A program made the translations under genes and the position numbers. A stretch of DNA of 64,000 nucleotides from Raillietiella orientalis (lineage: Eukaryota). The notes under the pieces were generated by a model, which saw only the letters and a list, made by a program, of their open reading frames with translations, was not told the origin of the DNA and made no database searches. Positions 1 to 64,000 of this stretch are shown here, piece by piece. How positions within the stretch are numbered: the stretch's first letter is position 1; the number at the start of each line of letters is the position of its first letter. The stretch spans positions 3,596,001 to 3,660,000 of the forward strand of contig JAYWIR010000019.1 in assembly GCA_036172245.1 (NCBI GenBank), written 5' to 3'.

Positions 1-3000
1 CTTCCCAATATCTAGAACTCTGAGAGGGTGAGGTAAAAAAAAAAAAAAAAAAAAGGAAAGCATGCGAGGGTATTGCTGTTCCCGATACAAAAGCGCTCTC
101 GAGCCCTTGATGTGAATGAAGGCTCCGAGGTCCCACAACACCGTGAACAAACCTCCGGCATTCCCTGCGTGGCCGCTACGACAAGGAAATTTTTCTTTCG
201 TCTCCACGCAACCTGCTCTTCCCGTACCGTTCACGGCAGTGTGGGAGTCAAGATAAACAAACGAAGGAAGCGGCTACAAGAATCACAGCGGCGAGCGTGT
301 GCTTCTCATCAAGAACAAACTCACCTCTGGCAAAAAAAAAAAAAAGGAAGAAGAAAAAACGTTCTTTCCGCACCTCAAGAGATTCTTGACGTTTTAGTAG
401 CCGATTTTCCTGGAGGAGATGGTATGACAAAAACATCGCTCGTTCATGAGAGTTGCTGCAAGACAGCTAGCTCAAAAGCACTTCCAGGGCTGAGACGGTT
501 AGCTGGGTGAAAATCTGCTGCCCCAGTCCGCTGGTGCTCTCTTTACCTCTGCGGAAAGCGCAAACTCAAACTGCATTAGGAATAAGCATCGGAGAAAGTT
601 TGTGATGTTGACGGAAGGTCGACCTCCGGGATTTGACAAGATTTTCATACGACTGAGCATAAATCGAGGCTGATTTCTGCAGTTTCTTGAATCAGAAACC
701 GGTGTTTTGATGCTTCCTCTACCAGAAGTAGTGCACGGCGAGGCGAAATATTTCTTCCAGGCAGTTGGGATCGCCATATTTGCTAATGGAAGTTAATCTA
801 AGAGATCCAAACTTTCTTACTCTGAGATGACCTTGCGTGTGTTTTCGCCTTCCCTCTCCGTACAAGGTCGCACGAGATCCGAGCCACCCAATCCACGCTC
901 TTGTCTGTGGTGCGCTTGGTAGCTTCAGTGCTGCTCATGACCCCGGCACCACTAGGATTTCTAGATGGTTCAAGGAAAAACGTGAATAGAGAAACCCAGG
1001 TACTCGACGCTCGCACCTTTCTCGAAGCGGCAGTCAATTTGAGCCAATCAGGGATAGTGACCTGGAATTCTCGGATTAAAATACGCAAAGCATACTAGAT
1101 ATTAATCATCTTTTCAAGAAGGATGGACACCGACGAGCTGATCTTCAGCTGCCAACCAACGAAACGACGCTTCCATGTGTAAAGAGCATTTGCTTCCACT
1201 CCTTATGTTTTTTTTTCTTCTTTCCTTCCTGATAGTGTTTTAGAATTGTGGAATCAGCAGTGTTTACGAGAATCAGGCATCTGGTCTTTATTCTGGATGT
1301 ATTAGGTTTTCAGATCAAGAAATCCCTTTACTGCACTCGCACGCATTCCCTGATCCCGTGAGGTAGGAAAGACGGCAGTTGGAACTTCGTAGATCCTGTG
1401 TCTCGCGAAGGAGGATTCCCTCCATCTTTATGCACTCGTGAATGCAGAGCATAATAGAAGAATGGAATCAGAGAGTGTTCGGGAACCGATGCGCGGTCGT
1501 AGCCATGCCAAGGATGCGCCTGTAACGGGGAAAGGGGAGCAGCTTCTTCCTGGAACAAGACAGGTCACCCCACATTCAGTCCGGAAATCTGGCTCGGTCT
1601 CCAAGGCGTTCCATAAGCGATCATCGCAAAGATATTCAGAAAATTGCTGCTCGGATGAACGGAAACTGCTCCGCATTCCTCACCACGAGGAACAATTTAT
1701 TTTGGCGCCTTTTCCCGTGAACGCTTTTCCATTTCGCGGGAAACTCTTTAGAAAAGTTGGCAGAACCCCTGTTGTTAAGAAAACTTTTTTGGCTCGATGG
1801 TGACAAACAGGGAATCCCAACGGAGGCAGGGATTCATCGGTTTTGATTCAATGAGCGTAAGCGTAAAAACGAGATCATTTTTCTGCAACGGTAACAGTAG
1901 CAGCCTCTTCGTCGTGACCGGTCAGAGGAACTCAACTAAGAAATGTCGGAGGCAGACGTGTTTAATTCTTTCATGCCATTTTTTTTTTTTTTTTTGATCT
2001 GTTAGCATTTTGGGCCGAGCATCCAAGCATCTGTTGTGCAAGGAGAGATGCTCCTCATGGCCCGATATTTCAGATCTGTGCACGAAAATCTGTCACGGGT
2101 CTGCTTTTGCGTCCGCGCTTCGTGTGCATCGCCCTCAGGCTGCTGACTTACTGGTGACGATTTCTTTACAGTCCAGACGGTTTCTTTGCGAGTCGACATG
2201 GCAGGATTCAGCGACGCTGGCCAAGCCACCGTAGGTCCTTTCGCTGGGTTGGTTCCAATTATAACTTTCTGCACGCGCTCTAACTTTACTCCGAAACGTG
2301 GGGTTAACTTACCCAGCAAGAGCTAACTCTAAAAATCCGAGTTTACTTCTTCGGGATTCTTTCGCTTCCCGTTTTCTGCTTTCGGTAAAGGAACGGAGTC
2401 CAAGGTTTGGTCTTCGAGGATTTTCCCCGAGTCGCTGCGTTTGCAAATTTCCTCGAAACCCCGCGTTCTTTTACTTTACGCCCGGTCACCTTCCAGCCCG
2501 TGATTGGCTTTCGGAGACAACTTTATGACACCCAGTCGAGATGAATTAGCCTTGAACAGAAATCCTGAAATCTCCCTTCCTACCGTTGCCATCTACCATT
2601 TCATCCCTACAGCCATTATTCATCCTCAGAATTCATCGTCTGATTATTCCTGATCTATTTGTGATTGGAGGTCCGTGATCGAAGTAATGATTTCTCCATG
2701 ACAGAAGTCCGTCTCTTCAAGGAACGAATCGGCTCAAATTCATCATCGTTGCTCTCTTTATCTTCAACTCTTCTCTTAGATTTTCTCTTGGATTTCTTAC
2801 TCCCTCTTCATCAGTCTCCGTCCAGTCCAGCTTGCTTTTCATTCTGTATGGAATATCTTTAAGACGTGCTTGCTTTGAAGGTCCCAAGTTGTCTGCTCGT
2901 CCACCTCCTCCGTCCACCTGTGTAGTGTTCCTTCGCACAAGGAGCTCCAGTGAAATCTGCCTGAAAGAGCATTTTAGAGTTCCGCCTGGGCCTGTCTGAG

Positions 3001-3899
3001 AACGAGGAATCTCGATGAGCTGGAATGAGCAAACTGCATTCTTTAGCTGGGTTTCACAGCATGATGGCCATCTGTGCGAGATCTATTAGAGATGCACTGC
3101 ACAGATGAGCATCAACGGAACAGAATTTATTATGGCAAGCTGATGGAACGAGCGGCTGAAAACGTGTGTGGGAACGGAGATCCATGGATCGAGTCGAGCT
3201 CTCCTAAGGATTGAGAAACATGTAAGGAAGAAAGGAAACTCGAAGTTCAGGGATGCAAATTAAGGATATTCGGTGATCTGATCGGGATGTTTATCTCTTG
3301 GGCTTCCGAGCAGCTCGGCATAGTGGAATAGATTCATAAGGAAAGTTACTGATTCCCAACCAAAGATTTGAAGTAATCGAAGCACAGCTCGGATCGAAGC
3401 TGTGATCGAAAAAGTTGTGGAGTGAAAAGCACGGTTTGCAATTAAGTGTTCAGTGAAGTGGCAAGAGAATACACGGCGGAAAGTGGTGTGAAATTTTCGA
3501 AAATAGATCATGAGTTTGTTTTCGTTTTTTTGGAAAAAAAAAAAAGGATTAGAAAAGCCTTCTGGTTTTCGCTTTGAGAGAGGAAATTGATCGGGCTATT
3601 TGCTTCTTTTCGAACTTTTCTGTTTCCCATGCAGTGATCCTGGAAATATACATTGCGCCTGCAGGCATCATCTCACGTCTTCAGCGGACGAAGTCGGCGA
3701 GGGCCGACTTGAGATTGAATTTCCCAAAATTGGAATGGAGCATCCACGGACCTATTTGATTTTAGCTTTGGTCTTTCCACGCTAATTCAATGTTAAGTAG
3801 TGCGGTGAAACGTATGGATACCATTAATGCACGTTGGGAAAAGACAAAAAAAAAAAGAAAAGCCTCTTCGAAAAAAGATATGATTCCGGAGTCTGAGGA

Positions 3900-7300
<3,401 letters not shown>

Positions 7301-7449
7301 AAAGGGTTAGTGAGCTCCCTCGTCTGTAGGTGAGCGCAAAGCCGAGCTCGCACTAGCGAAACTGAGATATCGGCTTGGTCGAACCGCATCAGAAAGCATC
7401 CCGCTCCGGAAAGATAACTTCACCAGCGCGTTTCCCAGATGTCTTTCTG

Positions 7450-8300
7450 AGAAGTGCATGGCTCTCTCTCTGCTTATGACCAGAGAGCATTTTTTCTTCT
7501 TCCTTTCCTTCTATTTGCATAATTCCCAGGAAAGCTATTAAGGGGCAACTTTTCATTGTTTCGATGGGTGGTTTCTTGCGTGGAATTCCTGAGGCATCGT
7601 AATGGAGGACTCTTGTTCTCGTGGAAGCAATTGATCCTTTCAATAGATGACCTCGAGGAGGATTTTTTCTTTTCCCCCACAGCATCCAAGTCTCCTGGTG
7701 CTAACGATGGTTTGCTCCTCGAAAGAGTGTTGGTGCGAGAAGAGCTTTCTGCGCGGTATAGTAGGGCCGCGAGATAAGAGAACCCAGAGTTTCAAGGGTC
7801 GTACGAGCACGAATGTTCTGCCGACACGCACGGATACGTCAACATGACTCGTTGGTTCGAGTGTTGCGGATCGCAGCTTCACTTCGGTCAAAGTGTAGCA
7901 GAATCCTCAATCGGAGATCAGGAGGTGCCCATGCTGAACAGTGATAACTGCCAAAGAGTTTGTCTTCCCACTCTGCTTTCCGCTGAGGATTCAGAAAAGA
8001 ATGGTAGCTTTCCAAAAGAGTCTTCAGATGGAGGTTCCTGGATGCAAGACGACATCCAGATGAAGTCTCTACAAGTCGGTGGATTCTTCGACTGAAACCC
8101 AAATGTCCTTTACCTGAAGCAGACCTTTGCACTCCTTGCTTCGCAAGGAGTGCAAAGTTTTCAGGTAGACTTCCTGTTTCCTAGGATACAGAAAGAAGGG
8201 TGGTAGTCAGGATAAATTCTACAAAAGCGCATAGGAGAGCGAAAGCAACACGGCGCAGCACCAAACTCATAGATGTATACGACTTGTCGTGCACAAACTG
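7450..8300 (+). mobile_element. Decayed LINE RT N-terminal fragment
   Basis: SIDDLEEDFFFSPTASKSPGANDGLLLE resembles the conserved pre-RT EExxxA...KSPGxDG motif. Confidence 0.5.
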
Positions 8301-8569
8301 GGCTGTACGTTTGTGTTGCCCCACGTTACTGTGCCTGTTCCAAGGGTAGGCAGCCTAGGCAGTTGCCCAATGTCGGGAGCTCCGAAATCGAAAAGACCTG
8401 CGAAACGCGTAGATGCGAGTGTGGAGCCGGAAAAACGTCCCTTTGAAGCTCTTCCTTTTCTACGCACCCACAAAGTCGGTGCCCAGTGGTGGGAGCAGCA
8501 AACCGACCGCTGGAATCCTTGAATAGCACGTGCAAAAAGCAAGTGAACCGTTTCAGTGGGCCCGATGCG

Positions 8570-10400
8570 TGCATCCGGAGCTGAGATTTACTGCTTGCTC
8601 TTCCGGTTTCTGTCAGTTCCGGGGAAAGAGGCTTTCCTCAATTGAAGCCTAGAAAGAGTGATGTGCGCTCGTCAATGACACAAGAAAGATTGATGGGATC
8701 ACCTGCCATATTTCAGCCGAACATAAAAATCGCCAATGAGCTCGATGTACCGAATTAGCTGATGATGGGGATTGAGAAGATGAAAGCTGAGAATACCGGA
8801 TTTTACGAAAGGGATGTGTTTCGTGTATGTCATGCGATTTGGTCATTCACCTATAGAAAGGACATGCCTGCTGTTGCTGCTTCTTCTCGAATTCCTACTT
8901 ACCGGTCCAATGTTGTATATATAGGGCATAAGAGATACTGGAAAATGAGTTTGTCTAGGGAGCCAGAATGCCTAGGACCTATCCCCGACCCATTTATAGA
9001 TATGGATGCCTCGATGCCTCAATGCCGACACTTCGTTGAATTTTTAAAGTGCTTTCCGTGAGCGCAGATGCATATTCCATGAGTGTCGGAGGTGCAGATC
9101 GGTGCAGCTTCCAGTTTTCATGAAATGCATCTCCTTGTCGATGTTTGTGATCATCTTCTACATTGCGCCTGTGCATGTTTAATTACATAGATGAGTTCTT
9201 GTACCTAACTCGAGCGTCGCACTCATATCCTTCCCTACCGATCCGTTTCAGGTCATGTAGCTGAAGCATAACAGGGAATCCATCACTCGTCATGCCTGTG
9301 CGGAAACTCATGGTATGATCTTTGTACGAGGCATTCTTCCTCGTACCATCGCAGAAAAAAGCCCCGGGCGGTGCATACGAGGTACGCGATCGGCTCGTCC
9401 AGAACAACATAACTCTTTTCCAGGAATCTTCCTCGCAAGAAAGAAAACGCCCGCGTGGTGGTTTCCCCTCTTCAGATATGATGTCCGGTAGCGGCTTCAG
9501 AGCACAGGATGGCAGAAACTTCCTCTTCAGCCATCCTTGGCCTTCCCATAAGAAGAGCGACGTGAATCGCGCAAATGAAGGAAGGCTATCGCTTGTCTCG
9601 TGGCAAGGAACTGCTCTCAAAGCCATGAGAACATCGTGATGCTGTGCTGTCCAGGATCAAATGCTGCTTCATCCGAAACTGTGATCTGGAAGAGCGACTG
9701 GTATTCTTCGACGCCATCTGGACCAGGATTTCAGTCTGTTAGTCTTGCGATCTTGCAATAAACGCACGATTTGCACTTTGGGTATGCCTCATCTTGAGCA
9801 ACATCTGCTAGCAACTTGGTGTGACAGTACATGGTAACGCAAAGCGATACCTTGAGAGCTTTCCTGACCCATTCCACTCGGGCATCTGTCACGCGAAGAC
9901 TCTACTGATGGTGATTCCCTCAACGCTGCTTGAACTGACCGGTAGCAGTGCCTCGCGACAAGCCCGGTTCCTCTCTTGGAGCCCTCTTGCATCGCGTTCT
10001 GGACTCAGTCCCTGAGGAGCACACTGCACAGCGCGTCCCTCCCCTGTTGCCAGCTGCCGCTCCGAAGCGCAAAGCCACAGCGCCATTCGAGACGCTCAGT
10101 GCCATTCGTTGCCAGCCCAAGTGGGAACTGGGAGTTTCCTTCTTCCCTCGCGAGCTCAAGAGACCACGGCTCACGGATGACACGAGACACATTTCTTCTC
10201 GTTTGGGAAATCGAGCGCACTCGGACATTCTTGGGGGCCTCCATGCTCCCAGTCGAAGACGGAAACGTCCGCAGATGTCGAAAATCCGAAAGCATCCAAA
10301 CGCGCTCCATCAGCCGTTGGATCATCGGCGGAATGATGCTGCTGTTTTTTGTCTTGGACTCTTTGAGAAACCTCATGATCATTTCGTAACCTGCATCTTT
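8570..10400 (+). mobile_element. Decayed LINE ORF2 (APE plus RT pieces)
   Basis: In order: DVFRVCHAIWSFTY...SSRI (APE DxWR..H...FTY...SRID), KKAPG, KKSDVNRANEGRLSL (KKGD...NWRPISL) and WELGVSF (YLGVxF). Confidence 0.5.
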
Positions 10401-12506
10401 CTTTCTTTCTTTTCTTTTTTAAGGGGAGTTAGGGAGAGGGGAGCGCGATCAATCACCATTCCTGCTGTTTCCATACCTGTCGTGCTCTTTCAGGTCTTCT
10501 GGCGGGAGTTCTCAGAGTTCCACCGAGTGCCGAGACCACTGACGCGGTTTTCCTCCTTCTAGTACGCTTTCACGAGAGATCAATAGGAGGAGGGGAAAGG
10601 GGAAAGCAATTCCATAACTGCTGTTGATTAAAAGAGAAAGAATGAAAAGAAGAAGAGGGGAAACAATAAAAAAAAAAAAAAAAAACAGTGACGAGAAGCG
10701 CTGAAGAACGACTCGGAGTACCGTGGGGGGGGGGGCAGCACCGAATAAACGAAAACTTTCAAGGAGGCACCGTCGTCACTCGGCTGCTGCACAGCATTCG
10801 GAGAGTGGAAAAATCGATTTGTAGAGCTTCGGAAATGGTTAAGTCCCTCTGCATTCGCTCTTCCCGGAGGCCTCACGTACGTGTGCTCCAGAGAGCAGGA
10901 TTTGCAGCTCTGTAGTAAATGGAAGTTGTCAGGTACTCTCGGAAGAACATGTGTACGTATGTGTGGGAATCTGTACTCGGCACTGGGAATTGCAGCAGTA
11001 GCACGGATGCTGAGGATGTCTAATCCGCGATCCCGGAACTGGAACGAAAGGATCTTAATTATCGCAGGATGGCGACTCAGGAGGAAGAAGAAGAAAAAAA
11101 CTTGGGACGGCTATCGTCGAGACGCTACGCCTCGAGCTCTCCTAACTCTGCTAGTCCTTGCTGACCGTTACTGGACACGTTCGTAGTTAGGGAAGGGAAA
11201 CCGGAGACTTGCAATCGTCAGATATGACCTTGAACAAGGAAAACGCTGTCCAGCAGATGAGATGAGCTCCTGAGATGAGCAGGGAGAAACTCACAAGTAG
11301 CGAGCGCCACTGGAACGCTCATCCGCAAGTAGAGGTAGAGCTGCGAAAGACACGGGTCTTAAGCATATATTAAGGATGGGGGAGGAAGGGGAAGGAGGCA
11401 TCCGCATGACTTCTCGAGATTTTGTAGCGCAGCCTGGGGCGCTTTCAGCGTAAGCGACAGAACGGAGGAGGATAGAATCGGACAGAAGTGCATTAATGGT
11501 CCATTAATGGACAGGCGCGAAGGAACCTGTCCTGGGACAAAGAGACCCAGCGAAGTAGCTCCCATTCACTTTTGCTTTTCGTGGATGAGCAAGCATCATT
11601 ATGGTATCATTCTTTTGGAGCATTTGAAGTCAGCATTTATCCGTTTCCTCAGCCACTGTACAGGTCGTTCACATATCGGCCTCTCCTCGAAGAAATAAAA
11701 AAATGCACATGAAATTCGCACTGCTTTTATTCTTTTGATTGTCGACTTAAACGGACCTTTCAGAATCCTAACCACGTAACAGTTCGTTTAAGCTGTCATT
11801 AAGAAGCGCGAATTTTTCCACGAAAAGGTGACCTGCCGGAAGAAGATATGCCGCGCAAACCCTGGAATCCAGGCAACCACGACGATGAAGATATCCGTGT
11901 GTGTGCTGAGAACATTTGGAAACAGAAGCTCGCATCACCTGCTGGAGGTTACATTGGTGCTTCTGTGCAACACTCGCAGTGTAGGAGTGAGCCGTGACAT
12001 CTCCTTTTGCGGTCACCGACGCTTTCATAACTAAAAGCAGAGAAGTTCCTTCCTTGCTGGAGCCTCGGAGCACTCCTGCTTTCTAGGCTCTCCCTCTCTC
12101 TCGAAAACTCTTTGAAAGATCAAATTACGAGTACCACAAAGAAAACAAAAATGCTATCGGGAAAAATCATTCGATTTAACCTATGCTGTTTCTTTATGAT
12201 GAAAACAGGAAAAAGCGTGCGAATGAATACTTTTGAAAACTTCCTGAACGAATTTTCCTGCATTCATTATAAACTAAGCTTCCTCTTCATTTCTTTGACG
12301 TACTTACTCATCCACTTGAAACCCTAAAGAATTTATAATGATTTTTACATATACTCATCAAGTCTCCGGTATCTTTTTTTTTTAGATATGATAAAATCGG
12401 AATCGGAGAAATAAAATAAATTATAAATTATTAGAACGTTGCATTACTTACGGTTTGCAACGTTATGCCTGTGATTTAATCACTGTTTCGCTCGAAGTTT
12501 AAGGGA

Positions 12507-12654
12507 ATGCATGACGACATGTATTTCTGTATTTCCGTAAGTGACGATATGTATTTCCAAGCATGAAGACATGTATTTCCATGTATAACGACATGTATTT
12601 CTGTATTTCCATATGTGACCATATGCATTTCCATGCATGACGGCATGTGTTCTC
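12507..12654. repeat. Minisatellite: ~22-bp unit forming a 74-bp higher-order repeat x2
   Basis: Units related to atgcatgacgacatgtatttcc are arranged 30-22-22 / 30-22-22. Confidence 0.85.
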
Positions 12655-12749
12655 AATAAGAGCATGTACTTAATAAGGGCAGCGCGGATATGTTGATAGA
12701 GGTGAGTCGTGCATTAGGAATACATGAGCACAGTTTGCAGGTCTTGTGG

Positions 12750-13140
12750 TTTTGGACAGGGGTCCAGCAGCTCAGCTCAGAAGACTCCGGCACACTTTGC
12801 TTACGAAAGTTCTTATGGAGGTTACATTTGTGGACATTTTCAAAGAGCTTTGAGACCTAAAGTTTTTGAAGGTCAGTAAGCCGATGAACGAAGCATTTGG
12901 TGCTCTAAGATTCATGGACAAAAATGTTCCAATGGATAGGGCAGCCTTCTTGCGTTTCGAAAAGCCCAGAAGTTGGGAATTCTCCAAAACTTCATGCTTG
13001 TTCCCTGGTTCCTCGCGGTGTTCAGATACCAATATAAAAGTGTCTCCAATGCAATCACTGAGTAAGGCTGCACTTGATGTCCAAATGCACTGATACAAAA
13101 ACATGAAAAATTTATAAGGAACGCACCTGCATGCAATGCC
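12750..13140 (-). mobile_element. Decayed LINE RT fragment
   Basis: VFVSVHLDIK followed by SGLFETQEGCPIHWNIF, resembling xxLD..KAFD and G..QGCPLSPxLF. Confidence 0.4.
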
Positions 13141-13220
13141 TTATAAATTCCGGAATGCTATTAAAGGGATCCCCTTCAAAATCCCGAATGGCGAAATGGC
13201 GAAAGACCATAAGAAACGAG

Positions 13221-13487
13221 CACGTGCGCTCTCATTCCACGTACATTAATGTGCAAACTCATCTTAATATGCATAGTTATTCATGTCTTTAAGCATACGT
13301 ATTATTAACGGCAATATTATTTTATTAAGATTCAGTGGAATGCATCTTATTAGTAAAATTAATAAGTTGTTGATTATATTGTTGATATACATATTAAAGA
13401 TGATAAGAAATAGATACATATGCTTAGGATATGTAATCATATATGTATGTACCTATTTACATGAAGGTTGATATATGGACTAATGCT

Positions 13488-13521
<34 letters not shown>

Positions 13522-14091
13522 AGCATATACACTTTTTTACAATCTTCATTATACACAGATTCCTCACATAAATGTGTGTGTCTATCGAATTCTTAAAAAT
13601 AAAAAATAATTGTCAAGAAAATAGTGGAAAAAAATCAAAACGCAAACAAATTGATTAAAAACAAAAGAAAATTTGATGTTCATGCTATTCATTAAACATA
13701 CACTTATTATACATGTAAACACATCTACGGAAATGCACACGTATGGATATATGTATACGTACACACACATATATATTTCTCCATATTTATATACATATAT
13801 TTCTCTCTATATACATGTATATGCTTACATTTCTATATATATATTTATACACATATTTACATATATACGTGTGTGCATATTTATTTAAATTATCTGTAAA
13901 CACTGATGCATACAATAAGCATATGTATTCCTTTCTTAAAATCTTCCATGTATGAATCAAAAATATAATCACCCTAACGGAACCTATTAATTTTATTATT
14001 AAGTAGTACGTCACTGAATCTTAATAAATATGAGGAACTACGCATGCTAAAATGAATTTGTATATGAATCCACGTAGAATGAGCACACGTG
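13221..14091. mobile_element. AT-rich foldback / MITE-like element with ~200 bp imperfect terminal inverted repeats
   Basis: The left arm (cacgtgcgctctcattccacgt...ttattaagattcagtg...atacatatgctta, 13221-~13430) aligns to the reverse complement of ~13915-14091. The interior is low-complexity and non-coding. No TSD is visible. Confidence 0.7.
13491..13518. repeat. (TA)14 microsatellite
   Basis: Read directly from the sequence. Confidence 0.95.
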
Positions 14092-15419
14092 TTGATCTCC
14101 TTCCGGGATCGGCACTCCATTGCAGCTATCCTTTCCTGACTTCCCGTAGAATCGCCCGATCTCCACAGCGCGATGGAAGTTTTCTAGCGATGCTCGTATT
14201 GATGGATTCGGAGGATCGGTCGGAATCCAGCATACGCTCTTGACAGCAAAATAAGGATGTTTAGTCGATAGGTCGGTAGGTCGTATTCACGACGGTATTC
14301 TGAACCTAAATGAAATACGAGTCCCAACTAATTGGTTGGCTGTTTTCTCTGCATTTCCCCTAAGTCAGTGCACCTGATTGAGAAGAGCGGAACGCTACAG
14401 ATCAGTAAGGAATAAAGGTTGCAAGATCCCCCCCCCCCCCTCCAGGAGAAAAAAAAAAAAAAAAAATCCTCCGAAGTATCCTAAACCGGTTCTTTTCGTC
14501 GGGCTCAAGATCAGGTGCCGGTGAGCGTTTCGGAGAAGGATGTAGATTTCAGCTTCCATTATGGATCCTGTTCCCAGACGCTTGAACTCCGAGCAGCACC
14601 GTGGGCTTTCCTCGTTCCATAGATTTCAGGGAGTCGGTGCTAGCCTTGGAGTCGCCTCCCTGGAATTCGCCTGAAATCTAAAGAGGAAGGTACTTGGAAG
14701 TTGGTCCAAGACGAAAATAAAACATTTGGAAACTCAACCAACGGGACCACACTCGAAGAAACAGCGGGAGAAACGGTCCAATTTCGGACAATGGAAATGA
14801 TTGAGGACTTTGGGTCCCCATCCCCCCGAGCTGTTGACCTTCTTATTAATTAGGAGGAATTGGCTCCTCGAAAATGGGAATCGAACCCGCTCGATAGAAC
14901 CGAATCCTAGAGCGGATTTCTATTAATCTCTCTCCAAGCCACGATTAGCTACCTAGCTTTTTACAAGACTACACACAAAGACCGCGGATATCCCGTTTCA
15001 ATTCCGTGCACATTCCCTTTGAACGGGAACGCGGCGCTCCATTCATAAGGTGCTTTGTTTCACGTAAATTCACTTAGAGGCCGTCTGATTTCCAATAGAG
15101 CGCAAGGAGCAAGTGCTTTGGTGCCAGATGAGACCTTTACAATCGATGGATCGCACACCTTGCGGGAGTCATGGTGACTTCTTGGATTCTCGAGGATGCA
15201 TGCAAAAATTGAATTTCCTTGTTTTTTTTTTTTTTTGGGGGGGGGGGAGGGGGGTGAAAGGCTCCATACCTCCATGAACTGACGTCTTCCTATCAACTGC
15301 AGGGTTCACTGTAATCTTGCTCCATGTTCCTGTTTTTATTTTTTATTCTTTTTCTTCTCTCTTCAGCAAAGATCTTCGCAAAGGGCCGAAATCTGATTAG
15401 GAGCGCTCCCCCATCTTAT

Positions 15420-15925
15420 TTTCAAACCCTCTTTTCCAAATAGGCTCCGTGCTTTCCTTGGCTTTGCGCCATCCAGGACGTTTCATGAACCCGCTTCCCT
15501 TCTCGGCAGATTCCTCCGCCAGCAAACGAATTCGCCGAAATTTCTCCGTGCAACCGCCGCGAGTCGGAAGGCATCCGCAGCGACCGCCTTACCGTCCCGA
15601 AACTTTCTGTCCATCCAAAGACTCTCCTCTGGGACGAACACGCAGGAGCTGGTTGGATCCTGCAAGACCCGGACCGCATAGCAAACGAGATGGGTTCGTC
15701 CGGGCTCGACGGCTTCCCCGTGCACGCGAGAGTGAGCAGCACACCACCGTGCGTGCCGTCCGAAACCTGCACTGCCTGTTCTAGTCGAAAGCGCCTTACG
15801 AAGCTCATGAAGTCTTCTCGCAGGGCAGCAGCTCTCGGCTTTCCTCTTTTTGGGTGGGGTTCGCCAACTGCTGAAGAACCGTCCGCCTGGGGCTTTGGAT
15901 CACCATGCCTGGGGACTCCTTTGAC
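15420..15925 (-). mobile_element. Possible LINE APE endonuclease fragment abutting SINE copy 1
   Basis: FMSFVRRFRLEQAVQVSDGTHGGVLLTL resembles APE LxQxV..PT..G..LDL. Confidence 0.3.
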
Positions 15926-15926
15926 G

Positions 15927-16683
15927 CGGTCCACGCCACCCGAGGGTTCGTGTAGTAGCTTTTGAAGACAGAGAGTACCCCGGGAGGGGACCACTCTATG
16001 AACCCAGAAAGGACCCCGGAGGAAGGAGTACGTTCCTCTTAAGTTTGGGAGGGGGAACTCTGAAGGGATCCTCTACCTTATTTCTTCCCCGAAGGGAACC
16101 CGGAAAGGGATCCTCTACCTTATTTCTTCCCCGAAGGGAACCCGGAAAGGGATCCTCTACCTTATTTCTTCCCCGAAGGGAACCCGGAAAGGGATCCTCT
16201 CCTGGAATTTATTCTCCGGAGGGAACCCGCAAGGGAACCGCTCCTTGTTCCTTCTTCCTCTGAAGAGAATCCCGAAGGGACGCTTTCCAATTTCTCTAAA
16301 GGGTCACTCCCCGAAGGGAGCAGCACGCATCTGACACTGGCGAGGCAACCTTCCGAGGGGTTTATCAATCCCAGCTCCATGGCACGCGATGGTGCGGCTT
16401 CATTTTCCCAAACGGAGGAGAACCCCGAAGTGCTCCTCGATGTCCCGGAAGGACCCCAGTTGGTCACCTCCCAATCCCGGCAGGTCAACGGGGGCATCCG
16501 AAAGTTTCCAAATTCCATCGGTGGCGCCAACCGGAGTCATCTTGCGGTGGGGAGACTCGAAGCCTACGACGCACACCCCATTCCTCGACGCGGATCCCTC
16601 CTCGGGCGGGATTCGAACCCGCAGCGCTTGGTGTCACGCACGGTGGAGGCCACCGCAGCCGCACGGCCGCCAACGCGGGCAAC
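15927..16683 (-). mobile_element. tRNA-derived SINE, copy 1
   Basis: The minus-strand head GGCCGTGCGGCTGCGGTGG...GCGGGTTCGAATCCCGCC contains a B box. The element is colinear with the copies at 19.6, 40.0 and 57.3 kb and shares their 3' end GGGTGGCGTGGA. Confidence 0.8.
16065..16200. repeat. 42-bp tandem repeat x3.2 inside SINE copy 1
   Basis: Identical units gggatcctctaccttatttcttccccgaagggaacccggaaa start at 16065, 16107 and 16149, with a partial unit at 16191. Confidence 0.95.
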
Positions 16684-16739
16684 GCGACTTTTCTGAGCCT
16701 CGGAATCCACTGTTTGTCTATCCTTCCTCTCATGTCGTC

Positions 16740-17550
16740 AACTAAAAACCACGCCTTTCCCTGTCATGGAAGGCAGTTGCCACCACTTCTCCCTCCGTGG
16801 GAATGCTTCCACATTGAGGCGTGAAAAATATTCTACAGAGATGCCACAAGCGAATCCACGTCTACGCTTACTTTGGACGTTGGAAAATATCCTCTGCTGC
16901 TGCTTGCGCAAACACGAGAGACCCAGCCCTAGGATCCCGCTGTCCCACGCCGTTTTCATGCGAAGGCGACATCTGTGATTTCCGCCTCGAAACAGTACGA
17001 TCGGAAGAGAAGGATGTTCGGGAAGGTTTGCACGCCGAACAGCATCCTTGCTCTTGGTTGTTTCCATGAGACCAAAAAATAGGAGCCAGGAATTACTGAC
17101 TGATCCAAGGTGCGACCTACTAATCCATTCAAAACTCCCACCCCTGATTTGGCGAAGGACCACCAAATCAGGGGCGAAATAAATACCGAGTGTGTTTATC
17201 TGGTGCGCCAGAATCAACTGTTCTCTCATTCGAGCTTAGAGGGGAGAATTGGGAACCTCCCTGTTGGTGAGTTTCTTTCTCGAAATCAAACCGACGTCTG
17301 GACGCCGGTCTGGAAAGGCAGACAGTAGATACGTGGTGCCCGAACGCTTAAGAAAATTCTGAGACGCCTTCTCCTTTTGCGCGCTCTCCAGATGTCTCGG
17401 AAACCTTCCTGGAGGAGCCAGGGTTCGCTGAATTGAATGCTGTATTAAATGATGAAGGAAAGAACTGACTGACCATAAATCATTTCTGTGCATTCTCACG
17501 AAGAAGTGTGAAAGCAACAGCAGATTCCAGAACAGATATTTCATTCGATG
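16740..17550 (-). mobile_element. Decayed LINE RT/thumb fragment
   Basis: AFPDRRPDVGLISRKK (F...GLxIN..K) followed by INTLGIYF (KYLGIxF). Confidence 0.4.
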
Positions 17551-17600
17551 TCAGCACAAAAGATGTCGATTTTAGAACATCTTGGTGCACATTGTTTGAT

Positions 17601-17655
17601 CTCTCTGCCTCTCTCTCTCTCTCTCTCTTTCTCTCTAGAGAGAGAGAGAGAGAGA
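17601..17655. repeat. (CT)n immediately followed by (AG)n: inverted microsatellite
   Basis: The dyad centre ctct|agag is at 17636/17637. Confidence 0.9.
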
Positions 17656-18689
17656 TGCACATTAGCTGCAAACGCTCCTTCACTGCAACACTGCTTCTTC
17701 AGTTTGATGGTCTCAGATGTCTCTCAGTGGGCACTTCTTGAGCGCTCTGGAAACATAAATGCAGAAGCATGAGGTGTCTTCCTTTGAACCACCTTGTACG
17801 CCTCTACGAAGGTGGTGGAATGGGGCGTGGAGAGTCGATGGGAGTTGTAACGCTGGGAAAGGTTCGCAGCCCGATTTCATTGCGGTCCATCCCTCACGAT
17901 TTTTTTCTGCTTTTTCCTGGACAGGCTTCCGAGAGAGTTTCACGCTGATTGAAAAATTCGGAGACGACTCGTCCGTTCTGGAGCTGCTCCAGCTCGCAGT
18001 TTCTCACAGTCATCCGAACGGTTTTGCGAGATTGAAAAACGCAGCTGAGATCACGCTCGTGAAACACAACGAAACTGAAGGTTCTGGCGTCTTCAGAAGG
18101 TTCGAGTCAAGGTTTTTCAAAAGAGAATCGATTAATCTTTCTGATTTATAGCAAAAGTGACGTGGATTCAGAGATTAGGATAAAATTGCTGGCTTTTTTC
18201 TTCGCCTATTAAATGGACTCCAATTAATTATCGAAAACCCAAAGTAACAAGGGAAAATCAAATACTTGTTCATTACTGCCACAACCGTCCAAGACCAATT
18301 AGTTCACCGTCTGCAAAAGAGACTGTTTTTTCAGAGTTTGTTCATCGATTACGTCTGTACATATATATGTTTGTACCTATGTACGTATGTATATATACGT
18401 ACATGTAAGTATATGCGTATATGTATACACATGTGCATACGTAAGCATACATGCGTGTTATGTTCTTAGACACGTACTATGTCACGCCCGAGCGTTTGCT
18501 GCAAACTCGAACAAACAAAACAAGAAGAAAATTTATTTTATTTCAGAAGATCGGATCCAGCAAAAGTCCGAGGATTTCCGGATTAGCTGGAGAGAAGCCA
18601 GCTGACTTGACAGTGATGTCTGCCTCAGGGAAGGAGGGGAAGGGATACTGTGCAAAGAGATAAAAGCATGTGTTTAAATATAACCACCT

Positions 18690-19080
18690 CCGTGGAGGGG
18701 AAGGAAAGTCATCGGTCAACTATGTATTCTCCTGGGGTCCTCAGCATCCCCATTCCCGTTGTCCTCAAGGAAACTGCCACGTAGATAGTGTTGCCGCTGT
18801 GCCGCCTCCTTTCGGCTGCGCCTCGTGCCCCACGGCTATGCCGCGGAGGCAGCAGGGAGTTGAGATCGCTGCCACCCGATGGTGCTCGCGAAGAGAGGCT
18901 TCGACAGGTCCCCGGGTTGTCCACCGGTTGTGAGGGGGAAGGGGTCCGTTGCGAGAATTTTGTTTCACTCGTCGGGGGAGGGGTGGAGGGCAGTACAATC
19001 GACTAGGACTGTGCGGGAAGGATTCCGCTCCTCACTATCTGGCACAGTCCCTCTACTCCAGCTGAGCTCACGGTACTTCA
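18690..19080 (-). mobile_element. Tx1/L1-like ORF2 C-terminal (zf-RVT) fragment, same family as the 21-25 kb array
   Basis: ESFPH..LVDCTALHP and CCLRGIAVG match ESLPHLLVDCAALQP and CCLRGIVAA of the copy at 21.8-23.0 kb. Confidence 0.6.
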
Positions 19081-19564
19081 AGGGGGAAAAAAAAATAAAA
19101 AATGAAAAACAATGCAACAGGAGCATCCCGGATTGCTGGGACAAAGGGGAAGAGTTGAGTTGTTCGCGAAAGCTGCTGGGCTCTTCAGGGAGAGAGATAT
19201 TTTCTTCGCGAATGTTCTGCCTTCAGCGCACTCAGCAGAACGGCAGAAATGAATCTCGAGGAAGATTTATTATGTATGCATGTCTCTTTTTTAATTAAGG
19301 TAGATGATGAACTTTTGAACTGAGGGTACGCCCGATAGAGTGGTTTCTGCACGATTCCAAAAACAGGGGAGCATTTGTAAGCAAGGGATGAAACCACATG
19401 TGCGACAATTGAGGCTGCAGGCTGCAGAGGAAAGCTGACCGCTTTGGAGAGAGCAAGAGCAGAACTCGAGATTTTCGAACAATCCGACCTGGCATTCCAG
19501 CTCGCCTTTATCTGATACTGCAGTGACCTCGGCTTTGGATTACCATGCCAGCTCTCGAATTGAA

Positions 19565-20326
19565 TTTTATTTTTATTTATTCGAGAGGTTTTTAGCACTG
19601 TCCACGCCACCCGAAAGTGCAAGTTGTAGGGGATGCCCCGAAAGGGGACCACCCTGTGAATCTAGGAAGGCTCCGGATGCAATAGTCTGTTGCTGTTACG
19701 CTTGGAAAGGGAACCAGGAAGGAAATTCTCTCCCTGGTTGTCTCCGAAGGGAACCCTTCCTTATTTTCTCCGGAGGGACCCCCGGAAGGGACTGCTGTTC
19801 GTTTCTCCGAAGGGAACCCGGAAAGGGATCCGCTCCTGGAATTTATTCTCCAGAGGAAACACTCAAGGGAACCGCTCCTTGTTCCTTTCTCCTCTAGAGA
19901 AAACCCCGAAGGGACGCTTCCGAATTTTCCCTGAAGGGCCACTCCCCGAAAGGAGCAGCGCGCTTCTGACACTCCGGAGAGGCAATCCCCCGAGGGGTGC
20001 ATCAGCCCCAGCTCCGTGGCACGCGATGGTGCGGCTTCATTTTCCCAAACGGAGGGGAACCCCGAAGTGCTCCTCGATGTCCCGGAAGGACCCCGGACTG
20101 TCGACTCCCCATCCCGGCCAACCAACGGGGACATCCGGCTTTCATCAGTGCTACACTGGAAGCCTGTGGGCCGACGAACGCCATCCTGCAGGGAAGCAAA
20201 TTCAAAACCACGACGCACACCCCATTTCTCGACGCCTATCCTTCCTCGGGCAGGATTCGAACCCGCAGCTCTTGGTGCCGCGTGCGCGGAGACCGCCGCA
20301 GCCCCACGGCCGCCAGCGCGGGCAGC
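19565..20326 (-). mobile_element. tRNA-derived SINE, copy 2, with A-rich tail
   Basis: B box GGGTTCGAATCC on the minus strand; colinear with copy 1; ends ...GGTGGCGTGGACAGTGCTAAAAACCTCTCGAATAAATAAAAATAAAA. Confidence 0.8.
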
Positions 20327-20849
20327 TGGCGTTGGCGGCCATGGAACAAGACCGTTGGAGTGGAATTTCATCGGCAATCAAGATGGTTTGCAAGATGGCG
20401 GAGAACCAAGAATCCTCCCCGCAACCCAGAAGAGCCATCAGCCTGCGCTCTCACCATCTCGTTCCTCTCTCCCGTGCTGAGGTTACAGAATATAATCGTC
20501 AGTGGCATGGCCTGCTGCTGCGGAACAATCCCCCGGGCACCTTGAGTCAGAGGAACAGCGGAGCACAGTAGCAGTTCGCAGGTTCGCTGCTTTGTGAGAC
20601 AGAGCGGATTGAATTTTTTCGGATCCTGACGTTGGCCCTGGTCCGACGAGCTGGTGGTTGGAGGGAGTTCTTCGTCGACGATTTTCAACAGGGAGCTCGA
20701 CGGGTATTCGGGCTGGCTTTTGACTGCTCTGGAAACGGCACTTGCATGGCACTGCACTTTGGCCCGGGAGTCCACTCTGAATGCCGCATGTCGTTGTTCT
20801 GTCCGCAAGGCTGTTCGCTCTGGATCGTCATCTTATGGGAAGGGAGGGG

Positions 20850-21650
20850 GAACATCGGTGTTGCTTTGCGCTCATAGGGCCATCTACAGTTTATGCAAGA
20901 TGTACTTGAGTGTCCAAGCAGCCACCTTTCCGCAGTTGCGGACTATGTCGATCTTCTTCATCAGTCACGTCAGGATGATGGATTAGACATCCTGACTCTG
21001 GAAAAAAATAGGGCTGCATTTTCATCCGGGTTTTTCGGAGCTTTTTTTTTAGAAGGAAGCAATGCAAAAGTAGTAGGGTTATGAGCTCCACCAGCTCCGG
21101 CACAGGTAAGGCGTCGATTGGTTGTCTTGGTGCAGGGGAACACCCGGATCTCCTGCCTCCCACGAACTGCACCTCGCTTGAGGAGTCAGTTTCAGCATGG
21201 TGTAAGACCCACGGCTCGAGGGAGGTGGAGTGCGCCTGCCTCTGGAAAGGGAGGCACGCTCGACAGTCCCTGCGGGAAATTGTATGCAACCCACGCAGCC
21301 TACTGAAGGCCTCGTTCATCCCCCTTGACCTAGTGCTGCCCTCCATTAAAAACGCTAGGGGCAGCGACCTCCTGACAAGATGGCAAGTGTCTTGCCGTAT
21401 CCAAGGCCGAGAAAGACATTTGAAGCGCGTGGGCAACTCTGCAGCTACCGAGCGCTGCGACCCACAGTGCCTCGCCGAAAACACGTCTACGCTGGGGCGA
21501 GCTGCTCGCGATGCCTTAGGAGGAAGTGAAGTGTCCTTCAGCGTGTTGGGACACTGGCACCCTACCCCTGAAGTGGCAAGATGTGGCATTGCTGGTGTTG
21601 CATTGGGGAATCCCATGCCAAGAGCGCCTCCATCATTGGACATTTGGGAG
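20850..21650 (+). mobile_element. Tx1/L1-like ORF2 3' fragment A
   Basis: LLHQSRQDDGLDILTLEK (thumb P..GGL motif) and TLPLKWQDVALLVLHWGIPCQERLHHWT; truncated before the zinc finger. Confidence 0.7.
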
Positions 21651-21789
21651 TTTTCACCCGGTCACGCCGGAGCGTTTATCAAAAAAACACAGTACATCTG
21701 CGGTACTAGGCCCCGCTACGGCCAATAGTTCCTGGGACCTGCCAGAAAGCTGGTTCGCAGACCGGCTTGACTCTCCTCGGCAGCGAGGG

Positions 21790-23005
21790 AGGGGGGGTAA
21801 AACAAAAAGGAAATAAATGGAATAACAAAAAGAAACTATTTGTGGGGCCGGGTAGGGATCACAACCCGCTAGAGGAAGAGACCTTCCTTTCCAGGATGCC
21901 CTCGAGGTCCCTCGTCATAGCTCCCAGATGGGACCAGCCGATCGCGATTCGCAGGTAGCGACCAGCGTGTACGATGGGATCCCTGTCGCTGCTTCCTCTG
22001 TTGGCTGCGCTCCACGCGGCCACAATCCCTCGGAGGCAGCAAAGTGCTGCCAGGGCTGAGGCTGGTGTCAGGGCGTGTCGCTCGAAGAGGAGTCTCATAA
22101 CCTCTCTGGGGGTGCTGCCTACCGGCATTGAAAGGTTCGTAGCAAAACGTTCCCACAAGGGCTGGAGGGCAGCGCAGTCCACTAACAGATGGGGGAGGGA
22201 TTCCTTCTCCCCGCACACTGCACAGTTCTGTCCCACGTTCCCCAACGTCCAGTGGTGGCGGCGCGCGTTGCAGGGAAGGCCCCAGTGCAACAACAACAGC
22301 GCCGTTTCCTGCCACTTGAGGGGGAGGGTGGATGCGTCTCTAAATAACGGGGGCCACTCTAGATCATCCGCCGGGATGCCAAGCAGCTCGCCCCATCTCC
22401 GTATTCCATGCGGGTGAACGCTTGGAGTTGCGGCGTCTGCCAGTTCCCTCATTGTCCACCCGATTAGATCCTTCTCCTTGCCCGCTATCCGGCAGGAGAC
22501 TTGCCATCTCGGCTTCCGGCTATTTTGAAGCGCCCTTCGTAGGAAGGGCAGCTCTGTGGCCAGTGGGGTCGTCTCTGCTCAAGTGCTTCTGGCGGGACAC
22601 ACGATCATGTTCCGCAGCGTGCAGCGGGTGTAGATGCCGGTGCGCAAGCGGTTGCAGGATTCTCCACTGATGTGTTTCAACTTTGCCCACGTTCCAACTG
22701 TTTCTTCCAGCCATGCGCTGGAGTTGGCGGGGCTGCAGGCCATCCACCCGTTCTTCTTTGCCAGGGTGGCCATGCGTCCCAGGAGAAGTCCGCATCTTCT
22801 TATTTTCCGGCCGGGGCATAGAAGAAAAGACGCGAGTCCTTCAGTCCCGGACACACGTCTGGCGAGAAGGCGGGTTGGAACGCACCAAGGGGTGTTCCAC
22901 ATTTTCGCTGCGATGGCTATAGTGAGCCACCGCAGCTGTGTTTCCATTCGCTCCATCGTCAGGACGCTAAGACCTCGGTCCCGACGTGGAGCGCACAAAT
23001 CCTTT
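21790..23005 (-). mobile_element. Tx1/L1-like ORF2 3' fragment B, with 3' UTR
   Basis: LKDLCAPRRDRGLSV...LPLKWQETALLLLHWGLPCNARRHHW...CAVCGEKESLPHLLVDC (CxxC-H-C zf-RVT), then a stop and a pyrimidine-rich UTR. Confidence 0.8.
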
Positions 23006-23584
23006 AAAGGGACATCTGGGAGTGTGGATGCCAATTGCGAAAGTTGCCAAGAGGAGACATTCCCGCACTTATTAATAGACCGTTTCGGTCTCCGAACCCT
23101 TTGGGATCGATTCTCGCTGATCCTTAAAATTCCGATTGGCGACCATAAGAACATTTTCCGATGCCTCTTCAGGCGTGACTCCCTGCCGTCAGCCGAATCT
23201 CTAGCAGTGCTCTGCCGTGTGCGCGGAATCGTGGCAAGCTGGGACGCCAGAAGAGACCAAAACAGCAGGGATGTCATCCATTGGACAGGAATCTTCTTGA
23301 AGACCGCTTCCCGATGGCCCCAACTGCAACCAGAACGCAGAACTGGTCAGCATCCTGAGCAGGATACAGAGGACGTCTCCGGACAAACTGTGATCCCTTC
23401 CCCATCCCCCTTCCTCCGAAAAACTTTCCCTTCCCTCTTGTCTTTTTGTCTACTTTTGTTTGGTTTTCCTTTCGCCGTTGGAGTGGAACTCACCGGTCTG
23501 CGGACCGATTTGTGGCAAGTCCTCGGAGCGTGGTAGAATCAAGTGTTCTACCAGGATTTTGTAAACATCGCGACTTTCATTATA
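23006..23584 (+). mobile_element. Tx1/L1-like ORF2 3' fragment C, with 3' UTR
   Basis: NCESCQEETFPHLLID...LWDRF...VRGIVASW; the motif tgtgatccct is shared with B and D; a 3' stem-loop tggtagaa/ttctacca is present. Confidence 0.8.
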
Positions 23585-23590
23585 CTCTTT

Positions 23591-24395
23591 TATAATGAAT
23601 GTTCTGGCAAATCCGGGTGATAAACCACGTCCAGATAACTAAGGACCTACCGGTCGGGAATTCGGCGTACAGGCTGGGAATGACAGTCTGGGCAGCAGCA
23701 AAGAGATGTAACAAAGGAAAAAATGAGAATATAAATATCTTTGGGGGACACGGGAAGGGATCACAGCCTGCTGAAGGCCGTCCTCTGCATCCTCTTGAGG
23801 ATGCCGGCAAGTTCCTGCTGCGTGTTCCTCAGATGGGGCCATCCCGTTGTCCACCGCAAAAAACGTTGGGAGAAGTGAATGGCTTCCCTGGCGCGACCTC
23901 CTCCTCTGGCGCTGTTCCAGGCCGCCACAATCTCCCGAATGCAGCAAAGAGCTGGGGATGCGGCTGGCAGTCATGCGTCGCGCACGAAGAGGGATTTCCG
24001 TGCATCCCTGGGGCTGCCACGTTGATGTGAGAAGGGTCGTTGCTTCCAAACCTTCCCTCAACGCAGTAGGGTAACGCAGCCTACGAGCAGGTGCGGATGG
24101 ATCCACGTTTCCCACATCTGCTGCAGTTTGGGTCCGCCTCCTCTCTCGAGGTCCAGCGATGTCGGCGGGCGTTGTATGGGAGACCCCATCGGAGCAGCAG
24201 AAGCGCCTACTTCTTCCACTTGAAAAGAAAAGTGCGGTCGTTCAGGAGCTCTGGGGACCACTCGGTATCTTCACGAGGAATTTCTCAGCAGCTCACCCCA
24301 GTGCAAAAGTTATTTCGGCGGGATACTCGGGGTTGCAGCGTCTGCAAGCTGGCCCGAGGTCCACTTGGTCCAACCATCTAAATCCTTTCTCCTGG
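23591..24395 (-). mobile_element. Tx1/L1-like ORF2 3' fragment D, with 3' UTR
   Basis: QLADAATPS, ALLLLRWGLPYNARRHRW, NCSRCG..PHLLVGC and CCIREIVAAW, read across frameshifts. Confidence 0.8.
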
Positions 24396-24399
24396 AATG

Positions 24400-25510
24400 A
24401 TCTCTCAGGAGGTCAGGCCGCGTGTAAACTTCCGTGTTTCGACCCTTTGCTCCAAACCGTGGAATTCCTCGCGCGAAAGGACATGCGCCGGAGGCGGACT
24501 GCTCTCGTTGCTACTGCGCAGCCGGCACAGAAGGGAGGGATTTGGCATCCCTCTGACGCGATTTGCCTCCCTTTTGGAAGCCCATCCGTGGACCTCCTGT
24601 CGCTCTATGAACTCTGCTGCTTGGCAACAGAAGGGGGATCGTGTCCAGAGCTGCCTTCCAAGGAATACGTCCAGTGTAACTTCGTTCCCTGTGTCCCTTC
24701 CTCAGCCATCCTTTGGCAAAGGTGCTGCGCGACCCGAGGAAGTTGATCCGACACACCTCTTGCCGCCGCGCTGTCTGCCCTCAGGGCAAGCGACGACAGT
24801 TGCCTACCGGCGGAGTGGGAGTTCCCTTGCCCCATCTCAGGAGAGGCCAAAGTCCTGAGAGGCTGGACAATGAGCGAGCTGGTGGACGCCGCACTCCTCG
24901 TTCGCAAGCGAAGGGATGATGTCAGTAGTCCGAGCTGTTGAGTGTGCCCTCTCCCCCTCCTCAGACGAACTCGTGATCCCTCCCTTGTGTTTGAACACTA
25001 CCGTGCTCCCTTTAAGTTGGAAAGGGGCTGTGCTGCTGTTTCTGCACTGGAAGGACATCCCAAACTGTTGTTTCAGGTGCAGGTCGGTGGAAGCGATTTC
25101 ACAACTGCCGCCTTTGGACTGCGGTGTCCTCTATGAACTTTGGAGGCCGACTTTAGCGCTCCAGAACCAGGAGGGCAACGATGGATGGTTGCGTCCCCGC
25201 CGCCGTCACGGTCCGCCACGTCTTGGAGAGCGAAGGGCAGCGAAGGGAGGCCTCCAGCATGGCATCTGCCCACATGAGGATGGTTGGACCCACACCCGGA
25301 AGAGGAAGCCGAGGCGGAGATCGGCATATTCAGCGCCGGTTCTGGAATGGAGGAAAGGTCAAAGTCAAAGATCCTTGTCCACACCCTTCCCCTTTTATCA
25401 GTTTGGTCACTGTCTCCTCCCTCCCTTCCGTTCCGGAATTCCCAGTGTTTGAGAAGAAACCGGAAGAGCCAAAGACCCCTGCCCCTGCCCTTCGTCCTCT
25501 TCTATTTTTA
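24400..25510 (+). mobile_element. Tx1/L1-like ORF2 3' fragment E
   Basis: GLLSLLL...WTSCRSMNSAAW, GWTMSELVDAA and LPLSWKGAVLLFLHW...CFRC..VEAISQL..DC are homologous to B. Confidence 0.75.
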
Positions 25511-25629
25511 TAATCCCCATCCACCCGTTCCGGACTCCTAGAGGGACCACCCTGTGTGTCGATGGCACCCTCCCCTTGAAATTGTTTTTGTTATCTTGTT
25601 GGGGAACTTTGTGGTTCCTAATGCGTTTT

Positions 25630-26250
25630 GCTCACCTTTCGAATGAACGCCCCGGCGTGACCAGGTGGTGAGTCTCTTTCATCAGCAGTCCAAGCACGAC
25701 GTCCTTCTCCCCTGAATGAACTTTCACCTTCTCACCACGACGAGGGTAATGAGGAAGGCTCTTACTCGCGGGGTTGTACGCCAGGACAACTCCATTTCTA
25801 CTCGGAATCTCCGTTGGTAACACATTCTGCAGGCCTGCCACCCGTACGACCACTGTCATGTCGTTGGTCAGCGTCCGGCTGGTGAGCTGTCGTGCTGGGT
25901 TTCATAATCCGCACACGCTTTGCAGGTTTCGACCTGACTCCTCCCTGTGAAGTATTGGAGTCGGACACCGCACCAGAGACCTCTGTGGTAGAAAAACAGG
26001 AGGTCATCTAGTGTGCCTGGTGGTAACTCCGTCTTCGAGATTACTGCACCGAATGCTCTGCAATGGATTTGAGTTGTGAGGAAACAGTGGGCTGCATCTT
26101 CCTCGTCTTGTAACGGGTGATACCGACTCTCCAGTCCTGTGTCTCCTCCTTTTTGACCAGAATTCCCTGGTCAAGCGGGTCACTCTGCCCCTTATATTCG
26201 TCATGCACTGGAGCAGTCCGTATCTCATGACGATCTGCATGGATGCAATC
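25630..26250 (-). mobile_element. Decayed LINE RT N-terminal fragment
   Basis: VRIMKPSTTAHQPD and PGHAGAFIRK; the latter also occurs at ~21655-21685 (+). Confidence 0.35.
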
Positions 26251-26263
26251 ATAATTTGCAGTC

Positions 26264-26437
26264 CAGAATCGTGCACGTTATGCGTAATATAATCGAATAT
26301 TCTCCCTTTTCATCATTCTTCATCATCTTATGCCAGCAGAAAGACTGTCTCAGAATCGTGCACGTTATGCGTAATATAATCGAATATTCTCCCTTTTCAT
26401 CATACTTCATCATTTGATGCCAGCAGAAACACTGTCT
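26264..26437. repeat. 87-bp tandem duplication x2
   Basis: Near-identical units cagaatcgtgcacgttatgcg...actgtct start at 26264 and 26351. Confidence 0.95.
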
Positions 26438-26708
26438 AATCGTTATGGAAACAAATTGCTGTCTACAGGAATTACCTTGCATTCTTGCATTTTCTAACCT
26501 AACCCTCATTAAATCTCAGGGCTTAACATCTTTGCAGGCTCAGATTTCTAAACTGACCGATAAAACTTACAGCAGCCCAAGTGGCTGTTCAAACAGCCAC
26601 TTGGGCTGCTGGATCTCACTTTGCTCGCAGCAACGTTCTTTAATCCACAGGGTAGGATGTGTCGACGTGTGCTGTTGTTGGTCCGAAATGCGTATGGCTT
26701 GCGATGGG

Positions 26709-26908
26709 AGGGAGGCACTCTCGAGAGTCCCTGCGGGAGATCGTATGCAACCCACGCAGCCTACTGTAGGCCTCGTCCATCCCCCTTGACCTAGTGCTGC
26801 CCTCCATTAAAAACGCTAGGGGCAGCGACCTCCCGACAAGATGGCAAGTGTCTTGCCGTATCCAAGGCAGAGAAAGAAATTTGAAGCGCGTGGACAACTC
26901 TGCAGCTA
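26709..26908 (+). repeat. 200-bp direct copy of 21248-21447 (part of fragment A)
   Basis: Ungapped alignment by eye gives about 10 mismatches in 200 nt. Confidence 0.9.
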
Positions 26909-27389
26909 GCAATCACACTTTCCACGTTTCGTGGAAAGTGTGATTGTATTTTAACGGTGCATCCCGAAGGGAAACGAACTGTTCGTGGTCTTGAATGACT
27001 CGTCTTAAGGAAAACTCCGAAACCCACTCAGTAGAGACGCGCCCAGGGGAAAGCTCGTTTTATTCTGTATGAGAGACGTAGAGAACTCGCAAAAATGCAA
27101 ATACGCTCGTGTTTCCGTCATACACACTTGCTTGACGAATGTAAAATGCACACATGAATGCCAGGTGCCATCTATTTCCAAATTCTCCTTCTGCAGAACC
27201 GTTTTTTTTATTTGAAGGGGAAAGAAAATCTGCATGTGCTGCAAATCACGACTTTCGCATGAAGAATTCGTGCTGCACTCTCTGTTCTTTTCATTTTGAA
27301 TGCTTTGAATCTTTGTTCCACTGATTATCTATGTATTGACATAGCGCCAAATACATTCATTGCATCCGTGAACCATCGGATGTCCATGA

Positions 27390-29330
27390 GCTGAAAGTGT
27401 GGTCCGAAACGAGAGACAAATCGTCACTTTTGTTTTGCCACAGATTTCATCCACTTCAATGGGGACGACCCTTTCCGGGGCTCCCTTTTCCTGCGAACTG
27501 GGAAGTGAGCCAAGATCGAATGGAATCATTCTCAGTTTTCGAGAATGCTCCATTGCTCATCAAAGTTCATGGAACACGGTAGTGCCAACCCTCCTTCCCG
27601 AGCACCTTTAGCGTCAGAAAGAATCACCGGGTGGAGTCAGGCGTCGGTCGGTGATTGCATTTATTACCTCTGTGCAGAATTCCGCTACAGAAGAACCTGG
27701 AGAGGGGCCCATTGACAACCACGTCCTCCGCCCGTAGCAGAAGGCATTCCTCGCATTTAGTGGAATCTGGAGGAGCAGAATTTTAATCTGCAAACTAGGG
27801 CTCAACGACTCCAGGAGATCCTCACAGGACCTGCGTGTTTCAATCTCTCACGAGAGTTGCATGGGACTCTGATAGATAATGAAGTGGGTAAGATCTTCGA
27901 AGGCATCTTCAAGAACCAGATGCACTCATGTTTGTGCGAGAGGAATCGCAAGCCATTAAGTACAGCCAGATTCCCAGCGAACTTAGCTCCCTGCTATTCA
28001 ACATGGCGACTGAGGAAACTATTACGCGAAAGATAGAAGTCGTTTGTAGGGAACGGGCATATGCGAACGATCCGGTGGTGTTGATGGAGGAGTCGTAGAA
28101 TGGACTTTGCGAGTGTTATGATCTCCTCCATGGTTTGGATCAAAAACCTACCAATCGAGCCCCACTGCACGTTGGAGATCACAAACCAAGAGGGACGCAG
28201 AAAATCACTTCCAACTTTCAGCAAATAATTGGAAAAAATGAGATCCTGGCATTGGATTTAGGCGGAGCGTACGAGCACCTGGAAAGCTGTCTGATTTGAA
28301 ATTATTTCCATCGAATCCCATCGAACAACAGATTATGGACAAAAGAAGTCTCAGTCATGGATTGCAGGTTGATCAACTGAGATGCCTGGATTCTATGAGA
28401 AACCTGCTTCTTTCATGGACCGGTACGCAAGCTGCTGAGAATATTCAAGAAGGTGAAGAGAACGTTTATTATCGTTTGTCAAGCTGCCTGATGCTAACAG
28501 CATTTATTAGCATCAGGCAGCTAATGAAGAAATGCATCAATATACTAAAATGGAGTTCTCTAACGAATAAATCAATGGGATATCTCTGTCCTCTCGGTCT
28601 ACCCCTGACGAGGGTGATAACCTCTCTGTTGTTTCAAACAGTCGCTTCTCTGACACGTCAGTGCAGGATTCATCCCGAAGGACATTGCATTCGGCGGTGA
28701 AAAAACGGTTGCACGCATCACCAGCTGATGAAAACCCGGGAGATCTCATGTTTAGAACGATGGGCGGGAAATAGAACAAATGTAGCGGCGGCACTAGAAG
28801 CGTTTGGAAGGTGGCGAGGCAAGTGTCCAGAAGAATTAAGGCAGAATCAACGTTTGAAGAGATGGAGGAGAATTCCTAGATCGCATCCTCAACAGTTGCG
28901 TCATCTGCATTGGTGATTATGCAGTGGTATGGCGAGCTGCTGACGCAAGTCAAGGGTGCTATCCTGAAACACTGAGTTGGTCATCGGCAACTAGACCATG
29001 CCGGGAACAGATTCAAAGTTAATGCTGATCTAGTGGTCTATTACGAAGGGAAGGTGGTGAAATCGGACGTTGCTTGTCTCTATTCTTCAACAGCGGCTGG
29101 AAGAGACAAGACAGAAAGACACTCAGTATCGGATTCCTGCTCTGCTCCAAAAGTTGCTCGCGACCGTCATAAGTCCGCTGGAAACGGGAGATCCGAGAAA
29201 ATGTTAGAGAATTGAAAATTCTCAAGAAGCAGGAGGGAGCATCAGAAAAGAGATGTGCTCGAACACATAGTGTTTCGGGACATGTATTGGAAACACCGTA
29301 TGGTTCACTGCCCGTAATGAAGGAGCATTC
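27390..29330 (+). mobile_element. Decayed RLE-type non-LTR retrotransposon (RT-ZnF-RLE), NeSL/Utopia-like
   Basis: In order: SSWNTVVPTLLP, VLRP*QKAFL, LSSLLFNMATE, AYANDPVVL (AYADDLVL), ILALDLGGAYEHL, EFLDRILNSC, ADLVVYYEGKVVKSDVACLY (PD...D RLE) and RDMYWKHRM. Confidence 0.75.
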
Positions 29331-29999
29331 AAAGAACCGCAGAACTTGAAAAGAGGAAGGCGAAGGAGAAGATGGTGGTAACTTACCACCATCTGCTCAT
29401 ATCTCTTTTTTTACATTATTTCATTACAACAAATTTGGATCCAAATGCTCTCTTGTTTCCAATACGACACGAACGGGGAAAAAAAAAAATTGCCGAGAGA
29501 GCAAACCGAGCGTGTGCCCAAACTTTACTGGGAAATGCAGATCTCCGTACAACGCTGTCGTCTTAGGCGACGGGAAAATGGCGGCAGTCTCCGCGTAACA
29601 CGCAAAATTCATCCACAGCGTGTGGTTCGCTGTGGGTAAATTTCCGTTGTGTGGTGCAATGCCAGTTCAGCTGCATTTCAAAAGAATTCTATTTAAGCAA
29701 GCTGAATTTTCATTATTTTCTATCATTTTCGTAAGCAAAAACAGCGCAGGAAGATGCGTTTTTCATCGACGAGAATCATGGAGCTGAAACTGTAGAATTC
29801 AGATTATCAACGAAACTCGAAAAGCTTTTTCTTCCTCCTAGAAATCAAATATTAAATGAGCATTTTTAATTTTTCCTCCGTGTTTTCGAGCGAAAAAAAT
29901 GAATATTCATGCTAAGATAATATTTTAAGATACATTCCATGTCTTTTATGAATGCTATTGTGTTGTCCATGTATAACCCATAGGGCACGTGTAACGGGA

Positions 30000-31300
30000 A
30001 TCCGTATAGGGCAGAGCGGATAGATGGCGTTATACGGGGGTCTACTGTACAAACCAGCTACTTTTTCCATCACTTGGTCGAATGAAAAGTCCTGTTCCTT
30101 AGTTTGGCACACATTGCGAGGCATCGGAGAAAAACACGCGCAAGCACGCACACTCTTCTGAGGTGCTCGACCTAGATAGGTTGGCCTATTGGGCTCTAGC
30201 CTTCCTGTGTAGGCTGCCTGTTAGACGAACTGTTACGCCTGTATATCCACCTATCTGAGTTTGCGCTTTGGCTCCGATGGCTCAAATGTCTATTCGCTCC
30301 ACTTGCTTAGGAGAATTTTCTAACCATGAATCCTGATGTGACATCGAATTTCTTGCTGTCGTGGGTTCAAGACTTCCGCGCGGTTCCTCCAACGATGGAA
30401 CTGAAGCGTGTGAAATGGAAAGTCCCTGTCTTCAAGGGGTGCAGACATTTGACCTTGTGCTGAACCAGGCTCAACCAGCATCTTCGGTCGGACGGTACCG
30501 TGCTGCTGCTTTCGCTACCCAGGTAAGCTGAACGCGGTCTTCAAGATCTGAAGTTTGGGGGCATGGAGTTGCCATATGCACTCTGGATGCTGGAGAGATG
30601 TGACCCGAAGAGTTTATCGGCGCAGTTTTCGGGTACGGTGGAACACAGAACCAGCGTAACCAGATCAAACATGGATTTCAAACCAAGTCAGTCTTACACG
30701 GCTGTGGAATGATATTAATGATCCCGAATGGTTGTTTTTAAGGACGAAAAGAAGAGCGGTTGTTTGGAATGCACTTTTAAGAAGGGCAATTCTTTGCTGG
30801 TTGATTTTATTAGTTTCCTTGCAAAGAGAATTCGTCGTACTCTCGAAAAATATGTTAAGAACCCTCACTGTGAATAATGCTTGAAGCACTCTAAAATCAC
30901 GAAATCGATTTTCTTCCGGGGGAGACCAGGAGTGCATTCTTTATTTGCTGGGGAATCTAGACTGTTTGAACTCGTGGATTTAGAACACGAGATCAAGGTT
31001 CTCATCCGCGACTATAGCAAGTACCCGGAGTAAAACGCAGTTTTCCCAGGTCATCTAAAATAGCGCTGGGTAACCTTTTGCAGCGTAAGTTCGCCTAATC
31101 CGCTCAAGAAATATGGCGCCAAAGGAAATTTTCTAAAAAAGGAATGCCTACTCCTTGCATTTCAAATCCAGAATGTCCTTCAGTCGCTCCAGCAGAACAA
31201 CCAAGTCCTGGCGTTGCCGGTCCTGCGGATGGGCCCTCGGGAAAGGAACAAAAGAGAAAAATTCTCAACTTTCTCGTGTGGAGCGATTCTATTCGCAAAA
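30000..31300 (-). mobile_element. Decayed L1/Tx1-like RT-thumb fragment
   Basis: RVLAIVADE, VLNIFF and WVAKAAARYRPTEDAG (WV....LYxP...GG). Confidence 0.4.
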
Positions 31301-32199
31301 CATGAAGCAAAGGCAATTATGATGGGGGAGCACAAACATGAGAACTTTACGTAATTAACCTAACTAATTACTCATTTCTCGATTGGGTCGGAACTTCCAG
31401 ATTCATCGAATTTCGGTATTCCCAATTCGTTGTTGTCGAGTCGATTCGACGTGCCCTTTATATCGAGGCATAGAAAGGTCGTCGCCTTTCCCTCAGACCG
31501 TGCCTTGACCTTCCTTCAGACTTGATTCGATGGTCAAGAATTTCGATTTTTACGGCCTTCTTTGCTGCGTCGTACAAAAAAAAAAAAAAACCCAATTAAC
31601 CAAAGTGATACAAAACATTCACCAATTGGTTACTGACGATTGGAAATGCACGGTGACAAGATCTCCTCCTTCCTTTCCCGTGTTTACACCAGCACGGGCG
31701 GGACTGCAGATTAGCAGTTGGTCGTGCAGATTTACCGAATTTCGGCATTCCCGATTTGCTTGGTTTCCCATTGCAGCCGGGAACAGGGTCCCATTCTTAC
31801 ATCTCGCGGTCGTCGTTTCGGAGGGAAAGCCGTCCTCACCGCCACCCTACAGTTGCGTTTTTAAAGCGTGTAACTGTCTACGAGAGTATCCATCCATAGA
31901 AACGCGGGGTCCTGTAGAATCCTGTTAGTCCAAGCGGATCGTCAGTTTGCCAGCCAGGAAACTCCAGCGGGAAATTCGAGGGAGCCACCATCTCTGCTTG
32001 TGCCGAAAATGAAAGTGGAAGAAACGAGCGCAGTCCTGTTCACCTCTTTAAACGCTCCAAACCCGTTTTCAAGTTTGTCCCCAAGCTGCCGCCAGCCCCG
32101 TCACACGGGATGTCGGGTCCATTGGTTGCAGCGTGGAGAATGCGTGCAGTCCGCGTCGGGAAGCTGGTTCTGCCACAAATTGGGTTGAGTTTGAAAGGC

Positions 32200-33300
32200 A
32201 GAGACATCTTAATAGAGCGAGTTGATTAACTGCGTGGGACCCTGAAGCTTGATATCCAGTTCTGCTAAATGGGGAGTGAGAGAAATATTCGATCATAAAG
32301 CCGATCGTTCTTTTCCGCCTCAGAGCCCGAATAACTTTTTGTCTCCTTAATCTCTTGTTTGGGTTCCCAGAAACGTTTTCGGAATTTCACTTTTACCGGG
32401 CCATCTAACATGGGGGCAGCGCAGAAGGTGCTCCCATCCTGCCTCCAGTGCAGGGAAATTCGCGACAGCGAAGACCACGGACTTCCACGCATTTCTTTGC
32501 AGCGGAGGCTGCTGAATTCATCGTTGAGCACTGCACACGAAGATCTGCTTGACGGTCGCGATCCCGCGGCAGAGCACGAAATTTGCCCGATTCAGGCCTC
32601 TGGACTTCCATCCTTCTTCAGTAACGCTCCGAGACCTTTTTGTCGTGGCTGTGCAGCATTGCACCCACAAGTGTTCATGTGGCCATTTATAAATTGAGTA
32701 ATGCCAGCTCCGCTTCCTGGAACAAACCTTTCCCCCTGGCAGTGCCTTGAACCGGAATGCATCGACGTATTGCACAGAGGGATTCGTTCCTCGGTCCACT
32801 CCCTCCGTAAACACGGACAGCTGAGCTGTACCGGTGATGCCAGTCGCCTCGCCAACTGCCAAAGACAAGAAAACGCGGTTTTTGCTCTTCTCGGATGCAG
32901 AATCGATCCCGTCACTTCTCTCGGATGCAGTTGTGCGGAGGGAGCGAACACTTTCGAACAAATGAACCGCTGACATCTTAGCGGCTGGAATAAGGCATTC
33001 TTCAGCAAGCTCTCCTTCCGAGAGCAGCTCAACACCCTGGCAACGAGCTCACCGATCGCGTGACTCGCATGCACGATGCCGCGTTTATTGTCGATCCGAG
33101 GTTTCGTCCTCAGCCGCTGCTGCAGCCCCGGAGCGGCTGCTTCGAGCTACTACCCAGCTTCCTATGTCGATCTTCACCTGTAACGCTGTTCTCTTTGTAG
33201 AGCCCTCTCACAGATGAAGGAATTTGACGGCGAATTAATCGCATTTGGACAGCGATGAGGAGAAATGCCGCAGTCCAAACAGGATGAAACTTTCGGTGTT
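32200..33300 (-). mobile_element. Decayed LINE RT fragment
   Basis: ELVARVLS...CQRFI, RVFLSLAV and IPVQGTARG occur in RT domain order. Confidence 0.45.
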
Positions 33301-35379
33301 CATCACGAGAATTTCTTCCCATTAGCAATATATGACGTTACTCCGGGGGACCCCATTTACACTCATATGCAATGTTACATCGGGAATCTTGAAAGGGAAG
33401 GGACCCACGAAACAAAGTGCACCAAATTGAGTAGACTTCTTACGCGTAGCTTTCAAAACCAGCATTCGGTTCACTGGAGGACCCCGTTGAGTACTCGCGA
33501 GTTAATCACTTGGAATCGTTCGCTGTTTACTTTTAAATGGGTGAAGTGATAGATTTCCATGGGCGCGCCTTATAGTGGAATGATTAATCAAAATTTAGAA
33601 AAGATGTGCACGCCGTTTTGTAATTGATCTAAAACACAAACGGTCGATGGAATTCAGAAATGTTCCAATTACGTGATGCGACACCTTGAAGTGAGAGGAA
33701 TCCTTCAGAAGAAATGGATCCCACTGGAGATTCAGATGTGTGAAAAGGACCTGCGTTGAAACGAAAAAAAATGAATAAATCTGGTTATCAACTAAGTGAT
33801 GAATAAACAGAATGATACTTGATCAACATTGGCTTCCAATCTAGAGATCTGAGTCGAAGTTTTTTCGGATTTTCATTGCGGAGCAATAATGAGATCAGTT
33901 TGCAGGGAGAAAAGTTCTAGAAAACATCCTACTTGGAATTCGCCATTGCATGTCCCCAGCAAGTTCTTTTCTGGAGGCTTTACCCAAAGTCCACTGTCAC
34001 GATGAAAGAATCTTGAGGCATGTTTAGCATGTTTTTTTTTTTTTTTTTCCTTTTCCCCTGAACGAGTGAAAATGTCCAGAGATCACGGCTTCAAATCAAG
34101 TCCTCTCCAGCTTAGGAAACTTTATCACGGATTACTAAGCTTCCAGGATCGAGTAAGCCCTTCGAGGAACAACAAGCCTTTCTTTGTGTGTAGTGAAACC
34201 TGAACCACATCCATATCCAGCTGATTAACACGGAAGTACAGTGCAGTGTGTGTGCCCTTCGAGGCTGCTTCTCGTGGGGCGTTGCGGATGCGTTGATCAA
34301 GTAGACCGGAATGGCGCTGTGCTTTCCTTTCTGGCACATCTGAGTGCATCATTGGCATGAAAATAGCCCGGGTCCATCTGATGCATTCTCTTGAGGTTCT
34401 GTGGCTTACGAATTCCAAAGTCGTATTTCCCTTCTATCATTATGCATTATGAACATCTTGAAACCCCACTGCTAAAGATTCAGCACTTCTGTGTGCCATC
34501 CCCCCAGAGAATTGTAAATCATTTCCTTGTCATTCCTTGTGAATTGCTCGGAGTGAGAAGGGGTGAGCGACTTTCATCGATTTCTTTCATTGAAATGTCC
34601 TCACGCCTTTCTGGCGAGGCTGCGCCCGAACCAACTTCACACGGATAATGGTCCTCGTGGTGATATTCAGCTCCATGAAACCGCAGGCCATTTCTGCGTA
34701 AGATGATAAAGATCACAGTTTTGTATCACAATGAGAAATGTCCTACCACTGCAGGATTACTGTTTCACCTTCGCTTTCCTGTCCTGTGTTTTTGAGGAAA
34801 AAATTGCTTCAAATTTTGGTATGAGTTTTATTCTTCGTTTCTTCCCAAAGCTTTCAGCGTCGCATAAATAATGAGGCTTTCTATCATAGATTCAGCTGAA
34901 TAAATGGTCCTCTAAGATACTCAGCAAATCCAATAAGAAATCCAAATAAGGTTAGAAAAGTGATCTTGAGTACCTCCATATTCTACCCTGAATACGCCAC
35001 TTCTTGACGAAGCAGCAAGAAAGGTCCAAAGCATTGTGCGGCAGTGACTTCATGGTGCAGCACACACTTGAACTATGGACCTATTATAGGCACAGAATTC
35101 TGTAACAGCCACGATTCCAGCCATGACAGAGATGATAATTTACGACTGAAACGTCTTGCATATAGCGCTTTGCCAAGGAAAAGCTCGTGGCAGGGAATCT
35201 CCTGATACATGATGCAGTAAAACTGCATGAGGTTTGCAGCATTTGATGTCAACCCCTCTCCACTGACTTGCATTCACATCGATTCCTTTCCGTGTCTCCC
35301 TTAGCATCAGTTGTAATACTTTTTAATCCATTTCTGCTCAGGTTCTGCAGCTTGCTTGCTTTTCTTTCTTTCTTTCTTT

Positions 35380-37500
35380 TTTGGCATCTATTCGAAGGCT
35401 ACAGAGGATACGTAATCTCCAGAGACAGGGGTGCAGTATCTGGAAATTTATGGCTCTGATAAAGAGAAGCCAACATTGGTCCTCAGTCCTTGTTCAACCA
35501 GTTGAGATGAATTGTGAACCCCCTTCCATATCTCCAACGTACCCTGTAATTATAAACACAGATGAGCTGAAAAATCTTGATACAGGACAACTTATTGAGT
35601 TTAACTCCCCTATTATACTTTCTCCATGGACCTCAGAAAACTCCAGTCAGTGAAACATCTTCCGCCCAAATCAAAGTTAGTGATGCGACATCTGTCCTGC
35701 AGAAGTATCGGAGTCTCCTTGGACGAAGACTATCTTGTTCGAGAGCTCCACCCTCGAAAGCATCGGTGGACGTCGTGACGAGCTGCAGGTTGCGCCTCCA
35801 CACTTCAGTCTTGAAACTGGGAGATAATTCTATTCATATATCAGACCGACTCTTTGTTCCTGAAAGACGAAAAGTAGCTATCAGCTCATTCACTATTCAA
35901 CATGCATCGTTAGTTCATCGGCGCCTCTTCAGAGCAGATGTTTTCTGTTTAATGCATTCTGTTTCTTCTTATTATTGTCCTCCTTCTTTTTAGGGAATTT
36001 GGTAGATCTGGGGATCAAGGATCCACTCCAAAACAGTAGAGGACTAACGAAATGAACCAGGCTGAAGCAGTGGGGTCGGCATCGAGATGGGATCGAGTAT
36101 TTCTGCCCATAGCAGAAACGATTTTCTGATAGCTTCTAAGCAACAAAAGCGTTGATTTCTCTCATACGAGTATGGAAAGGAGATGAATGGCAGTATGAAA
36201 GGAAGGGCTCTTCAGCATTAGAGCGTCGTCAGACCGATTAGCTTGATCTGCGCCAAAAGGCCATTACAAGCTAAAGGAGATGACGATATACTGTGAATTT
36301 TAACCATATCGTGACTGTTTTTTTTTTTTTTTTTCCTCCGAAAGGAATCCAGAAAGGCGAATTCCAGGTTCTCAAGTCCAGATGCAGCGGACTGGTCAAG
36401 CTTAGACATCAGCTGAGTAATGAAACTCTCAAAACAGATGTTTGTTGTTGTTGTTGCTGCTGCTGCTGCTGCAGTTTTGTTCGTGTGTTTAAACAAATTC
36501 CTAAACTCTGCGTCCAGTTTCTGACTGCAATGCCGAAAGCGACTGCTGAAAAATGTTTTTTCATATGGAAGAAATACGCAAAAGCACCTGGGACGACATC
36601 GAACATTCAGGAATACGGAAAAAATAACCCAATAGCGCAAGCTTTTGCCCAACAAATCCTGGACTTTTGACAGAATTTGCGGTTTCGGATAAAATCCATC
36701 TCGAAGAATCCCTTAATCCTGACGCTGACTGGGGTGTTTCTGATCTGTATTAGAGAACTGTCTTCCGCGGAACTTCATTCACAGTTTCCTCGCTGCAAGA
36801 TAGAGGACTCTCCTCTGGTGATCCTTTACTTGGAAATTACGATATCTACGGGTTTCCAGATTCGACTCTACAATTTGTACCCAGTAGAAATTGGTTCGTG
36901 GCAATTCATCGAAAATGGTTTTCCTGAGACATCCCAGAAAAGATCAGGATTTTTAAACCGTGTCCGGCGATTTCTCTTACGCTACGCGGAAGTAATCGAT
37001 TGTTCTTTCGAAAGTTTCATTGGAAAAAATAACTCCAGCTTCGAGGATTAGCCCTTGCTTTCTTCTTATAGAAATACTTGTTGGCAATTCCAGGACGCTA
37101 TTGGAGGCACTCAACCAGGCAGGAGGAAGCATAATGTGGTCTTCTGACATTGAGTTACGAATCATACTCTCACTTTCGTAGCAACTCGTCCAGTTTTTGA
37201 GTGAGTTTCCAGCCGACAGCCTTGGGTTCGATGATCCGGTGCCAAGAAAATGAAAACATCTTCGATGATAGTGAATCTCATCTGAAAACGATCACTGATA
37301 AAAACCGATAGTCCGGTCACGAAGCTGTTACATTACGTGTGCCTCTTGGCAACGCTGAGCCGAGGAATACCCGAGCACCTGTGAATCATTCGTGGAGTCA
37401 TGAGATGGTAAACATTGAGCAAACAGAAACCAAGCAGAATCCTGAAGTCGTTTAGGGGGAGAGAAACAAGGACGTTCGCGAAAAATGTGCTGTCCTTGTG
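35380..37500 (-). mobile_element. Decayed LINE ORF2 (APE end, linker, RT)
   Basis: SEDHIML (SDH), LVTTSTDAFEGG (Q.AF..GR), DWSFL and LLFIRAI. Confidence 0.4.
36442..36472. repeat. Compound (TTG)n(CTG)n microsatellite
   Basis: Read directly; it explains the poly-C/Q/A runs in the ORF track. Confidence 0.9.
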
Positions 37501-39329
37501 ATGCGCAGAGGCTCCTCACGTGTGACCTCTTAGGATCGTAACTCTCCTCCGGGGAAACTTTATGGAGTGTGATGATTCCCTCTAAGTGTTCCAGGGTTCT
37601 GTGTACCCGATGCTCTTGACAGATGAGACTTCCTCCGTGGAAACCTTTCTCTTCCCCTCCCCCGTTGTTCCGCTTTCATTCCAGAAAAAAAAAAAAAAAA
37701 TGAAGAGAAACTCTCCGAGTGCTTCCCTTTTATTTGCCAATATTTCATCATTTCTCACTTGTCGCCTTCCTGCACCCTCGAAATGAGGATTCATTTCGAA
37801 AATGCCTTCATTCCGCACAAAACGCATTCTCAGCCACAATTAAATCATCCAAAGTTCTGCTTTCTCCTTAAACGCACGCTCGGCTTAAAGTAGTGCTTCC
37901 AAATTTTTTTTTCCCCTACCCTTGCTCGTTTTGCTTTTCCTTTGGGGGGGGGGGGGGGGTCTCAGTTCCGCCGCTGAGCTCCTAATTTGCTCTGCTGGCA
38001 AAATCGAAATCATTAAGCATTGCGAGTTATTATTCAAATAATGAAAGCCATGTAAGGATTTTTCTCCATTTGTGGAATGTGAAGGGAACGATTCTTCTTA
38101 TTTTTTTTTTTTCCCCGAAAACGTTAGAAAGTGCGAAGTCGGTACACATCCCCGATAAGTTGTCTGTTTCCTCCCTTGCACATGTTGTCGTCAATGGACC
38201 TCACGCATTTTTGTTTTTTTTTTTTCCTTCTTAGATGATTTGCAGTAAGTGTACTTGGTGTTTCGTTTCTATCATATGTTCGAATTGAAGACAGAGAAGA
38301 GAGAGAGAGTCACGATAATAATTTTCTAACTTGGTAGATCTTAAATGAAATTCAATTCAACATCGCTCTAAGAGTGAAAGCGGATTTTTTCAGGCTCTGC
38401 ATGCGCCAGTCGCGCCAAATATGAAGTGTGGAGCCACGTTTCGAATATAGGTAGACTGTCACGAAAACACAAAAAACCTATGATGAGCTGCAAAGAGGGA
38501 ATATGAAATACCAATGGCGACAAAAAACGATGTCAACCTTCAAATAAATAAGGGAATGGGGGTTACCATGGATAGCCCTTTACGTTTTGAAAATCAAAGA
38601 AAACGTTGAGGCTCAAATGCTCTCATAACTTACCCCATGACTCCAAAAGTTCCGATAGGAAATAAAAAACATTATTACTTTCAATCCTTTGCTTGCCACC
38701 ATTGCCCTATTAAAAACGAGAACCTATGAATGCCTAGGTACATGTAATTTTCCTAAGCACGCTGTCAGGTCATCCTAACCAGTAGATAACTGATGCTTGT
38801 GACTTGGTTTCCAACTTCGTTTCAGGAAAACGATTATCATCAGTAATAACGAAGCACTGCCTATTTTCCATTTCTATCGGCCCGACACGCCATCCATATA
38901 TTAGGAGCAGCTCTTCGATGGGAGTATTCCCACCAAAGCTCTGAACGGAAAGCACATCCATCTAATAGTGTCTTCCCAGTTCCCTTCCAAACCTTGGAAT
39001 TCATTTCCATCCTTCTTTGTCATCTATGTCCAGCTGATTGCTTCCGATCCTATCTGGAACAGCGATCCAATTCAGATTGCTTTAGCAGCTGTTCGTTTGA
39101 ATTTCTTCTTCTTTACTGAGAAACCTCTGAAATTTCCATCCAGGACCTCGTCAGATATTTGATGCTCCAAGTATTGGATGTAACACCCTTTTATTGGAAG
39201 AGATTTTGAAAGGATATTACTGTTCAGCAGCCAAATGTAGCCAAAATTGCAAAAAAAAAAATTTATAAGTATGCTGATTACGGCTTCTTCTTGGTTGTTG
39301 CAGGTTCGTCGACATCAGTTTAAGGGCGG

Positions 39330-41900
39330 TCTCAGCCGGAGATATTCTCACTAGTAATGTGCACGAAATCGTCAAAACCCCGGAATGATCGAAAAATGGA
39401 GGAACAAGACTCTGAGAAGCTTGTCTCTTCGGTCTTGCTACATCCTGAGCTACTCGAAATGCAGTATGAATCTTCCTGGGTGTCAGTTCTAGAGTTCAAG
39501 ACTAATTTGATTGGCGCAAATTCGATGAGGCAGCTCCGATAGGGATGAAACGCTCGGAGTTTATTTTTTAGCACTGGCGACCTCCAGCAAAAAAAAAAAA
39601 AAACGCTAGAAGCTAGCCCTTGCATGTACAGAACAAAAGGAATGAACCCATCAGGGAAGTAGAGTAAACATGGCACGAGTGAAGTGGGATTTCTTTGTGC
39701 ACTCTAGCAAAAGGATTGCAATTCCAGGACTTTATTTGACATCAAGGCATAGAAAAATCCAAACTGTTTCACCGACAAGATAGTACGACGGCATGCAGAT
39801 TTCTGTGCGCCGATCTGGCTATCCCTGACTTCGTGCTTAGTCCAGTGGTTATGTAAGTATCATAGCAAGTGGATATCTCGAGGTGTCTTGTGGTCCCCGA
39901 TTTGATTTTGCATTCAAAATCACAAATTCCTACTTGTTTCAATCTTTAATCTCTAAAGTAGAAAGGATGCAATGTATGTGCTCTGCGTCGTCTAGGTAGC
40001 CCTGGTCGGAAACCGTGTGGTTACGGTGGTCTCCGCACGTAGCACCATGCGTCGTGGGCTCGAATACTCCGAAGGAATCGATGCAGTGAGTCGTGGGTTC
40101 CCAGTTCACCCCACAGGATGACTGGTTGGCCTACATTCATCTGAGTGCGGCACTGGTAGCGGTTAAAACCGGATGCCCCCGATGAGGGCCGAGACAAATG
40201 GGAGTCGACCTCCGGGTCCTTCCAGGAATCACGGATAGGGGAGTCTTCCCTCCGGTTGTGAAGGAGCGGGTCCCCTATTCCGGGGGGACCCTCTGCGTCG
40301 TACTGATGGAGTAGGTGTGTCGCTACCACCTCTCCAGAGAGTGCAGAGAAGTAAGCCGATCCCTTCGGGGAAGCTGCGTCCTTCTGAGTTTCGGAAGCGT
40401 CCTTTCTAGGTTCCCTTCAGAGGAGCAAACAGGAGCGAATCCCTCCGGAGAAGAAATTCCAGGTTCGGATCCTTTCCGGGTTCCCTTCAGAGAAGAAAGA
40501 ATGTAGCGGACCCCACTGGGGGTCCTCCGAAGAGAATAAAGAAGGAGATTTCTTTCGGGATTTCCCTTCGGAGACAACCAGGGTGTAGGTGATCTCCATT
40601 TTGGGGGATCCCTCCCCAGGCGTGAGAGGAGCGGACTCCGAGTCCTTTCTGGATTCATAGGACGGACCCCTCTCGGGGTACCGCCTATCAATTACCCACC
40701 TTCGGGTGGCGTGGAACCATGTCGAAGAACTGCGAAGACAGAAAAGAAGGATTTCCATCATCCTATCCATCCATGGATATGCCATACTTTGCAGTGGTCA
40801 ATCTCATTATTTAAACTGGAAGCTAATGATTGGCTTCTTCAGAACTTGGTTGTTCTTCCTACTTGTTTTACTGAGTACAAGCTTTGCCTCCTGTGACTCC
40901 TAATGTTATTAGGAAGTTCCTTGTTATTAATTCGAGTACAAGCATCAGCTTTGGCAAGCACTTCGATCTGCTGGAAAAAAAGAAAAAGAAAAACGAGCTG
41001 AAAGAGAAAAGCAATAAAGGTCTAAACGCCGTTCGAAATCTCGAGTGTGCCTTTGCTTGAGGCTGCATTCTGGATACATTTTAGCACAGATCCTATCTTG
41101 CCCTTTCGCTGTAGTTGCTGCCGTATCCTCCTCAAAAGACTAGACGCTTATCTACAATTATTGGAGATTCTAATTTGCTATGCTACCTGTTAATGAATGT
41201 CCTTTGCTTTGATTCCACGATCCGATCCTGATTGCACCGTTTGTACTAGTCTGTCTTCCATTCCTCTTGATTGAAGGTGATGGAGGTGCAATTAAAGCGC
41301 GGACCCTCTCTCCAAACCTGAAAAGAAAACTTCCTGAGGACATGCTCGCAATGGTCCTGCTCCTGAGATCTGACTCCTTTAAAGCTTTTTATGCAGCTTT
41401 ATGAAGCGTCGTCGCAAGAGACAAGAGGGAACCTTCCTGCTTTCACGTACTACATCTGTACGTTTTTTCGAGACAGAAACACAGTATATTACTGTTTCCT
41501 TATGTCGGGAAGACCAGAAACGGGTTAATGAATTTCAGTAGCAGATCCTCGGATAATTTTCCAGCCCAAAAGTTCTTAGGTGAGAAGCAACAGTTTCTCT
41601 ACAGGGCAATGTGCTAATTTCATTCTAGTCGCATTAGTCGGTGGCAAAGACGTTTCCACCATCATTTGGATTTGTGTCGCCAGATGGTTGGTCCCTCATT
41701 ACCTTTCAGGTCCTCATGCCTAATATAATAAGGAAAATGGGGTAATTTAGGGTTTATGAAATATGACTCAGGAAATCTCCAAGGACAGATATTCAAGTGA
41801 AATCGAAACTGCTAGTTTGTCGAAATCAAGATTGACTAATTCGTTGAATCGAATAGAGAGAAATCTTGCTCGAGAGTTCCTTCTGATTTGTAGTTTTCAG
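39330..41900 (+). mobile_element. Decayed L1/Tx1-like RT-thumb-ZnF, interrupted by SINE copy 3
   Basis: EVGFLCAL and SRGVLWSP precede the SINE; YLFY*VQALPP...IRKF and KQQFLYRAM follow it. Confidence 0.45.
39996..40718 (+). mobile_element. tRNA-derived SINE, copy 3
   Basis: Head CCGTGTGGTTACGGTGGTCTCCGC...GGGCTCGAATAC, the same hairpin-rich body, and 3' CCACCTTCGGGTGGCGTGGA. It interrupts an L1/Tx1-like fragment. Confidence 0.75.
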
Positions 41901-42542
41901 TTCTCGTGTATTAATTTTTGTTATTGACACGCTATCCTATTCCATGAGTGACTGACCTACATTTGGAGCTCGACTGCTATTCTTCAATGAAATCCTTAAC
42001 TACCGTACACTTGTAACTTAAATCTCATGGATTGCTCCCATTGCAAAATTTGCAAGAATAGTCGTCAATTCCTCAAAACTCCTGCTCCCCCCTTCTCTCC
42101 CCATCTCTGTGCTCAACTCTTTCAACATTTCACTCTCTATCAGCAAAAATGAAAATTTCATAGGATGAATAAGTTATTATGCAGTGGCTCCACTGATGAA
42201 GTGATTTAAGAAAAATGCCAACGCATTTCTGCTGACGTTGTCGCTGTTCCCGGTAGAACACTATTCCAGTTCATAAACACGGGTATTGGTTTAGACGTAG
42301 AGCACGCTCTCGCTGCAAGCAAAACACACGCCCGACACTTCGTTAGACTGCAATACCAGCAATTCCGAGAGCAGAAGTAAGGTATAGATCTATTTCATTC
42401 TTATTCTTTGTCCGTGGCGTTTTCCTTACTTTATTTAGAAGGGATATGCAAATATTAATCATCTCCTTCCAGTGTTGTGGAATGTTGAGACATACGCAAG
42501 AAAAATTTCTGCTCGTTCCTCGTGCTTCGCTGGGAAGGTACC

Positions 42543-45155
42543 TTTCTGTTCATGACAGTCAATGATTTATCCATTTGTTTGGGATGCATGTTGGTGTTTG
42601 CGAGCTATCAAACATGTTAGGAACATGCAGTTGTGTGTTCCTGCTATGGGTCATCTAAAGCATAGAATTTGTGTTCCAACAAGCAAACGTGTTTACGGAT
42701 TAAAGAATGTTCCAGAGCGTAGTTTCGGGTGAACTCTTCAGACTTAGGTCACTTGTTCCATAAACATCCACACAAGCAGCACTGCCTTTGACATTCTCCC
42801 TCTTTTCTCTTTTTTGGCTCTAAACGAAATCGGGGTGAGATTCCGTAAAATGAATGATCCGAGCTGCTTCACATCATAGGGAAAGGTCCGAATGAGTAGC
42901 AGGACAAGGGAATACATAAAAAAAAAAAAAAGCGGAGAATTCTTCCCATGCTTGTCAATTTCGAGTGAGCGACTACTCGCTTATAAAGATGGACATTTTG
43001 AGGGAAAAGCTCTTTCAAATGTGCCGCATATACGGAGCAAAATGCGTCGTAGAAAAGAGGAAGCGAGCCCAGGAAAAGCGTCGCTTCCGTGATGCAATTT
43101 CGAAAACAACTTACGCAACCCATCACATGCAGAAGAATTCCTAGATACAGACGATCCCTGATGAGTGACCTTCCGAGGACATGGGTATTAGAGTCAGCCG
43201 TGGATATCTACTCGAAACTTCCGTGACGTTTTGAAAAAACATAACAAGCCATGGGAGAGACTTCCTCTCTAGAATCGATCAAAAACGCTGCCCGTAGCCC
43301 CTTTATTATGTGAAGCTGCATGTAAGGTGAATAGTTCATCAAACTTGAAACTTCGGAGGTCGGAACGAAATCTCGTTCACAGCCATCCTCTTCATCACTC
43401 GGGATTCTCGGGGTTCCAAACAGAAATCATCACATTTCACAATGAAAACACAAAAAGCTGAATGGTGTCCTTACTCTTCTTCTGAAAAATACAGAGATGA
43501 ATGAATTTTGGGAAAGCCGATACATTAGCAACCCTGGAAATAAGGTTGGGAATTGAATAAATAATTTCAATGAATTTGACCATCTATGTACTTTTCCTCT
43601 GTATAACTCAGACCTCGATTCCAGGTGACGTCGATCACGACGGCTGCCTTCTCAGAGTTGTTCCTCACCAAGATCTCCGAGATATGAATCTGGAAGATAT
43701 TGAAGGAATTACTATTCTCTTGTAAAAGCACTGTTCAGAGCGCCTCATTCCTAAATCCGAAATAGGAAATGGCAAAATGTAACTGGATCTAATGCAATCT
43801 GTGTGAATAGGTGTCTTTATAAGCAAGTGAAGAATATTCACTTCAAGAACATCAATAGTCCACAAGATTAATTGATGCTTTGTTATTAGAGAAGGTTATA
43901 TTTTATTTCCTTGCTCGTTATTCAACACATGCATGCCATACCATCTTTTTGTTTGGAATGAAATGGAATAGCCAAAGAGTACAGTTTCAAAAAAAAAATA
44001 ATCGAGCCCGTCATTCTACAAGCCAAAAATATGCAACATAAAAAAGGACGAAAGATAATCAAGCAGATGCCTAACGTAGACATTTAAAAAAAGCATCTCG
44101 GCAGTAGGAAACATTCAGAAGAATTTACTTTTAATGGGAAAGAGGCGAATCGAATGCATTGGAATGATGTAATCATTTAACTAATCATGTCATTGTCTGG
44201 CTTACGAAACTAATGAACGCAGCAAACTTTAATGGTGATATTTTTTCTTTTTCATTTTGATGAGGAATTCGGCTGATTGTATTATCCCTAAACGACCAAT
44301 GCAACGTGCAGGTATCCAGCAAAAAAGCAAACACTGAAAAATGGCACCAAAAGCAAAATGAACTTAGATTCCAACTTTCAGTATCAAGTTTTAATTTTTT
44401 CTAATGATGACTTCCGCTTGTTTATTCAAATACCACGAAAAACGGGGCATAAGGTCCTATTTGGAAATTGTTATTGAGATGCTCTCTAAACAAGACGATA
44501 ATTCTTGGATCGTTTTGTAAAGAGTGTCACTTATTTGAGAGAAACAGTTTGATCAGCACTCCCTAGAACTGAGTGAGAATGTAGAAAAACGGTTGCACGT
44601 CCATTTTTGCCATGAAGAGCTGATGGAATGAATAATACATACCGTTCAATGGCAAGAAGTAGTAGTATCTTATAGTATCTTTTTATCCGATCATGAAAAT
44701 CATAAAAAGGGAAGAAAAAAACTCTCCTATTTCAATGATTTTAACAACCTGTCGCTTTGTTTCGTAAACTGAGTAATTCGGATTAATGACGAAAGGTTTC
44801 CAAGACTTGTGAATATCATCTTTAGCTTATCTTATCTAAACATTCGTTCATGTGATCAACTGATTTCTGACTATCGAGAAATTTCTGCTCCTGCAGAGGC
44901 AGGATTGTTGTGGGCAACAGATTCCTATTTCCCATGTAAAAGGGACAATATCAGCACTCTTTTCTGTTCATGGCAACCAATGATTCATTCATTTGTTTGT
45001 GATGCATGTTGGTGTTCGCGAGCTATCAAACATGTTAGGAACATGTAGTTTGTTCCTGCTTTGTGTCATCTAAAACGTAAAATCTGTGTTCCTACAACCA
45101 AACGTATTTGTGGCTTCAAGGACATTCCAGAGCGCTGTTCCGTGTAAATTCTTCA
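42543..45155 (+). repeat. Pair of ~200-bp diverged direct repeats (42543-42740 and 44961-45155)
   Basis: Both carry the core gatgcatgttggtgttYgcgagctatcaaacatgttaggaacatg, with colinear flanks. Confidence 0.85.
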
Positions 45156-45329
45156 TGCATGGTAAAGTTCTTTTCTGTTCTGAGTAATACTGAGGATTCT
45201 TCCTTGTCTATGTATGCCTAAAGCAAAATCCATACGGAATAAGTAGTGGCATGAAATAATAACGATTTCATGTGAGCTGGCCAAAAACTCCCCCTGGCAC
45301 CATTGAGGGGGAGGGGGTGGAAACTCTTG

Positions 45330-45960
45330 ATTTCTCCAAGAGGACTGATTCAAGGTGTGCTTTTCTGAAACCTGATTTGGAGTAGTGCAGGTCAACTGGA
45401 GCTCAGAAATCATCGAAAAATTCTGGGGAGGGGAATAAAAGTATCAATCAAGTGCACTACCATGAATCCAAAACTTTGATTTCTTATGGTGGGGGTGGGA
45501 TTTGTCTCCGAAATGATAGGCGTAGGAGCAGCACTTATTAAATCACGACCATAACAAAACCACAGCTATAGTCTATTCATTAAAAGATTCGTTCGAAATT
45601 TTCTTTTCATCCATTGGGCTGCCGATGAAGACATTAGCAAAATAACCATGATCTTCAAATCTCAAAATCCTCCAAATGCCCTGAAAAAAATTCAGATCTC
45701 TACCAACTGCTTGCAGGAACAGGGAAGCCAAATAATAAACTGTACTTGAAGAGTTCTTTCAAGGAAAATCGGGACCGAAAACAGATCATTCTGAAGGCAA
45801 AGTTAAAAAACAAAATTGTTGACTCTTCAAAAATAAAGGGTTCAGCTGTTATCAAAATTTGGATTATTTTAGTGAGCAATTGGATTCAGATGGCTTTGAG
45901 TCCGATTTCAATTGAGTTACCTTTGATAAGGGAGTCTATCAAAAATGACTCTCGTATCAA
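45330..45960 (+). mobile_element. Possible CR1/L2-type APE fragment
   Basis: VCFSET*F (ETWL), YGGGGICLRN (GGGV) and QIINCT*RV (Q.I..PTR). Confidence 0.3.
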
Positions 45961-46669
45961 AGATAGATTTTAAATAACATTTGTTCTCTTTAAATATAGT
46001 TGTCCTGGATATGATTTTCACTTGAGACTGGTGCGGAAGTTTGAATTAACAATATAAGAACTCAAAAGAATGTGACGCCATCGTACATTTGATGGTACTG
46101 TACTCTGAATGCTCGTTAGCAACCACGGAAAGCACATCAAACGAATCAACTTTTACGATGTTGTTTCGAAGTTTTGTATATGTTTGGTCTACCATTCCCT
46201 GTTTGTTCCCTGGAAACATCAAATAAGCTGGCTTCAAGTTTCAAGAACAGCTTGATCACTCCTGCAACATTTAGCTTGTGTGTTTGTACTTTACGTAACT
46301 GTTTCATTATCTTATCATTTCCTATCCTGGATTTTTTTTTTTTTTTTCAAGCATTAATCCTGAATCCACCAGACGATAGGATCACCAAGCAATTCATTTC
46401 ATTTCTGAGGTCGGATAATGCGTAGTTTTTTAGACGTATTTCAAGAGGTTGCAGCAACACTACGCTTACGTATAGCTGCTTGACTTTGTTGCATTACGTT
46501 ACATTAAGTGTATAACTATTGCCTATACATTGTTCTGCTGTAATCAAGTGGTGGTCTTTTATGAGATCACAAAAGTTTCCACTTCTTTTTATAAGTGTAG
46601 TATAAATTGTGAAAATATTATGTATTCTGACGTTTGTTTTCGAAACATTAGAAACCATGGAAATGTGAA

Positions 46670-47973
46670 ATGGAAGAAAAGCATACAGTTAAAGAGGTGT
46701 TCCCTTTGTTAATTAATAGTGAATATTCTGATTATGAATTGTGTCAGCCCTCGTTCACATCGGGAAGGAAGAAAAAACTCAAGAAGTTTGTATTTTGTGT
46801 TATATGCGTTAGCAGATTTATGAATCTTTTACAGGAGGAACAAATCATTTCGCATATGTGCAGAAAAAAAATTTACTCCAACCAGTCCAACCAGTGTGTC
46901 ATCTCTAGGTTTATGGGGTATTGCTAGCCTTATTTTCTTTGGCATTATTATATGCCTAGGTTGGTTAATAGTAAATGTGCACATAGGTGTCAATCTAATG
47001 GATTTAAGACTTAAGAAAGGTATGTTGTACATAATTATTGAAAAGGAAAATTGAACGCCATTTCATAAAAGCATTTAAGCGTTCACATTTGCTATTGTTA
47101 TTGTATATCATTTTGTAAGGTGTCTGTATATTGATGTTAAGCATGATTACAAAATGGAAAGAGAAGAAACAAACATTAGACATGAAAACAGAGAACAAAC
47201 ACATTTCAGAGTAGGAGTTGCAGTTGAATGTGCAGTGCTGTACATAATATATATTATGTTTTCTACACACAGAGTGTACTTTTATTTACTTCTGCATGTT
47301 TGAACTACCCAAAATGAAGAGATATCTTCTATTGTCAGTTAACACATGTATTCTTTGTGACAAGTCAATAATGCATCAGTCATGTATTTTTAATGAATCT
47401 TTTCATCATATATCATTTAAAATCTCTATTTAAAACTTTAAAAATTGAGCCACATTATGGTCAGTTTTGTATATTTTGAGTATTCTGTATCATCAGTAGA
47501 AGAATTTACTTCAGCACCAAATGTGTCCAGTATCCATTTATTACTTGACAACCTTTCAAAAAATCAAGCAAGACAGCAAATGGAATTGGAGAAATTGGAA
47601 TCCAAGTTACAAGTCTTCCTTTCACAGGTTTGCTGCCTATTTAAAAAAAAAAAAAAAAAAGATATTTAAAGGAAGTGTGATTCTAGATACCAATCGCTGA
47701 TAAGTTTTCAAATCTTCCTCCAACTCAAAGTACAGCTTCTTTTCTAGTACACAAATCACAAAATAATTCAAAAAGTATGCAACAGCTATTCCTGGAAATG
47801 CAAATGCAATTAGATCATGTGACATCATTTGTGAAGTTGCTTAAAGATTCTTATGAAACATTGCAGAAAGATCATAATAAATTGTTTGAAGAACTCAATG
47901 ATAGACAGGTAACATGCATCTAGTTTTTTGTCTTGCTCTACAAAACAAAACACATTAGATATTAGGAAGGTAG
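46670..47973 (+). CDS. Putative multi-exon gene for an unknown coiled-coil protein (exons ~46670-46696, 46748-46785, 46835-46908, 47497-47627, 47687-47908, last exon ambiguous)
   Basis: GT-AG introns of 51, 49, 588 and 59 nt give a phase-consistent, stop-free 164-codon join. It includes heptad-like segments (LLLDNLSKNQARQQMELEKLESKLQ; MQMQLDHVTSFVKLLKDSYETLQKDHNKLFEELND). Intron sizes and AT-rich context match SRP54. Donors are weak and I recognise no homologue. Confidence 0.4.
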
Positions 47974-50159
47974 CTGACAAGCTCAATAAAGCAGATCATA
48001 ATAGCAGATTCCAATCACTCCAATCGAGAGAAGTTAAATTCCCTAGATAGACATATTTGAATTTTATTATTTATTCACTGTGTATTGGATTCTACATGAA
48101 GAAAAGACATGATATAACCTGAAAAGGGGTTTTGCTGGATGGAAAACGAAGATGGAAATGCTGTTATCAAGAACGTTGCATGTCGTGCTGTTTCTTTGAA
48201 AATTGAAAATCTCACACCAATGTCGAATGTTTAGATTCCATGGAATTGGTCTTTCGATTTCTTCGAAAGAATTTGTGGTTTGAACCATGCAGGATATGGC
48301 AGCTGAAGTTAATGATCACAAAATTATCAAAAACCAATCCTGAGCAAAATAAGTATAAATCGCAAAATGTATTCTTGGTATTAAAAATACGAAATTAGTA
48401 TCTTTTTTTCAGACTAGAAAAAATAAAAACACTTTTAGAAACACTGCCAAATTAGTTATTTAACCACCAAATTTCATGGTTTAATGTATGTTTAGAAGCA
48501 TTTTTTTTTATAAAAATTAAAGACTGTCCAGTTGCCTCAAACAGGTTATAGTTAGTCACTTTGAGATATTTAAAAGGTTACTTCTGAGTAGGTTTTCTCC
48601 GATTTTCCAAGAATTTTCGAGAAAACATGAAGCATTTATGCAGGGTAACAAGAGTGTAAAACCTGTTTCATAATGTGAAATAAATCATTAAGAACTCAGT
48701 TGAGTTTTTGGAATTGTATGCTATTTCGTTTTGCAGTGATCGACCATTTGCTGTTTTTTCCATTCAAATATTTTTCCTTTATACCTTTTTTTTATTGCGA
48801 CAACAGTGACAGGCACCAGACAGATTCAAGAGTATATTATCCATGAGATACATTTAAAGCTTAAAGAAATTGGAAAGTAAAAACTCGTCCTTAACCATGG
48901 AGAAAATACTATAGAAGCAGTATAAACGAGCACGAATACTTGAGTTAGCATATGAGTATAATGATTGTGTTGAGATGATTGAGCGTGAATAATTCAGTAA
49001 TAATTCTATTTAGTACTAAGACACTAACTAATGCGATGACCATGTTTGCAATGTAAATTCGTCTAAGAAACTGGCATAGTTTTCATAGAATTTAAAGCAT
49101 AGGATAGTTGGGAGCTACGTCCTATGCTGTATTATTTTTGAGTGCTTAATTACGAGTTAAAAACCCTGGATAGTGGTGTTGCAAGATGAGCAGTGATACC
49201 CTCTAGAACACCATTCTTAAGGAATACCAGATAATGATCTAATTAAAGACGCTGTTACGATTTAATGCAAATGGACCAATGTTTGCATCAGTATGGTTCA
49301 TTTGGAAAAGTGTTGAGTTGAATTTTAATTTCCCAATTCATGTCTGAAATTCAAGTTGTATGGTTAAAAATTAAGATTAAAATAAGAATGTTATCAGCAT
49401 CATGGGCTTAGAGGTAGCTATTATAGGGTTTTAATACTAAGTTAATATTGATTTTTAAAATATTATGTGAATCGAATATAATTAATAATGATTTATGTGA
49501 GATAATGTTTTGATTAGTAAAAATGTTGAGTAAAATTAAGTTGTGAAGTATTGAAATACTTTTCATTAGTAACACTGTTTTATATTGGTTTCTGTTTAGT
49601 CACTTCGAGTTATTGAACTCATCATTCCGATCCCCATTAGTCCTCCTCCCATTTATGTAGTACAAATTCATAAAAACAATACTTTCATTGCTCAGTGGCA
49701 CATAATATAAGAGCATTAACTTCATGTATAGATAATTTCAATTTGTCCTTCAACAATGCTGGAAAACTACATTTTCATATGTAAACAAAAACAGCTATTG
49801 AAGTTTTTCCCACGTTTCTCCTTTAGAAAACACACGTCTTCATGAGGGAACTAAAAAGTAGAATTCAATTCTAATTAACATAGCGACCAATATCGTTTGT
49901 AATCTACGATTTGTGAGAACTACATGTGAAAGAGCTTTGTAAGCATTTTGAGTGTGTAACCTGAATCTCCAATTCGAAGGCACTTATTCTCACATGGAAG
50001 TTTTAGGATTATATGAGTAGTAACCTGGAAAAATCAGTAACTTTACTGGTTAAGGCTCGAGGCTTGAAATCATAAAATCTCCGATCTTTTTTACGTAATT
50101 TTCATTCCGAACGTGAACTAGAACCTATTGAATAACCATCGACTCACATGCAATCTCTA

Positions 50160-51360
50160 CATTTATTCTTTCTAGGCTAAATCCATTGGTAGTTGTTATC
50201 CATGGCTAAGCTTTCAGTCGCTCAAATTTCAATTAGAGAAGTACAGTGCAAGCATACAAAAAAAATTAAATTGGATGGCTCTGCCGTATCTCTTTCTTGG
50301 ACTAAGACAATGGTCAATCTTCATGGGTTAGAAGAGTGACTCTTCCTCTTCTGCCATTGTTCCCTGTTGCAGATTAATGGCATGATCTGGAAGATGTCCT
50401 AGACGGTGCGTCCAGTGGATGTACTTACTGAGATGGACACATGAGACCACCATTAAGTGCCTCACTGTATCCGCATACCGCTTCGGGATACCCAACTCAC
50501 GAATGACTTTATCGTTTAATGACTTTAATCCTAGTGCACCTACAATAAATGCACGTGCTTGAGCCTGAAGACTTTTTCTCGTAAATAGCAAGGCCATTTC
50601 CTGGTAACTCTCGTAATTTTCCGATCTTGTGAGGCTGAAAACCTCTTTCTTATTTTCAAAGGGGCAAGAGAACTTGGACGATAATATCAGATGCGCCTTC
50701 TGCAACACCAGGTCTGGTCTTAGATTGGAATTTAACCAATGTTTGGAAGAAGAGTTTGATTCAGAGGTCAGACTTTGATTAATTAGTCTATTTTCGAAAT
50801 GCAATTTGATTTACATACTGGATTTCAGCCGTTTTCTTCGTGAATCTAAAATGCATATCCTTTTCAAATGAGATGACTTTGCTTCGTTACCTTTTGTATC
50901 AATTGCTTCAACCATGATAACTCTACAGTCATCCCTTCGCTCTGACGCTTATTGCCTGAAGCAGATGAAAATGCTGTTACTGCATACAATAAAAAAATGC
51001 AGTTACATTTGACATTACGTTCGAAATGTCCTTGAAAGCATTCCTCGAGTTTCCAGTGCGTGGTTTAATTTTGCTGTAAATCATTCGTTAACCCTCAGTA
51101 AAATACCTGTACTCACGACAACTTATTACATATTCTTCTGTATTTAAACCAACTAGCGAAGTCTTTAATATTTTTTTTACGCACTTTGCTGACTGCAGCA
51201 AGTGACATTCACAACACGCACTTGCAACATTCAGTCGTGACAAAAACAGTGTCCACCACTGATCATCTTTGAAAAAATGTCTTTTTTGTTGTTCTTGTCT
51301 TTTTCCAACAGATGTTAGAACGCAAGCAGTGGTCATTTTTTCCCAGTCCGACATGCGGTA
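50160..51360 (-). mobile_element. RLE-type non-LTR retrotransposon 3' end, NeSL/Utopia-like
   Basis: ORF 50328-50804 reads LRPDLVL...SCPFEN...AFIVGALG...NDKVIRELGI..Y....RHLMV...HRLG. Upstream lies WTLFLSRLNV..CCEC (cf. WRFxHRARLN / zinc knuckle), and AATAAA occurs near 50165 on the minus strand. Confidence 0.8.
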
Positions 51361-52099
51361 GGGTTAGTTTATTCGTTCTTTTAACAAAAAACAATCAAAC
51401 AAATCAGGCCCTCCAATTTCTTCTCCGTCCCAATTCCCCCCTTCCCTCTCGTTCATTCTTAACTTGATCTCCCACTCCTCTGAACACCGCAAAACATTCT
51501 TTGCCTGGTGGGAAACAGGAAACACGACAGGCAAAGATCATAGCTCTCTAGGGAGAATTTTATTCGTATCGTTTGATTGTTTTTTGTTCGAAGACACGAA
51601 CTTGCTTTGGTCCCTGGCACACGAGTTCAACAGCGCGGCTCTGCAGCAGAAGGGACATTGCCATGGCGACCCACTGCCTCCGGTCGATCAGGTTGCGAAT
51701 GGAGCCCCGATAACCAGCGACTCCTGGCGGAGAGGTTCCACATCTGAGCCAGCTGTTCAAAAACAAGAAACCCTGGGGATCGTGTGCACCCGTCGTAGTC
51801 GCGAATGCACAACGCTCCTCATGTAGGTTCTCAGAACGCACTTGGTGGCAGCAAGTTCAATGCATCTTCCTCACGGACGCAAAGAGTACAGCGAAAAACA
51901 TCCGTCAAGCGGAGGGCATGAAAGCGAAACGCCTGCTGCTGCTTTTGGCACGAAAGAAGCCAAGGTTCCAGGAAACCAAGCATCAATCAATGTCCGACAA
52001 GGAGAGGGATTGTCCTACATGCGGGAAAAGGATGGCTTTAAGTGCAATACGTAGACAGGAGCGCGCTGCGTCGTGGACTGTGGGGCCAAAACGAACGTG

Positions 52100-53100
52100 C
52101 GTACTCTTGCTCAAGCGGGAAGGCTGTGGCGCGTACAGGGACTGACCGCCAAACGCAAGCAGCACCTTGCAAAGCAGAGTCCTTCCATCCTCCAGCCCTG
52201 AGTTCGGACTCTGAAAGTCACCTTTGCAGTGTCCTTGAGTCGTCCCCAGCACTATCACCATTGGAAGCATTTGTCTCGGAAGAGCAGAGAACGCAGACGA
52301 TTCGGGCAAATCAACAGGCACACAGGGACCGAGTCCGAAGAAGAAAAGTTTTCCTGAATGCGCTTCACGGGAACGCGAATCTGCATGTTATCCTTCCTTG
52401 AGGTGCGACGATCCATTCGTTGGCAGTATGAATCCGATAGCATCCTCAGTTAGAGTTGCTCCAGCCTCCCTAAAAATTCGTGATGCAACCGACGTCCTCC
52501 GAAGGAGGCGAGGCACAAACAGAGCTCCCCAATGCAAGGCACTCTGCAGCATCCCACGAAGGTGGACAATTTTTATTTTCATTCGAATTTATCCGATAGT
52601 GTCCCCAAGAGTTTCGTTCCATCATCCGAAGCTACTGTCACACCCTGGTAATCCGTGCAGGAGAAAAAATTTCGTTGCGCCAGGGTGGTCGTCATGGCGG
52701 CCGAAGTCCAACTCGCAATAAAAGGTCCATCATCCACGAACAATAAGGCGATCATCCAAACCGTGCAACACTCGGTGGCAACTTCTCCACACCTTGAAAA
52801 AAAATACAGCCAAATTGATGTCATCAGTGCTGATCTGATCGAACATGAGATCCAAAGCAAGCGCAGCCTGCTCCAAAGGCCCCCAACAGACTTTAGAGAC
52901 AACCAGCCCTCGCTACACCCGAAGCGCAGTAGAACTTTTGCATTACAAGTTGCACTCTACATTAACATCCCGCAAAGGCGGCAAGTCTGAAACACCCCTT
53001 ACCTCGCCCACTTCCAGAAGTCCTCTAAGAGAAATCCTTCCAAACCGCATGCTTCATAAGTGCAAAAAGCTCCTCTCACCAGGAGGCAGTCCACATTTCC
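52100..53100 (-). mobile_element. Possible LINE APE plus linker fragment
   Basis: GPFIA..DFGRH (GDFN.H), SSDSVPV (SDH.PV) and WGRLKDTAK. Confidence 0.35.
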
Positions 53101-53749
53101 CAATCCCTTCCAATGCTCAGTGGAATCAAAAAAAAGAAATAGCCGAAAGAGGAAGTGCGGCAGGGGCAAACAAAAACAAGGACGGAGCAGAGAATGGGAA
53201 TGGATAGTAAAAAAAAAAAAAAAAAATTGAGCAAAACTTAAAACCAAGTTGTCAGCAAGACATACCAGCAACACAACAACCGCAGGAATTCTGAAAACGT
53301 CACAGTGGTAGGACTTCAGCCTACGTCTTACCAAGAACCTCTTTTTAGCCTTCTCTCTGGGATAGGTCTCTGTCCCCTCCCCGTGTTTCGGGAACAGGGC
53401 AGCAGCGTCGCAGCCTCCGTTGGTATCGAAACCTCGATCCGATCGCACCTTCGTGGCTCGCGTCCACCACCTCTTCGGCTGTGGCCTCCGTCGCCGCGTT
53501 GCCATCGGACCACGTGGCTTTGCAGGTTCGAACCCTCGTCACCATCGCTGCGTCGTCTTTGCGACTTGCCGATTCGCCTTTCTTTGCTTTCTTCTTTGCG
53601 TGGGTTGCCACCATCCAACCCGCTTCGCCAGTTGTTCCCTCCTCCTTCGGAAGGATTTGCAGATTCCACGGTTGGCTGGGGCTCTCGCAATTGTCCGCTG
53701 CTGTTTCTTGTTTATGATCTCCCGCACCTTCTTGCTCATGCTTTCTACG

Positions 53750-55170
53750 AAACGCTGTCGTTCTTCTCTGCAATTTCGCGCCCGAGATCTTCTTGGGAAG
53801 GCGCTTTCCATGTGGTCCATCGGCCCATGGCGGTGGCAACTTGTTCCGGCGCACCTCTTCAGACGTCCCGCTTTGCTGTGCGCACTTGGCTTTCCGAGAA
53901 ACTACAGGTCGGCGCATTCTCCGCCGACCTTCTTTATTCCTAAGGGGAAGCTCTTCTCTTCCAGCCACGGTGGTGCGTGCTGCTCGGATCCAGGGAACGC
54001 GTTTGTTTTGCTCAGTACGTGCGCGCCTTTGCGACTTCCAAGAACTGGAGGAGGATCTCCTTCTCGTCCATCCGCAGCCTCAATCCGATCGAGTGGACCA
54101 CAACCGGATGGTCCGCCGTTACGGAGTAGAGCCTTCTGCCCGCGATGGTCTCAGAAGCCCTTGAGCGAGACCTGCTTGCTCGCAAATTACCTCTACGAAT
54201 TCCCCCTTACGAACCGCAAAGAGGACTTCCAGCTCTTCATTGTCAACGTCGAAGTCATGAAGTCCCTCCGCGAGGGAGAGCACAACTGAAGCCAGTCCTA
54301 GACGGCCTACTTTAAAATGGTCGGCCTGTATCCCCGGGCCAAATAGGCCCTTGATTCTGCCTGGGCTGCAGTTGGCGACGTAGAAACCACCTGGCTCCAG
54401 GACTTTCCGTCCCAGGACTTGACTGATTCCTTGGAGGCTGCTGCCATTGGGAGGAGTGGTGCCATTCTTTTCCACCATCTGCTGCCTCGTTAGCGCGCTT
54501 TGTGGCATTTCTGCCATCACGTCGCATCCCCCTCTCACGAAAACTCAAATTCCAGCCATTTATGTGGGATTGCAGGACTCCGACAAAGCATGTCCGTCCC
54601 ATTCGTCGGGGATCGGACATGCGTGTCGATGGAACGATGTGCATGGTCGTCCCAACGGAGGTGTCGTGGCAGGAGTAGTCGTGGAGCGCTCCCCCTCAGG
54701 TGTGGCAACACGAGTGGCGCTCCTCTTGCACTGGGGTCTTTGTTGCGACGAGCGCCTTCTGCACCACGTGACTAAGGGGAGAGTCCCTCTGTTGTGTGGC
54801 AGGCGCGGGGAGATCGAATCCCTCCCCCACCCGCTGGTGGACTGCAGTGTCCTCCGTCGGTTGTGGCAGATGGCGGCCGGCTTCAGCTCTTTTGCATCCC
54901 GAGGGTTCGCCGGCCGAATCTCCGCTCCATTTCTTCTCGCGGGAGGGTCTCTCTCGCTTGCCGAGGAGATTGAGGAGCTGCGTTGTAGCCGCGGCAGCAG
55001 CGGAGGAGCCACTTGCATCGCCGCCTCCCTGATGAAGTTTGGCACCATCTGGAGATAGAAGACAGCGAGGAGATCACCAACAGAGCACCGAAGCTCTAGG
55101 GGAGAGGCAGAGATCCCGGTGTCCCCGCTCCCACCCTCCCGTTGTTGATCTGTTCATCCCCCTACTTCCT
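53750..55170 (+). mobile_element. Tx1/L1-like ORF2 3' fragment F, same family as the 21-25 kb array
   Basis: VALLLHWGLCCDERLLHH...LCGRRGEIESLPHPLVDCSVLRRLW. The 5' boundary is uncertain. Confidence 0.7.
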
Positions 55171-57253
55171 TAATGCTGCAAACAATTTCTGCTTCGCCCT
55201 GCGAGTCGGAGAGTCTCCTCCAGTTGAACTTCTTTTTGTTTCTTTCCTTTCTGAATCACAAGGAACTGCGCTCCTTGTTTTTGTGTAGTTTTATTCTTCC
55301 ATAAAAAGAAATGTCCCGGAGCAACCGGGTGAAGAGTGTGCGTGCGCTGACAGCGCCCAAACCCTGGAATACGTGCAGAAGTAAGCGGTTGTTCTTTGTG
55401 AAAGTGCAACACAGTTTCCGTCCCTTCGCAGCCAGAGTCATCAGAGCCTTCCGTGAAATGAAGCGACTACTCCGGGCTTCGAGAGTTCACTTTCGCGCCC
55501 AGCAGCTTCCCTCTATGAAATTTGGCACCTCAGGACCAGAAGAACCCGTGGCGATGACGGGGACGCTTCAGGTTAACCATGCGAGAGAAGATCGAGACAG
55601 AAGCTTGGAGCCGTGAGACAGAGCGCGGGACATCCAGTACTTTCACACCTACGACCTAATGTACGAGAATGTATCCCAATCCAAAAGTCTAATGAAGATT
55701 GGGAGTTCTGAGAGGCTTTCCTTCCGCATGTACATATGAAACCGAAATACAGAGATGCATAATGATTGGTTGTCAAAGCATTGTATCATCTCCGAATTCC
55801 CATTCCGTCAGTTTGTTATTACGACCCAAAAACGTCCATCGTGTAGGCAATGATTATTGGATTCAGACATATTTTTTATAGTTTTATAATTCTTACTCAC
55901 GAGTACTTTTTAGTTTCCATAAACAAAAATTGAAAAATCCTCGTGAGTGTTTCGAATGAGTAACAAAAACAAATAATCAGCAAATGTGCTTCCACTGTAG
56001 ACCCCCTTCTCCTCTTTGACACTAAGTTAGTGGTTTGAAAAAAAAAAAAAAAAAAAACCTCTTAGATCACGAATGAGTCTGTTATGTACATCACGTACAT
56101 GAAATACAAATTATAAGACTATTCTAAATGAAGAGCCTTATTTTCGCAAAGGTCAATTTTCTTCGTCACTGAATTGACCTTCGTTCAGCCTTTGGGCGCG
56201 CTTTTTTCAATGCCGAAGAAAAGGATTCTCGGGAATGCAGGTTCCTCCATGTTTTTGCATATTGATCATCAGTATGTTTCTTTTAGCTTCTTCAGGATTT
56301 ATGCAGTCTAGCTTTTGAAAAATGTGGCAGTTTTGTCTTGTGCAGAGGTAGTGAATTCATGCATTGTGTCCTCGATGAGGCCCTTGTTTCACTACTCATT
56401 AAACGCATTGGTGAATCTTCAGATATGGAATGATGCAAAGAGGCAATTTCGTTCCTGAAAGCAATGAACCGGGTTTGTAACGGCAAGACTTCACAAAGGA
56501 AGTTCATATACTTTTGGTATATTTTGCTATGCTGTAGGTTTAGAAAACGAGGTGAACAGGGGGAAAAATAAATAACCCAGTTTGTGTAAAAGGTAAAAAA
56601 AAACACACAAATAAAAATTGAAAATTGGAGTCCAGAGTTGGAATTTAGGTTTCGTCCCTGCGGTCTCATGCTCCATTCATAGGACGTGAGCAATCGCCTG
56701 TCAAAACCAACGCAGAAAATTAAACTTATTAAGAAAAGACTGTACTTTATTGCAAGGGGTACCCTCCTCCCCCAAAAGATCAGAATAAACAAAGTCGAAA
56801 AACCCTATTATGTCTCCAAAAAGAAAAAAGAAAGAAAGAAAAATGCATATGCATTCTAACAAAAGGCAACGAACTAGTCTGGGGATTTACACAATAAATC
56901 AAGGATTAATTTTTTTTTAAACAAAAAAAAAAACACCTATGCAATCCCTGATATTTCCTCCCCTTAATGCCTCAACTAATATCTGAATAATTTCCATTTT
57001 TCATCACTGATTCATTCTTATACCCTTATATGTCTTGCTTGCACATCAAATATGGAGAAACTTAAATACGCTACGCCCAAGCAAACAGTATAACCCGTAA
57101 AGCTACACACTCTTTTCTGATCCTCTATTTGAGGGAACTGCCCGTTGCTAATCAAAATATCTTAAGTAGCAAGATGACATTTCAATTCACATAAGTTTTT
57201 AGCATGATACTGTTGACATTCCGTGGCAGAATGCGCAACACTCTGTGTACACA

Positions 57254-58277
57254 TTTAACACTATTCCACGCCGCCCGGTGATACGTGTCAACTCTTGAAG
57301 TTAGTGTGCAGCCCCGGGAGGGGACCACTCAATGAATTTAAGAAGGCTTCGGAAGAAGTAGTCGGTTCCTTTAACTCTGGGGAGGGAAACTGCGAAGGGA
57401 ACCTCTTCCTCATTCTCTCCAGAGGGACCCCGGAGAGAGCTGCTCCGTTGTTTCTTCTCTGGAGGGAGTGCTATATCCTTCGCAAATTGAGCTCGCTTTT
57501 CTTCATTTCTTTCTTTAATATCCGTAGGTCTTTTTTACTTGTAAATCCAATATTTTTTAAGCGCGCAGTGAATCGTTTGTCGATTGATATTGCCCCAGAG
57601 TTTAGCCATCTCTGAGTTTAGCCAGAGTTTAGCAGGAAAGGATCCGCTCCAGGAATTTCTCCTCAAGGGAACCGCTCCTTGTTCCCTCCTCCTCTGAAGG
57701 CATCCCCGAAGAAAGCAATGCGCTTCTTATACTCTGAAGAGTCAGTCTCCTGAGGAGTGCATCAACCAACTCCATGTTACGGTTCCATTTTTACAACCGG
57801 AGGGGACCTCGAAGATCTCGTTGATTCCTGGAAGGAATCCTGAAGGTCAACTTCCAATCCTGGCCAGTCTGCAGAGGAATCCGGTTTCTGGATTCAACCA
57901 GTGCCTCACCCGTAACCTGTAGACCAGCCAGCATCATCCTGTGGGGGGGACTCGAAACTCACAACGCGCCCTTTATTTTCATCCAGTGACTCCAAGGCAT
58001 TTATTGTAAAAAATTTTCACAAAGAAACAGTCATGTAAAAAATGCCTTTCTTAGTAGTGGCTTCACGTCTCCACTACGAATGGAAAAGCCTCGGAGGCGC
58101 TGCTTCTCGTGAGCAGCTCCCCCGATGGAGTCCGCACAAAAGAAGTGAGGGAAGGGGTAAACAAAAACAACAAAAAAAAGACACACACAAAAGTTCTGTT
58201 TATAAACACGCCGATCCTTTACTGCGACTCGAACCCTGAATGCATCGTACCATTCGCGGAGACCGTAACCAAACGGC
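57254..58277 (-). mobile_element. tRNA-derived SINE, copy 4 (older, split by two insertions)
   Basis: The 3' end (tttaacactattccacgcc) and body (to ~57970) match copies 1 and 2. The head GCCGTTTGGTTACGGTCTCCGC...GGGTTCGAGTC lies at ~58215-58277. Unrelated sequence sits at ~57470-57630 and ~57975-58210. Confidence 0.65.
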
Positions 58278-58599
58278 ATGCATTTATTTTAATCTGTGGT
58301 TTCATGCTTTCTGAAATAATGTCGAATGTGATATTCTAAGGATATTCCAAGAATTAAGGATTGCTTATCTTTAGAGCAGTTTGTCCTCTGATTTGCTAGC
58401 ATTTGGAGGCGACCCTTGTGATTTGGCAACAGGAACAAATACCCGTTAGAAGGAAATGATCATTTGTTACGTATCATGGAAAGAAAGGAGGAAAAAAATA
58501 TACCATTCCCACATTCATCTGGAAAGCTGTGGGGAAGCAAGTAGTTCATTAAGTTGGAATTGAAAAACGAATGTAGGTCTTTCAATGGACAGTCTTCAA

Positions 58600-59300
58600 T
58601 TAACTTCTAAAACTTTTATTCTTGTGAATTGTTTAGGAGTTTAAACATTCAGAAGACTGGAAAAGACTTGTATGGGTCTAGTTTTGAAGCTTTGAGTACA
58701 GGTGGAAAGGAGATTATAAGTTGACAAGTTGGTAGTTCTACACTGGAAAAGTCAGGAGCATCAAACGATGATTCAAACTGTCATTTTTTAGTTTATGGTA
58801 TTGCAACTCATTGACTTATATAACTGTCTCCATTTGCAGTTCCTCTTCTATTAAGCAGCTTAGTAAAGAATTCGATAGGTTTTGAAAATCCCAGAATTTG
58901 AACTTCAGTATTTTCCGTCCTCGACTAGGATATCACCCTTGCGCAAAGTACTTTCTTACGATTACGTGATTACGATACAGGTCATCCTGAAGATGCTAAC
59001 TAATCTCTGTTAACTATTAAGTTGTGTTCCAGCAAACACGACTTTAGTCTAATCCATAAGTCTACATGTTGTGATGTTCAAATGCAAATGTAAGATTCAC
59101 TCAAAGAATCGACACAAGTAATTGCTGAAACTGACGGATGGGAAAGGAAAACCAATAATCAAAGAATTTCGGTGTAATATACATGAAACATGTAGTGCTC
59201 GTAACTGACGAATCTTTGGCATAGTCATCCTATGTAAATGAGTTTGGCAAAGATCCCTGTTGAAATTGTGAGCGGTATTCGTAGTTTGTTTGAGGAAGAA
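58600..59300 (+). mobile_element. Possible RTE-clade APE fragment
   Basis: EYRWKGDYKLTSW*FYTG resembles the RTE ExRWxG...FYxG motif. Confidence 0.35.
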
Positions 59301-60639
59301 ATCACGAAGAGTACTAATTGTGGTCTTGTGTAGCAAGCAGCTTAGATTTGATACATGTAACAAGCTGATGGAATGGAAGAGGATTGTCTAACTCTCATGC
59401 AGAAATAGACGAAAAATGGAAACAGTCACACCTTAAGTGTTCATTGAAGAGAAGGTTCCAGGAGAGGAACCTACACAAAAGATTCCATGCAAGCACTTGC
59501 AGAAACTCTTAAATTAATGCAATTGTGTCTGGATGTTACTGACAAGCATGATTGTGATGAGGAAAGTGGAATACAAGAGTATGAGTGATGTAGTGGCTTG
59601 CTCAGAACGCGAAAATTTTCAAGTCCAAAATTAGCTTCCAGCTAAAGCATTATATAAAGACGGCAGAGAAAAGGGAAGAAGCATCCCGAATGCAAGATGC
59701 CCAGCTTCCAAGGCGGAATCAGTCTCGTACATGCACTGTACACGTACATGCATCCGCGCCTCGAATTTTCTGCTACTATCATAAGAGTATTCTACTCGAA
59801 AATATTTCGACAGACTTGTCGGACCCGGGGTGCAATCCTCTTTCCTCTTGCGTCCATAAGAATTTATTTTTCCATATATGTGATAACTATTTCCCCGTAA
59901 TTTTCAGAACATCTTACTTGTTTAAATTGGAGGGTCTCTATATTTGTAATTATTACTTATGATTTTCAGGTATGAATTCCTCGTAAAAACAAGCTTCTCT
60001 TGGGACATACATTTTGAACATTTTGCCCTCCTGTTTATGATGACGTATCGTAGGATCAAATTCTGGCAAGGGTCTGCATGTATTTCCTTCTCTATCATTC
60101 CCCTTCCAGCGAGAAGTGCTGAATAAATCTGGACTGCATTTTGGAAATTCATCGTTTCTTTTTAAATAGCACAAGATTCACGTTGGTTTCAGGCGGGGAG
60201 CCCCTTTGCCGAATCAGTAGATTTTTCATTTCATTTGGTCATTAAATATGCAGTCATGTAGTATAGAGAAAGCAGTCTTTAGATTCGTATGCAAGTTAAA
60301 AATTTTAAAATCCATGTATGCAAGTGTGTGTCCAGTAAACGAATAAATCAATCAGAATTAATTACAGAATCCTGATATCGAAAGATTTTGAGAACTGTTA
60401 ACTGGAAAGATCGTGTCAAAGCTGATTCTACCCATAAGCATGTGTTAGATGGTGTTGAAGAGAATTTAAATGGTCTCACAAAAAAAATCATCATAATTTA
60501 ATTGCATTCATTACTTGTGGTGTGGTTTAAGAAATTAAGTATGCTGGACTCTCAATATTAATTCAGATTGTTATATGGGATCAGTTCAATCGAGTGATCG
60601 AAAACAAAACGAAACCCAAGATTTGTTTTCCATGAAAAA

Positions 60640-60838
60640 GTAAGTATGTGCTTGTATTAATTATGGTGCTTTATTTGTAATGAATTGGAAAATGGTTAAG
60701 TAACTTGAAAGCGTTCTTAAGAATGAAAATTTTAAAATTAGTGAACACAGTTTATAGTTCCAAATGCACCTTTCAAGAAAACTTTGCTTTTCAGATAAAG
60801 TATGGAAAAAACTTAATACTTTTCATTTATTCCGACAG
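60640..60838 (+). other. Possible 5' UTR intron of SRP54
   Basis: Consensus donor GTAAGT at 60640 and a pyrimidine-rich acceptor ...ttttcatttattccgacAG at 60838, upstream of the ATG. No transcript evidence. Confidence 0.35.
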
Positions 60839-60892
60839 ATTTTTGACTTCTTCTCTCACTAACCTCATTTCTTCCCAAATATGCAAGCATAA

Positions 60893-63235
<2,343 letters not shown>

Positions 63236-63264
63236 CTAAGAAAATAGATGTTTATTATTAATTA

Positions 63265-63270
63265 AATAAA
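63265..63270 (+). promoter_or_regulatory. Polyadenylation signal of SRP54
   Basis: AATAAA 30 nt after the stop codon, followed by a T/GT-rich stretch. Confidence 0.6.
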
Positions 63271-63678
63271 AATTATTTATTGTTTGTATCTGGAATTACA
63301 ATCTCAAATTTAAAATTGGTTCATAATCGTAAATTTCGTACCATCCAGTTCCGATGCTTTATCATCAGGAAATCTACATGAAAATCCTGGGAAGCCCTAC
63401 TTAAACAGCAGAGAATACCTCAGTCCTGTGAACTTGGCAGCATATATTTAAATTGTTTATCTATGTTGCCCGAATCTTTGTGGAAAAAGATAGTTGACTT
63501 GCGTCCGGAAAAGAGGGACGGGAAGCGGTAAGGTTGGCTGACGAGGGGAATGTATGAGGAGCTCAGTCGTGACAGAAGCATAAAGTAGCGCAAGAGGAAG
63601 AAAGTGATGAAGATCTGTATCGATTCATGTCGTTTCACGGTAAACCATGTTAAAAATTAAATTCTGCAACAAAAACAC

Positions 63679-63742
63679 CACTTCCGTTTCCGAATGCTTT
63701 GTTTTAAAAAGCATAAAAATTCCAGGTATCCCATCACTTCCG
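63679..63742. promoter_or_regulatory. Two CACTTCCG (ETS-like) motifs, possibly the promoter of a gene beyond the window
   Basis: Motifs at 63679-63686 and 63735-63742 precede a GC/CpG-rich stretch at the window end. Confidence 0.2.
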
Positions 63743-64000
63743 TGATTGCTCCTATCAAACAAAAGTTCGCTCTTTTAGAAAGAACGCGACGCAAGTTTGG
63801 TTCCACTTGATAGTCGGTTTCGGTACATTCCAGCAAGTGACTTGACTTTGTAATACATTTGCAGGGTTACGATGTGACCTCTACAGTTAGCGCGACCTCG
63901 CGCAAACTGGTCCGCCTCTCTGCGCCCTGCGGAAGCAATGCCGGTGTTACGACCCGGGTACGCCGGGTCGAGCAATGCCGGTGCGTGCGGAGTAGAAGGA

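What the first reader, a model, noticed from the sequence alone, without database searches (positions are those of the whole stretch)
15927..16683. tRNA-headed SINE whose body is a modular array of UUCG-type hairpins
Seen: four copies (15927-16683 -, 19565-20326 -, 39996-40718 +, 57254-58277 -) share a head with a B box (GGTTCGAATCC), a second B-box-like motif about 50 nt later, and a 3' half of short GC stems capped by TTCG or variants. Examples are CTCCC-TTCG-GGGAG, TTCCC-TTCG-GGGAA, CCC-TTCA-GGG and the terminal CCACC-TTCG-GGTGG. The hairpins come as twins separated by purine-rich linkers, and module number differs between copies. Established: cUUCGg is an exceptionally stable RNA tetraloop, and SINEs are Pol III RNAs mobilised by LINEs. 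Inference: this may be an undescribed SINE or Pol III ncRNA with a repeated-hairpin scaffold, for example a multivalent protein-binding platform or LINE-recruiting structure.
Basis: partly seen in the sequence, partly recalled or inferred. Interest (0 to 1): 0.75.

Follow-up and report, generated by a model that had tools for sequence, protein, structure and literature searches.

The report
Long hairpin-rich SINE, often tailless
The flagged stretches are old, mostly cut-short copies of an unusually long non-coding jumping element of the SINE type in an animal genome; its hairpins are real, but the UUCG loops are not what is conserved, and the best-preserved part of old copies is the polymerase III promoter box.

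Summary
The four copies are real members of a family of about 6,600 copies in this 210-Mb animal genome. The full element is 0.9-1.1 kb: tRNA-like head, body of ~41-nt hairpin-prone modules, A-rich tract, terminal hairpin, T-run, poly(A). Young copies have 8-16-bp target-site duplications, so it is a SINE-type retroposon; an abundant L1/Tx1-type LINE is the likely driver but shares no sequence with it. Most copies are 5'-intact and 3'-truncated (19 of 30 young), like mammalian tailless retropseudogenes. UUCG loops are not the conserved feature: 2 stems in the old consensus, 1 in the young. Old copies' stems decay neutrally. The surviving lineage gained local structure, but strand-symmetrically, so RNA selection is unproven. 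Two side results: the B box of old copies is ~3-fold less diverged than the rest (12/179 vs 552/3078 in a B-box-blind set), and LINEs hit two fixed sites in the SINE (5 and 4 events). No Rfam match; Dfam and Repbase were unavailable. This scan has noted the family many times elsewhere in the same genome. Verdict: new variant of a known kind.

The parts
15840..16680 (-). Copy 1: old-burst member, 5'-intact, ends at the internal A-rich tract (profile positions 4-850 of 953)
   Evidence: 86% identical to the old consensus (locus L003)
16609..16619 (-). Copy 1 B box, canonical
16554..16564 (-). Copy 1 second B-box-like motif; reads as a degenerate duplicate of the head's 3' half, not a canonical box (inference)
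   Evidence: locus L106 carries a fresh tandem repeat of the same head segment
16063..16254 (-). Private tandem expansion of one 42-bp module (4.6 units, 88% matches); supplies 3 of copy 1's 4 UUCG hairpins
19586..20323 (-).
20253..20263 (-). Copy 2 B box, canonical
39999..40763 (+). Copy 3: side subfamily shared with locus L187 (same internal deletion in the tail), ending before the terminal hairpin
40057..40067 (+). Copy 3 B-box variant
57254..58277 (-). Copy 4: degraded old copy in three pieces (profile positions 18-90, 93-528, 529-769)
57997..58207 (-). LINE 3' end inserted in sense just downstream of copy 4's B box; the same site is hit in L038, L052, L113 and L190
   Evidence: (72-78% to L113, L052, L190)
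57468..57630 (-). Second foreign insertion in copy 4, unidentified
   Evidence: no match in the fetched loci
21886..23013 (-). Nearby fragment of the candidate driver, an L1/Tx1-type LINE ORF2 C-terminal part (context, not part of the SINE)
   Evidence: 52% aa identity to L184 ORF2; zf-RVT, E 1.2e-4, below the curated cut-off

Best explanation
A long non-autonomous non-LTR retroposon (SINE type). Step 1 (inferred): RNA polymerase III transcribes a source copy from the tRNA-like head through 0.9-1.1 kb without an internal T4 to a terminal hairpin and T-run. Step 2 (inferred): the ORF2 protein of an abundant L1/Tx1-type LINE copies the RNA into a nicked target. Step 3 (shown by junctions): priming occurs either on the poly(A) tail or, more often, inside the RNA at unpaired purine-rich stretches that match a few target bases, giving 5'-intact, 3'-truncated copies that still have target-site duplications. 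Step 4 (shown): one large old burst, to which window copies 1, 2 and 4 belong, decayed in place, while one ladder-like source lineage stayed active until recently. The body grew by duplication of a ~41-nt module and by hairpin-tip expansions (period shown, route inferred). Stems, not loop sequences, accumulated in the active lineage. My reading, about even odds against a purely mutational origin, is that they are favoured because they protect the long RNA and keep priming near its 3' end. Once inserted, a copy's hairpins are not constrained.
For: Copy number: 17 copies in 54 fixed-interval 10-kb segments, about 6,600 genome-wide (95% interval 3,900-10,600), 1.7% of bases. Sharp 5' start and poly(A). 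An 11-mer duplication with at most 1 mismatch flanks 15 of 32 young copies, against 1.6% in the null. 19 of 30 young loci are 3'-truncated and 1 of 30 is 5'-truncated by more than 15 nt; 10-11 of the 19 show a clear duplication, mostly overlapping element sequence. In the unbiased sample 11 of 16 start near the 5' end and 1 of 16 reaches the 3' end. Breakpoints lie in less-paired sequence (0.36 vs 0.48, p=0.034). No internal T4 in three consensuses; 2-5% of shuffles lack one. Heads align collinearly with genomic tRNAs (best z 5.3-7.0). Star plus ladder tree of 92 copies: old 85%, youngest 98.5% to own consensus. LINE with endonuclease, RT and zinc finger, open frames of 1,215-1,217 aa, 3,472 first-look candidates. 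Local folding excess over shuffles: -0.086 to -0.095 kcal/mol/nt in the young consensuses, -0.038 in the old consensus, mean -0.023 (strongest -0.057) in 31 old copies.
Against: Pol III transcription is not shown. The A box is degenerate and not conserved (16.9% vs 15.5%), and the active lineage carries a B box that departs from the published consensus at its last position. Head-to-tRNA identity (62-63% over 72-79 nt) is within what shuffled heads reach (mean 58%, maximum 64%), and the source tRNA is unresolved (Gly, Thr, Arg and Asp score alike). The driver is not proven: no shared tail, and LINE copies end in few A's while full SINE copies have long poly(A). Selection on RNA structure is unproven: folding excess is strand-symmetric (z -6.8 sense, -7.0 antisense) and G-U versus A-C changes are 4:3. 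The young set was ranked by score, so its truncation points are biased toward the 3' end, and two of its 30 loci are one duplicated insertion.
Confidence: 0.75

Rival explanations
1. One reading: a functional Pol III RNA whose UUCG-capped hairpin array is a multivalent protein platform or LINE-recruiting scaffold.
For: UUCG hairpins exceed shuffles in copies 1 and 3 and the old consensus. The surviving lineage folds more stably than any of 31 old copies. At pair probability 0.8 or more, 13 of 20 changed pairs stay pairable in the young consensus against 37% in old copies (p=0.009). Head-hairpin covariation score 0.232 vs 0.199 (5 of 500 shuffles).
Against: Only 2 UUCG stems in the old and 1 in the youngest consensus; well-supported young loops are of many sequences. 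At threshold 0.5 the test is not significant (15 of 31, p=0.15) and double-sided changes are 3 of 31 and 2 of 20 (p=0.21, 0.30). With strand-neutral pairs the excess vanishes. Head-hairpin pairs with changes on both sides: 4 vs 5.0 shuffled (the tool warns that relatedness inflates the other scores). Old copies: substitution rate 0.15-0.16 paired vs 0.153 unpaired. No LINE homology.
Confidence: 0.07
2. The hairpins are a mutational by-product: module duplication, C-run and G-run slippage and fold-back templated copying during repeated reverse transcription make perfect inverted repeats with no selection on structure.
For: Gain of structure is strand-symmetric Watson-Crick pairing. New stems appear as near-perfect inverted duplicates at hairpin tips along the ladder. 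Autocorrelation peaks at 40-43 nt. Copy 1 shows a fresh tandem expansion.
Against: The head hairpin was remodelled by single-base changes that keep pairing, including one G-C to U-A switch. Arm-swap penalties were higher on the ladder than among old copies for the head and for two well-anchored modules (1.2 vs 0.4, 6.0 vs 1.1, 2.5 vs 1.2 kcal/mol), though not for others.
Confidence: 0.4
3. The RNA is irrelevant after insertion but the DNA is not: the B boxes of thousands of old copies are kept by selection, or shielded from mutation, as TFIIIC-bound sites. Compatible with the best explanation.
For: B box 22 of 394 aligned bases changed (5.6%) vs 15.5% overall in 50 old copies; it and its 1-nt shift are the two best of 889 overlapping 11-nt windows. 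In 19 copies recovered without reference to the B box: 12/179 vs 552/3078 (Fisher p=1.8e-5). Target-site duplications of old copies look as decayed as the elements (0 of 25 with at most 1 mismatch; simulations give 30%, 16% and 9% at 5%, 10% and 15% divergence), so most divergence came after insertion.
Against: Sites differ in mutability (next-best windows are 8.7-9%), so the binomial p overstates; by rank among about 80 independent windows p is near 0.01. Positions free in the published consensus are as conserved as fixed ones, which fits shielding or low mutability as well as selection. 12 blind-set copies with unrecognisable heads were excluded, 3 of the 19 have deletions over the box, and about 4 belong to side lineages. 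Uncertain 3' ends lower duplication detection, so relay through many promoter-selected sources is not excluded.
Confidence: 0.25
4. The repeat is the 5' or 3' UTR, or a deletion derivative, of an autonomous LINE, or forms SINE-LINE chimeras.
For: Several old copies abut LINE ORF2 fragments in the same sense.
Against: Among 113 SINE hits, 21 lie within 300 bp of LINE ORF2: 9 same sense, 12 opposite. Complete young copies are bounded by their own duplications. No homology to two near-full-length LINEs (best profile E 1.9). The junctions read as nested insertions.
Confidence: 0.04

Closest known systems
tRNA-related SINEs with head, body of unknown origin and tail (SINEBase, PMC3531059; first 10,000 characters and passages read)
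   Same: Interspersed, non-coding, far over 100 copies, tRNA-like head with B box, A-rich tail, target-site duplications; this layout is the commonest SINE pattern (41%).
   Different: 905-1,091 nt, against 75-662 nt for all 175 families listed in 2012; young copies exceed the 1-kb limit; tRNA identity is marginal.
Quasi-oligomeric SINEs such as CHRS (same paper)
   Same: Body holds a degenerate motif repeated in variable number.
   Different: Unit is ~41 nt and hairpin-prone rather than ~20 nt; no sequence comparison was possible.
Tailless retropseudogenes and tailless SINEs made by therian L1 (Noll et al. 2015, PMC5322556; passages and section 21 read)
   Same: 5'-intact, 3'-truncated, flanked by duplications, ending in single-stranded A-rich regions with target complementarity.
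   Different: There internal priming is described as occasional and tied to therian L1; here it is the majority outcome for one SINE family in what is probably an invertebrate.
Target-preferring Tx1-clade LINEs and their SINE partners (Kojima 2015, PMC4494074; passages read)
   Same: LINEs repeatedly inserted at fixed positions, in fixed orientation, of another repeat.
   Different: The target here is a tRNA-headed SINE; clade assignment rests on domain layout and distant homologs, not on a tree.
TFIIIC-bound Alu elements (PMC7014570, search listing and abstract start only) and selection against change in Alu copies (Britten 1994, title only; not held)
   Same: Precedent for constraint or function at SINE DNA after insertion.
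   Different: Here only a substitution deficit is measured; no binding data.

Membership tests
SINE (SINEBase definition) | Interspersed repeat with at least 100 copies | tested here: met
   About 6,600 copies from 17 in 540 kb; 4,879 first-look candidates
SINE (SINEBase definition) | Shorter than 1 kb | tested here: inconclusive
   Old consensus 909 nt (met); youngest consensus 1,091 nt (not met)
SINE (SINEBase definition) | At least 60% identity to a tRNA over at least 60 nt | tested here: inconclusive
   62-63% over 72-79 nt to genomic tRNAs, but shuffled heads reach 58% on average and 64% at most; local alignment z 5.3-7.0; ARAGORN and Rfam find no tRNA in the copies
SINE (SINEBase definition) | Non-autonomous | tested here: met
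   No Pfam domain in the two long frames overlapping copies 1 and 2; complete young copies bounded by duplications
SINE (SINEBase definition) | Inserted by LINE-type target-primed reverse transcription | tested here: met
   Poly(A) and 8-16-bp duplications; 15 of 32 young copies vs 1.6% null
SINE (SINEBase definition) | [quoted passage not shown] | not testable with these tools
   Indirect only: B box, no internal T4, terminal T-run of 2-12 in most complete copies
SINE with a LINE-derived tail (stringent partner) | 3' end shared with a LINE 3' UTR | tested here: not met
   No homology to two near-full-length LINEs; LINE 3' end differs; other LINE families not surveyed
Tailless retroposons (Noll et al.) | 5'-complete, 3'-truncated, flanked by duplications | tested here: met
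   10-11 of 19 truncated young copies
Tailless retroposons (Noll et al.) | Breakpoints in single-stranded regions | tested here: met
   Mean pairing 0.36 vs 0.48, p=0.034, on a predicted structure; modest
Conserved structured ncRNA | Covariation or stem constraint beyond controls | tested here: inconclusive
   None in old copies; mixed in the active lineage
Known RNA families (Rfam 15) | Match to a covariance model | tested here: not met
   0 at gathering threshold in the window; nothing on the element at E up to 1 in 16 loci; 3 weak chance-level rows (E 1.1-4.3) in 7 loci with long copies
Described SINE families (Dfam, Repbase, SINEBase sequences) | Sequence match to a catalogued consensus | not testable with these tools
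   No such library; SINEBase supplement not held
Tx1 clade (for the LINE) | RT phylogeny with Tx1 members | not tested
   Domain layout and target preference fit; nearest named homologs 23-31% identical; no tree built

The most novel reading that the evidence does not exclude
An invertebrate SINE longer than catalogued families whose old copies keep their B boxes under host selection as a genome-wide set of thousands of TFIIIC sites, while the source lineage is selected for an ever more base-paired RNA that confines reverse-transcriptase priming to its 3' end, and two LINE subfamilies have specialised to insert at fixed sites just downstream of that promoter.
Probability: 0.15. Interest if true: 0.72.

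Novelty: new variant of a known kind. Interest (0 to 1): 0.4.

Why it matters
As a family it is one more SINE, though longer than catalogued ones. Three features make it a useful test case. First, tailless insertion is the rule, so hundreds of young junctions could map how a non-mammalian L1/Tx1 reverse transcriptase chooses priming sites on a structured RNA. Second, an old star burst and a single surviving lineage at equal distance from the same ancestor give a built-in neutral control for asking whether RNA structure is selected in SINE source genes. Third, the B-box deficit in old copies is a measurable, testable hint that SINE promoters are retained after the elements stop moving.

Tried and rejected
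SINE-LINE chimera idea: suggested, rejected by the orientation count (9 same, 12 opposite). LINE-shared 3' tail: suggested by L007 and L008, rejected because the LINE piece in L007 is a nested insertion and full LINEs show no homology. Helitron-like or ribozyme-like readings, considered from short motifs before the true end was known, were dropped after poly(A), duplications and empty Rfam searches. Old copies being recent insertions from many diverged sources: not supported by duplication decay, not excluded. Arm-swap covariation test: several anchors hit the wrong segment, so it is reported as mixed. The structure given was out of register and is superseded. Expression: no RNA holder listed; the one listed run, of unknown kind, gave one 955-nt contig on the element and nothing on the flanks, which says nothing about expression or polymorphism. 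A sequence look-up of earlier notes returned nothing. An early guess at a plant host in my notebook was dropped once animal features appeared (Creb-binding domain); the host is described only as an animal, probably an arthropod, on recalled resemblance of its U6 and tRNAs. The random sample stayed at 540 kb.

Full report
Observation. The four stretches are homologous and the quoted hairpins are present. Counting c(UUCG)g hairpins with stems of at least 4 bp gave 4, 0, 2 and 1 in copies 1-4, against 0.02-0.06 in 300 shuffles each; three of copy 1's four come from one private 42-bp tandem expansion. The exact B box is in copies 1 and 2 only. ARAGORN and Rfam find nothing in the window. Rfam at permissive thresholds finds nothing on the element in 16 loci and only three chance-level rows (E 1.1-4.3) in 7 loci with long copies.

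Family size and true ends. The window lies in a 210.5-Mb eukaryotic assembly. Copy 2 drew 4,879 candidates; the 39 non-self places among 40 scored were 70-79% identical. A search with the tail (40 of 334 candidates scored, 30 fetched) gave the real end: an A-rich tract, a terminal hairpin, a T-run and poly(A), and exposed a young subfamily (39 non-self places at 89-98%). A profile run over 54 fixed-interval 10-kb segments gave 19 rows; I dropped one weak antisense self-match and merged two pieces of one split copy, leaving 17 copies, about 6,600 genome-wide (3,900-10,600) and 1.7% of bases. A tree of 92 distinct long copies shows a star of 50 old copies (85% to their consensus) and one ladder ending in the youngest group (98.5%). 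Window copies 1 and 2 are in the star, copy 4 is a fragmented old copy not placed on the tree, and copy 3 is on a side branch with a shared tail deletion. Consensus lengths are 909 and 1,091 nt, above the 75-662 nt of 175 families in SINEBase (PMC3531059, passage).

How it inserts. Complete young copies have poly(A) and duplications of 8-16 bp, often starting with A's. An 11-mer with at most one mismatch flanks 15 of 32 young copies against 1.6% of null pairings. The striking pattern is the direction of truncation: 19 of 30 young loci are 5'-intact or nearly so and 3'-truncated, 11 reach the end, and 1 lacks more than 15 nt at the 5' end (two loci are one duplicated insertion; ranking by score favours long copies). 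Ten or eleven of the 19 have a clear duplication, mostly overlapping the last element bases. In the unbiased sample 11 of 16 start near the 5' end and 1 of 16 reaches the 3' end. Breakpoints have lower predicted pairing than the surrounding region (0.36 vs 0.48, p=0.034). This matches tailless retropseudogenes, attributed to internal priming at single-stranded, A-rich regions (PMC5322556, passages and section 21), where it is described as occasional and therian.

Head and transcription. Against 54 distinct tRNA predictions from this genome the heads align collinearly, with best z-scores of 5.3-7.0, but the best tRNA changes between consensuses, and overall identity (62-63%) is within the range of shuffled heads. 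No consensus has an internal T4, which only 2-5% of shuffles achieve (the three are not independent). Pol III transcription is therefore a reasonable inference, not a result. The second B-like motif reads as a duplicate of the head's 3' half; its divergence in old copies (12%) is near background.

Driver. The genome holds an abundant LINE (3,472 candidates, 150 scored at 79-100% aa identity) with endonuclease, RT and zinc-finger domains in open frames of 1,215-1,217 aa and an ORF1 with a weak zinc-knuckle match; named homologs are 23-31% identical. It shares no sequence with the SINE at either end, so the element is not its UTR and has no borrowed tail. SINE-LINE adjacency has no orientation bias (9 vs 12 among 113 hits). 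Instead LINEs target the SINE: 5 of 7 copies whose match begins at profile positions 60-100 are preceded by a sense LINE 3' end just downstream of the B box, window copy 4 among them, and 4 of 6 copies whose match ends at positions 150-200 are followed by an antisense LINE 3' end at one site. Fixed-site targeting of other repeats is known for Tx1-clade elements (PMC4494074, passages).

Hairpins. The body has a 40-43-nt period. In the old consensus three loops of the UUCG, UCCG or CUCG type are predicted with probability near 1 in both folds; in the youngest consensus one UUCG loop remains and the other confident loops are of many sequences. Old copies mutate equally in paired and unpaired positions (0.15-0.16 vs 0.153), so inserted copies are not constrained as RNAs. 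The active lineage, equally distant from the old consensus (84%), gained local stability: excess over shuffles -0.086 to -0.095 kcal/mol/nt, against -0.038 for the old consensus and a mean of -0.023 (strongest -0.057) for the 31 of 50 old copies long enough to test. Whether that is selection is open. Pair retention was 13 of 20 (p=0.009) at one threshold and 15 of 31 (p=0.15) at another, and double-sided changes were not in excess. For the head hairpin in 26 chosen copies, pairing and covariation scores beat 495 of 500 shuffles, but pairs with changes on both sides did not (4 vs 5.0). Arm swaps were mixed. The UUCG platform idea is thus unsupported; stems may matter to the source RNA.

B box in old copies. 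It is the least diverged 11-mer in 50 old copies: 22 of 394 bases (5.6%) against 15.5% overall, while the A-box region is at 16.9%. In 19 copies recovered without using the B box it was 12/179 against 552/3078 (p=1.8e-5), with 12 copies excluded for unrecognisable heads, 3 with deletions over the box and about 4 from side lineages. Old duplications are decayed (0 of 25 with at most one mismatch), suggesting the divergence is mostly post-insertion. Site-rate variation weakens the p-values (rank-based about 0.01), and positions free in the published consensus (PMC524483, passage) are equally conserved, so selection, shielding by a bound factor and low intrinsic mutability all remain. Precedents exist for Alu (PMC7014570, listing only; Britten 1994, title only). 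The active lineage itself carries a variant box, which I cannot explain.

Novelty. Searches for a SINE with repeated UUCG or hairpin modules and for tailless or Tx1-linked SINEs listed no description of this family; only listings were read for most hits, subscription journals are largely absent, repeat databases were not available and the SINEBase supplement, which holds the consensus sequences, could not be seen. The scan has noted this family often in the same genome (268 notes fit the look-up, 8 shown). Host: an animal (Creb-binding domain), probably an arthropod on recalled resemblance only. Verdict: a real, apparently uncatalogued, unusually long SINE, a new variant of a known kind, interest 0.4, raised above a routine SINE by the tailless majority, the B-box deficit and the LINE target sites.

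Noticed in passing
window 57997-58207 (-); L038, L052, L113, L190: Five independent LINE 3' ends inserted in sense at one SINE site just downstream of the B box.
   Followed up: partly
L022, L113, L149, L163 (SINE profile positions ~162-182): Four LINE 3' ends inserted in antisense at a second fixed SINE site; in L022 and L149 both SINE halves are present and overlap by about 16-19 profile positions, as a duplication would give.
   Followed up: partly
L110, immediately 5' of the young SINE: A stretch that reads as a U6 snRNA 3' end (recognised from recall and by likeness to the Rfam alignment) abuts the SINE 5' end: a possible U6-SINE chimera or an insertion next to a U6 copy.
   Followed up: no
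L002:3354-3458 (-): U6 copy (Rfam, 88 bits) whose 3' end diverges from the model, 1.1 kb from an old SINE copy; possibly a tailless U6 retrocopy.
   Followed up: no
L106, about 3917 onward in SINE orientation: A side-lineage copy with a fresh tandem repeat of the ~40-nt head segment containing the B box.
   Followed up: no
3' ends of complete copies (L031-L060, L095, L111, L113): The T-run before poly(A) varies from 2 to 12 and a few copies lack an A tail, as expected if oligo(U)-ended RNAs were tailed after transcription.
   Followed up: no
L092 and L094: The same young insertion with shared flanks occurs twice, inverted, ~75 kb apart on one contig: a segmental duplication or an assembly duplicate.
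   Followed up: no
window 21000-26900 and 54700-55330: Cluster of nested LINE fragments in both orientations; LINE copies also nest in each other in L184, L198, L201, L202. LINE 3' ends stop after a short terminal hairpin with only a few A's.
   Followed up: partly
window 57468-57630 (-): Unidentified 160-bp insertion in copy 4 with no match among fetched loci.
   Followed up: partly
window 12507-12651, 13321-14028, 26264-26443, 42543-45155: Other repeats: a 74-bp tandem, an AT-rich inverted repeat of ~210-bp arms, an 87-bp tandem, and a ~200-bp direct repeat at 83%.
   Followed up: no
L122 (G000:C7:1404492-1404624): A tRNA gene called Lys(TTT) whose body closely resembles the Thr(TGT) gene of L065: a possible anticodon shift.
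   Followed up: no
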